Of a stretch of DNA of 64,000 bases, positions 1 to 64,000 are shown in pieces. Below the pieces are notes generated by a model. The model made no database searches. It was not told where the DNA came from and worked only from the letters and a program-made list of their open reading frames with translations. Made by a program: the position numbers and the translations under genes. How positions within the stretch are numbered: the stretch's first letter is position 1; every line of letters starts with the position of its first letter. This stretch comes from a plasmid: the sequence record CP109674.1. One strand, 5' to 3'.

Positions 1-771
1 CACCATGTGCGGCACGACGAGACCAATAAAACTTATCGGGCCACAGACGGCCACGCCGGTTGCTGTCATCGCGACAGCCAGCATCAGCCCCTGGAACCGG
101 GTGCGCTGAACCGACACGCCGAGCGTGGCTGCTCGTGCATCGCCCAGCGCCAGCAGGTCGAGATCGCGACAAAAGCGCAGGCTCAGCGGCAAAAACAGAA
201 TGAGCAACGGCACGGCAATCTTCACAAAGTGCCAGTCGCGCCCCCATAAGCTACCCGTCAGCCACAGCAGGGCACTGTTTACATCCTGCGGGTGCAGGAG
301 CATCAGGTAATCCGTCAGGCTCGCCCAGCAGGCGGAAAGCGCCACGCCGGTGAGCGCCAGCTTCATCGGCTGGTGGGTCTTTGCCAGCATCTTCAGCAAG
401 ATCAACCCCGCCATACCGCCCGCAAAGGCCAGCAGCGGCAGCACCATCACGGATAGTGATGGCATAAGAAGCAGTGCTCCCACAGAGGCAAGGCTGGCGG
501 CATGGTTAATGCCGAGAATATCCGGTGATGCTAGCGGGTTACGCACAATCCCCTGTACCAGCACGCCCGCCACGGCGAGGGCTGCACCGACAAACAGTGC
601 CAGCAGCAAGCGCGGCAGTCGGTACTCCATCAATACATAATAATGCTCGCGTCCGTCCTGCCAGTCGGTCAGCAGCGCGCGCCACGGCACGGGGATCACC
701 CCCATATGGAGTGATAACAGCGCACAGCCTGCCAGGGCAAGGGTGATGAAAATGACCAGCGCAATTTTCAT
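1..771 (-). CDS. fecD: Ferric citrate ABC permease FecD (partial; C-terminus lies beyond the window start)
   Basis: Minus-strand frame open from the window edge. The ATG at 771 overlaps the fecC stop (ATGA). Position and membrane character are consistent with fecD of the fecABCDE operon. Confidence 0.7.
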   Translation of the reverse strand, partial: MKIALVIFITLALAGCALLSLHMGVIPVPWRALLTDWQDGREHYYVLMEYRLPRLLLALFVGAALAVAGVLVQGIVRNPLASPDILGINHAASLASVGALLLMPSLSVMVLPLLAFAGGMAGLILLKMLAKTHQPMKLALTGVALSACWASLTDYLMLLHPQDVNSALLWLTGSLWGRDWHFVKIAVPLLILFLPLSLRFCRDLDLLALGDARAATLGVSVQRTRFQGLMLAVAMTATGVAVCGPISFIGLVVPHMV

Positions 772-1766
772 CCTCGCCTCCTCACCAGCCAGACAAAGCA
801 AGGACTGCCAATCAGCGCCAGCACTGCGCCTGCGGGCAGATCGCCGGGGAAGGCCAGCGCGCGTGCGAGTACATCTGCCATCAGCATCAGCGTGGCCCCC
901 AGCAGCATGCTCACCGGCAGTACGTTGCGCTGATCGAAGCCTGCCCAGAAGCGCGCCAGATGTGGCACCAGCAGGCCGATAAACGCCACCGGACCTGCCA
1001 CACTGACGCACGCGCCAACCAGAAGCAGCACTAACATATTGATTATCAAACGTAGTCTCGGCAGGTTCACTCCCAGCGTATGGGCGGTACTGTCGCTGAC
1101 GTTGAGCAGGTTCAGTTGATTCGCCAGCAGCAACACGACAGGGACTGCAGTGACCACCACCGGCAAGAGCTGCCAGACATCCTGCCAGTGGGCGTGGGAC
1201 ACTCCGCCTGCCAGCCAGTAAAAGATGCCGTAAGCATGATCTTCGGCCAGCAGTAGGGTGATGCGGGTCAGGGCCATACAAAAGGCCGACAGCGCGATAC
1301 CCGCGAGGATCAGTTTGTTTCTGTCCTGGGTATGACGAAACCCGCCTCCTGCGGTCATGACCAGCAGCCAGCTCACGCCGCCCCCGCATGCCGCGATGAA
1401 CGACAGGGAATAGCCTGCAACCGGCGTCGGACTCAGCGCGCTGGTAAGCGCCATAGCCAGCGCCGCGCCGCTGTTAATGCCGAGCAGTGAAGGAGAGGCC
1501 ATTGGGTTGTGGGTCAGGGTTTGCAGCAGCGTGCCCGCGAGCGCCAGGCTTGCGCCGATCAGAACGGCGACCAGGCTTCGCGGCAAACGAAGGTTTTGCA
1601 CCAGCGCTTCTGGTAGCGTTGGCGTGTGTCCAGGCAGCAGGGCGCGGATTGCGTCTGCTCCGGAAACAGGAATGGCCGAGTAGCAAAACAGACTCAGCCA
1701 GAAAATAATAATAAGTACTGCAACGGGAAGCCCCCACAGCAGCACCGGGTGTTTTAGCGCGGTCAT
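768..1766 (-). CDS. fecC: Ferric citrate ABC permease FecC
   Basis: 332-aa ORF, FecCD-family permease. Placement downstream of fecB matches the fec operon order. Confidence 0.8.
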   Translation of the reverse strand: MTALKHPVLLWGLPVAVLIIIFWLSLFCYSAIPVSGADAIRALLPGHTPTLPEALVQNLRLPRSLVAVLIGASLALAGTLLQTLTHNPMASPSLLGINSGAALAMALTSALSPTPVAGYSLSFIAACGGGVSWLLVMTAGGGFRHTQDRNKLILAGIALSAFCMALTRITLLLAEDHAYGIFYWLAGGVSHAHWQDVWQLLPVVVTAVPVVLLLANQLNLLNVSDSTAHTLGVNLPRLRLIINMLVLLLVGACVSVAGPVAFIGLLVPHLARFWAGFDQRNVLPVSMLLGATLMLMADVLARALAFPGDLPAGAVLALIGSPCFVWLVRRRG

Positions 1767-2671
1767 TTCACATCGGTAAGCGGCTGATGGTGGAAGATTT
1801 TTACCGTGTCAGCGGCAATACGCTCTGCGGCAAAAATACCGCGCATCCGCGCCCAGGCGTTACTGTCGACTGAAGCAACCTGCTGCTTCTGCGCGGCGGT
1901 TAATATCTGCCAGAGCGGATCTTGTTGCCAGCGTTTAACAATGCTCTCTTCGCGATAGTGGGCAACCAGCAGCCAGGCAGGATTGACCGCCAGCAGTTGC
2001 TCCAGGCCGATGGACGGCATGGACGCGCCCGCCATCGCAGCGGGAACGTTCAGCCCCAGAGAAGCCAGCACGCTGCCGGTCCAGGTCTCCTGGGTATGCA
2101 GGTTGAATAGCTGTTCGCGTGATGTGCCAAAGGCCACGCGTGTCCCTGTGGGAAGCTGGCTGGCCCACTGCGCCATCTTCTCTTTATGTTGTTCCAGACG
2201 CGCCTGCATCTCTCGTTTTTTACCTACCACTTCGCCGATGATAGCCGCTGAGTGCAAATTTTCAGCGTAGGTTTCGTTGCGGGACTTAAGCAGCAGTACC
2301 GGCGCGATTTGCTGCAAGGCGGTGTAAATCCCCGCATGGCGACTGCTGTCGGCAATGATCAGGTCTGGTTTCAGGGCAGCAATGGCTTCCAGGCTCGGCT
2401 GCGCGCGCGTTCCGACGGACTGCCACGGTTTCAGGTGCGCACGCACTTCGGGCAGGATGCGTTTTGCATCGTTATCGTCGGCAATACCGATCGGGCTGAC
2501 GTCCACGGCGGCCAGCGCATCGGCGAACGAGAGTTCCAGCACCACAATCCGTTGTGGCGTTTTATCGAGTGTAAACGTGCCGTGTTCGTCCTGAACCGTG
2601 GCGGCAAAGGCGTGGCCGATCACCAGCAGCAGGCCTGCAAAAAGAAAACGGATAAATGCCAACATAGTCAC
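1763..2671 (-). CDS. fecB: Periplasmic ferric-citrate binding protein FecB
   Basis: 302-aa ORF with a signal peptide. Its start overlaps the fecC start region and it lies downstream of fecA. Confidence 0.8.
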   Translation of the reverse strand: MTMLAFIRFLFAGLLLVIGHAFAATVQDEHGTFTLDKTPQRIVVLELSFADALAAVDVSPIGIADDNDAKRILPEVRAHLKPWQSVGTRAQPSLEAIAALKPDLIIADSSRHAGIYTALQQIAPVLLLKSRNETYAENLHSAAIIGEVVGKKREMQARLEQHKEKMAQWASQLPTGTRVAFGTSREQLFNLHTQETWTGSVLASLGLNVPAAMAGASMPSIGLEQLLAVNPAWLLVAHYREESIVKRWQQDPLWQILTAAQKQQVASVDSNAWARMRGIFAAERIAADTVKIFHHQPLTDVK

Positions 2672-2709
2672 ATTCCAGCTAAAAGCCCGGCAAGCCGGGC
2701 GTTAACACA

Positions 2710-6070
<3,361 letters not shown>

Positions 6071-6074
<4 letters not shown>

Positions 6075-6592
6075 AACCCATGCTCCAGACGAAACAGCAG
6101 GCAGTGCTCGACGGCTTTCGCCACGTATTTTTTCACGGAGCTGACGGAAACACCGAGTTTGTGCGCAATCTCGCTGTATGTCAGGCCATCCAGTTGCGAA
6201 AGCAGAAACGCTTCACGTGTTTTTCCGTTTAGCCCGTCCAGCATGCTGTCGACGAGTTGTAGGGTCTCGAGCTGGCTTTCGCGTTCCTCAGGTGAAGGCG
6301 CTACCCCCTCCGGCATAAGCGCCAGCATCTCCAGATACGCTTTTTCCAGCGCGTTTCGGCGAAACAGGTCCACCATCACGCGTTTGGCGATAGCGCACAG
6401 GAAAGAGCGAGGATCGCGGATCGTCGAGAGCGTTTCGCTGCTCATTACCCGCAAAAAAGTGTCCTGGGCAATGTCATCTGCATCAAAGGCAGACTGGAGT
6501 TTGCGCGTCAGCCAACTTTTCAACCAGCCGTGATGGGTGTCATAAAGCGACTCGAACGTTAAGGAAGCTGTGGTAGTGGCACGGTCAGACAT
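6071..6592 (-). CDS. fecI: ECF sigma factor FecI
   Basis: 173-aa ORF with sigma-70 region 2 and region 4 features. Confidence 0.85.
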
Positions 6593-6610
6593 GCGGAGTG
6601 CATCAAAAGT

Positions 6611-6655
6611 TAATTATCACGTAGCCATATTAATATGAGAATGGTTATCATTACA
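6611..6655 (-). promoter_or_regulatory. Fur box / fecIR promoter region
   Basis: GAGAATGGTTATCATTAC at 6637-6654 matches 15 of 19 positions of the Fur consensus GATAATGATAATCATTATC. It lies directly upstream of the fecI start on the minus strand. Confidence 0.55.
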
Positions 6656-7005
6656 ATTGGAAATAAAATTGTTTCCAATAAACATTTTTAACATGTTGTT
6701 TTTCTAAGTGTTATAAGGTAGGTATAAAATGGGATGGATCCTCTGCTTCTGGCATCTGTCGGTCAGAATGACATCATGATGTGGTCAACTATGAGTGTTG
6801 CCTGAAATGTCGCCAGCCCCCGGTACAGCAGAAGTATCTCGGGCTTTCTGCGTTTGCTCCTGGTGGGTATGGCCCCCGCAAGCGGGGGTTATTGCTAACT
6901 GTCGTTTCAACAAAAAGTAACTTTTTTCACTTTGCCCCTCAGTACAAATTAGGGGCTTGCCGCGGATGTACCATGCCTGAATATCTTCGAGTGATGATTT
7001 GGTGC

Positions 7006-7021
7006 GGCTTTGTTGAATAAA

Positions 7022-7034
<13 letters not shown>
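7006..7034 (+). mobile_element. 29-bp IS903-group end fragment
   Basis: GGCTTTGTTGAATAAATCAGATTTCGGGT is identical to the first 29 bp of the complete IS903B at 57465. The stop codon of the adjacent istA falls inside this fragment. Confidence 0.8.
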
Positions 7035-8146
<1,112 letters not shown>

Positions 8147-8207
8147 GTAAAAGTCCTCATGAGCATGGGGAGTGCGGACGAATTCCTGGACCTTCAGGGG
8201 TTAATTT

Positions 8208-9376
8208 ATGCATTCATACGAGGACCGGATCCGGGCCGTCGAACTCTATTACCGGTACGGAAAGAAAGCCTCCGTTGTCGTCATGGAGCTGGGATATCCT
8301 TCCACAAAACAGCTGGGCCGTTGGGTTCGGATTTATGAAGAGAAGGGCGATTTACCCAGGGAATTAAAGCCAAGAGAACGCTATTCACGGACACAGAAAA
8401 TTGCTGCTGTTGAGCATTATCTTACTCACGGTGGTTGCCTGTCGTACACTCGCCGAGCCATCGGCTACCCCAGTAACGAAATTCTAAAGCGCTGGATTGA
8501 AGAGTTTTACCCAAATGCGCGTCCCCTGGTCATTCGCTCAGGCACAAACAAATGCTTCAGCCCGGAAGAGAGGTCTCAGGCCGTCCGGGAGCTCTGTAAC
8601 CGACGTGGAACCGCGCGTAAAGTTGCACAAAGCATAGGCGTCAGCGTCCCGGTCCTGTACAAATGGAAGAAAGACCTTATCAGTGACGAGGCTTATCAAT
8701 CCATGCGCAAACGAAAGGCAGCCCCTCAAGATAAAAATCAGGATGCTTTACTCGGTGAAATCCAGCGACTCAGGCAGCAGGTTCATCAGCTGCAGCTCGA
8801 ACGTGACATACTGATAAAGGCGAATGAACTGATAAAAAAAGATCTGGGCATCAGCTTTCTGACACTGAAAAACAGGGAGAAAACCCTGATAGTTGATGCC
8901 CTTAAGAAAAAGTACCCCGTTGCTGAGTTGCTAAGCGTTCTGCAACTTGCCCGCAGCTGTTATTTTTACCACAAAGCCAGCAAACGTCTGTGCGATAAGT
9001 ATGCGGAAATACGCGTGATCATGGCCGATATCTTTGAGGAGAATTACCGCTGTTACGGCTACCGGCGCCTTCACGCGATGCTTCGCGGTAACAACAGGGT
9101 TATTTCTGAAAAGGTTGTCCGCAGACTGATGGCAGAAGAGCAGCTCGTTGTTAAGCGCACCAGGCGACGACGATACAACTCTTACTGTGGCGAAATCGGC
9201 CCGGCACCGGAAAATTTACTCGCCCGGGATTTTAGTTCCTGCAGGCCAAATGAGAAGTGGCTGACCGATATTACGGAGTTCCAGCTTCCTGCTGGAAAAG
9301 TCTATCTGTCGCCGGTTATCGACTGCTTTGATGGCCAGGTTGTAAGCTGGTCGATAGGAACACGCCCGGACGCGAC
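8208..9376 (+). pseudogene. IS3-family fused OrfAB transposase, interrupted by insertion of another IS3-family element
   Basis: 396-aa ORF with two HTH regions and a leucine zipper. It enters the DDE domain (…EKWLTDITEF) and then runs into the IR of the inserted element at 9377. After that element (10606 onward) the reading frame hits a stop within about 10 codons. Confidence 0.65.
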
Positions 9377-9394
9377 TGAATCGCCACGGATAAT

Positions 9395-10207
9395 CTAGAC
9401 ACTTCCTAGCCGTTGATAATACTGGTTTTCATATTCTGTCGGTGACATCTGATCGCTGGAACCATGCCGACGCTTACTGTTATAAAACATTTCGATGTAA
9501 TCAAAAATATCGCTGCGGGCTTCTTCCCGCGTTCCGTAGCTCTTTTTCTTTATCCGTTCGCGTTTCAACAACTGGAAAAAGCTTTCTGCAACCGCATTAT
9601 CATGGCAGTTACCGCGACGGCTCATGCTGCCCTCCAGGCCGTGTGATTTCAGGAACGACTGCCACTCATGGCTTGTGTACTGACTGCCCTGATCCGAATG
9701 AACCAGCACCTGTTTTTGGGGATTACGGCGCCATACAGCCATCAGCAGTGCGTTCAGGACAATGTCCTTTGTCATCCGGGATTGCATGGACCAGCCGATA
9801 ATTTTGCGTGAGAACAGATCAACAACCACGGCAAGATACAGCCAGCCTTCGTGGGTCCTGATGTAGGTTATGTCCGTTACCCAACGCTTATCCGGAGCAT
9901 CCGGATTGAACTGTCGCTGGAGCCTGTTGGGCGACACGATACTGGCCTCGCCTTTACGTGCCCGCGGGCTCCGGTATCCGACCTGAGCCTTTATCCCGAC
10001 ACGTTTCATCAGTCGCCAGACTCTGTTCACTCCGCACTGTTGCCCGCTGTCCCGCAGATCCAGATGGATTTTGCGATAACCATAGACGCATCCCGATTCC
10101 AGCCAGAACTGTTTAATCTGTCCTGTCAGTCTCAGGTCTGCCTGATGGCGTTGTGAATGCGGCTGCTGAAGCCAGGCGTAAAAACCACTGGGATGAACAT
10201 CCAGCAC
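9395..10207 (-). CDS. IS3-family transposase OrfB (DDE domain), expressed by -1 frameshift from orfA
   Basis: 270-aa ORF with DDE motifs, overlapping the orfA frame. Confidence 0.8.
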   Translation of the reverse strand: MLDVHPSGFYAWLQQPHSQRHQADLRLTGQIKQFWLESGCVYGYRKIHLDLRDSGQQCGVNRVWRLMKRVGIKAQVGYRSPRARKGEASIVSPNRLQRQFNPDAPDKRWVTDITYIRTHEGWLYLAVVVDLFSRKIIGWSMQSRMTKDIVLNALLMAVWRRNPQKQVLVHSDQGSQYTSHEWQSFLKSHGLEGSMSRRGNCHDNAVAESFFQLLKRERIKKKSYGTREEARSDIFDYIEMFYNSKRRHGSSDQMSPTEYENQYYQRLGSV

Positions 10208-10263
10208 CCGACAGAGCAGGCGAACAGGCCAGCAACAGGTGTTGTCACGGATAAAGGCGTACC

Positions 10264-10548
10264 TCAGTCGGACAGCTTTGCGAAGTACGCCGCGGCTTTT
10301 TTTAATATGTCCCGTTCGTCGGTAACCCGCTTCAGCTCTTTCTGGAGACGGCGGATCTCGGCCTGAGCATCTGACTGTTCTTTATTAGCGGAAGAATCCG
10401 GACCGTACTTCTTTATCCAGGCGTAAAGGCTGTGGGTGGTGATATCGAGACGTGTTGCAACGCTGGCAACAGAATAACCGCGATCAACAACCTGTTTGAC
10501 TGCTTCAGTTTTAAACTCTTCGGGATAACGCTTACCGCTCATGGGCAC
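10264..10548 (-). CDS. IS3-family transposase OrfA (HTH)
   Basis: 94-aa ORF with an N-terminal HTH and a C-terminal leucine zipper, typical of IS3-family OrfA. Confidence 0.8.
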   Translation of the reverse strand: MPMSGKRYPEEFKTEAVKQVVDRGYSVASVATRLDITTHSLYAWIKKYGPDSSANKEQSDAQAEIRRLQKELKRVTDERDILKKAAAYFAKLSD

Positions 10549-10851
10549 CTCTCTTTAAGCCATCTTAAATGACTCTGAGGTGTCTGTTAAACCCGTGGCG
10601 ATTCAATCGCGTAGCCTGCGAACATATTAACCTGGTATCTTGTTAACGGGGTTAGAGGGCCAGTCGTGTAAAAAACCACGTTAGCCGACTATTTATTTGA
10701 ATAACATAATATTTTAACTGATATGCCAGCGTTCATCCTGACTTATCTGAACAGGGCTCCGCCTGTAAAATGTGAAAGATAGAAAGGTAATTATTTATAA
10801 TAAAATTAAATAATTTCAATTTTCTCTTCAGAATATACACTGACAGTGTGA

Positions 10852-10880
10852 AAAAACCCCCGTTATCACGGGGATTTTCC
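10852..10880 (-). terminator. Rho-independent terminator downstream of nhaA
   Basis: The reverse complement reads GGAAAATCCCCGTGATAACGGGGGTTTTTTC: a GC-rich hairpin followed by a T-tract, 14 nt after the nhaA stop. Confidence 0.7.
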
Positions 10881-10893
10881 TGTAGATAATACG

Positions 10894-12075
10894 TTACCTG
10901 ACTTGCTTAGAAGGCGCAAAGCGCAGTATCAAAATACCGGCCAGAGCGGCCAGTATGGACCCTGCCAGAACCCCCACCTTGACCTCATCAACGAGCAGAG
11001 GGCTGCCTGTAAAGGCCAGATTGCCGATAAACAGGCTCATGGTAAAACCAATCCCACACAGTACCGAGACACCATAAACCTGTAACCAGGTACTTTTCTC
11101 TGGTCGTTTCGCCAGGCCCAGGCTGACGGCCAGTAGCGACAGGCCAAAGATACCTGCCTGTTTACCCAAAAACAGGCCCAGCGCCACGCCTACCGGAACC
11201 GGCGACAACAGGTCATTCATCGTCATGCCCGACAACGCGACGCCCGCATTGGCGAAGCCAAACAGCGGCAGTATCATAAACGTGACCCAGGGGTTGATGG
11301 CATGCTCAAGCCTGTCCAGAGGCACTTCATCAGCCGCATTCCTGGTTCGCAGCGGGATAAAGAACGCCAGCAGGATACCCGCGACGGTGGCATGCACGCC
11401 TGACTGAAGCATGAAAAACCACAGTACTCCCCCCGTCAGCAGATAGGGCAGCAGGCGCGTCACGCCGGCACGGTTCAGGCTAAACAGCAGAGCAACCATT
11501 GCCGCTGCACCACCCAGCATCAGAAGCGAAATGTTGCTGGTATAGAAGAGCGCGATGATAGCCACCGCCCCCATGTCATCCAGAATAGCCAGCGCCGACA
11601 GGAAAATTTTTAGCGAGACTGGCACACGACTGCCCAGTAAGGCGAGTACACCGAGCGCAAAAGCAATATCCGTGGCCGCCGGGATGGCCCAGCCGGAAAG
11701 GGTTTCGTCATGACCGGCATTAAACCCCACGTAAATCAGGGCAGGTACGGCCAGACCACCCAGTGCGGCAAAGCCCGGCAACGCACGCTGGCTCCAGGTG
11801 GCTAACTGGCCGGTGACAAGCTCACGCTTGATTTCCAGCCCGACCATCATAAAGAATACGGCCATCAGGGCATCGTTTATCCAGTGCTCAACGGACAGGC
11901 CTGCTGTTTTGTATTTCAGGAGTGTTTCATAACCTTCCCTGAGGGGCGAATTGGCCACGATGATAGCGGCTGCCGAAGCAATAATAAGCACAATACCGCC
12001 CGCTACAGGTGAACTGAAAAAATTAGAAACGGGCTTGATAACTTTTCTGGTTAATCCGATTGGGTTTTCTGTCAC
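10894..12075 (-). CDS. nhaA: Na+/H+ antiporter NhaA homologue (diverged); no nhaR nearby
   Basis: 393-aa ORF with NhaA hallmark segments (…[11 protein letters not shown]…GLEIKRE…, …[24 protein letters not shown]…LKIFL…[15 protein letters not shown]). Confidence 0.8.
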
Positions 12076-12701
12076 TTAATCTCCCCCTGAGATGTTGACT
12101 TACGAATTGTGAATCAGGCAACCCAGAGACTGTGCACTCCAAAAATGCAATGCACAGCCTGATTGACTGATGTAAGAAATTTAGATAATTAAATTAATAA
12201 GTTAAATTCGGTCGGTCTGTGGTTACATTTTATCATGCACCGTCAGGTAAATGGCCGCCTTCAGGTAAATTATCGTAAAGCGAAGCCTTGGCGGGGCTAG
12301 GGTGCGTTTCCATTCTGAGAAATTTGCTCAGTCTGTTTCCAGAACATGGCTGAAATTTACTATCCGCCGCGTGTCAGTAAATAGTATCTGTCAGTAAGAG
12401 CTGGCAACGTAAACTGACACGGGTAGTGATGGAAAATGATTACACAGGACACCGTTTGCAGACAGATGCTGCTCTGAGCCGCATTATCCTGAAAAGCCTG
12501 AACAGCAGCTGATGGATAATTATCCGTCCATGCCGGTGACGAATGGCTGTCAGAAAAGACATACCACAGGTCAAAATGGCGCATTTCGTTAACACTGAGG
12601 CCAGAAGTTTTGGGCTGGATATATTTATTGCTTGCCGGATGCTGTGAGATCTTTTACGCGGCGGCCATTCCGCGGACCGACGGGTTCACCCGGTTATGGC
12701 C

Positions 12702-12739
12702 GGGGTCGGTTCCGGCTGAGGGCGAAATGACACCCTAAG
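12702..12739 (+). repeat. 38-bp terminal IR of a Tn5403-like Tn3-family transposon (tnpR end)
   Basis: GGGGTCGGTTCCGGCTGAGGGCGAAATGACACCCTAAG. An identical copy lies at 23592-23629. The tnpR stop lies inside the IR. Confidence 0.8.
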
Positions 12740-13340
12740 CGTTAGCTCTGTGTCGTTGCACGATGTCAGCGACGGTATTCTTGCTGATACCGAGCTCGCG
12801 TGCGATCCAGCGATAGCTGCGTCCCTCGGCCCTCATCGCAACCACCTTAGGCAAAAGTCGGTCTGATTTTGGTCGCACTCCGGCCTGACGACCAAGCCTC
12901 TTACCACGTGCCTTCGCAACAGCAAGGCCTGACTTGACCCGCTCGCTGATGAGATCCCGCTCAAACTCCGCAATGCCGGAAAGAAACGTCGCCAGCATTC
13001 GTCCATACGGCGACGAAAGATCGAACGCCATTCCATTCATGGCTATCACGGAAACCTTCCAGTTCTCCAGTTCACGTAGCGTATTGAGCAGATCGAGCGT
13101 CGAGCGCCCCCACCGGGAAAGCTCAGTGACCAGGATTGCATCAATTTGTCTGGACTGGGCAAGCGCCAGGACTTTCTTTCGCTCGGCCCGGTCGAGTTTA
13201 GTTCCTGAACCTGTTTCCTTAAATATTCCCACCACGTCGTAGCCGGCACGGCCGGCGAAGGCTCGCAGATCAAATTCCTGGCGTTCACAAGACTGATCCG
13301 CTGTTGAAACCCGGCAGTAAATGGCGGCACGATGTCCCAA
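12735..13340 (-). CDS. tnpR: Serine recombinase/resolvase TnpR of the Tn5403-like transposon
   Basis: 201-aa ORF with an N-terminal catalytic Ser motif (AIYCRVSTADQ) and a C-terminal HTH. It is divergent from tnpA. Confidence 0.8.
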   Translation of the reverse strand: MGHRAAIYCRVSTADQSCERQEFDLRAFAGRAGYDVVGIFKETGSGTKLDRAERKKVLALAQSRQIDAILVTELSRWGRSTLDLLNTLRELENWKVSVIAMNGMAFDLSSPYGRMLATFLSGIAEFERDLISERVKSGLAVAKARGKRLGRQAGVRPKSDRLLPKVVAMRAEGRSYRWIARELGISKNTVADIVQRHRANA

Positions 13341-13434
13341 TTGAACCCTCCTGGATTTTTGTATCGGAACGCCCTGATTTATATGGGCTGGCTGTTGTCC
13401 AAAACAGACTATACTTCAAAAGGGACGAATTTGT
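13341..13434. promoter_or_regulatory. Probable res site and divergent promoters between tnpR and tnpA
   Basis: 94-bp interval between the divergent tnpR and tnpA genes, as in Tn3-family res regions. Confidence 0.5.
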
Positions 13435-15460
13435 ATGTCACGACGCCATATTTTCACCGAACGGCAGCGAGCAGCGCTGTTCGATCTGCCCACGGACGAA
13501 CTGTCGCTACTGAAGTTCTACACGCTGGGCGATGATGACCTGGAAAACATTAGGCAGCGCCGCAGACCGGAAAACAGGATTGGCTTTGCCCTGCAACTTT
13601 GTGCCTTACGATATCCGGGCCGTGCACTGGCTCCTGGTGAGATGATCCCGCGTGAAGTCCTTTCCTTCGTCGGTGCTCAGCTTGGAGTTCCGGCTGATGC
13701 GCTTCTCACTTATGCCACACGGCGCCAAACCCGTCAGCAGCACATGGACACGCTGCGCGAAATTTACGGCTACAAGACCTTCACGGGCCGTGGTGCCCGT
13801 GATCTGCGGGAGTGGACTTTCGGCCAGGCCGAAGATGCCAGATCAAACGAGGATCTTGCTCATCGTTTTATTGTGCGGTGTCGGGAAACTTCCACCATTC
13901 TGCCCGCAGTATCGACAATCGAGCGCTTGTGCGCGGATGCTCTGGTCGCCGCTGAGCGGCGGATTGAAACGCGGATTGCGGAAAATTTAACAGCGGATGT
14001 TCGCGATCACCTGGACAAACTTCTGAGTGAAATGCTCGCCGGCAATATCAGTCGTTTCATCTGGCTTCGCAACTTCGAGGTTGGTAACAACTCGGCTGCT
14101 GCTAACCGTTTGCTCGACAGGCTCGAATTTCTGCGTACCCTGAATATCAATCATAGTGCTTTGGCCAGCATACCTGCCCATCGCATTGCCCGGCTGCGTC
14201 GGCAGGGTGAACGCTACTTCACCGACGGTTTGCGTGACATCACTTCGGACCGCCGCTGGGCGATCCTTGCCGTCTGTGTTGTGGAGTGGGAAGCGGCGAT
14301 TGCTGATGCCATAGTCGAAACCCATGACAGGATCGTAGGAAAAACCTGGCGGGAAGCGAAGCGCCAGCATGACGAAACAATTTCCGGCTCTAAAGCCACA
14401 CTCACGGATACGATCCGTACCTTCACCGCGCTGGGAGCTTCGTTGCTTGAGGCCCGCAGTGACGGAACCCCGCTGGAGATGGCTGTCGCCAGTTCGGTTG
14501 CATGGGACCGGCTCGCTCAACTGGTAGCGACAGGGACTCAACTCAGCAACACGCTAGCCGATGAGCCTCTTGCATATGTCGGGCAGGGATACCATCGCTT
14601 TCGTCGTTATGCGCCCCGCATGTTGCGCTGTCTGAAGCTCGAAGCCGCGCCGGTCGCCGGACCATTGGTAGCAGCAGCTTTGTCGATCGGAGAGATGAAA
14701 GGTGTTGCATCGCCAGAAAGGCGTTTCCTGCGGCCCAGCTCCAAATGGAACCGTCATTTACGAGCTCAGGAAAAAGGAGATACCCGTCTTTGGGAAGTGG
14801 CGGTACTCTTTCACCTCCGGGATGCTTTTCGTTCCGGAGATGTCTGGCTCGCTCATTCGCGCCGCTATGGTGACCTCAAGCAGGTACTGGTGCCGATGAT
14901 CGCGGCGCAGGAAAATGCAAAACTGGCCGTGCCTTCCAACCCACAGGATTGGCTGGCAGACAGAAAGGCGCGACTCACGATCGCTCTTAAGCGGCTGGCC
15001 CGGGCTGCCCGTAACGGCACTATTCCGCACGGTAGCATAGAAGATGGAACGTTGCGGATCGACAGGTTGACAGCAGACGTGCCGGATGGTGCCGAGGCAC
15101 TCATACTGGATCTGTATCGCCGAATGCCGTCCGTTCGGATTACCGACATGCTGCTTGAAGTTGATGCAGCCCTTGGTTTCACAGATGCGTTTACCCATCT
15201 GAGAACCGGGGCTCCATGTCGCGACCGGATCGGTCTGCTCAACGTCCTGCTCGCTGAAGGGCTCAATCTGGGCCTGCGTAAGATGGCGGAAGCTACAAAC
15301 ACGCATGATTACTGGCAGCTCTCACGCCTTGCCCGCTGGCATGTTGAAAGCGAAGCCATGAACCAGGCATTGGCAATTGTGGTGGCCGCGCAGGGTAAAC
15401 TGCCGATGTCACGCGTCTGGGGGATGGGCACGTCAGCATCGAGCGATGGTCAGTTTTTCC
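13435..15460 (+). pseudogene. tnpA: Tn3-family transposase TnpA, 5' part (aa 1 to about 675), truncated by IS26
   Basis: N-terminus MSRRHIFTERQRAALFDLP… has Tn3-family TnpA architecture. The ORF reads into the IS26 IR at 15461. The 3' part lies at 23625-24504 on the minus strand, and the two parts join in frame (…SSDGQFF|PTARHGE…). Confidence 0.85.
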
Positions 15461-16280
15461 GGCACTGTTGCAAATAGTCGGTGGTGATAAACTTATCATC
15501 CCCTTTTGCTGATGGAGCTGCACATGAACCCATTCAAAGGCCGGCATTTTCAGCGTGACATCATTCTGTGGGCCGTACGCTGGTACTGCAAATACGGCAT
15601 CAGTTACCGTGAGCTGCAGGAGATGCTGGCTGAACGCGGAGTGAATGTCGATCACTCCACGATTTACCGCTGGGTTCAGCGTTATGCGCCTGAAATGGAA
15701 AAACGGCTGCGCTGGTACTGGCGTAACCCTTCCGATCTTTGCCCGTGGCACATGGATGAAACCTACGTGAAGGTCAATGGCCGCTGGGCGTATCTGTACC
15801 GGGCCGTCGACAGCCGGGGCCGCACTGTCGATTTTTATCTCTCCTCCCGTCGTAACAGCAAAGCTGCATACCGGTTTCTGGGTAAAATCCTCAACAACGT
15901 GAAGAAGTGGCAGATCCCGCGATTCATCAACACGGATAAAGCGCCCGCCTATGGTCGCGCGCTTGCTCTGCTCAAACGCGAAGGCCGGTGCCCGTCTGAC
16001 GTTGAACACCGACAGATTAAGTACCGGAACAACGTGATTGAATGCGATCATGGCAAACTGAAACGGATAATCGGCGCCACGCTGGGATTTAAATCCATGA
16101 AGACGGCTTACGCCACCATCAAAGGTATTGAGGTGATGCGTGCACTACGCAAAGGCCAGGCCTCAGCATTTTATTATGGTGATCCCCTGGGCGAAATGCG
16201 CCTGGTAAGCAGAGTTTTTGAAATGTAAGGCCTTTGAATAAGACAAAAGGCTGCCTCATCGCTAACTTTGCAACAGTGCC
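15461..16280 (+). mobile_element. tnp26: IS26 copy 1 (820 bp); tnp26 CDS 15524-16228
   Basis: 14-bp IRs GGCACTGTTGCAAA at both ends. The 234-aa Tnp26 begins MNPFKGRHFQRDIILWAVRWY. The left flank is the 8-bp sequence GTTTTTCC. Confidence 0.95.
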
Positions 16281-16342
16281 GTTCTCCGAATGAAAGCCTG
16301 TCCTCAGCATAGTACCGGGAAGGAGGGAGTGACCATCTCATT
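16281..16342 (-). mobile_element. 62-bp fragment of the left end of an IS5075/IS4321-like (IS110-family) element, truncated by IS26
   Basis: This is the exact reverse complement of 22524-22585, which is the left end of the complete IS110-family element. It abuts 17 bp of the Tn21-type IR. Confidence 0.75.
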
Positions 16343-16354
16343 AAATAAAGCACG

Positions 16355-19321
16355 CTAAGCCGGTTGCAGCGGCCGTAGCGGCCTGAACTTGCCCGCGCCG
16401 ATCTTGGCGCTGCTGCGCCAGAGGTAATCGCCGGTCAGGTTGATGTGCTCCCAGCCGAGCGGCGACAGGTACTGCAACAGGCCGTCATCGACGGCTTGAC
16501 CGTGGCCACGCAAGGCGTTCGCGGCCCGCTCCAGATAGACCGTGTTCCATAGCACGATGGCCGCCGTCACCAGGTTGAGGCCGCTGGCCCGGTAGCGCTG
16601 CTGCTCGAAGCTGCGGTCGCGGATTTCCCCCAGGCGGTTGAAGAACACGGCGCGGGCCAGCGCGTTGCGCGCCTCGCCTTTGTTCAGCCCGGCATGCACG
16701 CGGCGGCGCAGCTCGACGCTTTGCAGCCAGTCCAGGATGAACAGTGTGCGCTCGATGCGTCCCAGCTCACGCAGGGCGACGGCCAGGCCGTTCTGGCGCG
16801 GGTAGCTGCCAAGCTTCCTGAGCATCAGCGAGGCCGTCGCCGTGCCCTGCTTGATCGAGGTGGCCATCCGCAGGATTTCATCCCAATGGGCGCGGACGTG
16901 CTTGATGTTGAGCGTGCCGCCGATCATCGGTTTCAACGCCTCGTAGGTGGCATCGCCCTTCGGGATGTAGAGCTTGGTGTCGCCCAGGTCACGAATGCGC
17001 GGGGCGAAGCGGAAGCCCAGCAGGTGCATCAACGCGAAGACGTGGTCCGTGAACCCTGCCGTGTCGGTGTAGTGCTCCTCGATCCGCAGGTCGGATTCGT
17101 GATACAGCAGGCCGTCGAGCACGTAGGTCGAGTCGCGCACGCCGACGTTCACGACCTTGGTGTGGAACGGCGCGTACTGGTCGGAGATATGGGTGTAGAA
17201 CGTCCGCCCTGGGCTGCTGCCGTATTTCGGATTGATGTGGCCGGTGCTCTCGGCCTTGCTGCCGGTGCGGAAGTTCTGGCCGTCCGACGATGACGTGGTG
17301 CCGTCGCCCCAATGCCCGGCGAAGGGATGTCGGAACTGCGCGTTGACCAGCTCGGCCAGTGCCGCCCCGTAGGTTTCGTCGCGGATGTGCCAGGCTTGCA
17401 GCCAGGCCAGCTTGGCGTAGGTCGTGCCGGGGCACGATTCCGCCATCTTGGTCAGGCCCAGGTTGATCGCGTCGGCGAGGATCGTGGTCAGCAACAGGTT
17501 TTTGTCCTTGGCCAGGTCGCCTGACTTCAGGTGGGCGAAGTGCCGGGTGAAGCCCGTCCATTCGTCTACCTCCAGCAGCAATTCGGTGATCTTGACGTGC
17601 GGTAGGATCATCGCCGTCTGGTCGATCAGGGCCTGTGCGGTATCGGGCACCGCCGCATCGAGCGGCGTGATCTTCAGGCCCGACTCCGTGATGATGGCGT
17701 CCGGCAGCTCGTTGGCCAGCGCCATGCGGTTGACGGTGGCGAGCTGCGTTTCCAGCAGCGTCAGCCGGTCATGCAGGTACTGGTCGCAATCGGTGGCCAC
17801 GGCCAGCGGCAATTCGCTGGCCTGCTTGAGGCTGGCGAATTTCGCGAGCGGCACCAGGTAGTCCTCGAAGTCCTTGAACTGGCGCGAGCCTTGCACCCAG
17901 ATGTCGCCGGAGCGCAGCGCGTTCTTCAGCTCCGACAGCGCGCACAGTTCGTAGTAGCGCCGGTCGATGCCGGTGTCGGTCATCACCAGCTTCTGCCAGC
18001 GCGGCTTGATGAACTCGGTCGGCGCGTCGGTGGGCACCTTGCGGGCGTTGTCGCTGTTCATGCTGCGCAGCACCTCGATGGCGTCGAGTACGTCCTTGGC
18101 GGCGGGCGCGGCCCGCAACTTGAGCACGTCGAGAAATTCCGGCGCGTAGCGGCGCAGCGTGGCGTAGCTCTCGCCGATGCGGTGCAGGAAATCGAAGTCC
18201 TCGGGTTGCGCGAGCCGCTGCGCTTCGGTGACGCTCTCGGCGAAAGCATCCCAGGACATGACGGCCTCGATGGCGGCGAACGGATCGCGGCCCGCTTGCT
18301 TGGCCTCGATCAGCGCCTGGCCGATGCGCCCGAACAGCCGCACCTTGGCATTGATCGCCTTGCCGGATGCCTGGAACTGCTGCTGATGCTTGTTCTTGGC
18401 GGCATTGAACAGCTTGCCCAGGATGCGGTCATGCAGGTCGATGATTTCGTCGGTGACGGTGGCCATGCCCTCGATGGCGAGCGCCACCAGGGTCGCGTAA
18501 CGCCGCTGCGGCTCGAACTTCGCCAGGTCGGCGGGCGTCATCTGGCCGCCCTCGCGGGCGATCTTGAGCAGCCGGTTCTGGTGAACCAGCCGCTCGATGC
18601 CGGAGGGCAGGTCGAGCGCCTGCCACGCCTTGAGGCGTTCGATGTGTTCCAGCATGTGCCGCGAGTTCGGTTTGACCGGGGATTGCCGCAGCCAGGCCAG
18701 CCACGTCGTCTTGCCGTTGTCGCGGCGCTTGAGCAGATCGTCGAGGCGACGGCGATGCACGTCCGTCAGCGGCTCAGCCAAGGCGTCGTAGAGACGCCGG
18801 TTGGCGCGGGTAATCGCTTCGGCGCTCGCCCGCTCGACGGCGTTGAGGGCGGGCACAATGACCGACTGCCGCCGCAGGTGCTCGATCAAGGCTCTGGCCA
18901 GCACGATGCCCTTGTCGGTTTGCATGGCCAGCTCGGTCAGCAACTGGACAGCCTGCCGGTAGTGGCCAATCGTGAACGGCTGGAAGCCGAACACCGTTTG
19001 CAGCTCGACCAGGTGCTCGCGTCGGGTCTGCTCACGCTGCCCGTACTCGTCCCAGCTTTCGATGCCGACCTTGAGCTGGTTGGCGACCAGTCTCAGCAAT
19101 GGCGGGAACGGTGGCTCATCAGCGCCAAGGATGACGCCGGGAAAGCGCAGGTAGCAGAGCTGCACCGCGAAGCCCAGCCGATTGGCCGGGCCGCGCCGCT
19201 GCCGGATGATGGAGAGGTCGCTTTCGCTGAACGTGTAGTGACGGATCAACTCATCCTTGGTGTCCGGCAACGCCAGCAGGCTTTCGCGCTCGGCGGCGGA
19301 GAGGATCGAACGGCGGGGCAT
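16355..19321 (-). CDS. tnpA: Tn21-subgroup transposase TnpA (988 aa)
   Basis: N-terminus [31 protein letters not shown]… and C-terminus …[14 protein letters not shown]. Length is as in Tn21 TnpA. The stop lies within the IR. Confidence 0.9.
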
Positions 19322-19473
19322 GCGGTTTCCTTCTTCTTGAAAACGTAGGTTTGTGACAAGCCCGCCAAGGCAACCGGCGCGGCACGGGAATCAAGGCATT
19401 GCGATTCTCGAAAATAGTTCTTGAAATTCTATTCTTGATTGCATATCATCTCAACGAGTTTCGATAAGAAAGG
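19322..19473. promoter_or_regulatory. AT-rich interval with TTCTTGA repeats between tnpA and the passenger operon; candidate res/promoter
   Basis: Repeats TTCTTGAAA … TTCTTGAAATTCTATTCTTGATT. This is the only sizeable non-coding gap adjacent to tnpA. Confidence 0.35.
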
Positions 19474-19770
19474 ATGCGCATGCGACCGTCTGTTGTGCTT
19501 GACATGAAGCGAAGCGCAGTGCGTGAAGCGGTAGGCCGCTTTCGCGCCGCGAACCCGCGCGTCTTCGGCTCGGTGCTGCATGGCACCGACCGGGATGGCA
19601 GCGACCTCGACCTGTTGGTCGATGCGCTGCCCGGTGCCACGTTGTTGGACTTGGGCGATTTGGAAGAAGAACTGAAATCGCTGCTCGGCGTTGACGTCGA
19701 TCTGCTGACTCCCGGCGACCTGCCGCCGAAGTTCCGGGCCAAGGTGCTCGCGGAGGCGCAACCGATATGA
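19474..19770 (+). CDS. mnt: MNT-type nucleotidyltransferase antitoxin
   Basis: 98-aa ORF with a nucleotidyltransferase motif (GS…HG…DRDGSDLDLLVD). Its end overlaps the start of hepT by 4 nt. Confidence 0.7.
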   Translation: MRMRPSVVLDMKRSAVREAVGRFRAANPRVFGSVLHGTDRDGSDLDLLVDALPGATLLDLGDLEEELKSLLGVDVDLLTPGDLPPKFRAKVLAEAQPI

Positions 19771-20168
19771 GCGAGAACCGCCTGCCCGATTACCTCGACC
19801 ACATTCAGCAGGCCGCAACCGATGCGCGCAGCTTCGTGGAAGGGATGGCCAAGGACGACTTCTTGGCCGACAAGCGCACCCAGCAGGCCGTCATCATGAG
19901 CCTGATCGTCATCGGCGAGGCGGCCACAAAGGTGATGGATGGCTACGTCGAGTTCACCCAGGCGCATGCCGACGTGCCGTGGCGCAGCATGCGCAATATG
20001 CGTAATCGCATGGCTCACGGCTATTTCGACATCAACCTCGATGTGGTGTGGGAGACGGTACAGGAATGGCTGCCGGCGTTGCTCCAGCAATTGCCCGCCG
20101 TGCGTCAGGATGCCGACGATGAAGACCGTAACGACAACTGTGAAAGAGGGATCTCCGATGACTGTTGA
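19767..20168 (+). CDS. hepT: HepT-like HEPN RNase toxin (DUF86)
   Basis: 133-aa ORF with an R-x4-HxY motif (RNRMAHGY), translationally coupled to the mnt gene. Confidence 0.7.
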   Translation: MSENRLPDYLDHIQQAATDARSFVEGMAKDDFLADKRTQQAVIMSLIVIGEAATKVMDGYVEFTQAHADVPWRSMRNMRNRMAHGYFDINLDVVWETVQEWLPALLQQLPAVRQDADDEDRNDNCERGISDDC

Positions 20169-20514
20169 ATCGAGAATATTTTCTGTAGCCGAGTATGTTC
20201 AGCCGTCCGAAGGCGAGCCTATTCGTTCCGTTGTGCTTGAAACCCGAGACTCAATTATCGTGGTTTGGCATGTCCATCCCGGGCAGGAAATTGCGGCTCA
20301 CATTCATCCTCACGGCCAAGACACGTGGACTGTTTTGTCGGGAATGGCTGATTACTTTCAGGGCAATGGGATTGTTCGTGCCCTCAGGGAAGGTGAGATA
20401 GCCGTGGCAAGACCGGGCCAAGTGCACGGGGCGCGAAATACAGGTACCGAGCCATTTGTGTTAGTCTCGGTTGTGGCATCAGCCAATGCCGGTTTCGTAT
20501 TGGCTGAGCGATAG
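20158..20514 (+). CDS. Cupin-domain protein
   Basis: 118-aa ORF with two cupin His-containing motifs (HVHPGQEIAAHIHPHGQD … GQVHGARNTG). Its start overlaps the hepT end. Confidence 0.6.
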   Translation: MTVESRIFSVAEYVQPSEGEPIRSVVLETRDSIIVVWHVHPGQEIAAHIHPHGQDTWTVLSGMADYFQGNGIVRALREGEIAVARPGQVHGARNTGTEPFVLVSVVASANAGFVLAER

Positions 20515-20768
20515 AGCCCAATCTCTGGAGTTGGTCCAATGAGCGGTCGGGGAGATAGGTAACAGACATGCAGCGGACACGGCTGCTAAACCAGGTCGCA
20601 AACCTCCTTGCGTCGCAGCGTGCCGCAAGCGACGCGATCAATCGAATGGGGTCGGCATGAGACTGAACACCATCCAGTTCCCGACCGCGTAGCCGCCTGT
20701 CCTGCCGATCAGGTCTTGACCATCGACGCCTGGGATCAGTCCTGAATGTTCTTGGAGACCACTACGTT

Positions 20769-21095
20769 ATGAGCCGCAGCCGCCGCAAAACACCCATCGT
20801 CGGGCACACGACCTGCGGCAGCGAGCGCGAGGACAAGAAGCTCTGGCATCAGCGCTGGCGCACCCGTGAGCGCACGGCGCTGACCAGCGCGTCGCCCGAA
20901 GCCCTGAGCGCCCATCTGCCCCTGCTGGAAAACCAGGCCAGCAGCGTCTGGTCGATGGGCAAGGATGGCCGCTCCTACTGGCCCGTCAAGCGCCAGGCCG
21001 CCACGGCGGATCGCATCGCCAATCACAAGGGACGCAACCCGCAAGAACGCGCCTCCCTGAAAAAGCGCCTGCTGCGCAAGTGGATGAGCAAATGA
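20769..21095 (+). CDS. Hypothetical basic protein (108 aa, Arg/Lys-rich)
   Basis: ORF with high-GC codon usage consistent with its neighbours. It overlaps the next gene by 16 nt. No recognisable family. Confidence 0.45.
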   Translation: MSRSRRKTPIVGHTTCGSEREDKKLWHQRWRTRERTALTSASPEALSAHLPLLENQASSVWSMGKDGRSYWPVKRQAATADRIANHKGRNPQERASLKKRLLRKWMSK

Positions 21096-21592
21096 AGCTC
21101 TCCTTCCATCAGCACATTGCGCTGTTCTGGATGATCGGTGCTCCGGGCGTCTTCGCGCCCGTGATCGAGAACGCCAAGCGGCCCGATGCCGGCGCCGTCA
21201 TGGCGTGGGGTGTCGCGATCGTGGCGGTGATGATCCTCTTCACCCCTTTGCTGCTGCGCTGTCCACCATTCCGGCGCTGGTATGGCCGGACGGATGCGCT
21301 GTCGGAGCGGCAGCGCCAGGCGCTTGCCGAGCGCGGCCTGCGCCGCTACTACCAGACCGCTTTCGATGACGGCTACGTGCCCCGCGTGATGCCCTACGTG
21401 TGGCGCATCATCTGGACGGTCGGCGGGTTGATGGCTGTGACCGCCGTACTGCCTACCAACACCGGACGGCCAGCCTTCGATGCCTTGGTGGTCTTCTCGA
21501 CCTGGTATCCGATAGGCGTGATGCTGCTGGTTTTCGCGTCGAGGCCCCTTGGCCGGTTGATTCGCCAAAGAGCACAGGAGCGGCGGAAATGA
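21080..21592 (+). CDS. Hypothetical integral membrane protein (170 aa, about 4 TM segments)
   Basis: Hydrophobic segments ALFWMIGAPGVFAPVI, VMAWGVAIVAVMILFTPLLL, IIWTVGGLMAVTAVL and VVFSTWYPIGVMLLVFA. There is an ATGA overlap with the downstream gene. Confidence 0.45.
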   Translation: MDEQMKLSFHQHIALFWMIGAPGVFAPVIENAKRPDAGAVMAWGVAIVAVMILFTPLLLRCPPFRRWYGRTDALSERQRQALAERGLRRYYQTAFDDGYVPRVMPYVWRIIWTVGGLMAVTAVLPTNTGRPAFDALVVFSTWYPIGVMLLVFASRPLGRLIRQRAQERRK

Positions 21593-21960
21593 GCACGTCA
21601 ACCATCGAGGCGCTGGCCAGCGCCTGGGCAAGGATTGCCGAGGAAGCGGAATTCCCCGCTGACTACGAGGGGACTGCCACACCACAAGCGCATCGGGCTA
21701 GCGAAGCTATTCAGGAGCAGATTCGGGAGCGCATCGTCGCCACCAACGACATGCGGCTGTTCAGCCTGCTGCACCTGCTGGGTCAGGCGTCGCTGCGCAT
21801 GGAGCAAGCGCTGTGGCCGGAGGATTACGAGCGGATGACGCGCGAGGTTGAGGAAGCCCTGCGGCAAGCCACCGACGCCAACGCCAGATCGTACACCCAC
21901 GAAGAAGTGATGCAGGCGATGCAGGAACGCATCGACCGGGCGCGAGACAAGCCATGTTGA
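21589..21960 (+). CDS. Hypothetical acidic alpha-helical protein (123 aa)
   Basis: Overlaps the previous gene by 4 nt and tnpR by 7 nt, which suggests an operon. Confidence 0.45.
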   Translation: MSTSTIEALASAWARIAEEAEFPADYEGTATPQAHRASEAIQEQIRERIVATNDMRLFSLLHLLGQASLRMEQALWPEDYERMTREVEEALRQATDANARSYTHEEVMQAMQERIDRARDKPC

Positions 21961-22511
21961 TTGGCTATGCGCGCGTCTCGACGCAGGATCAGAACCTGGA
22001 GCTGCAACGCGAAGCCTTGAGCAAGGCCGGATGTAAAAAGGTCTTCGAGGACAAGGTGAGTGGCACGCGGGCAGACCGGCCTGGCTTGGCCAAGACGCTC
22101 GAAATGCTGCGCGAAGGCGATACTTTGGTCGTCTGGAAGCTCGACCGGCTGGGCCGGTCGGTCAAGCAACTGGTCGATCTGGTCGGCGATCTGCACAAGC
22201 ACGGTGTCCAGTTCAGGAGCCTCACCGACTCCATCGACACCGGCACACCATCCGGGCGGTTCTTCTTCCACGTCATGGCGAGCCTTGCCGAAATGGAGCG
22301 CGAGCTGACCGTCGAGCGCACCCGCGCCGGGCTGGAAGTCGCCAAGCAGCTCGGCCGCAAAGGCGGCCGCAAGCCGAAGATGACCGACAGCAAGATCGAG
22401 TCGGCCAAGAAGCTGCTGGCCAGCGGGGTGCCGCCCAAGGACGTGGCCAAGAACCTCGGCGTGTCCATTCCGACGCTGTACCGCTGGGTGCCAGCCTCCA
22501 CGCACGCTTAG
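21954..22511 (+). CDS. tnpR: Serine resolvase TnpR (last gene of the passenger operon; stop inside the IR)
   Basis: 185-aa ORF with catalytic Ser motif (IGYARVSTQDQ) and a C-terminal HTH (IPTLYRW). It is adjacent to the inner 17 bp of the IR. Confidence 0.8.
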   Translation: MLIGYARVSTQDQNLELQREALSKAGCKKVFEDKVSGTRADRPGLAKTLEMLREGDTLVVWKLDRLGRSVKQLVDLVGDLHKHGVQFRSLTDSIDTGTPSGRFFFHVMASLAEMERELTVERTRAGLEVAKQLGRKGGRKPKMTDSKIESAKKLLASGVPPKDVAKNLGVSIPTLYRWVPASTHA

Positions 22512-22523
22512 CGTGCTTTATTT

Positions 22524-23591
22524 AATGAGATGGTCACTCCCTCCTTCCCGGTACTATGCTGAGGACAGGCTTTCATTCGGAGAACTATCATGGAAAACAT
22601 TGCGCTCATTGGTATCGATCTGGGTAAAAACTCTTTCCATATTCATTGCCAGGATCGTCGCGGGAAGGCTGTTTACCGTAAAAAATTTACCCGGCCAAAG
22701 TTGATCGAATTTTTGGCGACATGCCCCGCTACAACCATCGCAATGGAAGCCTGTGGCGGTTCTCACTTTATGGCACGCAAGTTGGAAGAGTTGGGGCATT
22801 CCCCAAAGCTGATATCACCACAATTTGTCCGCCCGTTCGTTAAAAGCAATAAAAACGACTTTGTCGACGCCGAAGCTATTTGTGAAGCTGCATCGCGTCC
22901 GTCTATGCGTTTTGTGCAGCCCAGAACGGAATCTCAGCAGGCAATGCGGGCTCTGCATCGTGTCCGTGAATCCCTGGTTCAGGATAAGGTAAAAACAACC
23001 AATCAAATGCATGCTTTTCTGCTGGAATTTGGCATTAGCGTTCCCCGAGGAGCTGCCGTTATTAGCCGACTGAGTACCATTCTTGAGGACAATAGTTTGC
23101 CTCTTTACCTCAGCCAGTTATTGCTGAAATTACAACAGCATTATCACTATCTTGTTGAGCAGATTAAAGATTTGGAATCCCAGTTGAAACGAAAGTTGGA
23201 CGAAGATGAGGTTGGACAGCGCTTGCTGAGCATTCCCTGCGTCGGAACACTGACAGCGAGTACTATTTCAACTGAGATTGGCGACGGGAAGCAGTACGCC
23301 AGCAGCCGTGACTTTGCGGCGGCAACAGGGCTTGTACCTCGGCAGTACAGCACGGGAGGTAGGACGACATTGCTGGGAATTAGTAAGCGAGGTAATAAAA
23401 AGATCCGAACTTTGTTGGTTCAATGTGCCAGGGTATTCATACAAAAACTGGAACACCAGTCTGGCAAATTGGCCGATTGGGTCAGGGATTTACTGTGCCG
23501 GAAAAGCAACTTTGTCGTCACTTGTGCTCTGGCAAACAAGCTGGCCAGAATAGCCTGGGCCCTAACGGCACGACAGCAAACTTATGTAGCA
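22524..23591 (+). mobile_element. IS5075/IS4321-like IS110-family element inserted in the Tn21-type IR; its right end is apparently truncated where it abuts the Tn5403-like IR
   Basis: It starts immediately after 17 bp of IR. The transposase ORF 22590-23609 (339 aa, begins MENIALIGIDLGKNSF…) reads through into the Tn5403 IR. The expected right-hand ~250 bp and the remaining 21 bp of the Tn21-type IR are absent. Confidence 0.7.
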
Positions 23592-23609
23592 GGGGTCGGT
23601 TCCGGCTGA
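22590..23609 (+). CDS. IS110-family (IS1111 subgroup) transposase; C-terminus possibly altered by truncation
   Basis: The DEDD transposase N-terminus IGIDLGKNSF is typical of IS110-family elements. The stop codon lies inside the adjoining Tn5403 IR. Confidence 0.7.
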   Translation: MENIALIGIDLGKNSFHIHCQDRRGKAVYRKKFTRPKLIEFLATCPATTIAMEACGGSHFMARKLEELGHSPKLISPQFVRPFVKSNKNDFVDAEAICEAASRPSMRFVQPRTESQQAMRALHRVRESLVQDKVKTTNQMHAFLLEFGISVPRGAAVISRLSTILEDNSLPLYLSQLLLKLQQHYHYLVEQIKDLESQLKRKLDEDEVGQRLLSIPCVGTLTASTISTEIGDGKQYASSRDFAAATGLVPRQYSTGGRTTLLGISKRGNKKIRTLLVQCARVFIQKLEHQSGKLADWVRDLLCRKSNFVVTCALANKLARIAWALTARQQTYVAGVGSG

Positions 23610-23629
23610 GGGCGAAATGACACCCTAAG
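23592..23629 (+). repeat. 38-bp terminal IR of the Tn5403-like transposon (tnpA end)
   Basis: Identical to 12702-12739. The tnpA stop lies inside it. Confidence 0.8.
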
Positions 23630-24504
23630 CTTTCGGTTCCTTGGGCCAAAGATATTCGCCAGTCAGTAGAATGTGCGCCCAGCCCAATGGGGATATGTGG
23701 GGAAGAAATTCAGGGGGAACATCCAACCCTTCGTTCCGCCGCTCCGTGACGGCATGACCAAGATGGACGGTATTCCAGTAAATGATCACCGCAGTCAATA
23801 AATTGAGCCCAGCGATTCGGTAGTGCTGCCCCTCTGTCGTGCGATCGCGAATTTCCCCCTGCCTCCCGATACGGAGCGCATTTTTGAGCGCATGGTGGGC
23901 CTCTCCCTTGTTAAGACCGATCTGAGCACGCCGCTGCATGTCCGTATCCAGGATCCACTCAATAATGAAAAGGGTCCGTTCAATACGACCAACTTCACGA
24001 AGCGCAACTGCAAGGTTGTTTTGTCGTGGGTAAGAAGCGAGCTTGCGCAGGAGTTGGCTGGGCCTGATTTTGCCAGCGGTCATCGTCGCGGCACAACGGA
24101 AAATATCAGGCCAGTTCGCAACGATAAGATCCTCCCGGGCTTTTCCACCTACCAACTTGCGTAACTCCCTGGGGGTCGTATCGGGATTAAATACGTACAA
24201 CCGCTTCGATGGCAGATCCCTGATTCGCAGAACGAGATTGTAGCCGAGCAGGCTACTGGCTCCGAACAAATGGTCGGTGAATCCTGCTGTATCGGCATAC
24301 TGTTCGCGAACATGGCGACCGACCTCGTTCATCAGTAGTCCATCGAGAATATACGGTGCCTCGCTCACGGTCGCCGGGATCGACTGACAAGCGAATGGCG
24401 CGAACTGGTCGCTTACGTGAGTATACGCTTTGAGGCCGGGAACAGAACCATATTTGGCATTGACCATGTTCATGGCTTCGCCATGCCGCGCTGTCGGGAA
24501 AAAC
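23625..24504 (-). pseudogene. tnpA: Tn3-family TnpA, 3' part (about 293 aa), the continuation of the fragment at 13435-15460
   Basis: C-terminal TnpA homology (…NAKYGSVPGLKAYTHVSDQFAPF…). Its junction with IS26 carries GGAAAAAC, the reverse complement of GTTTTTCC. Confidence 0.85.
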
Positions 24505-25947
<1,443 letters not shown>

Positions 25948-26024
25948 TCAGATTGACACTCTATCATTGATAGGGATATATTCCAACTCTATCAATGATA
26001 GGGAATTAACACAGGATCTGAAAA

Positions 26025-28413
<2,389 letters not shown>

Positions 28414-28434
28414 TAACGTATTCAGGGAGATACT

Positions 28435-28850
28435 ATGGAACGGATTGAACATCACGTCTGTTTCGGCGGCAGCCAGGAAGTCTGGCGTCACCACTCTGCG
28501 GTGACCGGCACGCCGATGACTTTTTCCGTGTTTCTGCCGCCGCAGGCAAAAACAGAGAAATGTCCTGTGCTGTACTGGCTTTCCGGGCTGACCTGCAACG
28601 AGCAGAATTTTATCACCAAAGCCGGGGCACAGCGTTACGCAGCGGAACACGGCCTGGTGATTGTCGCGCCGGATACCAGTCCGCGCGGCAGTCAGGTGGC
28701 GGATGATAAAGAGTACGATCTCGGCCAGGGTGCCGGGTTTTATGTCAATGCCACACAGGAGCCGTGGAAAGCGCATTATCAGATGTATGATTATATTCTG
28801 AATGAGCTGCACACCCTGGTAAGCGGGCATTTCGGCACATCGGAAAAACG
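28435..28850 (+). pseudogene. frmB: S-formylglutathione hydrolase (esterase D/FrmB family), 3'-truncated by IS26
   Basis: N-terminal 138 aa (…FSVFLPPQA… [14 protein letters not shown]…) match esterase D. The ORF runs into the IS26 IR. Confidence 0.7.
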
Positions 28851-29670
28851 GGCACTGTTGCAAAGTTAGCGATGAGGCAGCCTTTTGTCTTATTCAAAGG
28901 CCTTACATTTCAAAAACTCTGCTTACCAGGCGCATTTCGCCCAGGGGATCACCATAATAAAATGCTGAGGCCTGGCCTTTGCGTAGTGCACGCATCACCT
29001 CAATACCTTTGATGGTGGCGTAAGCCGTCTTCATGGATTTAAATCCCAGCGTGGCGCCGATTATCCGTTTCAGTTTGCCATGATCGCATTCAATCACGTT
29101 GTTCCGGTACTTAATCTGTCGGTGTTCAACGTCAGACGGGCACCGGCCTTCGCGTTTGAGCAGAGCAAGCGCGCGACCATAGGCGGGCGCTTTATCCGTG
29201 TTGATGAATCGCGGGATCTGCCACTTCTTCACGTTGTTGAGGATTTTACCCAGAAACCGGTATGCAGCTTTGCTGTTACGACGGGAGGAGAGATAAAAAT
29301 CGACAGTGCGGCCCCGGCTGTCGACGGCCCGGTACAGATACGCCCAGCGGCCATTGACCTTCACGTAGGTTTCATCCATGTGCCACGGGCAAAGATCGGA
29401 AGGGTTACGCCAGTACCAGCGCAGCCGTTTTTCCATTTCAGGCGCATAACGCTGAACCCAGCGGTAAATCGTGGAGTGATCGACATTCACTCCGCGTTCA
29501 GCCAGCATCTCCTGCAGCTCACGGTAACTGATGCCGTATTTGCAGTACCAGCGTACGGCCCACAGAATGATGTCACGCTGAAAATGCCGGCCTTTGAATG
29601 GGTTCATGTGCAGCTCCATCAGCAAAAGGGGATGATAAGTTTATCACCACCGACTATTTGCAACAGTGCC
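28851..29670 (-). mobile_element. tnp26: IS26 copy 3; tnp26 CDS 28903-29607
   Basis: IRs and an identical Tnp26. Confidence 0.95.
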
Positions 29671-30034
29671 CTTCATCCGGGGTCAGCACCACCGGCAAGC
29701 GCCGCGACGGCCGAGGTCTTCCGATCTCCTGAAGCCAGGGCAGATCCGTGCACAGCACCTTGCCGTAGAAGAACAGCAAGGCCGCCAATGCCTGACGATG
29801 CGTGGAGACCGAAACCTTGCGCTCGTTCGCCAGCCAGGACAGAAATGCCTCGACTTCGCTGCTGCCCAAGGTTGCCGGGTGACGCACACCGTGGAAACGG
29901 ATGAAGGCACGAACCCAGTTGACATAAGCCTGTTCGGTTGGTAAGCTGTAATGCAAGTAGCGTATGCGCTCACGCAACTGGTCCAGAACCTTGACCGAAC
30001 GCAGCGGTGGTAACGGCGCAGTGGCGGTTTTCAT
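29671..30034 (-). pseudogene. intI1: Class 1 integron integrase intI1, truncated by IS26 (N-terminal ~121 aa remain)
   Basis: N-terminus [38 protein letters not shown]…. The ORF reads into the IS26 end. Confidence 0.9.
29919..29947 (+). promoter_or_regulatory. Pc cassette promoter, -35 TTGACA / 17 bp / -10 TAAGCT preceded by TGG (PcH2-like with TGN extended -10)
   Basis: Hexamers read directly within the intI1 coding region. The other two integrons here have TGGACA at -35. Confidence 0.7.
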
Positions 30035-30210
30035 GGCTTGTTATGACTGTTTTTTTGTACAGTCTATGCCTCGGGCATCCAAGCAGCAAGCGCGTTACGC
30101 CGTGGGTCGATGTTTGATGTTATGGAGCAGCAACGATGTTACGCAGCAACGATGTTACGCAGCAGGGCAGTCGCCCTAAAACAAAGTTAGGCATCACAAA
30201 GTACAGCATC
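30035..30210 (+). other. attI1 recombination site (integron 1), containing a 16-bp tandem duplication (30132-30163)
   Basis: Colinear with the attI1 regions at 36645-36796 and 50710-50752, except that AACGATGTTACGCAGC is tandemly duplicated. Confidence 0.7.
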
Positions 30211-30765
30211 GTGACCAACAGCAACGATTCCGTCACACTGCGCCTCATGACTGAGCATGACCTTGCGATGCTCTATGAGTGGCTAAATCGATCTCATATC
30301 GTCGAGTGGTGGGGCGGAGAAGAAGCACGCCCGACACTTGCTGACGTACAGGAACAGTACTTGCCAAGCGTTTTAGCGCAAGAGTCCGTCACTCCATACA
30401 TTGCAATGCTGAATGGAGAGCCGATTGGGTATGCCCAGTCGTACGTTGCTCTTGGAAGCGGGGACGGATGGTGGGAAGAAGAAACCGATCCAGGAGTACG
30501 CGGAATAGACCAGTTACTGGCGAATGCATCACAACTGGGCAAAGGCTTGGGAACCAAGCTGGTTCGAGCTCTGGTTGAGTTGCTGTTCAATGATCCCGAG
30601 GTCACCAAGATCCAAACGGACCCGTCGCCGAGCAACTTGCGAGCGATCCGATGCTACGAGAAAGCGGGGTTTGAGAGGCAAGGTACCGTAACCACCCCAG
30701 ATGGTCCAGCCGTGTACATGGTTCAAACACGCCAGGCATTCGAGCGAACACGCAGTGATGCCTAA
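30211..30765 (+). CDS. aac(6')-Ib: Aminoglycoside 6'-N-acetyltransferase AAC(6')-Ib (Leu at the L/S specificity position; W and D at the -cr positions, so not -cr)
   Basis: GTG start ([17 protein letters not shown]…) as at 37636 in copy 2. Motifs …[25 protein letters not shown]… and …[10 protein letters not shown]…. Confidence 0.9.
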
Positions 30766-30840
30766 CCCTTCCATCGAGGGGGACGTCCAAGGGCTGGCGC
30801 CCTTGGCCGCCCCTCATGTCAAACGTTAGGCGTCATGCAT
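30766..30840 (+). repeat. attC (59-be) of the aac(6')-Ib cassette
   Basis: Imperfect palindrome GCCTAACCCTTCCATCGAGGGGGACGTCCAAGGGCTGGCGCCCTTGGCCGCCCCTCATGTCAAACGTTAGGC. Confidence 0.8.
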
Positions 30841-30992
30841 GAACCACACCGTCCCCGCAGAGGTATCCGCTCAGGTGCGGATAGTCGTCGACGTCATAAA
30901 GTCACATTTGGAGCCTGTGCTTCTTGCCATTTGTCAATGGCCATTAATTTTGACCCACCTTTGGCCAATAAAATTGACCCACCCTTGCACGT

Positions 30993-31733
30993 TTAACCCG
31001 TTGTTTTCTGTTTCAGCCGATAGCTCTCTCCTCCCAGCATAAAGATGTGTGAGTGATGGATGATTCGGTCGATGATCGGTACTGCCACGTTGTCGTCGTG
31101 GAAGAACTCGCCCCAGCAGGTGAAGTCCTTGTTGGTGGTCAGGATGATAGACCGGTATTCGTACAGACTGTTGATCAGCTGGAACAGGTTGTAGCGGGCC
31201 TGCCGGGTCATGGGCAGGTAGCCCAGCTCATCGATGATCAAGAGGTCGACCTTGCTCAGCTGGCTGATTTTCTTTTTCAGCTCGCCCTTCATTTCTGCCA
31301 GCTCCAGTTCTTCCACCAACTCCAGCGCGGTGCGAAACAATACCCGGTATCCGGCCTCGACGGCCTTGTGGCCAATCCCGATGGCCAGGTGGGTCTTGCC
31401 CACGCCTGGCGGGCCGATGAAGATCACGTTGTTGCGCTCGTCGATGAACCGGAAGTCCAGCAGGCTGTTGATCTGGCGCTTGCTGATGGTGGTCTGGTGG
31501 CGATAGTCAAAGCCCTCCAGATGCTTGTGCGCAGGAAAGCCTGCCGTCTTGTAATTGCGCTGTACCCGGTTGGCCTGACGCTGCTGGAGTTCGTATTCAG
31601 CCAGTCGCTGTGCAAAGCTCAGGAACGACATTTCACTGGCTTCGGCCTCGGCCAGTAACTGGGCGAGCTCTGCGGCGATGGAGGTCATGCGCAGGCTACG
31701 GTACTGGGCGGCAGTCTGTTCAAGCATGCCCAT
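30993..31733 (-). CDS. istB: IS21-family helper ATPase IstB
   Basis: AAA+ Walker A and B motifs (…IFIGPPGVGKTHLAIGIG… LLIIDELGY). Confidence 0.8.
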   Translation of the reverse strand: MGMLEQTAAQYRSLRMTSIAAELAQLLAEAEASEMSFLSFAQRLAEYELQQRQANRVQRNYKTAGFPAHKHLEGFDYRHQTTISKRQINSLLDFRFIDERNNVIFIGPPGVGKTHLAIGIGHKAVEAGYRVLFRTALELVEELELAEMKGELKKKISQLSKVDLLIIDELGYLPMTRQARYNLFQLINSLYEYRSIILTTNKDFTCWGEFFHDDNVAVPIIDRIIHHSHIFMLGGESYRLKQKTTG

Positions 31734-33243
31734 GGGTCACCTCCTGGCCAGTCGAGCGGCCAAGCTGTCGGTATGCACTCAAGTCCAGCTCTGACGGAGC
31801 CTCTGGCACGGGCTCAGGCAGACGCTCACGCCGGCTGGCCAGCTGGGTGGCCACCAGATACGCTTCGATCTGTCGGGCGGTCAGGCCCGGCTTCTGGCTC
31901 AGGTTCAACAGCATGTCCCGTTCAACAGGTGCGTGCTTACTCAGCAGGTTGCGTACTGCGAACAGTTGATCCTTATAGACCTTGGGCAAGGATCTCCGCA
32001 ACTGATCACACAAGGCCAGGCTGAGTGCCTCGTCGCCCACCAGTACTTGAATGTCCTGCTCCAGCTGCTGCCGGCGCTGGGCATGGTCACGGTAGTGGTG
32101 GGTGTTTTTGATAATCTGACCTTTGCCGCCCGCCAACGCATGCTGGGCAATCACTTCGCCAGTTTGTAGATCAATCACATGCATCTGGCTGTCGTCTTCC
32201 AGCACACCGACACGGCTTTGCTGCCAGGCCATGGGCACAGAGTACTTGTTGGCCTTCCAGGAGATCAGTCCGGTCTTATCCGCCTTGCGGGTCTCACGGG
32301 CTTCAGATGTGACGCAAGAGGGTGACAGGTAGGGCTTGAGCAGAGCCTGTTCGTCACGTTCAAAACGCAGCTGAGGTGCCTCACCTGTGGTGCCGTGTGC
32401 CCGCACATTGGCGACCTTGTCCAGCCAGTGATGCACATGCTCGCGCAGGTGCTGCTCATCACGGAAGGTCTCGCCGTAAAAGCAGTCCTGCTTGACGTAT
32501 TTGACGCCCGCTTCAACCTTGCCCTTGCTCTCGGGGTCATAGCCTTCGCAAGCATGGATACGAAAGCCGGCTGTGGTGGCGTACTGATGAAAACGCTCGT
32601 TGAGGGTCAGCTCCCGGTATTTCTCCTCAATCACCACCAGCTTGGTCTGGTCGTACACCAGCTCTTCAGGCATGCCGCCAAAGTAGCGCAGCGCTTCGTC
32701 ATGCAGCTGGATGAACTGCCGGGTATCCAGCGGCTTAAACGACAGGCCCACATACATCAGCCGCGAGTACGCCAGCACAAACACAACAAAGTGCACCACT
32801 GTTTCCACGCCACCAATCAGCACGTTACGCAGCTCGCCCGGGTCAACCTGGCACTGCACACCCGGCACCTCATCAACCACCGGCTCGTAATATCGGTGCT
32901 GACCGGTTGCAACCTCTTCCTTCAGCGCGCTGACGTAACGACGAATACTGCGCTCGGAGGTCGGCAGCTCACCCAGTTTCTCCTTGAGCTTGCGGGCAAT
33001 CTTGACTGCACTGAGCCCGGGAAAGCTGGCCAGCAAGCTGATCAGGTATCCCCGGTAGGTGTCGAGCTGTTTGCTGCGGACAGGGTTATCCAGCTTGCGG
33101 GCAGTGGTTGTTTCATCCTGACGCAGATACTTGCGCACGCTGTTGCGCGAGATGCCCAGCTCCCGGCTGATGGCCCGAATGGAAAGTCCTTTGCCATCGT
33201 CATGTAATGATTTTATTTTGTGTATCACGTTCCACCTCATCAT
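31720..33243 (-). CDS. istA: IS21-family transposase IstA
   Basis: 507-aa ORF with N-terminal HTH motifs and a DDE core. It overlaps istB. Confidence 0.8.
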   Translation of the reverse strand: MMRWNVIHKIKSLHDDGKGLSIRAISRELGISRNSVRKYLRQDETTTARKLDNPVRSKQLDTYRGYLISLLASFPGLSAVKIARKLKEKLGELPTSERSIRRYVSALKEEVATGQHRYYEPVVDEVPGVQCQVDPGELRNVLIGGVETVVHFVVFVLAYSRLMYVGLSFKPLDTRQFIQLHDEALRYFGGMPEELVYDQTKLVVIEEKYRELTLNERFHQYATTAGFRIHACEGYDPESKGKVEAGVKYVKQDCFYGETFRDEQHLREHVHHWLDKVANVRAHGTTGEAPQLRFERDEQALLKPYLSPSCVTSEARETRKADKTGLISWKANKYSVPMAWQQSRVGVLEDDSQMHVIDLQTGEVIAQHALAGGKGQIIKNTHHYRDHAQRRQQLEQDIQVLVGDEALSLALCDQLRRSLPKVYKDQLFAVRNLLSKHAPVERDMLLNLSQKPGLTARQIEAYLVATQLASRRERLPEPVPEAPSELDLSAYRQLGRSTGQEVTHGHA

Positions 33244-33335
33244 CAGAACGGTTCCCGGCCTGCCAAAAGGCTGGGAACCCTATCTGCATTTCTGGCCGGT
33301 TGGCCACCTTGGGGTGGGTCAAAATTAATGGCCAG

Positions 33336-34155
33336 GGCACTGTTGCAAAGTTAGCGATGAGGCAGCCTTTTGTCTTATTCAAAGGCCTTACATTTCAAAA
33401 ACTCTGCTTACCAGGCGCATTTCGCCCAGGGGATCACCATAATAAAATGCTGAGGCCTGGCCTTTGCGTAGTGCACGCATCACCTCAATACCTTTGATGG
33501 TGGCGTAAGCCGTCTTCATGGATTTAAATCCCAGCGTGGCGCCGATTATCCGTTTCAGTTTGCCATGATCGCATTCAATCACGTTGTTCCGGTACTTAAT
33601 CTGTCGGTGTTCAACGTCAGACGGGCACCGGCCTTCGCGTTTGAGCAGAGCAAGCGCGCGACCATAGGCGGGCGCTTTATCCGTGTTGATGAATCGCGGG
33701 ATCTGCCACTTCTTCACGTTGTTGAGGATTTTACCCAGAAACCGGTATGCAGCTTTGCTGTTACGACGGGAGGAGAGATAAAAATCGACAGTGCGGCCCC
33801 GGCTGTCGACGGCCCGGTACAGATACGCCCAGCGGCCATTGACCTTCACGTAGGTTTCATCCATGTGCCACGGGCAAAGATCGGAAGGGTTACGCCAGTA
33901 CCAGCGCAGCCGTTTTTCCATTTCAGGCGCATAACGCTGAACCCAGCGGTAAATCGTGGAGTGATCGACATTCACTCCGCGTTCAGCCAGCATCTCCTGC
34001 AGCTCACGGTAACTGATGCCGTATTTGCAGTACCAGCGTACGGCCCACAGAATGATGTCACGCTGAAAATGCCGGCCTTTGAATGGGTTCATGTGCAGCT
34101 CCATCAGCAAAAGGGGATGATAAGTTTATCACCACCGACTATTTGCAACAGTGCC
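33336..34155 (-). mobile_element. tnp26: IS26 copy 4; tnp26 CDS 33388-34092
   Basis: IRs and an identical Tnp26. It abuts the IS21-family element. Confidence 0.95.
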
Positions 34156-34300
34156 GCAACAGCCATCACCAACACAACATCTTGTGCGCCGGCAGCTGAT
34201 CGCGGCCACCATATCTAGTGTTTCAATTTTGGATTGCGCAATCCAAAATAGGCGTAAAAATAACGATGGTTTTCTTTACATGATTGGATTTGCTGGCCAC

Positions 34301-34393
34301 TGTCATTTTCAGAAGACGACTGCACCAGACAACGCGGTTTGAAGGCTGTTGTGCAGTCGTCTATTGAACGAACAGTATCAGGAGTCCGCTGCA
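34301..34393 (+). repeat. Tn402-family IRt end: 25-bp IRt (34301-34325) plus two internal 19-bp TniA-type repeats (34351-34369, 34375-34393)
   Basis: TGTCATTTTCAGAAGACGACTGCAC matches the class 1 integron/Tn402 IRt. The inner repeats are GTGCAGTCGTCTATTGAAC and, on the opposite strand, GTGCAGCGGACTCCTGATA. Confidence 0.8.
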
Positions 34394-34599
34394 CGAATGA
34401 TGACCTCAAGCCGGTTCTGGTCGCGCTGGCGACCGATCAGCCCCTGGATGTGCGATACCGCGACCACGATCTTTCCGGCGATTGGGCGGGCTACCGCGAA
34501 TGCTACATCAAGCCCGACCTGCTGCTGATCTACCGCAAGTCCGACGCCGACACCCTGCGACTGGCGCGGCTTGGCTCCCATAGCGAGCTGTTCGGCTGA
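34394..34599 (+). pseudogene. YafQ/RelE-family toxin fragment (C-terminal ~68 aa), N-terminus replaced by IRt-end sequence
   Basis: …RDHDLSGDWAGYRECYIKPDLLLIYRKSDADTLRLARLGSHSELFG resembles the YafQ C-terminus (…KDHPLQGSWKGYRDAHVEPDWILIY… RTGTHAALFG). Confidence 0.55.
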
Positions 34600-34727
34600 T
34601 GCCAGTCGCCTTGTCCGCCAAACGATCATTAGTCGGCCATGCCGGACACTGTCCAGCAAAGTTATTGCACAACGGGTTGTCGGACATTAAGATAGGCGGA
34701 CGGAATGACGGACAAGAGAGGCGGCAA

Positions 34728-35294
34728 ATGGCACTGATCGGCTATGCGCGGGTATCGACGGCGGAACAGGACACCGCCTTGCAGACGGATGCGCTACGCA
34801 AGGCAGGCTGCGAGCGCGTTTTCGAGGACACGGCTTCCGGGGCCAAGGCCGACCGCCCCGGCTTGGCTGATGCGCTGGCCTACCTGCGCGACGGCGACGT
34901 GCTGGCCGTCTGGCGGCTGGATCGGCTCGGGCGCTCTATGCCGCACCTAATCGAAACGATAGGCGCGCTGGAAGCGCGAGGCGTCGGCTTCCGTTCTCTG
35001 ACGGAAGCCATCGACACCACCACGCCAGGCGGGCGGCTCATCTTCCACGTGTTCGGCGCGCTGGGCCAGTTCGAGCGCGACTTGATCCGCGAGCGCACCA
35101 AGGCCGGGTTGACTGCCGCCGCCGCTCGTGGGAGGAAGGGCGGGCGAAAGCCGGTTGTCACCGCCGACAAGTTGCAGCGAGCGCGGGAGCACATCGCCAA
35201 CGGGCTTAATGTCCGAGAGGCCGCTACACGGCTCAAGGTGAGCAAGACGGCCCTGTACACCGCGCTGCAATCCACCAGTGCAGCCGACTCCTGA
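34728..35294 (+). CDS. tniR: Serine resolvase (TniR/TniC-like)
   Basis: 188-aa ORF beginning MALIGYARVSTAEQD… with a C-terminal HTH. Its stop lies inside a 19-bp repeat of the right-hand IRt end. Confidence 0.65.
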   Translation: MALIGYARVSTAEQDTALQTDALRKAGCERVFEDTASGAKADRPGLADALAYLRDGDVLAVWRLDRLGRSMPHLIETIGALEARGVGFRSLTEAIDTTTPGGRLIFHVFGALGQFERDLIRERTKAGLTAAAARGRKGGRKPVVTADKLQRAREHIANGLNVREAATRLKVSKTALYTALQSTSAADS

Positions 35295-35300
35295 TATTCC

Positions 35301-35325
35301 GTGCAGTCGTCTTCTGAAAATGACA
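35301..35325 (-). repeat. Second IRt copy, inverted, with the inner repeat deleted
   Basis: GTGCAGTCGTCTTCTGAAAATGACA is the reverse complement of IRt. Relative to the left IRt end, the ~51 bp carrying the t2 repeat is missing. Confidence 0.8.
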
Positions 35326-35439
35326 CTCACGCGCAGGTAGATGCGTGCGACTTTCATGCGGGCCTCCTGGTCATTTTGGGTATAGGGAAAATGACCATTG
35401 TTTCACGCCTAGCCAAAAAGGGAAGGTTCCCGGTTCAAA

Positions 35440-35488
35440 TGTCGTTTTCAGAAGACGGCTGCACTGAACGTCAGAAGCCGACTGCACT
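35440..35488 (+). repeat. Class 1 integron IRi (25 bp) plus second 19-bp repeat
   Basis: TGTCGTTTTCAGAAGACGGCTGCAC TGAACGTCAGAAGCCGACTGCAC, followed by the 3' end of intI1. Confidence 0.9.
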
Positions 35489-35641
35489 ATAGCAGCGGAG
35501 GGGTTGGATCCATCAGGCAACGACGGGCTGCTGCCGGCCATCAGCGGACGCAGGGAGGACTTTCCGCAACCGGCCGTTCGATGCGGCACCGATGGCCTTC
35601 GCGCAGGGGTAGTGAATCCGCCAGGATTGACTTGCGCTGCC

Positions 35642-36644
35642 CTACCTCTCACTAGTGAGGGGCGGCAGCGCATCAAGCGGTGAGCGCACTCCGGCACCGC
35701 CAACTTTCAGCACATGCGTGTAAATCATCGTCGTAGAGACGTCGGAATGGCCGAGCAGATCCTGCACGGTTCGAATGTCGTAACCGCTGCGGAGCAAGGC
35801 CGTCGCGAACGAGTGGCGGAGGGTGTGCGGTGTGGCGGGCTTCGTGATGCCTGCTTGTTCTACGGCACGTTTGAAGGCGCGCTGAAAGGTCTGGTCATAC
35901 ATGTGATGGCGACGCACGACACCGCTCCGTGGATCGGTCGAATGCGTGTGCTGCGCAAAAACCCAGAACCACGGCCAGGAATGCCCGGCGCGCGGATACT
36001 TCCGCTCAAGGGCGTCGGGAAGCGCAACGCCGCTGCGGCCCTCGGCCTGGTCCTTCAGCCACCATGCCCGTGCACGCGACAGCTGCTCGCGCAGGCTGGG
36101 TGCCAAGCTCTCGGGTAACATCAAGGCCCGATCCTTGGAGCCCTTGCCCTCCCGCACGATGATCGTGCCGTGGATCCTTGACCCGCAGTTGCAAACCCTC
36201 ACTGATCCGCATGCCCGTTCCATACAGAAGCTGGGCGAACAAACGATGCTCGCCTTCCAGAAAACCGAGGATGCGAACCACTTCATCCGGGGTCAGCACC
36301 ACCGGCAAGCGCCGCGACGGCCGAGGTCTTCCGATCTCCTGAAGCCAGGGCAGATCCGTGCACAGCACCTTGCCGTAGAAGAACAGCAAGGCCGCCAATG
36401 CCTGACGATGCGTGGAGACCGAAACCTTGCGCTCGTTCGCCAGCCAGGACAGAAATGCCTCGACTTCGCTGCTGCCCAAGGTTGCCGGGTGACGCACACC
36501 GTGGAAACGGATGAAGGCACGAACCCAGTGGACATAAGCCTGTTCGGTTGGTAAGCTGTAATGCAAGTAGCGTATGCGCTCACGCAACTGGTCCAGAACC
36601 TTGACCGAACGCAGCGGTGGTAACGGCGCAGTGGCGGTTTTCAT
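35642..36644 (-). pseudogene. intI1: intI1 with an 11-bp internal deletion (frameshift after …LQLRVKD)
   Basis: Two overlapping ORFs (36006-36644 and 35642-36286). Alignment with the intact copy at 49696-50709 shows ATCGAAATCCA missing near 36172 (1003 nt against 1014 nt). Confidence 0.85.
36529..36557 (+). promoter_or_regulatory. Pc promoter, -35 TGGACA / 17 bp / TGG-TAAGCT (PcW with TGN-10)
   Basis: Hexamers read directly. The same arrangement occurs at 50594-50622 in integron 3. Confidence 0.7.
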
Positions 36645-37537
<893 letters not shown>

Positions 37538-37635
37538 ATTTCTAACAAGGCGGTGAAACTCATTCCGCTTCGCTTCACTGGACGCCGCAAGCGGCGCCGT
37601 TTACCTTCGCGTTAGGCATCACAAAGTACAGCATC

Positions 37636-38190
37636 GTGACCAACAGCACCGATTCCGTCACACTGCGCCTCATGACTGAGCATGACCTTGCGATGCTCTA
37701 TGAGTGGCTAAATCGATCTCATATCGTCGAGTGGTGGGGCGGAGAAGAAGCACGCCCGACACTTGCTGACGTACAGGAACAGTACTTGCCAAGCGTTTTA
37801 GCGCAAGAGTCCGTCACTCCATACATTGCAATGCTGAATGGAGAGCCGATTGGGTATGCCCAGTCGTACGTTGCTCTTGGAAGCGGGGACGGATGGTGGG
37901 AAGAAGAAACCGATCCAGGAGTACGCGGAATAGACCAGTCACTGGCGAATGCATCACAACTGGGCAAAGGCTTGGGAACCAAGCTGGTTCGAGCTCTGGT
38001 TGAGTTGCTGTTCAATGATCCCGAGGTCACCAAGATCCAAACGGACCCGTCGCCGAGCAACTTGCGAGCGATCCGATGCTACGAGAAAGCGGGGTTTGAG
38101 AGGCAAGGTACCGTAACCACCCCAGATGGTCCAGCCGTGTACATGGTTCAAACACGCCAGGCATTCGAGCGAACACGCAGTGATGCCTAA
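37636..38190 (+). CDS. aac(6')-Ib': AAC(6')-Ib' (Ser at the L/S position, the gentamicin-type allele) gene cassette
   Basis: Identical to the copy at 30211 except …[11 protein letters not shown]… (S instead of L) and the N-terminal TNSTD. Confidence 0.85.
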
Positions 38191-38284
38191 CCCTTCCATC
38201 GAGGGGGACGTCCAAGGGCTGGCGCCCTTGGCCGCCCCTCATGTCAAACGTTAGACGGCAAAGTCACAGACCGCGGGATCTCTT

Positions 38285-38917
38285 ATGACCAACTACTTTG
38301 ATAGCCCCTTCAAAGGCAAGCTGCTTTCTGAGCAAGTGAAGAACCCCAATATCAAAGTTGGGCGGTACAGCTATTACTCTGGCTACTATCATGGGCACTC
38401 ATTCGATGACTGCGCACGGTATCTGTTTCCGGACCGTGATGACGTTGATAAGTTGATCATCGGTAGTTTCTGCTCTATCGGGAGTGGGGCTTCCTTTATC
38501 ATGGCTGGCAATCAGGGGCATCGGTACGACTGGGCATCATCTTTCCCGTTCTTTTATATGCAGGAAGAACCTGCATTCTCAAGCGCACTCGATGCCTTCC
38601 AAAAAGCAGGTAATACTGTCATTGGCAATGACGTTTGGATCGGCTCTGAGGCAATGGTCATGCCCGGAATCAAGATCGGGCACGGTGCGGTGATAGGCAG
38701 CCGCTCGTTGGTGACAAAAGATGTGGAGCCTTACGCTATCGTTGGCGGCAATCCCGCTAAGAAGATTAAGAAACGCTTCACCGATGAGGAAATTTCATTG
38801 CTTCTGGAGATGGAGTGGTGGAATTGGTCACTGGAGAAGATCAAAGCGGCAATGCCCATGCTGTGCTCGTCTAATATTGTTGGCCTGCACAAGTATTGGC
38901 TCGAGTTTGCCGTCTAA
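38285..38917 (+). CDS. catB3: Chloramphenicol acetyltransferase CatB3 gene cassette
   Basis: 210-aa xenobiotic acetyltransferase with hexapeptide repeats, beginning [46 protein letters not shown]…. Confidence 0.9.
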
Positions 38918-38932
38918 TTCAGGCGATATATC

Positions 38933-39280
38933 ATGAAAGGCTGGCTTTTTCTTGTTATCGCAATAGTTGGCGAAGTAATCGCAACATCCGCATTAAAATC
39001 TAGCGAGGGCTTTACTAAGCTTGCCCCTTCCGCCGTTGTCATAATCGGTTATGGCATCGCATTTTATTTTCTTTCTCTGGTTCTGAAATCCATCCCTGTC
39101 GGTGTTGCTTATGCAGTCTGGTCGGGACTCGGCGTCGTCATAATTACAGCCATTGCCTGGTTGCTTCATGGGCAAAAGCTTGATGCGTGGGGCTTTGTAG
39201 GTATGGGGCTCATAATTGCTGCCTTTTTGCTCGCCCGATCCCCATCGTGGAAGTCGCTGCGGAGGCCGACGCCATGGTGA
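38933..39280 (+). CDS. qacEdelta1: QacEdelta1 SMR efflux protein (3'-CS)
   Basis: 115-aa ORF beginning [30 protein letters not shown]…. It overlaps the sul1 start. Confidence 0.9.
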
Positions 39281-40113
39281 CGGTGTTCGGCATTCTGAAT
39301 CTCACCGAGGACTCCTTCTTCGATGAGAGCCGGCGGCTAGACCCCGCCGGCGCTGTCACCGCGGCGATCGAAATGCTGCGAGTCGGATCAGACGTCGTGG
39401 ATGTCGGACCGGCCGCCAGCCATCCGGACGCGAGGCCTGTATCGCCGGCCGATGAGATCAGACGTATTGCGCCGCTCTTAGACGCCCTGTCCGATCAGAT
39501 GCACCGTGTTTCAATCGACAGCTTCCAACCGGAAACCCAGCGCTATGCGCTCAAGCGCGGCGTGGGCTACCTGAACGATATCCAAGGATTTCCTGACCCT
39601 GCGCTCTATCCCGATATTGCTGAGGCGGACTGCAGGCTGGTGGTTATGCACTCAGCGCAGCGGGATGGCATCGCCACCCGCACCGGTCACCTTCGACCCG
39701 AAGACGCGCTCGACGAGATTGTGCGGTTCTTCGAGGCGCGGGTTTCCGCCTTGCGACGGAGCGGGGTCGCTGCCGACCGGCTCATCCTCGATCCGGGGAT
39801 GGGATTTTTCTTGAGCCCCGCACCGGAAACATCGCTGCACGTGCTGTCGAACCTTCAAAAGCTGAAGTCGGCGTTGGGGCTTCCGCTATTGGTCTCGGTG
39901 TCGCGGAAATCCTTCTTGGGCGCCACCGTTGGCCTTCCTGTAAAGGATCTGGGTCCAGCGAGCCTTGCGGCGGAACTTCACGCGATCGGCAATGGCGCTG
40001 ACTACGTCCGCACCCACGCGCCTGGAGATCTGCGAAGCGCAATCACCTTCTCGGAAACCCTCGCGAAATTTCGCAGTCGCGACGCCAGAGACCGAGGGTT
40101 AGATCATGCCTAG
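39274..40113 (+). CDS. sul1: Dihydropteroate synthase Sul1
   Basis: 279-aa ORF beginning [28 protein letters not shown]…. A second identical copy lies at 44984-45823. Confidence 0.95.
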
Positions 40114-42280
40114 CATTCACCTTCCGGCCGCCCGCTAAATATCTCCTTTTGGGTTGTTAATAAAACATCCAATAAGTTGACTGTGCGTGAAAAAGAAAGT
40201 TTTGTGTGATGGCGTTGAAGATCGCACCGTTAAGCTCTTATGTGGGATGGTGCAGAGCTCGACGACTACCGATAAAACGCAACCGCCGCAAACAGACAAG
40301 AAAAAGCCCCAACTGATAACAGTTGGGGCTTCAGTATTGTGATTGGTGGAGCAATAGCACCCTGAACCCAAAACCTTCTCGCTCAACCGGTAGTGGCTGA
40401 TAACAACTCGTGAGGGCTATTGCGGGTTAAGCATTTAGCGATGTCTAGGGCCAGACTGGACGTCTGAACGCAAGCCGCTGATACTGTACATAACCACAGT
40501 ATCAGCGGAGGATACCCATGTCGCTGGCAAGGAACGCCACGGCGAGTCAATCGCCCACTCAAACAAACGGTTACGAACGCCACCAACCCGACCAGACGCT
40601 GCTCTACCAGCTGGTTGAGCAGCACTACCCAGCCTTCAAAGCCTCACTCGAAGCCCAAGGTCAACACCTGCCTCGCTACATCCAACAAGAATTCAACGAC
40701 CTCCTCCAATGTGGCCGTCTGGAGTATGGTTTCATGCGGGTTCGCTGCGAGGATTGTCATCACGAGCGTCTGGTCGCCTTCAGCTGTAAACGACGCGGCT
40801 TTTGCCCTAGCTGCGGTGCCCGCCGGATGGCCGAGAGTGCGGCGCTGCTGATAGACGAAGTCTTCCCCAAGGAGCCCATTCGCCAGTGGGTGCTCAGCTT
40901 TCCTTTCCAGCTACGCTTTTTGCTGGCTCGCCATCCCCAGCTGATGGGCCAGGTCTTGAGTATCGTCTATCGTACACTCTCAACTCATCTGATCAAAAAA
41001 GCCGGTTACACCAAAGCCTCTGCACAAACTGGCTCAGTGACTCTTATCCAACGCTTTGGCTCCGCGCTAAATCTCAATGTCCACTACCACATGCTGTTTC
41101 TCGATGGTGTCTATGCCGAAGATGACTATGGCAAGCAACGCTTCCATCGTGTCAAGGCACCCACTTACGATGAGCTGAATACGCTCGCTCACACCCTCAG
41201 CCATCGCATCGCTCGCTGCATGGAAAAGCGTGGGATTTTGGAGCGTGATGCCGAGAATACGTGGTTGACACTGGAAGAGGGCGAAGACGATACGCTGACT
41301 CAATTACATGGTGCTTCGGTTACGTATCGCATTGCCGTCGGCCCCCAGCAAGGGCGCAAAGTCTTCACCCTGCAAACCTTGCCAGGGCGTGAGGATAAAG
41401 CCGACTCAAGCAGTCGAGTAGCCAACCATGCTGGTTTCTCGCTACACGCCGGTGTGATGGCCGAAGCGCATCAGCGGGATAAGCTTGAGCGCTTGTGTCG
41501 CTACATTAGTCGGCCAGCGGTTTCAGGCATTAACCGCCAATGGGCAGGTGCGTTACGAGCTCAAAACTCCGTACCGCAATGGCACCACCCATGTGATCTT
41601 CGAGCCGCTGGACTTCATCGCCAAACTCGCTGCGTTGGTACCTAAGCCGCGAGTCAACCTCACACGCTTCCACGGCGTCTTTGCACCGAACAGCAAACAC
41701 CGAGTTCAAGTAACACCCGCCAAGCGGGGCAAGAAGCCCGACAAATCGGAAGGTCTCGATACTAACTGGCGTGACAAGAGTCCTGCAGAGCGCCACCGCG
41801 CCATGACCTGGATGCAACGCCTCAAGCGAGTCTTCAATATTGATATTGAAGTCTGCGAACACTGCGGCGGTCACGTCAAAGTGATTGCCAGCATCGAAGA
41901 TCCGAAGGTCATTGAGCAGATTCTCAAGCATCTGAAACAGAAAACAGCCAAGGCGAATGCCGCCAAGCAGCGTGAGCTGCCACCAGAACGAGCGCCGCCA
42001 CTGACTCCCAGCCTGTTCGATCCATCACAGAGTCGTCTCTTTGACTGACGACCCCAAATCCAACACTGCTCAACACTGCCAACTTTTAAACGGGGCGGTG
42101 GGGCAGTTTGTATCTCTCGAGCTATCAGGCTAGAGATTTTACCGCCAAATCGAACCTTATTAGAGCGGTTTAGGCTGGACCGGCAGTTAAAATTGGGGCT
42201 TGAGCGGTAAACGAGTGAGGGAATTTCAGGTAAGATACTTCGGATGAGGAGCAAAAAGGTGGTTTATACTTCCTATACCC
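40114..42280 (+). mobile_element. ISCR1 copy 1 (boundaries approximate at the left; oriIS end at 42280)
   Basis: Contains orf513 homology and ends with the characteristic oriIS sequence …GGTTTATACTTCCTATACCC, after which unique DNA (sapA-qnrB2) begins. Confidence 0.8.
40518..42048 (+). pseudogene. orf513: ISCR1 transposase orf513 with a frameshift (two ORFs: 40518-41645 and 41485-42048)
   Basis: N-terminus MSLARNATASQSPTQTNGYERHQP…. The start-to-stop span is 1531 nt against 1542 nt expected for 513 codons plus stop, i.e. an 11-nt deficit. The frame switches near 41500-41540. The copy at 46228-47758 is identical. Confidence 0.7.
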
Positions 42281-42820
42281 CATAAAGGAGGCATCCGGTT
42301 GCGTTAAGCGGAATTCAACGGTGTTGTTGTCCAGTTTGCGCACGCTTTGGACGTTATCGGCAAACTGCAGGCTGTCGAAGTAGGGGAAACTGCTGCCGTT
42401 CACATTGTGCCACGGATGGTGGCGATCAAAGATGCGCTCGAAGGTAAACACCACATCGTCTGCATTCAGTTTGCGGGTGGGGGTGAACCAGGCCGTCTTC
42501 TGAAACTGAACGTCACGACGCAGATGGAAGCGGTAGGTTGCGCCGTTATCCAGCACCTCCCAGCTTTCAGCAAGCTCAGGCACCAGCCGATAGGTGTAGG
42601 GATCTACATCAAGCAGTCGGTCATACAATTGGGCCGCTAACGTATCGACGATGAGACCGCTGCTCGTTTTTTGTGGGTTGAACGTATTGACTTGCCCGCT
42701 GACGCAATAGACAAACCCACTGTCACGGATATCAGCGTGCGGAGCTTGCTCAGGCGCAGCAGCAGCCTGACCACTCAGAAATCCAGCCATCACGATCAGA
42801 GATGATAAAACCAGGCGCAT
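42281..42820 (-). pseudogene. sapA: sapA-like peptide ABC substrate-binding protein, N-terminal fragment truncated by ISCR1
   Basis: N-terminal ~180 aa of a family 5 substrate-binding protein with a signal peptide. The ORF reads into the ISCR1 oriIS end. Confidence 0.7.
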
Positions 42821-43345
42821 AATTTTAATGGATTATATAAAGAGGCTATCTTACTAATACTTAATGACATTTGCCATTACCGTTTGTTTTTGGGAGTAAC
42901 AGGCTCGATAAGCGCGAGTTCAACACCGCGACATGGTCAAAATTCATACCTGCTATCCACTTTGAATCTACTCTGTTAACTATCTTAGCATTTTCATGGC
43001 CCATCTGACTTGCTATAAACGTGGGGGCGTACCTGTCGTTGTTTACTGATTGATATCAGTGTGTGCTCGGAAGATGGAGTATGGCATCGATAACGAAGTG
43101 TGGAGCGAGCATTTAGAGTGTCACTATCAATGCTGAACTATAATCATTCAGGAAGCAGTACACGTTATGTGAGTTGTAATAGCTAAAGTATCTATAATTA
43201 TTTCAATATGTTAATTCCATTTTTTCTTCATGGCATCTTAATCTTCTCACCCATTTATGGTGATGATTTCCATTGGTTATTAAATGCATTTTGGCTTTGA
43301 TCCTGGTTATGAACGGTTTTCTGTTGCCATTTAACTTCTAATGGA

Positions 43346-43807
43346 ATGAATTGTATGAATAAATTACTGAGCCTTGTTGTTTCACTTGCCCTATTGCCTG
43401 GAGCCGTTTTTGCAGCGTCGACTCCAGACTGTGTGAAGGTGAATAAAGCGCAAATCGAAGCGCTATTTGATAAGTGGAACGAGTCATTGAAAACAGGTAA
43501 CGCGCAGACGGTATCTGAAAATTATCTTAGCGATGCGGTATTGTTGCCTACTGTATCCAATAAAGCGCGTTTAACGGACGCTGAACGTGTTGATTATTTC
43601 GAGCATTTTCTTGCGAAAAAGCCGACCGGGAAAATTGACATGCGTACCATTCGCCTGGGGTGTAATAAGGCGATAGACACCGGTACCTACACATTTACCT
43701 TCGCGGACAAATCAACGGTTTCAGCCCGCTACACATTCACTTATGCATGGGACGGTAAAGAGTGGAAAATTTCCACACACCACTCTTCAGCGATGCCTGA
43801 AGGGTAA
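43346..43807 (+). CDS. Hypothetical secreted protein (SnoaL/NTF2-like fold suspected)
   Basis: 153-aa ORF with a signal peptide (…LLPGAVFAAS). Confidence 0.4.
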   Translation: MNCMNKLLSLVVSLALLPGAVFAASTPDCVKVNKAQIEALFDKWNESLKTGNAQTVSENYLSDAVLLPTVSNKARLTDAERVDYFEHFLAKKPTGKIDMRTIRLGCNKAIDTGTYTFTFADKSTVSARYTFTYAWDGKEWKISTHHSSAMPEG

Positions 43808-43848
43808 AAAGCTGTGCAGGGGGCGGAATATTCACCGCTCCCTGAAGA

Positions 43849-44493
43849 CTAGCCAATAATCGCGATGCCAAGACGTTCCATGAGCAACGATGCCTGGTAG
43901 TTGTCCAACTTAACGCCTTGTAAATCAACGCGCCGAATATCTAAGTCACCCAACTCCGAATTGGTCAGATCGCAATGTGTGAAGTTTGCTGCTCGCCAGT
44001 CGAAAGTCGAAAACTCGCCGCCGGAGAGATCTGAACCACTGAACGTCGCGCCCAGTACCTGGGCCCCCATCCAACGGTTTTCCCACAGCTCACACTTTTC
44101 CAACACGACTTTCGAAAAATTGGCGTAGCTTAGATTTGTGTTAGTGATATATGCACTGCAAAACCAGGTGCGAGTAGTGATCATATTCATAAAACTTGCG
44201 CCGCGAAAATCTGCGCCTTGCGCACGACAGTGGCGAATTTCAATGCCAAGCGCACTGGCATTGCGAAAATCCGCCATGGATAAATCACAGCTTTTAAAAA
44301 TGGCATCTTTCAGCATCGCACGACTAAAATTGCACCCTTTCTGGCTTTCACGATCATAGAACTGACAGCCGATAAATTCAGTGCCGCTCAGGTCGGCACC
44401 TGAAAAATCACAGTTAAAAAATGTACTATTTTCAATTTTCTCACCGGTGAAGCGGTTTCTGTTAATTTTTTCGCCAACGAGTGCCAGAGCCAT
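43849..44493 (-). CDS. qnrB2: Pentapeptide-repeat quinolone resistance protein QnrB (QnrB2-like)
   Basis: 214-aa ORF beginning MALALVGEKINRNRFTGEKIENSTFFNCDFSGADLSGTEFIGCQFYD… with pentapeptide repeats throughout. The sapA/pspF context matches. Confidence 0.9.
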   Translation of the reverse strand: MALALVGEKINRNRFTGEKIENSTFFNCDFSGADLSGTEFIGCQFYDRESQKGCNFSRAMLKDAIFKSCDLSMADFRNASALGIEIRHCRAQGADFRGASFMNMITTRTWFCSAYITNTNLSYANFSKVVLEKCELWENRWMGAQVLGATFSGSDLSGGEFSTFDWRAANFTHCDLTNSELGDLDIRRVDLQGVKLDNYQASLLMERLGIAIIG

Positions 44494-44502
44494 ATTTTGT
44501 GC

Positions 44503-44518
44503 CTGTTTTTTTATACAG
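44503..44518 (-). promoter_or_regulatory. LexA (SOS) box upstream of qnrB
   Basis: The reverse complement reads CTGTATAAAAAAACAG (the CTGT-N8-ACAG consensus), 10 bp upstream of the qnrB start codon. Confidence 0.8.
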
Positions 44519-44588
44519 TAATGGCGTCATGGTAAACCCTGATGAGGTTATGCGTCAAATCCGCCAATATAACATCTGCAAATGTGCG

Positions 44589-44785
44589 TTAAATCTGGTG
44601 TTTTTTCAGCAAAGCGCGAAGCTGATGGTAAGTCAGACCCAGTAATTCAGCGGCTTTTTTCTGGTTAAATTTTGCCTGCTGTAAGCTGGTTTGTAGAAAG
44701 TCTTTCTCTTGCTGCTGCTGGAATTCACGCAGATCCAGCGGTAACCCTACAGACATCGGTTTAGTTTCCGGCGCCTGCGGCTGCG
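44589..44785 (-). pseudogene. pspF: pspF fragment (C-terminal HTH, ~65 aa), truncated at the junction with the second 3'-CS
   Basis: …QQQQEKDFLQTSLQQAKFNQKKAAELLGLTYHQLRALLKKHQI is a sigma-54 activator-type HTH. Upstream it reads into qacEdelta1 sequence. Confidence 0.7.
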
Positions 44786-44990
44786 TCTGGTTCTGAAATC
44801 CATCCCTGTCGGTGTTGCTTATGCAGTCTGGTCGGGACTCGGCGTCGTCATAATTACAGCCATTGCCTGGTTGCTTCATGGGCAAAAGCTTGATGCGTGG
44901 GGCTTTGTAGGTATGGGGCTCATAATTGCTGCCTTTTTGCTCGCCCGATCCCCATCGTGGAAGTCGCTGCGGAGGCCGACGCCATGGTGA
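44786..44990 (+). pseudogene. qacEdelta1: qacEdelta1, 5'-truncated second copy
   Basis: Identical to 39076-39280. This is the start of the 3.2-kb direct repeat. Confidence 0.85.
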
Positions 44991-45823
44991 CGGTGTTCGG
45001 CATTCTGAATCTCACCGAGGACTCCTTCTTCGATGAGAGCCGGCGGCTAGACCCCGCCGGCGCTGTCACCGCGGCGATCGAAATGCTGCGAGTCGGATCA
45101 GACGTCGTGGATGTCGGACCGGCCGCCAGCCATCCGGACGCGAGGCCTGTATCGCCGGCCGATGAGATCAGACGTATTGCGCCGCTCTTAGACGCCCTGT
45201 CCGATCAGATGCACCGTGTTTCAATCGACAGCTTCCAACCGGAAACCCAGCGCTATGCGCTCAAGCGCGGCGTGGGCTACCTGAACGATATCCAAGGATT
45301 TCCTGACCCTGCGCTCTATCCCGATATTGCTGAGGCGGACTGCAGGCTGGTGGTTATGCACTCAGCGCAGCGGGATGGCATCGCCACCCGCACCGGTCAC
45401 CTTCGACCCGAAGACGCGCTCGACGAGATTGTGCGGTTCTTCGAGGCGCGGGTTTCCGCCTTGCGACGGAGCGGGGTCGCTGCCGACCGGCTCATCCTCG
45501 ATCCGGGGATGGGATTTTTCTTGAGCCCCGCACCGGAAACATCGCTGCACGTGCTGTCGAACCTTCAAAAGCTGAAGTCGGCGTTGGGGCTTCCGCTATT
45601 GGTCTCGGTGTCGCGGAAATCCTTCTTGGGCGCCACCGTTGGCCTTCCTGTAAAGGATCTGGGTCCAGCGAGCCTTGCGGCGGAACTTCACGCGATCGGC
45701 AATGGCGCTGACTACGTCCGCACCCACGCGCCTGGAGATCTGCGAAGCGCAATCACCTTCTCGGAAACCCTCGCGAAATTTCGCAGTCGCGACGCCAGAG
45801 ACCGAGGGTTAGATCATGCCTAG
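44984..45823 (+). CDS. sul1: Sul1 (second copy)
   Basis: Identical ORF to 39274-40113. Confidence 0.95.
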
Positions 45824-47990
45824 CATTCACCTTCCGGCCGCCCGCTAAATATCTCCTTTTGGGTTGTTAATAAAACATCCAATAAGTTGACTGTGCGTGA
45901 AAAAGAAAGTTTTGTGTGATGGCGTTGAAGATCGCACCGTTAAGCTCTTATGTGGGATGGTGCAGAGCTCGACGACTACCGATAAAACGCAACCGCCGCA
46001 AACAGACAAGAAAAAGCCCCAACTGATAACAGTTGGGGCTTCAGTATTGTGATTGGTGGAGCAATAGCACCCTGAACCCAAAACCTTCTCGCTCAACCGG
46101 TAGTGGCTGATAACAACTCGTGAGGGCTATTGCGGGTTAAGCATTTAGCGATGTCTAGGGCCAGACTGGACGTCTGAACGCAAGCCGCTGATACTGTACA
46201 TAACCACAGTATCAGCGGAGGATACCCATGTCGCTGGCAAGGAACGCCACGGCGAGTCAATCGCCCACTCAAACAAACGGTTACGAACGCCACCAACCCG
46301 ACCAGACGCTGCTCTACCAGCTGGTTGAGCAGCACTACCCAGCCTTCAAAGCCTCACTCGAAGCCCAAGGTCAACACCTGCCTCGCTACATCCAACAAGA
46401 ATTCAACGACCTCCTCCAATGTGGCCGTCTGGAGTATGGTTTCATGCGGGTTCGCTGCGAGGATTGTCATCACGAGCGTCTGGTCGCCTTCAGCTGTAAA
46501 CGACGCGGCTTTTGCCCTAGCTGCGGTGCCCGCCGGATGGCCGAGAGTGCGGCGCTGCTGATAGACGAAGTCTTCCCCAAGGAGCCCATTCGCCAGTGGG
46601 TGCTCAGCTTTCCTTTCCAGCTACGCTTTTTGCTGGCTCGCCATCCCCAGCTGATGGGCCAGGTCTTGAGTATCGTCTATCGTACACTCTCAACTCATCT
46701 GATCAAAAAAGCCGGTTACACCAAAGCCTCTGCACAAACTGGCTCAGTGACTCTTATCCAACGCTTTGGCTCCGCGCTAAATCTCAATGTCCACTACCAC
46801 ATGCTGTTTCTCGATGGTGTCTATGCCGAAGATGACTATGGCAAGCAACGCTTCCATCGTGTCAAGGCACCCACTTACGATGAGCTGAATACGCTCGCTC
46901 ACACCCTCAGCCATCGCATCGCTCGCTGCATGGAAAAGCGTGGGATTTTGGAGCGTGATGCCGAGAATACGTGGTTGACACTGGAAGAGGGCGAAGACGA
47001 TACGCTGACTCAATTACATGGTGCTTCGGTTACGTATCGCATTGCCGTCGGCCCCCAGCAAGGGCGCAAAGTCTTCACCCTGCAAACCTTGCCAGGGCGT
47101 GAGGATAAAGCCGACTCAAGCAGTCGAGTAGCCAACCATGCTGGTTTCTCGCTACACGCCGGTGTGATGGCCGAAGCGCATCAGCGGGATAAGCTTGAGC
47201 GCTTGTGTCGCTACATTAGTCGGCCAGCGGTTTCAGGCATTAACCGCCAATGGGCAGGTGCGTTACGAGCTCAAAACTCCGTACCGCAATGGCACCACCC
47301 ATGTGATCTTCGAGCCGCTGGACTTCATCGCCAAACTCGCTGCGTTGGTACCTAAGCCGCGAGTCAACCTCACACGCTTCCACGGCGTCTTTGCACCGAA
47401 CAGCAAACACCGAGTTCAAGTAACACCCGCCAAGCGGGGCAAGAAGCCCGACAAATCGGAAGGTCTCGATACTAACTGGCGTGACAAGAGTCCTGCAGAG
47501 CGCCACCGCGCCATGACCTGGATGCAACGCCTCAAGCGAGTCTTCAATATTGATATTGAAGTCTGCGAACACTGCGGCGGTCACGTCAAAGTGATTGCCA
47601 GCATCGAAGATCCGAAGGTCATTGAGCAGATTCTCAAGCATCTGAAACAGAAAACAGCCAAGGCGAATGCCGCCAAGCAGCGTGAGCTGCCACCAGAACG
47701 AGCGCCGCCACTGACTCCCAGCCTGTTCGATCCATCACAGAGTCGTCTCTTTGACTGACGACCCCAAATCCAACACTGCTCAACACTGCCAACTTTTAAA
47801 CGGGGCGGTGGGGCAGTTTGTATCTCTCGAGCTATCAGGCTAGAGATTTTACCGCCAAATCGAACCTTATTAGAGCGGTTTAGGCTGGACCGGCAGTTAA
47901 AATTGGGGCTTGAGCGGTAAACGAGTGAGGGAATTTCAGGTAAGATACTTCGGATGAGGAGCAAAAAGGTGGTTTATACTTCCTATACCC
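45824..47990 (+). mobile_element. orf513: ISCR1 copy 2 (orf513 pseudogene 46228-47758; oriIS end at 47990)
   Basis: Identical to copy 1, including the frameshift. It is followed by unique DNA (ligA fragment, dfrA19). Confidence 0.8.
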
Positions 47991-48524
47991 AGTAGTGTTC
48001 CCCTGTCGGTTTGGTTGGGGTCGATGCCCCACTTTGGGCGCGGCGTTGGGCGCCGCAAGATGAAAGCTCTGTGTGAAGGCTTGGATATTAAGACCTTGGA
48101 TGATTTCAATGCCATCACCGAAGAGCAGATCGTTAGCGTCGACAAATTCAGCTACAAAACTGCCGCAAAAGTGCTTGCAGGTATGGCTGAACATGCCGAG
48201 CTATTCAACAAGATTCAATCAATCATCGGGTTCAAACAGCAGGTCACTTCGGGGGATCGTTTTACCGGTGAGAAGATCGTGATCACCGGTTTTCGTGACG
48301 CGGCCTTGGAGAAGCTGATTGAAGCTGAGGGTGGTGAAGTGCAATCATCAGTCTCGTCGAAGACCACCATGGTGATCGCGGCATCCACTTCCGGATCTTC
48401 CGGCAAATTGAAGAAAGTGCACGATCTCAACAACAGCGGAAAGGCAAATATCAAACTGATTGATCTGGCCACCTTCCGTAAGCAATATCTGGAACAACCA
48501 GCATCGACTGGTTTGGAGTTTTAA
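47991..48524 (+). pseudogene. ligA: NAD-dependent DNA ligase (LigA) C-terminal fragment (HhH/BRCT region)
   Basis: 169-aa ORF at 48015-48524 (…EEQIVSVDKFSYKTAAKVLAGMAEH… GEKIVITGF… BRCT-like). It starts at the ISCR1 oriIS boundary. Confidence 0.6.
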
Positions 48525-49093
48525 TGAGTCACCCACAACTTGAGCTAATAGTCGCTGTGGATTCTAAGTTGGGATTCGGGAAAGGCGGCAAGATTCCATG
48601 GAAATGCAAAGAAGACATGGCGCGATTTACGCGGATTTCTAAAGAGATCCGCGTGTGCGTTATGGGGAAACACACGTATACTGACATGCGTGACATGCAG
48701 TTAGAAAAGGATGGCGCCGAGGAGCGAATCAAGGAGAAAGGAATTCTCCCCGAACGCGAATCGTTCGTGATCTCCTCGACGTTAAAACAAGAAGATGTCA
48801 TAGGCGCTACTGTCGTTCCTGATCTTCGTGCTGTGATCAACCTGTATGAGAATACCGATCAACGCATTGCTGTCATTGGTGGGGAGAAGTTGTACATTCA
48901 AGCTCTTTCATCAGCAACGAAACTGCACATGACCATAATTCCAAGAGAGTTCGACTGTGATCGATTTATTCCTGTTGATCCGATCCAGAACAATTTTCAC
49001 ATTGATTCCAGTGCCAGCGAGACTGTGGAGGCAACCGTTGATGAGACTCAAGAGCGCATTCACTTTGCTACTTACGTGCGTAACAATCAGTAA
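48524..49093 (+). CDS. dfrA19: Trimethoprim-resistant dihydrofolate reductase (DfrA19-like) linked to ISCR1
   Basis: 189-aa ORF beginning MSHPQLELIVAVDSKLGFGKGGKIPWKCKEDMARF…, a type A DHFR fold, located downstream of ISCR1. Confidence 0.75.
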   Translation: MSHPQLELIVAVDSKLGFGKGGKIPWKCKEDMARFTRISKEIRVCVMGKHTYTDMRDMQLEKDGAEERIKEKGILPERESFVISSTLKQEDVIGATVVPDLRAVINLYENTDQRIAVIGGEKLYIQALSSATKLHMTIIPREFDCDRFIPVDPIQNNFHIDSSASETVEATVDETQERIHFATYVRNNQ

Positions 49094-49493
49094 CGCGCTG
49101 GCAGTGGAAGAACAAGAACCAGAAACGAAGCAGACGGTGTTGGCCGTCTGCTTCGAAACATCATTATTGGCTCGAGAACTGATCGAGAATACCATTCTTG
49201 CGGACGACATCCAAAACAATACAGAAAAGATAGCTTTGCAGTTGTCGGAGCCCCTCCCCCCAACTTATAATGGGATTATTGCTGGGCTAAACAATGCTGT
49301 CGCCATGCGTGGGACAGCAAACGTTGAATCGCCATCAAGAGCATCCACAGATTTACGTGCAGCCGTCATCGGTTTATGGTGTATAAATGACACCATAGCC
49401 GCCCTGAATCAGACTGATAATGCAGTCTTACAGGACGGCGAGTTGCAACAAACACTTGTCGATTATTACAACAACTTATTGGCTGACATCGTT
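49041..49493 (+). pseudogene. Hypothetical secreted protein, truncated by the IRi of integron 3
   Basis: Signal peptide MRLKSAFTLLLTCVTISNALA. The frame runs into the IRi at 49494. Confidence 0.4.
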
Positions 49494-49542
49494 TGTCGTT
49501 TTCAGAAGACGGCTGCACTGAACGTCAGAAGCCGACTGCACT
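49494..49542 (+). repeat. IRi plus second repeat of class 1 integron 3
   Basis: TGTCGTTTTCAGAAGACGGCTGCAC TGAACGTCAGAAGCCGACTGCAC. Confidence 0.9.
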
Positions 49543-49695
49543 ATAGCAGCGGAGGGGTTGGATCCATCAGGCAACGACGGGCTGCTGCCGGCCATCAGCG
49601 GACGCAGGGAGGACTTTCCGCAACCGGCCGTTCGATGCGGCACCGATGGCCTTCGCGCAGGGGTAGTGAATCCGCCAGGATTGACTTGCGCTGCC

Positions 49696-50709
49696 CTACC
49701 TCTCACTAGTGAGGGGCGGCAGCGCATCAAGCGGTGAGCGCACTCCGGCACCGCCAACTTTCAGCACATGCGTGTAAATCATCGTCGTAGAGACGTCGGA
49801 ATGGCCGAGCAGATCCTGCACGGTTCGAATGTCGTAACCGCTGCGGAGCAAGGCCGTCGCGAACGAGTGGCGGAGGGTGTGCGGTGTGGCGGGCTTCGTG
49901 ATGCCTGCTTGTTCTACGGCACGTTTGAAGGCGCGCTGAAAGGTCTGGTCATACATGTGATGGCGACGCACGACACCGCTCCGTGGATCGGTCGAATGCG
50001 TGTGCTGCGCAAAAACCCAGAACCACGGCCAGGAATGCCCGGCGCGCGGATACTTCCGCTCAAGGGCGTCGGGAAGCGCAACGCCGCTGCGGCCCTCGGC
50101 CTGGTCCTTCAGCCACCATGCCCGTGCACGCGACAGCTGCTCGCGCAGGCTGGGTGCCAAGCTCTCGGGTAACATCAAGGCCCGATCCTTGGAGCCCTTG
50201 CCCTCCCGCACGATGATCGTGCCGTGATCGAAATCCAGATCCTTGACCCGCAGTTGCAAACCCTCACTGATCCGCATGCCCGTTCCATACAGAAGCTGGG
50301 CGAACAAACGATGCTCGCCTTCCAGAAAACCGAGGATGCGAACCACTTCATCCGGGGTCAGCACCACCGGCAAGCGCCGCGACGGCCGAGGTCTTCCGAT
50401 CTCCTGAAGCCAGGGCAGATCCGTGCACAGCACCTTGCCGTAGAAGAACAGCAAGGCCGCCAATGCCTGACGATGCGTGGAGACCGAAACCTTGCGCTCG
50501 TTCGCCAGCCAGGACAGAAATGCCTCGACTTCGCTGCTGCCCAAGGTTGCCGGGTGACGCACACCGTGGAAACGGATGAAGGCACGAACCCAGTGGACAT
50601 AAGCCTGTTCGGTTGGTAAGCTGTAATGCAAGTAGCGTATGCGCTCACGCAACTGGTCCAGAACCTTGACCGAACGCAGCGGTGGTAACGGCGCAGTGGC
50701 GGTTTTCAT
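49696..50709 (-). CDS. intI1: Class 1 integron integrase IntI1 (intact, 337 aa)
   Basis: Full-length ORF including …[27 protein letters not shown]…. The Pc promoter at 50594-50622 is the TGGACA/TAAGCT type with TGG. Confidence 0.95.
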
Positions 50710-50752
50710 GGCTTGTTATGACTGTTTTTTTGTACAGTCTATGCCTCGGGCA
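50710..50752 (+). other. attI1 remnant (truncated after …GCCTCGGGCATC)
   Basis: Identical to the start of attI1 in integrons 1 and 2 up to 50752, then diverges into strA-upstream sequence. Confidence 0.75.
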
Positions 50753-50866
50753 TCAAGGCGAGCTCAGAGACCATGGAAAGCATGTTCTCGGACTTACGTA
50801 GCAACTCGTTTCTTTTCGCAGGTTGAGCCACCTCCGCGCTTCATCAGAAAACTGAAGGAACCTCCA

Positions 50867-51670
50867 TTGAATCGAACTAATATTTTTTTTGGTGAATCGC
50901 ATTCTGACTGGTTGCCTGTCAGAGGCGGAGAATCTGGTGATTTTGTTTTTCGACGTGGTGACGGGCATGCCTTCGCGAAAATCGCACCTGCTTCCCGCCG
51001 CGGTGAGCTCGCTGGAGAGCGTGACCGCCTCATTTGGCTCAAAGGTCGAGGTGTGGCTTGCCCCGAGGTGATCAACTGGCAGGAGGAACAGGAGGGTGCA
51101 TGCTTGGTGATAACGGCAATTCCGGGAGTACCGGCGGCTGATCTGTCTGGAGCGGATTTGCTCAAAGCGTGGCCGTCAATGGGGCAGCAACTTGGCGCTG
51201 TTCACAGCCTATCGGTTGATCAATGTCCGTTTGAGCGCAGGCTGTCGCGAATGTTCGGACGCGCCGTTGATGTGGTGTCCCGCAATGCCGTCAATCCCGA
51301 CTTCTTACCGGACGAGGACAAGAGTACGCCGCAGCTCGATCTTTTGGCTCGTGTCGAACGAGAGCTACCGGTGCGGCTCGACCAAGAGCGCACCGATATG
51401 GTTGTTTGCCATGGTGATCCCTGCATGCCGAACTTCATGGTGGACCCTAAAACTCTTCAATGCACGGGTCTGATCGACCTTGGGCGGCTCGGAACAGCAG
51501 ATCGCTATGCCGATTTGGCACTCATGATTGCTAACGCCGAAGAGAACTGGGCAGCGCCAGATGAAGCAGAGCGCGCCTTCGCTGTCCTATTCAATGTATT
51601 GGGGATCGAAGCCCCCGACCGCGAACGCCTTGCCTTCTATCTGCGATTGGACCCTCTGACTTGGGGTTGA
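50867..51670 (+). CDS. strA: Aminoglycoside phosphotransferase APH(3'')-Ib (StrA), TTG start
   Basis: 267-aa ORF beginning LNRTNIFFGESHSDWLPVRGGESGDFVFRRGDGHAFAKIAP… and ending …RLDPLTWG. Confidence 0.9.
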   Translation: MNRTNIFFGESHSDWLPVRGGESGDFVFRRGDGHAFAKIAPASRRGELAGERDRLIWLKGRGVACPEVINWQEEQEGACLVITAIPGVPAADLSGADLLKAWPSMGQQLGAVHSLSVDQCPFERRLSRMFGRAVDVVSRNAVNPDFLPDEDKSTPQLDLLARVERELPVRLDQERTDMVVCHGDPCMPNFMVDPKTLQCTGLIDLGRLGTADRYADLALMIANAEENWAAPDEAERAFAVLFNVLGIEAPDRERLAFYLRLDPLTWG

Positions 51671-52506
51671 TGTTCATGCCGCCTGTTTTTCCTGCTCATT
51701 GGCACGTTTCGCAACCTGTTCTCATTGCGGACACCTTTTCCAGCCTCGTTTGGAAAGTTTCATTGCCAGACGGGACTCCTGCAATCGTCAAGGGATTGAA
51801 ACCTATAGAAGACATTGCTGATGAACTGCGCGGGGCCGACTATCTGGTATGGCGCAATGGGAGGGGAGCAGTCCGGTTGCTCGGTCGTGAGAACAATCTG
51901 ATGTTGCTCGAATATGCCGGGGAGCGAATGCTCTCTCACATCGTTGCCGAGCACGGCGACTACCAGGCGACCGAAATTGCAGCGGAACTAATGGCGAAGC
52001 TGTATGCCGCATCTGAGGAACCCCTGCCTTCTGCCCTTCTCCCGATCCGGGATCGCTTTGCAGCTTTGTTTCAGCGGGCGCGCGATGATCAAAACGCAGG
52101 TTGTCAAACTGACTACGTCCACGCGGCGATTATAGCCGATCAAATGATGAGCAATGCCTCGGAACTGCGTGGGCTACATGGCGATCTGCATCATGAAAAC
52201 ATCATGTTCTCCAGTCGCGGCTGGCTGGTGATAGATCCCGTCGGTCTGGTCGGTGAAGTGGGCTTTGGCGCCGCCAATATGTTCTACGATCCGGCTGACA
52301 GAGACGACCTTTGTCTCGATCCTAGACGCATTGCACAGATGGCGGACGCATTCTCTCGTGCGCTGGACGTCGATCCGCGTCGCCTGCTCGACCAGGCGTA
52401 CGCTTATGGGTGCCTTTCCGCAGCTTGGAACGCGGATGGAGAAGAGGAGCAACGCGATCTAGCTATCGCGGCCGCGATCAAGCAGGTGCGACAGACGTCA
52501 TACTAG
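51670..52506 (+). CDS. strB: Aminoglycoside phosphotransferase APH(6)-Id (StrB)
   Basis: 278-aa ORF beginning MFMPPVFPAHWHVSQPVLIADTFSSLVWKVSLPDGTPAIVKGLKPIED…. It overlaps the strA stop. Confidence 0.9.
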   Translation: MFMPPVFPAHWHVSQPVLIADTFSSLVWKVSLPDGTPAIVKGLKPIEDIADELRGADYLVWRNGRGAVRLLGRENNLMLLEYAGERMLSHIVAEHGDYQATEIAAELMAKLYAASEEPLPSALLPIRDRFAALFQRARDDQNAGCQTDYVHAAIIADQMMSNASELRGLHGDLHHENIMFSSRGWLVIDPVGLVGEVGFGAANMFYDPADRDDLCLDPRRIAQMADAFSRALDVDPRRLLDQAYAYGCLSAAWNADGEEEQRDLAIAAAIKQVRQTSY

Positions 52507-52686
52507 ATATCAAGCGACTTCTCCTATCCCCTGGGAACACATCAATCTTACCGGAGAATATCGTTGGCCAAAGCCTTAGCGTAGGATTTCGCCCTCTCCC
52601 GCAAACGACCCCTAAAAGCCGTTTCCTCTGTATAAAAGATCAGCTAAATTATGTGTATTGCACAATACATATATGTGAGGTTAGCA

Positions 52687-53478
52687 GTGAATTTGCCTAC
52701 GCCCGAAACCTACGATGAACTTCAGAGAGCCTACGATTTTTTCAATGAGAAGCTATTCAGCAACGAGCTGCCGCCATGCCTGATAACGTTGCAGCGTGAG
52801 AAGCGAACGTATGGCTATTGTTCCTTTAAGCGTTTCGTCGGCCGTGAGAGTGGGTACACGGTAGACGAGATCGCTATGAATCCGGTGTATTTCTCGATCA
52901 GAACCATAAAGGCCACGCTTTCAACACTGGTGCATGAGATGGTTCATCAGTGGCAATTCCATTTTGGCGAGCCTGGCCGCCGTGGCTATCACAACAAACA
53001 GTGGGCGGCCCGGATGGAACGGGTAGGACTAATGCCTTCTGATACCGGCGAACCGGGAGGCAGGAAAGTGGGCCAGAGCATGACCCATTATATTATTGCC
53101 GGTGGCCCTTTCGATATGGCCTGTGATGAACTGCTGACAGGCCATTTCCAGCTTTCCTGGATGGACAGGTTTCCGCCTTACCAGCCTAAGCCTGGCGCTG
53201 TGCTAAGCCCTACAGGAAAAGGCTATATTGACGACGAGGAAGATGATAGCGAACACGAACAGGAGGTGGAGGAAGGGCGCGACCCGGTTGAACTCGACGA
53301 CGAGATCATAGAGGCCATGCGATTTGTAACCCCACCGCCTGAAGCACCGGTGAACAAAACAAACCGGGAAAAGTACAGCTGCCCGGTGTGTCATATCAAT
53401 CTCTGGGGTAAACCGGGGATAGTGGTTTACTGTGGTGGCGAGCACTGTAATAAAGCCGCGTTAGTAGTCTTAAAATAA
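52687..53478 (+). CDS. SprT-like zinc metalloprotease with C-terminal Cys-rich zinc ribbon
   Basis: HEMVHQWQ (HExxH) motif and a C-terminal CPVCH…CGGEHC motif. The GTG start at 52687 is preceded by a GAGG Shine-Dalgarno sequence. The alternative ATG at 52651 has no Shine-Dalgarno sequence. Confidence 0.55.
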   Translation: MNLPTPETYDELQRAYDFFNEKLFSNELPPCLITLQREKRTYGYCSFKRFVGRESGYTVDEIAMNPVYFSIRTIKATLSTLVHEMVHQWQFHFGEPGRRGYHNKQWAARMERVGLMPSDTGEPGGRKVGQSMTHYIIAGGPFDMACDELLTGHFQLSWMDRFPPYQPKPGAVLSPTGKGYIDDEEDDSEHEQEVEEGRDPVELDDEIIEAMRFVTPPPEAPVNKTNREKYSCPVCHINLWGKPGIVVYCGGEHCNKAALVVLK

Positions 53479-53492
53479 AGTCCTTTCGGACT

Positions 53493-53834
53493 TTATTTTT
53501 TTTCCATTTCCGAGGTCGTGATGTTATTAATGCTGTACTTCGCGGCTTCTTTTAAAACAGTTTCAGCAAGGCTTGCTGGTATCCAGACCTGAACTAATTT
53601 TAATGGTTCGCCGTTCTCGGCTTTAAGAGTGGTGTTCTGGTACAAATCCCAGATTCGCTTAACGGTGCTGGAAATGTTTTGCTTGGAACGGCCTACTCGC
53701 GTGGCTACGTCTGATGATTTCTCACCTTTGACAAGCACGGAATAGCCAATATCTGTTGTGATGTGTGCAAAGGAAGCCATTTGCGGCAGCAGCTGTTTCC
53801 ATTCTGTTTCTGAAATTCTGTTTTTCTGAGCCAT
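53493..53834 (-). CDS. Small HTH DNA-binding regulator (plasmid TrfB/KorA-like?)
   Basis: 113-aa ORF preceded by a GGAGG Shine-Dalgarno sequence. It has a predicted HTH (…RVGRSKQNISSTVKRIWDL…) and is convergent with the SprT-like gene. Confidence 0.45.
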   Translation of the reverse strand: MAQKNRISETEWKQLLPQMASFAHITTDIGYSVLVKGEKSSDVATRVGRSKQNISSTVKRIWDLYQNTTLKAENGEPLKLVQVWIPASLAETVLKEAAKYSINNITTSEMEKK

Positions 53835-54237
53835 CTGTGGCGCCTCCGTAGTTTTGGTTACAGAAAGGATATACTCAGAATAAACAGGGGTCAATACAAG
53901 TACGATTTTTATAAACTTTATTTTATTTGAGGGTGAGGCCCGGTGCGGCAGCAGCGCGGGCCTCGATGGTGCCGCGAAGGTGCTGGCGCCATGCTCGGAT
54001 TAAAACATGAACCGTGAAGAACTGCGAAACTTGTTTTCGCGGTTCTGAGGGGTTGACCGAGCCGCGAAGCGGCGCTGGTAAGCGATGATATGCACATATC
54101 CACAGGCATATTTTTAAAAGGTATTTTATAGATTTTTTATCTTTTTAAAGTCTTTTAGAGCTATATAACTAATTGATTTAAAATCATAAATAAGTGTTAT
54201 CTCTGGGAATCCGCCCACCTTGTTATGGGAATTGGCC

Positions 54238-55057
54238 GGCACTGTTGCAAAGTTAGCGATGAGGCAGCCTTTTGTCTTATTCAAAGGCCTTACATTTCAA
54301 AAACTCTGCTTACCAGGCGCATTTCGCCCAGGGGATCACCATAATAAAATGCTGAGGCCTGGCCTTTGCGTAGTGCACGCATCACCTCAATACCTTTGAT
54401 GGTGGCGTAAGCCGTCTTCATGGATTTAAATCCCAGCGTGGCGCCGATTATCCGTTTCAGTTTGCCATGATCGCATTCAATCACGTTGTTCCGGTACTTA
54501 ATCTGTCGGTGTTCAACGTCAGACGGGCACCGGCCTTCGCGTTTGAGCAGAGCAAGCGCGCGACCATAGGCGGGCGCTTTATCCGTGTTGATGAATCGCG
54601 GGATCTGCCACTTCTTCACGTTGTTGAGGATTTTACCCAGAAACCGGTATGCAGCTTTGCTGTTACGACGGGAGGAGAGATAAAAATCGACAGTGCGGCC
54701 CCGGCTGTCGACGGCCCGGTACAGATACGCCCAGCGGCCATTGACCTTCACGTAGGTTTCATCCATGTGCCACGGGCAAAGATCGGAAGGGTTACGCCAG
54801 TACCAGCGCAGCCGTTTTTCCATTTCAGGCGCATAACGCTGAACCCAGCGGTAAATCGTGGAGTGATCGACATTCACTCCGCGTTCAGCCAGCATCTCCT
54901 GCAGCTCACGGTAACTGATGCCGTATTTGCAGTACCAGCGTACGGCCCACAGAATGATGTCACGCTGAAAATGCCGGCCTTTGAATGGGTTCATGTGCAG
55001 CTCCATCAGCAAAAGGGGATGATAAGTTTATCACCACCGACTATTTGCAACAGTGCC
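54238..55057 (-). mobile_element. tnp26: IS26 copy 5; tnp26 CDS 54290-54994
   Basis: IRs and an identical Tnp26. Confidence 0.95.
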
Positions 55058-55159
55058 TCTACTCTTGCCACAGGTTTACGAGTAGGTGATTTGGGAGGAA
55101 GCGTCTTAGCCTTTGAAGTTGGCGCGAAGGAGAGAATGGCACTCCGTGCAACGCATTAA

Positions 55160-55636
55160 TTACCGCGGATATCCGCCATCACCTACTTGCGCCTGTGTGT
55201 ACCATTTCATCAGCTCTGCAGTTCCCGGCTCGTTTTCGGCGGGGGCCCATGGGGCGGCATCTTGATCAGCAACAGGCTGGTACCTACCGTGTTTTACCTC
55301 AAAAATAACGCCGCCTTCATCCAGTGACAATACGGTATGCCAGGTGCCTGCATCCATCTCCAGCACTTTACAGTCCTCACCTAACACGACGCGCTGGGTC
55401 AGGTTACCCAGGTCATCAAAGTTCAATACCAAAAAGCGACCGGTAAGGGATGTCAGCAGTTCAAAAGTATGCGGGTGGCGATGAGGGCGAACATAAGTTC
55501 CCGGTTCCATAGCAATAGCCAGACGCTGCACCGGGTCGCTCAATTCAGGGTGGAAATTATGATGGGCACGTAAGCGGGGGGAATTTGCGGCTTGTGCGCT
55601 TTGCTTGCGTAGGTCGTTGAAAGTAAGTTGTTTCAT
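55160..55636 (-). CDS. wbuC: Cupin-fold metalloprotein WbuC
   Basis: 158-aa cupin ORF immediately downstream of mcr-9, as in described mcr-9 loci. Confidence 0.8.
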   Translation of the reverse strand: MKQLTFNDLRKQSAQAANSPRLRAHHNFHPELSDPVQRLAIAMEPGTYVRPHRHPHTFELLTSLTGRFLVLNFDDLGNLTQRVVLGEDCKVLEMDAGTWHTVLSLDEGGVIFEVKHGRYQPVADQDAAPWAPAENEPGTAELMKWYTQAQVGDGGYPR

Positions 55637-55712
55637 ATTATAAGCCTTATTGCATTCTTGCAGCTTACGGCAACCAGGTTGCCGTAAGGCTTTTTGTTAT
55701 ACTAACAATCGA

Positions 55713-57332
55713 TTAGCCACGGCATTCGCGGAACAAATCGCGGTCAGGATTATAGACGCTGGTGCTTACGTCCCACAGCCCCAAAATCGATGAGAACAGG
55801 TTGTCGTGGGAATATGATTTTTTCGCCGCATTATTTTCAAGGCAAGACATGTTGATGTGTTTCCCGGCGATAAAGCCCGGTGACATCCAGACCTGCATCG
55901 GAATATGCGTCTGCTGATCCGGTGCCAGTTTGTACGGCGTGCCGTGCAGATATAGCCCGCTTTCGCCCAATGATTCACCATGATCGGACACATAAAGCAG
56001 CACGGTGTTGTACTGATCGCTGTAATTTTTTAGCTTTTCAATCATCTCAGCTAATACATAGTCTGTATAACGAAGGGTGTTGTCGTAGGTGTTGACCAAT
56101 TGTTCCTGAGTACAGTTTTCGATATCGCTACGTGCACATTCGGGCATGAAGTGGCGATGCTCAGCCGGATAACGCAGGTAATAAGTCGGTCCATGGCTGC
56201 CAATGATATGGAAGGCGACAAGCTTATCACCTGGCATTTTGGCGATTTCATCATCAAGGTTTTCCAGCATCACCTCGTCATGGCACGTTTTGCCATCGCA
56301 CAGTTTCGGGTTATCACTAGGCTTAATTTCGACAGTCGGGATGCGGCTACATACGCCTTTACAACCGCCATCGTTCTCTTTCCATAACAGCGAGACACCG
56401 GTTTTCTGCACGATGTCGAGGAAATTTTCACTGTTAGATGCTTTTTTACTGTCGTACTCGGTGCGATTCATATTCGAGAACATGCACGGAACGGATATTG
56501 CGGTAGCGGTACCGCAGGAATGCATATTTTTAAACGAAATAACGCCGCCGGATTTGCTGGTAAAGGCATTGGTATCACGCGAATAACCGTTCATCGAGAA
56601 ATTCTGGCTGCGTGCCGTTTCGCCAATCACCAGGAACATCAGCGTGGGTTTTTCGTGAGCGACGACGCGTTTAGCATCATTCCCCAGCGTCTGGAAAGGC
56701 ACTTTAGTCGTAAAGTACGTATCCTTAACATACTGGAAAGTGCTGTAAGCGTAGTTCGCCGGGATGATCTCTTTATTCAATGTCGAGTTATTGCGGCCGA
56801 CAGAGGCATAATCCTGATAATAAAGTGCGGCAACACCTGCAATCAAACTCAACGATGCCAGCACGGAGAGCAAACGGTAAGCAATGCCTTTATACCATTT
56901 TTCAGGATATTGAATTTTTATTGAAAAAAGGAGGATGGCAGGAAGGATACCGGTAAAGACGAACCATATAATAATTGAGCCATTAAGATAGGAATGCGCT
57001 TCCTGGGGGTTAGTTTCAATAATGTTTTGAATCATCGTTTGATCAAACATTACTTTATATTTTAGTGTCGAATAACTGACCAGTGAGCCAGTGATAAACA
57101 GTAAAGCAAAGAAAGGTTTCAGCAGAAAACGAACTGAGAAAGGCATAAAAACAACGTTAAGCGCCGCAACCAGAACAAAGGGAATAGAAATGACAAAACC
57201 AATTTTGACATGCTCTAAATGCGACAAAATCTCGTAAAAATGCAGCAATATTGGCCAGTTAAGTAAAAACGCAAAGATCATTGCCAGAAGTAAAACCAGC
57301 GGAATAACTTTCACCCTGAAAAGTACAGGCAT
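55713..57332 (-). CDS. mcr-9: Phosphoethanolamine-lipid A transferase MCR-9 (colistin resistance determinant)
   Basis: 539-aa ORF beginning MPVLFRVKVIPLVLLLAMIFAFLLNWPILLHFYEILSHLEH…. It has five N-terminal TM helices and a periplasmic sulfatase-like domain, and sits in the IS903B/wbuC context. Confidence 0.9.
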   Translation of the reverse strand: MPVLFRVKVIPLVLLLAMIFAFLLNWPILLHFYEILSHLEHVKIGFVISIPFVLVAALNVVFMPFSVRFLLKPFFALLFITGSLVSYSTLKYKVMFDQTMIQNIIETNPQEAHSYLNGSIIIWFVFTGILPAILLFSIKIQYPEKWYKGIAYRLLSVLASLSLIAGVAALYYQDYASVGRNNSTLNKEIIPANYAYSTFQYVKDTYFTTKVPFQTLGNDAKRVVAHEKPTLMFLVIGETARSQNFSMNGYSRDTNAFTSKSGGVISFKNMHSCGTATAISVPCMFSNMNRTEYDSKKASNSENFLDIVQKTGVSLLWKENDGGCKGVCSRIPTVEIKPSDNPKLCDGKTCHDEVMLENLDDEIAKMPGDKLVAFHIIGSHGPTYYLRYPAEHRHFMPECARSDIENCTQEQLVNTYDNTLRYTDYVLAEMIEKLKNYSDQYNTVLLYVSDHGESLGESGLYLHGTPYKLAPDQQTHIPMQVWMSPGFIAGKHINMSCLENNAAKKSYSHDNLFSSILGLWDVSTSVYNPDRDLFRECRG

Positions 57333-57464
57333 TAACACCTCCGGAAAATAGTAAACCAGTAAAAACATTGATGATAATTACAACAATTCAATCTAATATT
57401 ATGATTGCCTTATTCGCTGCAAAGCAGAGATTATCATTCTGAAATCTTAGGTTAACCTTAACGA

Positions 57465-58521
57465 GGCTTTGTTGAATAAATCAGATTTCGGGTAAGTCTC
57501 CCCCGTAGCGGGTTGTGTTTTCAGGCAATACGCACGCTTTCAGGCATACCTGCTTTCGTCATTTTGTTCAGCGCTCGTACCAGGGCCATAGCCTCCGCAA
57601 CCTGACCATCGTAGTCACGCAGCGTCAGTGAACCCCCGAACAGCTGTTTTACCCGGTACATCGCCGTTTCCGCTATCGAGCGACGGTTGTAATCTGTTGT
57701 CCATTTCCACCGCGCATTACTCCCGGTCATTCGCTGATTAGCCACTGCACGGTTACGGTCTGCATATTCACCGGGCCAGTAACCCGCACCTTTTCGGGGA
57801 GGGATAAGCGCGCTGATTTTCTTATGCCGCAGTTCATCGTGACATAGCCGGGTATCGTAAGCGCCATCGGCGGCGGCTGACCTGATTTTCCGGTGGGTTT
57901 GCCGGATTAACCCGGGGAAGGCCTCTGAGTCCGTAACGTTGTTCAGCGACAGGTCAGCGCAGATGATTTCATGTGTTTTACTGTCAACGGCGAGATGCAG
58001 CTTACGCCAGATACGGCGGCGTTCCTGGCCATGCTTTTTGACTTTCCACTCGCCTTCACCGAAGACCTTCAGCCCGGTGGAATCAATTACCAGGTGTGCG
58101 ATTTCACCCCGGGTGGGCGTTTTGAAACTGACATTAACCGACTTTGCCCGCCTGCTGACACAGCTGTAATCCGGGCAGCGTAGCGGAACGTTCATCAGAG
58201 AAAAAATGGAATCAATAAAGCCCTGCGCAGCGCGCAGGGTCAGCCTGAATACGCGTTTAATGACCAGCACAGTCGTGATGGCAAGGTCAGAATAGCGCTG
58301 AGGTCTGCCTCGTGAAGAAGGCGCTGCCGACTCATACCAGGCCTGAATAGCTTCATCATCCAGCCAGAAAGTTATGGAGCCACGGTTGATGAGGGCTTTA
58401 TTGTAGGTGGGCCAGTTGGTGATTTTGAACTTTTGCTTTGCCACGGAACGGTCTGCGTTGTCGGGAAGATGCGTGATCTGATCCTTCAACTCAGCAAAAG
58501 TTCGATTTATTCAACAAAGCC
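57465..58521 (-). mobile_element. IS903B-group IS5-family element (1057 bp); tnp CDS 57521-58489
   Basis: 18-bp IRs GGCTTTGTTGAATAAATC at both ends. The 322-aa DDE transposase begins MKDQITHLPDNADRSVAKQKFKITNWPTYNKA…. Confidence 0.9.
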
Positions 58522-59874
58522 GCGGTGATGCTTACGGTATGGTGGTTATCAAGTTTTATCCTGATTAGCACCCTTAATGGCTATTTCGATAATCAGGACC
58601 GCGATTTTCTGACAGGTAAACTTCAGCTCACCGAAGAGTTTCTTAAAACAGAGACGTTCCGGAACAAAACGGATATTAAGTCATTATCAGAAAAAATAAA
58701 CGATGCGATGGTAGGGCACAATGGTTTATTCATTTCTATAAAAAACATGGAAAATGAAAAAATTGTTGAACTCTATGCCAAAAATTCTGTTGTTCCAGCG
58801 GTCCTGCTTAATAAGTCGGGTGATATTCTCGACTATATGATCCAGACGGAAGAAAATAACACCGTGTACCGCAGTATCTCGCGGCGGGTTGCCGTGACGC
58901 CGGAACAGGGTAAAAGCAAACATGTCATCATTACGGTTGCCACGGATACTGGGTATCACACCCTGTTTATGGATAAGCTCAGTACCTGGCTGTTCTGGTT
59001 CAATATCGGTCTGGTCTTTATTTCTGTTTTTCTGGGCTGGCTGACCACACGTATTGGTCTGAAACCGCTACGGGAAATGACCAGTCTGGCTTCCTCCATG
59101 ACCGTACACAGCCTGGATCAGCGTCTTAATCCCGATTTGGCTCCGCCGGAAATTTCTGAGACCATGCAGGAGTTCAATAACATGTTCGATCGCCTGGAGG
59201 GGTCATTCCGGAAACTGTCAGATTTCTCGTCTGACATCGCGCATGAGCTGCGCACAGCGGTCAGTAATCTGATGATGCAGACGCAGTTTGCACTGGCTAA
59301 GGAAAGGGATGTTTCGCATTACCGCGAAATCTTATTCGCTTACCTGGAAGAACTGAAAAGGTTGTCACGAATGACCAGTGATATGCTTTTTCTGGCACGT
59401 TCAGAGCATGGTCTGCTGCAGCTGGATAAACATGATGTGGATCTGGCCGCCGAACTGAATGAATTACGTGAGCTGTTCGAGCCTCTGGCAGACGAAACAG
59501 GAAAGACAATCACCGTTGAAGGAGAGGGCGTTGTTGCCGGAGACAGCGATATGCTGCGACGTGCTTTCAGTAACCTGCTTTCCAATGCAATCAAGTATTC
59601 TCCCGATAACACCTGTACAGCGATACACCTTGAGCGTGACAGTGACTGTGTGAACGTGATGATTACGAATACGATGTCCGGCCAGGTTCCCGCTAATCTG
59701 GAACGTTTGTTTGATCGGTTCTATCGAGCTGATTCATCAAGGGTCCACAACACGGAAGGCGCGGGGCTGGGATTATCAATTACAAGGTCGATCATTCATG
59801 CTCATGGCGGCGAGCTGTCAGCAGAACAGCAGGGGCGGGAAATTGTGTTCAGTGTGCGCCTGTTAATGGATTAA
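58522..59874 (+). pseudogene. pcoS: Copper sensor histidine kinase PcoS, 5'-truncated by IS903B
   Basis: HAMP, H-box (…SDIAHELRTAV…) and HATPase_c domains. The N-terminal codons derive from the IS903 end. Confidence 0.75.
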
Positions 59875-60091
59875 TCCCGTTCTTCAGGAGAAACCTGGAA
59901 GGTGACAAAATTGTCATCATTCAGTCACGCGATAAACAGAGGCGGTTTTTTATAATCATACATAAATCAGGAGCAGAGTGATAACGCAATCGCCTGGTTC
60001 CTGGAGTGATGAATAACCCGCCCTGAGATCAAATGCTTTCTCTGTTATAAGCCGTTGATTGTTTGGGTATGAAAACACCGGAGACCCAACC

Positions 60092-60526
60092 ATGAAAAAG
60101 ATCCTTGTATCATTTGTTGCCATTATGGCTGTCGCTTCATCCGCCATGGCTGCAGAGACAATGAACATGCATGACCAGGTAAATAATGCCCAGGCACCCG
60201 CCCATCAGATGCAGTCAACCTCTGAAAAAAGCGCTGTTCAGGGAGACAGTATGACAATGATGGATATGAGCGGACACGATCAGGCTGCAATGTCCCATGA
60301 AATGATGCAAAACGGCAACGCTTCTGCCCACCAGGACATGGCGGAGATGCATAAAAAAATGATGAAAGGCAAACCAGGGGCCACCAACGAATCAGCAACG
60401 TCATTTTCAGAAATGAACGAGCATGAAAAAGCCGCTGTTGTGCACGAGAAGGCGAATAATGGTCAGTCTTCCGTTATTCATCAGCAGCAGGCTGAAAAGC
60501 ATCGCAGCCAGATCACCCAGAATTAA
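60092..60526 (+). CDS. pcoE: Periplasmic copper-binding protein PcoE
   Basis: 144-aa ORF with a signal peptide, rich in Met and His (MxxM and HxxM motifs). Confidence 0.8.
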   Translation: MKKILVSFVAIMAVASSAMAAETMNMHDQVNNAQAPAHQMQSTSEKSAVQGDSMTMMDMSGHDQAAMSHEMMQNGNASAHQDMAEMHKKMMKGKPGATNESATSFSEMNEHEKAAVVHEKANNGQSSVIHQQQAEKHRSQITQN

Positions 60527-60783
60527 CCCGCAGCTCCACTTGTTAGACCCTCATTTGACGCCGAAGTCACTGGCTTACGCTCCCGTCCGGGAGCGTTTTT
60601 TTTATTCTTTCATTTATCATTGAGTCTTATGGGAATGGATTTAATCAGTTACTTAATCCCTGCCTCAGCAACAAGTCCCGGAAAGAGCAGCTTTATATTC
60701 CGGGTTTTTCTGCTCATAACCTCAACGGTGGCGCTTAGGATGTACTTTGTAAGTACCCAGAGTGTGTGTCATCAGTACCGGTG

Positions 60784-61899
60784 TTAATGCACCAGCCCAT
60801 TCCAGCCATGTATACCCATGTAAATCCCAACAGCAGCAATCAGGGCGCTTGAAATATAGGGGGCTCTTCTGGCGATGGTATTGAAGCCACTCCAGCGTTT
60901 GGCGACCTGACGAACGCTGATCGCCGCACCCACTCCAACCGTTACGAGGGTCAATGCCAGGCCGATACTGAAACAAACAACCAGTGTGGCACCCAGCGTA
61001 AGCGCTTTAAGCTGAAGGCAGATCAACAATACAGTTATAGCTGCCGGGCAAGGGATAAGCCCTCCTGTCAGTCCAAATATCAGGATTTGCCCGTTGGTTA
61101 CTTCTTTCCCGTCGAAGCGGCGTTTTATGTCATTGGCATGAGCCAGTTCGTGAGCGTCCTGATACTCTTTCGAATTCACATCCAGCCCATCAAGCTCAGA
61201 GTGGTCATGGTCATGGTCGTGTTCAGCGAACGCCACATCATAGTCATGGACATGACCACGATGTCCCAGAGACAGACGTACGTTGAAACTGTGAGGCTCA
61301 GGGATGGGAGATGTTGACTCCAGATAATCACCATGATCAACAAATTCAAAAGTCTGAGAGATCGTACTGTTTTCCCGAAGTGTGGTTAATGAGATATCTT
61401 CAGAAGCCCATCTTTGGCCACTAAGAGTGCGTAGCCGCCAGTGGGGAAGTTGTCCTTCTTCAAAAATGGACAGTTCAACTTTTCCATGGCCAGTATCGAT
61501 CAACCTTGTTTCGTCATGGTGATGATGTTCATTCTCCTGCATTCCCTCCAGCCAGTTTTTCTCACCGCTCCAGGTTCGCCAGAACATCCAAAAAGCCGTA
61601 CCAAGGATGATCACTGAAGAGACCATCTGTAGCCAGGGTTCGGCTGATTCTGCGGTAAATTTATTACTGATATACATCCCTCCAAAAGCAATCAGCCATA
61701 CGACTGCAGTGTGCGACAATGTTGCCGCGACACCCAGCATCACGGCCTGACGTACGGTGCCTTTTATAGCAATGATGAATGCTGCCATCATTGTTTTGGA
61801 GTGCCCGGGCTCCAGTCCATGAAGCGCGCCAAGCAGAATGGCGCTGGGGATGAAAAACCATGCGTTGCCTTGCTGAAGAAGTGTCGTAAATTCGTTCAT
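60784..61899 (-). CDS. rcnA: Nickel/cobalt efflux protein RcnA
   Basis: N-terminus MNEFTTLLQQGNAWFFIPSAILLGALHGLEPGHSKT…, with a His-rich loop (HHHHDE… HDHDHDH). Confidence 0.85.
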   Translation of the reverse strand: MNEFTTLLQQGNAWFFIPSAILLGALHGLEPGHSKTMMAAFIIAIKGTVRQAVMLGVAATLSHTAVVWLIAFGGMYISNKFTAESAEPWLQMVSSVIILGTAFWMFWRTWSGEKNWLEGMQENEHHHHDETRLIDTGHGKVELSIFEEGQLPHWRLRTLSGQRWASEDISLTTLRENSTISQTFEFVDHGDYLESTSPIPEPHSFNVRLSLGHRGHVHDYDVAFAEHDHDHDHSELDGLDVNSKEYQDAHELAHANDIKRRFDGKEVTNGQILIFGLTGGLIPCPAAITVLLICLQLKALTLGATLVVCFSIGLALTLVTVGVGAAISVRQVAKRWSGFNTIARRAPYISSALIAAVGIYMGIHGWNGLVH

Positions 61900-62021
61900 G
61901 AGAATCATTCTTGGTTATTAAGTGTAGGCCGGATTCTACTCCCCCCCAGTAAAATATACTACCCCCCAGTAGAATAACGCTGGTATAGTTACATAAAATA
62001 TCCAGGAGAGTGAGAGCCCAC

Positions 62022-62294
62022 ATGTCACATACCATCCGCGATAAACAAAAACTGAAAGCACGTACAAGCAAGATCCAGGGGCAGGTTGCTGCGCTGAAAA
62101 AAATGCTTGATGAACCTCACGAATGTGCCGCTGTACTGCAACAAATAGCCGCCATACGTGGTGCCGTGAATGGTTTATTGCGTGAAGTGATTAAAGGACA
62201 TTTGACTGAACATATTGTTCATGAAAGTGAAGAACAGAAACGAGAAGAAGACCTGGACGTTGTGCTGAAGGTTCTGGATTCTTACATCAAGTGA
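62022..62294 (+). CDS. rcnR: Ni/Co-responsive repressor RcnR
   Basis: 90-aa ORF beginning [22 protein letters not shown]… (CsoR/RcnR family), divergent from rcnA. Confidence 0.85.
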
Positions 62295-62747
62295 CAGTTT
62301 GGCTAAAAGCCCTGAGCATTAATTTATCTAAATAACACGTTATCAAGTGACGGTTTTGGGCTGTTTGTAGCGGCATAGTGAGTTTGTTTAATCAATGAGC
62401 TTTAAGATGCCCCCCTTCATGCAAGGCAACGCGTACATTTCTGGTACATCTACTTCCCTTACTTTGCTCAGGGCAACCCACATTGTTAAAGCCTCTACTC
62501 GCTGACCATCAAAATCACCCAACGTCAGATAATGGAAAAAAATTTTGGATGACATTTTGAAACGTGTCCTCTGCTGTGAACGTCGAGAGATGCTACGCGA
62601 GAAAGGAGATGACCTACTTAGTATCCTGTTAAGTAGGTCTATCTGAAGAAGTAGACAACTTTAAAGTCTTTTTCATGTTAAAGGAGACAACTTTAATGTC
62701 TGTGTACACCTACCTTTGCTCAAATCAAAATGTTCTGACATACCAAA

Positions 62748-63578
62748 ATGGAGTGTAAAATGACTCAAAACCAGGGTTCTGAGCCAGTACCGGCGAGCCG
62801 GACAGGGCAGCTCATCAGCGCCCGGGATATGGCCATGCAGAAATTCGAAGAAGGGATGCGGTTAATCTCGGAAGCGTCGGAACTGTGCGGTCTCTCTCTC
62901 TTCACCAGCAGAATTATGCAGCCCAACGCATTTGGTCTTCCGTCGTCACTGGATCGCACCATCGAGGAGGGGCGTAAGGAAATTGACCGTAAAACGTGGA
63001 AAAGGCTCTTTGAAGAAATAGGTATGGACCGGTACTGGAACCATAAGCAAAAAGAAGCCTTTAACGAATCCCTACGTACGGATCCGCCCGTCGCTTCCCT
63101 GGAGATTGTTAAGGGAACATTACAGCATGCACTGGCTAACAGACGAGACACGCTTGCAGAAGGTTTCGTTGATGTTCTCAACAAGCTTGACCGAAGTTTT
63201 AAAAGCAATGCACGGCAATATACAATGCCGAAAAAGCTTGTTCTTCGGGGGATTTTTCCTGGTGTGAACGTACTGAGGTACAACGGTTTCTCGCAGGACA
63301 ATCACTTTTGTTTACGCGACTTTGAGAATATTGTATGCATCTGTTCTGATACTCCAACACCTGCAACCGGCGGTGGGCTGAGTATGGTCGACAGGCTGAC
63401 GGCCATGAGAAATACAGATTTCACAGGCGAGGTCTGCGATGAGAATGGCTGGCGGTGTCGCCTGTTTGAGAATGGAAACGTTCATATTTGTATCGACAGT
63501 ATCTCGCTTCTGAATGCTCTGAACGATCTTATCAGCATATATTTTGCAAACCAGCTTCCGGCCGCAGGAAAAAAATGA
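62748..63578 (+). CDS. Hypothetical plasmid protein (276 aa)
   Basis: Long ORF with an upstream AT-rich promoter-like region. No confident family assignment (possibly DUF4942-like). Confidence 0.4.
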   Translation: MECKMTQNQGSEPVPASRTGQLISARDMAMQKFEEGMRLISEASELCGLSLFTSRIMQPNAFGLPSSLDRTIEEGRKEIDRKTWKRLFEEIGMDRYWNHKQKEAFNESLRTDPPVASLEIVKGTLQHALANRRDTLAEGFVDVLNKLDRSFKSNARQYTMPKKLVLRGIFPGVNVLRYNGFSQDNHFCLRDFENIVCICSDTPTPATGGGLSMVDRLTAMRNTDFTGEVCDENGWRCRLFENGNVHICIDSISLLNALNDLISIYFANQLPAAGKK

Positions 63579-64000
63579 TGATCGAAAACGATAAAGAAAA
63601 AAGCCTGAACGATGCTACCTCGCCAGAGGTGCAGAATGACATCCGCAGCGAATCCACAGAAAAATCAAAGGAAATGGGTCGTTCAAGGTACTCATCTATT
63701 GCGATGATCGATTACTTCAATGCAATCGAACGTCTGTGCGAAGAGAAAAAAATTAACCCGGAAAATATCGATCTGAGCTTCAAAGTTCACTGGCTCAGAA
63801 ACGCTGTTGGCGGCTCGTTTGCAAGGTCACAGGAGATGTTCGCTGAGTACCAGAAGTATGTTAAAGAGGTTCCTGAAGAGGCCCGTTACCTGGATATACC
63901 CGATGAGGTGAAGGTTGCACTCGGCGATATTATCTCGTACATCACCTGGCACTACCGTAGAAGCTATACCGCAATACAGAGTGATAGTGTTAAAAAAGCT
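63575..64000 (+). CDS. Hypothetical protein (partial; continues beyond the window end)
   Basis: Open frame from the ATG at 63575 to the window edge. Its start overlaps the previous stop (ATGA). Confidence 0.35.
   Translation, partial: MMIENDKEKSLNDATSPEVQNDIRSESTEKSKEMGRSRYSSIAMIDYFNAIERLCEEKKINPENIDLSFKVHWLRNAVGGSFARSQEMFAEYQKYVKEVPEEARYLDIPDEVKVALGDIISYITWHYRRSYTAIQSDSVKKA

Follow-up and report, generated by a model that had tools for sequence, protein, structure and literature searches.

Probable identity of a plasmid segment as an immobilised copy of the Tn3-family transposon ISPa38, with its putative res upstream of the passenger genes

The segment at positions 16343–22523 of the plasmid stretch analysed here (the window, 64,000 nt of CP109674.1) combines a Tn3-family transposase gene with a long divergent gene array ending in a resolvase gene, and raises the questions whether it is a transposon not previously described and where its resolution site lies. 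The original prediction assigned it to the Tn21 subgroup of the Tn3 family, which our analysis supports, and did not recognise it as a described transposon; the latter fails, as ISPa38-annotated records and PMC12466754 point to a described transposon with the same gene content, and with this match, which the prediction had itself named as decisive, its claim of novelty falls. Megablast returned 99–100% identical copies with the transposase annotated as 'Tn3-like element ISPa38 family transposase' (NCBI annotation of the matching plasmid records), and near-identical copies, with the passenger genes, were present in >1,400 PLSDB plasmids, the element occurring on well over a thousand resistance plasmids. 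Two assembly contigs bearing the element (L022 and L088) are each exactly 6,455 bp, the published length of ISPa38/TnPa38 (PMC12466754), which is described there as a transposon with eight genes and a putative res, with six passengers labelled 'unknown'; its cupin gene was already noted in 2013 (PMC3735179). The stretch is very probably a copy of this catalogued Tn3-family unit transposon, ISPa38 (TnPa38), and that degree of confidence applies jointly to its identity, to the working model proposed below and to its immobilised state. It represents the shorter form, frequent in Enterobacterales, and falls in the TnSod9-like lineage of the Tn21 subgroup. The copy is an ordinary one, immobilised by other insertion elements. 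ISPa38 has been described in papers of 2013 and 2025.

The intact tnpA gene (16355–19321, minus strand) encodes a 988 aa DDE transposase (Pfam DDE_Tnp_Tn3, E=3e-158, and DUF4158; NCBIfam transpos_Tn3, 1310 bits) that has 100% identical counterparts across many genomes. Within the gene array of 16343–22523 no tnpR adjoins tnpA, in agreement with the predicted lack of tnpR directly upstream of it. The segment is bounded by 17 bp sequences, AAATAAAGCACGCTAAG on the left (16343–16359) and its reverse complement CTTAGCGTGCTTTATTT on the right (22507–22523), the right repeat containing the tnpR stop codon. These had been read as inverted repeats (IRs) interrupted at 17 bp; the segments are present, but represent the inner part of a 38 bp Tn21-type IR with the outer 21 bp missing at both ends, so the insertions lie 21 bp inside the transposon tip. 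The full IR, GGGGTCGTCTCAGAAAACGGA followed by AAATAAAGCACGCTAAG, was seen in L001 and L002, the latter with an intact right IR at 8743–8780.

The left IR is split by a 62 bp relic of an IS4321/IS5075-type (IS1111-group) element (16281–16342, minus strand), which is the exact reverse complement of 22524–22585 and matches the IS4321 end in L001. It abuts an IS26 outside the transposon (15461–16280, plus strand; terminal repeats GGCACTGTTGCAAA at 15461–15474 and 16267–16280, transposase ORF 15506–16228), which truncates the left end and removed the remainder of the IS4321/IS5075-type element. In the right IR lies a second element of this type (22524–23591, plus strand; Pfam DEDD_Tnp_IS110 and Transposase_20), which matches a complete 1,327 bp copy (L001 1736–3062) up to the last sense codon and no further: 1,068 bp remain, without the 3′ non-coding end, and the transposase ORF keeps all 334 codons and reads 5 codons into the Tn5403 remnant that cuts it. 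This remnant (23592–24504, minus strand; 'Tn5403 family transposase' in the L001 annotation) comprises a 38 bp IR, GGGGTCGGTTCCGGCTGAGGGCGAAATGACACCCTAAG (23592–23629), and the 3′ part of tnpA, and is cut in turn by a second IS26 (24505–25324, minus strand; terminal repeats 24505–24518 and 25311–25324), which bounds the segment. The proposal of IS5075/IS4321-like elements in both IRs, with a 62 bp relic at 16281 cut by IS26, was thus correct except that the right copy is not complete, and its explanation by IR targeting was borne out, such targeting of Tn21-family IRs being established (Partridge and Hall 2003, as cited in PMC11187229). The IS4321-type elements would have split both IRs first, the outer repeat halves being lost later, to IS26 at the left end and to Tn5403 at the right. 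With both IRs split and the outer 21 bp of each lost, TnpA is left without ends to act on; the window copy of ISPa38 cannot move and represents a fossil within a resistance region.

The plus-strand array opens with mnt (19474–19770), encoding a 98 aa MntA-type minimal nucleotidyltransferase antitoxin (Pfam NTP_transf_2 and Polbeta; GS...DLD motif read from the sequence), and hepT (19767–20168), encoding a 133 aa HEPN/DUF86 RNase toxin (Pfam HepT-like, E=9e-27) with an RNRMAHGY (Rx4HxY) motif; both fall under the NCBIfam equivalog cut-offs (about 37 versus 60 bits, with 36 bits for Mnt against MntA_antitoxin). A 231 bp deletion, with its junction mapped to 20137/20138 against L002, removes a small ORF and replaces the last ~10 HepT residues, and with this altered C-terminal tail the toxin activity of HepT in the window copy is putative. 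The 118 aa Cupin_2 protein that follows (20158–20514, plus strand; Pfam E=5e-13) is cargo, reported as an ISPa38 passenger in PMC3735179. After a 254 bp spacer without recognised features (20515–20768), three further plus-strand genes precede tnpR. The first, orf108 (20769–21095), encodes a small basic conserved protein with 333 homologues, none of which is named and almost none of which has a Pfam domain; an alignment of 28 sequences has 24 invariant columns, and the AlphaFold model is of low confidence (pLDDT 66). The second, orf166 (21092–21592), starts within the overlap with the orf108 stop codon, encodes a hydrophobic, probably membrane protein, and is missing from the orf108-orf123 relatives L067, L120 and L003. 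The third, orf123 (21589–21960), overlaps the tnpR start and encodes a conserved all-helical protein with 448 homologues (mean column identity 88% in a 30-sequence alignment; AlphaFold pLDDT 75, five helices) and no Foldseek match in the PDB. Pfam, NCBIfam, PADLOC and PHROGs gave no match for orf108 and no significant family match for orf166, and none of the three products had an informative family or fold match. The long array predicted to open with an MNT/HEPN pair and to have tnpR at its far end is present; its description as an operon with overlapping stop and start codons reaching the opposite IR holds for the gene order and the position of tnpR at the far IR, but the 254 bp gap breaks the array. 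This spacer contained no σ70-like promoter, resolvase half-site dyads or Rfam match, and co-transcription across it is suggested only in that neither a promoter nor a strong terminator could be recognised there.

A graded series of relatives places the cargo in what is probably a slot between res and tnpR: res is followed by tnpR in L094, L045, L033 and L093, by mnt-hepT-tnpR in L026, L038, L053, L080, L097, L007 and TnSod9, and by mnt-hepT-orf108-orf123-tnpR in L067, while the cupin gene is added in L005, L079, L086 and L098. It is unlikely that orf108-orf166-orf123 form a working part of transposition or toxin-antitoxin control, for instance by modulating TnpR or TnpA or by providing another addiction component, rather than inert cargo. 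The three genes overlap each other and tnpR by 4–7 nt, the orf108 and orf123 protein families are strongly conserved, and in other Tn3-family backbones orf108, orf108 with orf123, or all three directly follow different toxin-antitoxin pairs. In such backbones orf108(-orf123)-tnpR follows genes for DUF5397 and a Cas2/VapD-like protein, a Gp49/HTH_37 and TnpC_reg-family gene context precedes orf108-type genes in Cupriavidus/Ralstonia, and P. aeruginosa p201330-IMP has orf108-type genes after a toxin-antitoxin pair. A Megaera plasmid carries a 30% identical orf108 homologue after hicAB. However, members without orf108-orf123 are widespread (TnSod9 and the res-tnpR and res-mnt-hepT-tnpR forms), and these genes are therefore dispensable for the backbone; orf108 also occurs away from transposons, neither domains nor folds of the three products give a functional clue, and co-occurrence of orf108-type genes with toxin-antitoxin pairs could result from hitch-hiking in the same cargo slot.

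The putative res is best placed in the tnpA-mnt spacer, upstream of the whole array and not directly upstream of tnpR. The proposed crossover site (site I, 19334–19359) is a 26 bp gix/hix-like dyad, TTCTTGAAAACG-TA-GGTTTGTGACAA, which occurs once in the window, where none is expected by chance, and is identical to Mu gix at 19/26 positions. Its arms are kept in diverged relatives including TnSod9. The proposed accessory region (subsites II/III, about 19385–19467), for which sequence allows no finer placement of subsite boundaries, contains the block AATCAAGGCNTTGCNNTTCTCNAAAATAGTTCTTGAAA, which is nearly invariant in relatives with proteins 67–90% identical; this invariance is partly built in among the 111 loci for which the block served as search pattern, and the block is also conserved in TnSod9, L005, L006 and L007, which were found by other routes. 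Dyad arms and block are more strongly conserved than coding sequence. TTCTYGAAA half-sites are repeated at 19405 and 19418, an inverted repeat pairs 19405–19419 with 19453–19467, and the region overlaps divergent promoter-like sequences (TTGAAA-17-TATCAT, plus strand, 19421–19449; TTGAGA-17-TAGAAT, minus strand, 19454–19426; each 10/12). Further evidence comes from many independent insertions by the Tn402/Tn5053 family, whose targeting of res sites is documented (PMC7765201): in other genomes a 25 bp IR of this type abuts positions 19374–19379, a target point unoccupied here, in 30/107 loci (21 distinct variant/position combinations), the ends falling in a 6 bp window between dyad and accessory block. 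Against this stands PMC12466754, which reports that a chromosome-plasmid cointegrate flanked by two copies of ISPa38 persisted and that copies in P. aeruginosa lacked target duplications, so that resolution may be inefficient in some settings.

That tnpR is instead served by a separate res and promoter, located in 20515–20768 or immediately upstream, which would make the upstream genes unrelated cargo and the tnpA-mnt spacer a mere promoter region, is very improbable. The interval is the sole sizeable non-coding gap inside the array and holds two short inverted repeats, but of the two intervals suggested for a dyad search (19322–19473 and 20515–20768) only the former contained a gix-like dyad and half-sites; the latter had no such dyad, TTCTYGAAA half-site cluster or promoter-like site. 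It is missing from relatives keeping the same tnpR (L005, where a 1,423 bp segment, 20508–21930, is absent, L007 and TnSod9), where relatives have no cargo, the tnpA-proximal conserved block is followed immediately by tnpR, and the res-hunter insertions cluster at 19374–19379 and not in this gap.

TnpR (21954–22511, plus strand; 185 aa, Pfam Resolvase and HTH_7) is a serine recombinase of an invertase-like subfamily, with Gin (E=3e-71) ahead of γδ resolvase (E=1e-29) in the PDB. Its 64% identity to phage Mu Gin, best PDB and PHROGs matches to invertases and the gix-like dyad might indicate a genuine DNA invertase, switching expression by inverting a segment, a reading we consider slightly less probable still. 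The window contains a single dyad and no further match to it when up to three mismatches are allowed; the central dinucleotide is a palindromic TA here and TT, AG or TC in relatives, whereas inversion sites have a fixed asymmetric core; the accessory half-sites cluster next to the dyad, in the manner of res; tnpR occupies the place in which a resolvase is required in a Tn3-family element; and ISXc5 already provides an established case of resolvases that group near the invertases (Liu et al. 1998, as cited in PMC12217951). A Tn21-Tn5053 hybrid, with the res-to-tnpR half from a Tn402/Tn5053-family transposon and TniR as recombinase, is the least probable reading and is contradicted by the very locus that suggests it, B. 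vietnamiensis pBVIE02, where the same mnt-to-tnpR array adjoins tniA-tniB-tniQ but the junction is formed by the 25 bp terminal repeat of a Tn402-like element that has entered the ISPa38 res, with the ISPa38 right IR intact on the other side, and TnpR is 49% identical to a TniR versus 89% to TnSod9 TnpR.

From the families involved and the anatomy, we infer how intact ISPa38, with a cointegrate resolvase and res in the tnpA-mnt spacer, would work. TnpA would act on the 38 bp terminal repeats to form cointegrates by replicative transposition, and the Gin-like TnpR, encoded by the last gene of the mnt-hepT-...-tnpR transcript, is predicted to bind and resolve them at res, crossing over at the gix-like dyad with the accessory block in support. 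As this block overlaps both divergent promoters, res-bound TnpR would repress tnpA and the mnt-hepT-...-tnpR transcript. The slot between res and tnpR may have been filled stepwise, by the MntA/HepT pair first, the cupin gene next and orf108-orf166-orf123 last; a probable role of the toxin-antitoxin pair is to stabilise the transposon or its replicon, and the cupin and three small genes would be passengers.

Among known systems, the res-hunter carriers Tn6603, Tn1013 and Tn21 with In2 (PMC7765201) have a res occupied by Tn402/Tn5053-family elements, in Tn6603 reportedly between site I and the next subsite as seen repeatedly in ISPa38-family res, whereas the window copy has no such insertion and the carriers differ in backbone and resolvase type. 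With the ISXc5 (TnXc5) subfamily, to which TnpR is likened by subfamily description, and with Gin/Hin, it shares a serine recombinase much nearer invertases than γδ/Tn3 resolvases and a gix-like crossover site, but one crossover site with accessory sites is not an inversion system. Tn21, Tn501 and TnAs3 share 83–93% DNA identity in tnpA and 38 bp IRs of the type recognised by IS4321/IS5075; homology ends at the tnpA start codon, and in these elements res-tnpR-tnpA run in one direction with a Tn21-type resolvase, whereas the window has a Gin-like resolvase at the opposite end. The published HEPN/MNT-bearing Tn21-subgroup transposon TnSod9 (layout tnpA / mnt-hepT-tnpR, PMC7157771) has the same backbone, in which tnpA diverges across res from mnt-hepT and a tnpR that ends at the IR, with TnpA 85%, Mnt 77%, HepT 74% and TnpR 89% identical, similar IRs and res, and a gix-like site I likewise adjoining the tnpA start; its tnpR directly follows hepT, while ISPa38 has the cupin gene and orf108-orf166-orf123 in between. 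ISPa38 itself shares all eight genes, their order and the Tn21-type IRs, with 99.7–99.96% DNA identity in the homologous parts on direct comparison with the long-form copy L002; the window copy is the 231 bp shorter variant typical of Enterobacterales and lacks the outer 21 bp of both IRs, and of the passengers published as 'unknown' two are recognised here as MntA/HepT and a third as a member of the cupin family.

The element at 16343-22523 carries tnpA on the minus strand (16355-19321, 988 aa), followed on the plus strand by mnt (19474-19770), hepT (19767-20168), a cupin gene (20158-20514), three genes without a family match, orf108 (20769-21095), orf166 (21092-21592) and orf123 (21589-21960), and finally tnpR (21954-22511). 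Pfam scans showed a Cupin_2 protein and a serine recombinase as the cupin and tnpR products. The ORF list confirmed the overlapping stop and start codons originally predicted for the plus-strand array, but a 254-bp gap separates the cupin gene from orf108. TnpA matched Pfam DDE_Tnp_Tn3 (E=3e-158) and DUF4158 as well as NCBIfam transpos_Tn3 (1310 bits, cut-off 500), and so has the large size and the Tn3-type DDE catalytic domain of a Tn3-family transposase. At the DNA level tnpA shares 83-93% identity with its counterparts in TnAs3 and other Tn21-type elements, and the IR is the one that IS4321 targets; both TnpA and the IR sequences are of the Tn21 type, which places the element in the Tn21 subgroup. 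TnSod9, with a TnpA 85% identical to that in the window, has been assigned to this subgroup (PMC7157771).

Copies with 99-100% identity were found in plasmids by megablast, where the NCBI label reads 'Tn3-like element ISPa38 family transposase', and tblastn searches with the passenger proteins located the element in about 1,500-1,600 PLSDB records, with >1,400 of these covering most of the query. ISPa38 (TnPa38) was described as a 6,455 bp element with a putative res and eight genes, coding for a transposase, a resolvase and six passengers without an assigned function (PMC12466754), and the cupin gene in ISPa38 transposons had already been noted in 2013 (PMC3735179). The gene order in the window (tnpA, six passengers, resolvase) is identical to that of annotated ISPa38-family copies and of two contigs of exactly 6,455 bp, which contain the whole element in two species-representative assemblies. 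With both IRs restored, the window variant would measure only ~6,215-6,224 bp, because of a 231-bp deletion, which makes it a shortened form of ISPa38. The view that this was an undescribed transposon therefore falls, since the published ISPa38 has the same gene content; the transposon was correctly observed but was already known, and what the window contains is an immobilised copy of the short variant, with an IS26 on either side. The name Tn6603 was considered as a synonym of ISPa38 and rejected, as it denotes a separate, Tn501-type carrier. As a discovery the copy carries little weight, being a dead remnant, in an IS26-rich resistance region, of an element that is named, published and very widespread.

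Of a Tn21-type IR, only the inner 17 bp, AAATAAAGCACGCTAAG, survive at either end (16343-16359 and, as the reverse complement, 22507-22523), whereas complete 38-bp IRs are present in the otherwise near-identical copies on the plasmid L001 and on Burkholderia vietnamiensis pBVIE02 (L002), which has the long form. The left IR half is bordered by a 62-bp relic of an IS4321/IS5075 end (16281-16342) and then by IS26 (15461-16280), as predicted. On the right, an IS4321-type element occupies 22524-23591, and so such elements do adjoin both IRs, but the right one is not complete as had been thought: 1,068 of 1,327 bp are present, cut by a Tn5403 remnant whose 38-bp IR (23592-23629) begins where the IS4321-type copy stops, and which is itself cut by a second IS26 (24505-25324). 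In L001 a complete copy of 1,327 bp (1736-3062) separates an outer IR part of 21 bp from an inner part of 17 bp, and both insertions in the window divide the IR into the same 21 + 17 bp. The transposase matched Pfam DEDD_Tnp_IS110 and Transposase_20 and NCBIfam transpos_IS110 (341 bits); the DEDD (IS110-family) transposase and the fixed position in Tn21-type IRs identify these insertions as IS4321/IS5075 of the IS1111 group, although neither window copy is a complete 1,327-bp element with both ends. The truncated element, without its 259-bp 3′ end, retains a full-length transposase ORF (22590-23609) that runs five codons into the Tn5403 IR.

Both outer ends of the ISPa38 copy are deleted, while K. 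pneumoniae plasmid copies of ISPa38, which are 99% identical, have 5-bp target duplications (PMC12466754). Having lost the outer 21 bp of each IR, the window copy is not mobilisable by its own transposase. The window contains five copies of IS26 (15461-16280, 24505-25324, 28851-29670, 33336-34155 and 54238-55057), of which the first two, in opposite orientation, bracket what is left of ISPa38, an arrangement typical of an IS26-built resistance region. Next to these two copies are ~675 codons of the 5′ part of a different Tn3-family tnpA (13435-15460), cut by the first IS26, and a TetR-type repressor gene (25273-25929, 218 aa), the 3′ end of which overlaps the end of the second IS26.

The translated mnt gene contains the motif GSVLHGTDRDGSDLDLLV, with Pfam matches to NTP_transf_2 and Polbeta, and is located upstream of hepT with an ATGA stop/start overlap at 19767-19770. 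Judged by its predicted nucleotidyltransferase fold, GSx(n)DxD motif and position upstream of and overlapping a HEPN gene, it is a minimal nucleotidyltransferase (MNT) gene, the putative antitoxin gene of a HepT/MntA (HEPN/MNT, type VII) pair. HepT matched Pfam HepT-like (E=9e-27) and contains RNRMAHGY, corresponding to the Rx4HxY RNase motif, and is a predicted HEPN toxin. The NCBIfam equivalog models for MntA and HepT scored 36 and 37 bits, below their cut-off of 60 bits. The 231-bp deletion of the short form has its junction at 20137/20138 (compare pBVIE02 locus 6138-6368) and removes a 57-codon ORF; it also changes the last residues of HepT from ...DEDRNDKGMEP to ...DEDRNDNCERGISDDC. The short-form loci in the genome scan came from Enterobacterales.

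Homology to classical Tn21-subgroup members stops at the start of tnpA. The classical layout, with res, tnpR and tnpA in one direction and a Tn21-type TnpR, is not that of the window, where the tnpR is of the Gin-like kind, lies ~2.6 kb from tnpA and diverges from it. TnpR is 64% identical to Mu Gin, and comparison with the PDB gave E=3e-71 for Gin against E=1e-29 for the gamma-delta resolvase, so that by sequence it is far nearer to the invertases than to the classical resolvases. Invertase-like resolvases are already known in the Tn3 family from ISXc5 (Liu et al. 1998, as cited in PMC12217951). Twelve bases upstream of the tnpA start is a 26-bp dyad, TTCTTGAAAACG-TA-GGTTTGTGACAA (19334-19359), which is identical at 19/26 positions to the Mu gix site TTCCTGTAAACC-GA-GGTTTTGGATAA, as read from the Mu genome; diverged relatives retain the arms of the dyad but differ in its central dinucleotide. 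The relationship to Gin and Hin holds for the recombinase, but not for a pair of inverted crossover sites bounding an invertible segment, as no second gix-like site (within three mismatches) or invertible segment was found in the 64 kb window.

To the right of the dyad, a block at ~19385-19467 is nearly invariant among relatives with proteins that are only 67-90% identical, with the qualification that the block itself served as search pattern for most of the loci compared. It carries repeated TTCTYGAAA half-sites, and shares sequence with a divergent pair of promoter-like sites, of which TTGAAA-17-TATCAT faces mnt and TTGAGA-17-TAGAAT faces tnpA; the orientation and spacing of the half-sites gave no unique solution for res subsites II and III. 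Both 19322-19473 and 20515-20768 had been proposed as places to map res. Since the gix-like dyad, the conserved half-sites and the insertions of res-seeking transposons are all located in the first of these, we infer that the candidate res lies in the tnpA-mnt spacer; the 254-bp spacer upstream of orf108 lacks these features, and searching it for promoters, dyads and Rfam families gave no result. A persisting ISPa38 cointegrate has been reported in P. aeruginosa (PMC12466754), which suggests that resolution of ISPa38 is not always efficient.

Transposons of the Tn402/Tn5053 family are known res hunters (PMC7765201). When species-representative genomes were scanned for the conserved block, 111 loci emerged, 107 of them evaluable, and in 30 of the latter a 25-bp terminal repeat of the Tn402/Tn5053 type adjoins the block, 10-15 bp upstream. 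The junctions correspond to 19374-19379 in the window, a 6-bp span between the gix-like dyad and the block, and represent 21 different pairings of a repeat variant with a position; in two plasmid loci (L002, L006) the same spot received elements in opposite orientations. The putative res of ISPa38-type transposons is a hot spot for insertion of the Tn402/Tn5053 family. The pBVIE02 locus might be read as a hybrid of Tn21 and a Tn5053-family transposon, but its junction is a Tn402-like terminal repeat inserted in the ISPa38 res, and this reading was rejected. As the family moves class 1 integrons and res is a frequent landing site for it, ISPa38 is a potential carrier of integron transposons.

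A different foreign end, ...GGGTGAAATTCACA, is shared by seven loci at the same position in res (~13 bp upstream of the block), which suggests that another element also targets this site. Six loci have a second serine recombinase gene, with a product 53-56% identical to TnpR, that is situated just upstream of the block (~90-615 bp) and terminates at a Tn402-type repeat. In two of these (L010, L108) no more than ~1-1.5 kb is inserted between res and the start of tnpA, and loci of this type may be defective res-seeking transposons with little more than tniR left.

The three small genes between the cupin gene and tnpR are conserved and travel with several kinds of Tn3-family transposon. The homologue families of orf108 (333 proteins) and orf123 (448 proteins) have no functional names and almost no Pfam domains, and none of the three genes had a significant match in Pfam, NCBIfam, PADLOC or PHROGs (marginal PHROGs only, E>0.003). 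AlphaFold models of orf108 and orf123 are helical, with low to moderate confidence; that of orf108 (pLDDT 66) was too poor for a fold search, and that of orf123 (pLDDT 75) had no Foldseek match in the PDB with E below 1. Both genes recur directly after other toxin-antitoxin pairs and on other Tn3-family backbones. Arrays in three metagenome contigs, three Cupriavidus/Ralstonia sequences and P. aeruginosa p201330-IMP have either DUF5397 with a Cas2/VapD-like protein or Gp49/HTH_37 with a TnpC_reg-family gene, followed by orf108, by orf108 and orf123, or by all three genes; in p201330-IMP the orf123 homologue is followed by 61 bp left over from the 3′ end of tnpR. The orf108 gene also occurs outside transposons. 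A homologue with 30% identity is present on a plasmid of the Rickettsiales symbiont Candidatus Megaera polyxenophila (5001-5318), between a hicA-hicB pair, which it follows directly, and a Fido-domain gene.

It is conceivable, though we consider it improbable, that orf108-(orf166)-orf123 forms a conserved accessory module of Tn3-family transposition units, which would work alongside the resolvase and the toxin-antitoxin pair linked to res, perhaps in modulating TnpA or TnpR, or in a further addiction or anti-defence function. Such a module would explain the recurrence of these genes downstream of three unrelated types of toxin-antitoxin pair and on at least three Tn3-family backbones, as well as their translational coupling to tnpR.

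Annotation by tblastn of the 111 loci and the plasmid relatives yielded a graded series on one backbone. In four loci res is directly followed by tnpR; six loci and TnSod9 have res-mnt-hepT-tnpR; four have res-mnt-hepT-cupin-tnpR; one has res-mnt-hepT-orf108-orf123-tnpR; and the series ends with the full ISPa38 array. Relative to one locus with only mnt, hepT and the cupin gene (L005), 20508-21930 in the window is a 1,423-bp insertion. This series and the insertion indicate that all cargo is placed between res and the invertase-like tnpR in the ISPa38/TnSod9 lineage, presumably being transcribed from the res promoter, so the toxin-antitoxin pair and all passengers are probably under resolvase control. 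This takes further the published concept in which toxin-antitoxin genes belong to the Tn3 transposition module. Lima-Mendez et al. (PMC7157771) listed one HEPN/MNT-bearing Tn3-family transposon, TnSod9 of the Tn21 subgroup, in which tnpA is divergent from antitoxin, toxin and tnpR. Between TnSod9 (12945-17290 of its source sequence) and the window copy, TnpA is 85%, Mnt 77%, HepT 74% and TnpR 89% identical, and the IRs and tnpA-proximal spacer of TnSod9 resemble those of the window; by these likenesses, ISPa38 is a TnSod9-type element with extra cargo.

Follow-up and report, generated by a model that had tools for sequence, protein, structure and literature searches.

A transposase-less relative of ISPa17 beside a blaIMP-8 integron, best read as a hybrid formed at a putative res site

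Introduction

Transposons of the Tn402/Tn5053 family have ends built from transposase-binding repeats of about 19 bp; the t-end has four, one inverted, and the i-end has two in direct orientation. Target duplications of 5 bp are characteristic of DDE transposition of the TniA type, not of transposition by a serine recombinase. ISPa17, an element of 2,145 bp, is attributed to Haines et al. 2005 (PMC6614342), and both it and 'ISPa17-based transposition units' have been described (PMC6409357, PMC3260659, PMC9952335, PMC10311859, PMC6614342). Its movement has been credited to 'two putative transposases' of its own (PMC6409357, PMC9952335, PMC10311859). Published composites include the ISPa17-based units Tn6394, Tn7486-7488 and Tn7516/7517, as well as Tn6006, which combines Tn6007 and Tn6008 (PMC10311859, PMC9952335, PMC5460862). 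In Pseudomonas monteilii HB157, a Tn402 delta(tniABQ) has kept both ends, res and the resolvase gene while losing tniABQ (bioRxiv 10.1101/2020.12.23.424275).

Here we describe a 1,025-bp segment within a 64,000-nt stretch of plasmid DNA (record CP109674.1; hereafter the window) that lies next to a class 1 integron with blaIMP-8. A related 1,032-bp form, the mini element, is carried by IncU (pRAS1b), IncHI2, IncP-6 and other plasmids. Our analysis supports, with a probability of roughly 0.8, a transposase-less Tn402/Tn5053-family member of the ISPa17 group that arose in two steps, a deletion and then a recombination at site I of res. The segment is an ordinary rather than a new element, a crippled ISPa17 relative that is common in resistance plasmids.

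Results

Table 1. Features of the element and its flanks, in window positions.
Feature	Position	Strand	Description
IS26	33337-34156	-	ORF 33388-34110; terminal repeats GGCACTGTTGCAAA / TTTGCAACAGTGCC at 33337 and 34143-34156
IncU backbone fragment	34157-34300		From the region upstream of DR1/repA; includes the 24-bp palindrome
t-type transposon end	34301-34397	+	25-nt IR 34301-34325 and TniA-type repeats
yafQ toxin gene remnant	34398-34599	+	Last 66 codons kept
Inferred res region	34612-34727	+	Series of TGTCCG/CGGACA half-sites preceding the resolvase gene
Putative res site I	34612-34639		28 bp; TGTCCGCCAAAC GATC ATTAGTCGGCCA
Serine resolvase, TniR-like	34728-35294	+	188 aa; PF00239, 2.4e-47
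i-type transposon end	35278-35325	-	25-nt IR 35301-35325 and second direct repeat 35278-35294
Spacer	35326-35439	-	First 32 nt of the IncP-1 epsilon parA resolvase gene and 82 bp of its upstream region
IRi end of class 1 integron with blaIMP-8	35440-35487	+	IR 35440-35464; second repeat 35471-35487

The segment is bounded by perfect inverted repeats of 25 nt (25/25 complementary; Table 1), of which 0 are expected by chance in shuffles of the window. Both arms are exact copies of the Tn402 IRt of R751. The first-pass annotation, made from the letters of the window, had seen two exact IRt ends facing each other; the 25-nt identity stands, but the likeness stops there and the two ends are not both IRt, as their repeat layouts are t-type on the left and i-type on the right. 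TniA-type repeats at the left end lie at 34309-34325 (+), 34351-34367 (inverted) and 34378-34394 (+), and these starts at 9, 51 (inverted) and 78 agree with the Tn402 IRt end and the ISPa17 IRL end. The latter has a further repeat at position 121, and the left end here stops short of this fourth repeat. Past the 25-nt IR its resemblance to the Tn402 IRt end is no more than loose, and at every locus examined this subterminal t-end sequence is specific to the mini element. At the right end the repeats lie 9 and 32 from the tip, which is the layout of the integron IRi end, and the second of them overlaps the resolvase stop codon. What had been taken for a deletion of about 51 bp removing a repeat here is actually this standard i-end arrangement of direct repeats. 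Alignment identifies the right end as the ISPa17 end, and the same i-end is found downstream of the resolvase gene in ISPa17 copies, in pRAS1b and in a Xanthomonas plasmid, each time with a different outer flank. The spacing of the end repeats is the same as in Tn402 of R751, with asymmetric arrays and the fourth repeat of the t-end lost. Judged by its repeats, the element pairs a t-type end with an i-type end, and TniA binding is predicted for both.

Between the arms lie a YafQ-like toxin remnant and a resolvase, as first proposed and now confirmed by matches to Pfam YafQ_toxin and PF00239. Aligned with the intact 1,479-bp relative, the yafQ remnant lacks about 27 N-terminal codons and the dinJ antitoxin gene. 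Its reading frame runs on upstream into the transposon end (ORF 34339-34599) and matches positions 20-88 of 88 of Pfam YafQ_toxin. Against the complete YafQ of pAER-3367 (93 aa) the fragment shows 76% identity, in an alignment that starts at residue 8 and becomes close at residue 28, and intact dinJ-yafQ pairs are present both in the 1,479-bp relatives and in pAER-3367. The 'YafQ toxin' of automatic annotation is a dead fragment here. The resolvase is identical to WP_003159185, the ISPa17 resolvase, an accession also annotated in pPA033, pNOR-2000 and Rms149, and is 95% identical to that of the dinJ-yafQ-res-resolvase module of pAER-3367. Its gene is directed away from the t-end, like tniC in Tn402, and a simple promoter scan finds no promoter in the element. 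The annotated 'recombinase' is the resolvase of a Tn402-family passenger element and not a plasmid gene. Searches with tblastn find none of tniA, tniB and tniQ in the element or the whole 64-kb window; the element is therefore non-autonomous and at most a derivative, in agreement with the first-pass suggestion of a non-autonomous Tn402-family derivative.

The res subsites were assigned by eye from half-site repeats. Conservation across the family, distant relatives included, begins exactly at 34612 regardless of which toxin-antitoxin module stands to the left; a first res site of 37 bp (34612-34648) is a conceivable alternative to the 28-bp site. The element divides at this site. Positions 34157-34632 are 100% identical to pRAS1b, an IncU plasmid with the 1,032-bp mini element, and positions 34619-35439 are 100% identical to pKJK5 and pNOR-2000, covering the right part of ISPa17 and the parA spacer. 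The recombinant junction thus falls within the 14-bp interval 34619-34632, which includes the midpoint of the conserved, palindromic 28-bp site. Left and right halves are found joined at this site in all four combinations, with the reciprocal product in locus L072. Given this position of the junction and the existence of the reciprocal product, the element is best read as a resolvase-site recombinant, a hybrid of two ISPa17-group elements with the crossover in their putative res site. No direct parent combining the t-end sequence with intact dinJ-yafQ or with tniABQ was found in plasmids or among 79 genome loci; of the plasmid t-end matches, the best non-identical one listed is about 78% identical, and five further records lie between 80% and 95%.

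On the left, IS26 truncates the IncU-derived fragment 144 bp from the element, an arrangement shared with pEC-IMP. As far as the junction, the fragment has the same sequence as pAH6, pRAS1b and pFBAOT6, and its last five nucleotides, GCCAC (34296-34300), are one copy of the IncU target duplication. The first-pass annotation had proposed checking the flanks for a direct duplication of 5 bp; the facing nucleotides on the right are CTCAC (35326-35330) and do not match. Such a lack of a target duplication of its own would follow from the joining of halves from two contexts by res recombination. Reconstruction of the empty site puts the left junction 80 bp upstream of the start codon of the IncU resolvase. 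At the identical IncU junction, pKPC-1ac6 carries a complete Tn402-like transposon (tniA, tniB, tniQ) with the duplication GTGGC, the sequence of which differs from that of the mini element after the IR. The 22-bp palindrome TTTTGGATTGCGCAATCCAAAA reported 60 bp outside the left IR does exist, but at 34227-34248 and not at 34217-34238; with the flanking A/T it is 24 bp long (34226-34249) and 51 nt from the IR. It belongs to the IncU backbone; in the reconstructed empty site the IncU resolvase starts about 131 bp downstream of it, and the insertion point is 47 bp away. The IncU res region as reconstructed shows no further half-sites, pFBAOT6 has a related palindrome near mobC, and the RA3 literature searched gives the palindrome no name. 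It may be a res subsite or an operator.

On the right, the integron IRi follows the right arm after 114 bp, the distance first described. The parA part of this spacer begins with ATG at 35357-35355 and encodes MKVARIYLRV plus 2 nt of a Ser codon, which places the right junction in codon 11. The spacer is 100% identical to pKJK5, pNOR-2000, pFBAOT6 and Rms149; its identity to pEMT3, where the parA region is intact, is 89-90%. Its sequence marks it as inherited from the ISPa17 insertion present in pKJK5. At both junctions insertion has occurred in or next to the res region of a resolvase gene, IncP-1 parA on the right and the IncU resolvase on the left. The view of Tn402-family elements as res hunters therefore holds here, with the 5' end of parA to the right of the element and a res-hunter target in IncU at the left junction. 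The spacer of pRAS1b is the start of a gene for a 282-aa serine recombinase, another target, and a search of the plasmid collection gives no other match to the 112-bp spacer of pPA033.

The same unit is found in other plasmids, where a first reading had suggested looking for it, and its identical sequence occurs in hundreds of public plasmids including Rms149, pFBAOT6 and pEC-IMP. All copies of the mini element share one common deletion junction in at least 10 different flank contexts, and the 1,032-/1,025-bp unit with this junction is present in IncP-6 plasmids, Rms149, several environmental genomes and MAGs. ISPa17 is present in Rms149, pKJK5, pNOR-2000 and pPA033. Duplications of 5 bp flank it in Rms149 and in genome loci L024, L027, L028/L029 and L032, and the pKJK5 copy is flanked by the repeat CTCACG. 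Such duplications also surround the 1,479-bp element (L065, L074, L082) and a 1,472-bp relative (L038), which argues that the family does transpose. A target duplication is found in one of about 12 mini-element copies with both flanks; this copy (L080) lies upstream of a Tn3-family tnpA and has the perfect duplication GCGCG. Composite duplications span the mini element or ISPa17 together with an integron (GTGGC in pFBAOT6, ATAAA in pPA033, TTTAT in L026), and in IncU plasmids GTGGC brackets mini element and integron as a single unit. No published name for the 1,025-/1,032-bp form was found in the literature searched, which covered IncU plasmids and Tn402.

Discussion

Our results suggest a two-step origin for this transposase-less element. 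A dinJ-yafQ-res-resolvase element, of which the intact relatives are 1,479 bp long, would have lost the fourth end repeat, dinJ and the 5' part of yafQ to give the 1,032-bp mini element. An IncU-borne mini element may then have recombined at res site I with a copy of ISPa17 sited in IncP-1 epsilon parA beside a class 1 integron. The product would take the IncU flank, t-end and yafQ remnant on its left from one partner, and the ISPa17 resolvase, i-end, parA/res spacer, IRi and integron on its right from the other. A one-step deletion from a pAER-3367-like backbone was considered and rejected, as the spacer there is in the opposite orientation relative to yafQ and the resolvase gene.

Ordinary homologous recombination, with the resolvase playing no part at res, could in principle have joined the same halves, since the parents have 13 bases in common at the junction and about 85% identity beyond it on the right. 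They have no homology to the left of 34612, however, where yafQ stands against vapB, so that up to and including the junction they share no more than 21 bases (34612-34632, one mismatched). The junction interval moreover holds the centre of the conserved palindromic site and both reciprocal products exist, which makes this route unlikely. Less likely still is an immobile wreck left in place by a full Tn402-like transposon that lost tniABQ by deletion at the IncU site. The complete transposon of pKPC-1ac6 at exactly this junction, with its duplication GTGGC, and the lack of a duplication around the present copy are consistent with such a history, but the sequence after the IR is unlike that of the pKPC-1ac6 transposon, and the same unit with the same deletion junction occurs elsewhere with different flanks, once within a perfect 5-bp duplication. 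The first-pass annotation had also considered a hybrid of the tni (IRt) ends of two class 1 integrons. Although both terminal 25-mers are those of the Tn402/integron IRt, the end alignments refute this origin: beyond the 25-mer the left end resembles an integron tni end only loosely, the right end has the two-repeat i-end layout of ISPa17, and no tniA sequence is present.

Published accounts that speak of ISPa17 transposases or ISPa17-driven transposition (PMC6409357, PMC9952335, PMC10311859) imply an autonomous insertion sequence moving by its own proteins, with the serine recombinase as transposase. The resolvase does give a weak match to NCBIfam IS607-type serine transposases (E 1.3e-4; score 21.6 bits, cut-off 110). 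Against this, the ends bear Tn402 TniA-type repeat arrays, members of the family produce 5-bp duplications, the 178-aa 'transposase' ORF of ISPa17 has no Pfam or NCBIfam match and is missing from this element, and a 95%-identical resolvase sits in a plain plasmid toxin-antitoxin-res-resolvase module without any IR. We consider autonomy very improbable. The transposase-less element probably cannot move without borrowed enzymes. From what is known of the family, TniA, TniB and TniQ of a resident Tn402/Tn5053 transposon would be needed for transposition; these proteins would attach to the end repeats and direct insertion to res sites with resolvase bound, after which the element's own resolvase, acting at putative site I, would resolve the cointegrate. 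Mobilisation in trans is likewise proposed by the authors who described HB157 (bioRxiv 10.1101/2020.12.23.424275). The t-end may also pair with the IRt of a neighbouring integron, so that element, spacer and tni-defective integron could move as one unit. In this window the element is an inactive passenger, with its IncU flank cut by IS26 and no tni genes within 64 kb.

More broadly, it is an even question whether the ISPa17 group represents a wide and largely unnamed set of 'toxin-antitoxin + res + resolvase only' hitchhikers on Tn402/Tn5053 machinery, characterised by gene-side i-end insertion, t-end lending and site-I reshuffling. Such hitchhikers would insert with the i-end facing a res site from the gene side and integrons from the other side, which would yield the recurrent sandwich of i-end, about 110 bp and IRi. 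Class 1 integrons with defective tni may then borrow the t-end of a hitchhiker and travel jointly with it, and resolvase crossover at site I may reshuffle the halves of the hitchhikers and therefore their neighbours too. If this is true, the element in the window is one product of the system. One part of the picture, the ISPa17-based units, is already published; the transposase-less reading, the t/i assignment of the ends, the reciprocal site-I recombinants and the 1,479-bp dinJ-yafQ member were not found in the literature searched. The element and ISPa17 adjoin the integrase end of many clinical class 1 integrons (IMP, VIM and aac(6')-Ib-cr arrays) and could offer them another usable transposon end as well as a crossover point at res. 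Integrons with defective tni would thereby still have two ways of changing replicon. As lineage markers the shared junctions (IncU flank and parA spacer) are useful, and they trace the blaIMP-8 region of this IncHI2 plasmid back to IncU and IncP-1 epsilon contexts. The known workings of the Tn402 family are unchanged by these findings.

Compared with ISPa17, the right 707 bp of the element (34619-35325) are identical and run from within the putative res through the resolvase gene to the i-type end (IRR). As in the pKJK5 insertion, a parA spacer of 114 bp and an integron IRi follow this end; neither element has tniABQ. ISPa17 has the order IRL, orf178, vapC, vapB, res, resolvase, IRR, whereas the present element carries the yafQ remnant in place of orf178-vapC-vapB, measures less than half its length and has another t-end sequence with three repeats only. 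It is a recombinant ISPa17 derivative with the left 40% replaced, and not a copy. The 1,032-bp mini element is identical over 34301-34632, which takes in the t-end, yafQ remnant, deletion junction and left half of site I, and in pRAS1b it has the same IncU flank. From 34633 on it shows 112 differences, its resolvase is a different allele (WP_001173919, 191 aa) and its i-end IR has 2 mismatches.

With Tn402/Tn5090 of R751 and the Tn5053 family the element shares 25-nt IRs, asymmetric TniA-type repeat arrays, and a serine resolvase gene that adjoins a putative res and is directed away from the t-end. Its relatives show 5-bp duplications as well, and insertion is likewise at res regions, the i-end pointing to the site bound by resolvase. 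It differs in having no tniA, tniB or tniQ and no integron or mer cargo, and from Tn402 in a resolvase only 51% identical to TniC and a putative res region of about 116 bp rather than the 61-bp tniQ-tniC spacer. The ISPa17-based units and Tn6006 have a counterpart in pFBAOT6, where mini element, spacer and In4-type integron lie inside one 5-bp duplication, and in pPA033 and L026, where the arrangement is the same with ISPa17; the window, in contrast, has lost the far end of the composite, with no IRt and with IS26 and ISCR1 rearrangements. The Tn402 delta(tniABQ) of HB157 is a true Tn402 with an integron and IS6100, whereas the present element is of the ISPa17 lineage and has no integron. Unlike DinJ-YafQ type II toxin-antitoxin systems it has no dinJ, and its toxin is without about 27 N-terminal residues; unlike MITEs, TIMEs and IMUs, which have a non-coding core, it encodes an intact resolvase together with a putative res region.

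Results

End architecture of the 1,025-bp element

The 25-nt arms of the element (table) have the sequence of the Tn402 IRt in R751, and 100 shuffles of the window yielded 0 matches to it at up to three mismatches. Reading every end from its tip towards the interior, we located copies of the 17-nt terminal-repeat core. They lie at 9, 51 (inverted) and 78 from the tip in both the Tn402 IRt end and the left end of the element, the latter giving way to yafQ sequence at about nt 97; the ISPa17 left end has a further copy at 121. The right end has cores at 9 and 32, as do the Tn402/integron IRi, the pRAS1b right end and a Xanthomonas hortorum plasmid end. Judged by this layout, the element has one truncated t-type end and one i-type end. 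The first-pass annotation had described two exact IRt ends, the right one with a deletion removing a repeat: the arms are indeed exact complements with the Tn402 IRt sequence, but the right end is a different type of end with its normal layout. Identity between the two ends is confined to the outermost 25 nt, and the inner i-end repeat contains the resolvase stop codon. Inward of its 25-mer, the left end bears only a loose resemblance to the Tn402/integron tni end and is therefore not of integron origin. The flanks do not form a 5-bp direct duplication (GCCAC and CTCAC).

Features of the window and of compared loci
Feature	Position	Remark
Serine resolvase gene	12771-13319	33% identical to Tn402 TniC
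Serine resolvase gene	21954-22490	49% identical to Tn402 TniC
pEC-IMP match	28157-41428	NC_012555 137934-151216
IS26	right limit 34156	left of element
Palindrome	34226-34249	24 bp, perfect; IncU fragment
Left arm	34301-34325	25 nt; TGTCATTTTCAGAAGACGACTGCAC
yafQ remnant ORF	34339-34599	matches only positions 20-88 of 88-position YafQ_toxin profile
Putative res site I	34612-34639	28 bp; TGTCCGCCAAAC-GATC-ATTAGTCGGCCA
Serine resolvase gene	34728-35294	188 aa; between arms
Right arm	35301-35325	25 nt; exact reverse complement of left arm
IRi, blaIMP integron	from 35440	114 bp right of element
intI1, blaIMP integron	35642-36644	11-bp deletion at about 36172 relative to pEC-IMP
Second IRi	49494-49518	identical to IRi at 35440; left flank different
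1,479-bp element, L065	9129-10607	perfect 5-bp duplication
1,479-bp element, L074	1228-2706	perfect 5-bp duplication
1,479-bp element, L082	8763-10241	perfect 5-bp duplication
ISPa17, Rms149	38367-40511	5-bp duplication CGCGG
1,025-bp recombinant, Rms149	7239-8263	adjoins integron
i-type ends, X. hortorum pICMP7383.2	8689-8713; 13122-13146	
IRi/t-end back to back, L007	5969-6025	
IRi/t-end back to back, L079	9307-9363	
IRi/t-end back to back, L036	8425-8478	
Palindrome relative, pFBAOT6	9605-9624	TTTGGATTGCACAATCCAAA; between SprT-like gene and mobC

Distribution and movement of the family

Many public plasmids contain all 1,025 bp with 100% identity, among them Rms149, pFBAOT6, pEC-IMP and IncU plasmids of small size from Aeromonas; as a query the element matched 883 records, 346 of which cover at least 80% of it. 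The window derives from an IncHI2 plasmid of pEC-IMP type and is 99.91% identical to pEC-IMP across 13.3 kb, in the order IS26, aacA4, ISCfr8, IS26, IncU fragment with mini element, and blaIMP-8/aacA4/catB3 integron with ISCR1. A second, 1,032-bp form in pRAS1b, pAUSMDU8141-1 and pFAHZU40-KPC is identical over element positions 1-332, followed by 112 differing positions. Window 34619-35439 is identical in pKJK5 and pNOR-2000, where its left portion is the right-hand section of ISPa17 (res, resolvase WP_003159185, IRR). The start of IncP-1 epsilon parA comes next, 10 codons and 2 nt long (MKVARIYLRV and AG of a Ser codon), then 82 bp of its upstream region and, beyond this stretch, the integron IRi. 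In pKJK5 the 2,145-bp ISPa17 lies within parA with the repeat CTCACG on either side, in agreement with its published description (PMC3260659). ISPa17, whose source is given as Haines et al. 2005 (PMC6614342), figures in the literature as an atypical IS that combines Tn402-like IRs with a toxin-antitoxin pair and 'transposases' (PMC6409357, PMC9952335, PMC10311859). Rms149 holds both ISPa17, one putative parent, and the recombinant product.

Scanning the resolvase protein against one genome per species gave 79 loci, at which ends and flanks were detected by script. Identical 5-bp flanks surround ISPa17 (loci L024, L027, L028/L029, L032 and Rms149), the 1,479-bp element (L065, L074, L082), a 1,472-bp relative (L038) and the 1,032-bp mini element (GCGCG at L080, some 60 bp ahead of a Tn3-family tnpA). 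The duplication is present in 10 of 28 complete elements, against a chance expectation of about 0.03. The 1,479-bp element comprises a four-repeat t-end, intact dinJ and yafQ, res, resolvase and i-end; one copy lies in a Pseudomonas nitroreducens chromosome. All mini-element copies share the deletion junction GCACGAA/TGATGAC in at least 10 flank contexts, which suggests that this form arose once and then spread.

These elements all lack genes for TniA, TniB and TniQ, the 64-kb window contains no tni genes, and the 178-aa ORF of ISPa17 (the so-called transposase) has 0 matches to Pfam or NCBIfam families. Given the end architecture, the 5-bp duplications and the established behaviour of Tn402 and Tn5053, movement of the family most likely depends on TniABQ in trans. 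The resolvase of the element has a 95% identical counterpart in pAER-3367, which belongs to an ordinary plasmid module of dinJ-yafQ-res-resolvase that lacks IRs. In Xanthomonas plasmids vapBC-res-resolvase precedes the same i-type end, and each plasmid has several such copies; no t-end matching those of X. hortorum pICMP7383.2 was found up to 8 kb away.

Target sites and composites with integrons

The backbone junction seen at the window's left end is used in the IncU plasmid pKPC-1ac6 by a complete Tn402-like transposon (tniA, tniB, tniQ). Its target duplication is GTGGC, and 85 bp separate its IRi from the start codon of the IncU resolvase. The same GTGGC in pFBAOT6 brackets a larger unit, running from an In4-type integron IRt through integron, IRi, 114-bp spacer and mini element to the mini-element t-end; mini element and integron thus came into the res target together, or at any rate sit in it as one unit. 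ISPa17 and integron likewise form one bracketed unit in pPA033 (ATAAA) and locus L026 (TTTAT), which agrees with the 'ISPa17-based transposition units' in the literature. Between ISPa17-group i-ends and the integron IRi, three different spacers of 109-114 bp occur. That of the window is the beginning of parA with its upstream region, pRAS1b has the first part of a gene for a 282-aa serine recombinase belonging to pAER-3367/pNOR-2000-type plasmids, and pPA033 has a sequence with no other match in the plasmid collection. In the first two cases the i-ends of both elements face a res region, one per side. Elsewhere an integron IRi stands back to back with a mini-element or ISPa17 t-end, only 4-7 bp away, which suggests repeated insertion right beside these t-ends.

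Other features of the window

The intI1 deletion shifts the frame and gives two overlapping ORFs, so that, barring an assembly error, the blaIMP integron probably has an inactive integrase. The second IRi marks another class 1 integron end, and the two additional resolvase genes are possible res-hunter targets. The palindrome, previously placed at 34217-34238 and 60 bp from the IR, lies at 34227-34248 (24 bp when extended by one base each side), 51 nt from it; its pFBAOT6 relative is a hint of a regulator-binding site common to both, in place of a res subsite or in addition to one.

Discussion

Across 15 family members, the aligned sequences that precede the resolvase gene become conserved exactly at TGTCCG (34612), with either yafQ or vapB on the left. 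An imperfect palindrome occupies the first 28 bp, and further TGTCCG/CGGACA half-sites continue to the resolvase start codon. The window form has a pRAS1b-type base at 34618, on the yafQ side, and an ISPa17-type base at 34633, and the switch therefore falls within 34619-34632, around the GATC centre. The pRAS1b form joins the yafQ side to a second resolvase allele, ISPa17 joins vapBC to its own resolvase, and the 2,152-bp element at L072 joins the ISPa17 vapBC side to a pRAS1b-type resolvase. L072 is thus the reciprocal of the window combination, and all four left/right combinations exist. L072 and another locus, L068, share the right flank TGACT with different left halves.

The window hybrid is best explained by a resolvase crossover at putative site I. 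Homologous recombination inside the 13 shared bases could have produced the same junction, but is the weaker alternative because the two parents are without homology left of the site. A site-I crossover would also explain the missing target duplication, the two flanks stemming from two separate insertions.

For the window segment we infer a history in five steps. An internal deletion in the intact dinJ-yafQ element would have given the 1,032-bp mini element, which would then have settled in an IncU plasmid. A site-I crossover with ISPa17-parA-integron DNA, where cointegrate resolution needs a second exchange within the integron, would have led to the pFBAOT6/pAH6-type arrangement. IS26 would finally have brought a fragment of this into an IncHI2 plasmid similar in type to pEC-IMP and truncated the IncU flank at 34156.

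In the accessible literature we found no name for the mini element, no t/i assignment of the ends (papers compare 25-mers only), no account of reciprocal site-I recombinants and no account or name of the intact 1,479-bp relative; any of these may already be published. The 1,025-bp element is useful mainly in annotation and integron lineage tracing. Public records have included this very sequence for two decades, and its kind is already known from the res hunters of the Tn402 family, from ISPa17 and from composite units that include integrons. Tn402-family transposons each pair one t-type with one i-type end, as here, and the window resolvase gene reads from t-end to i-end in the same direction as tniC of Tn402.
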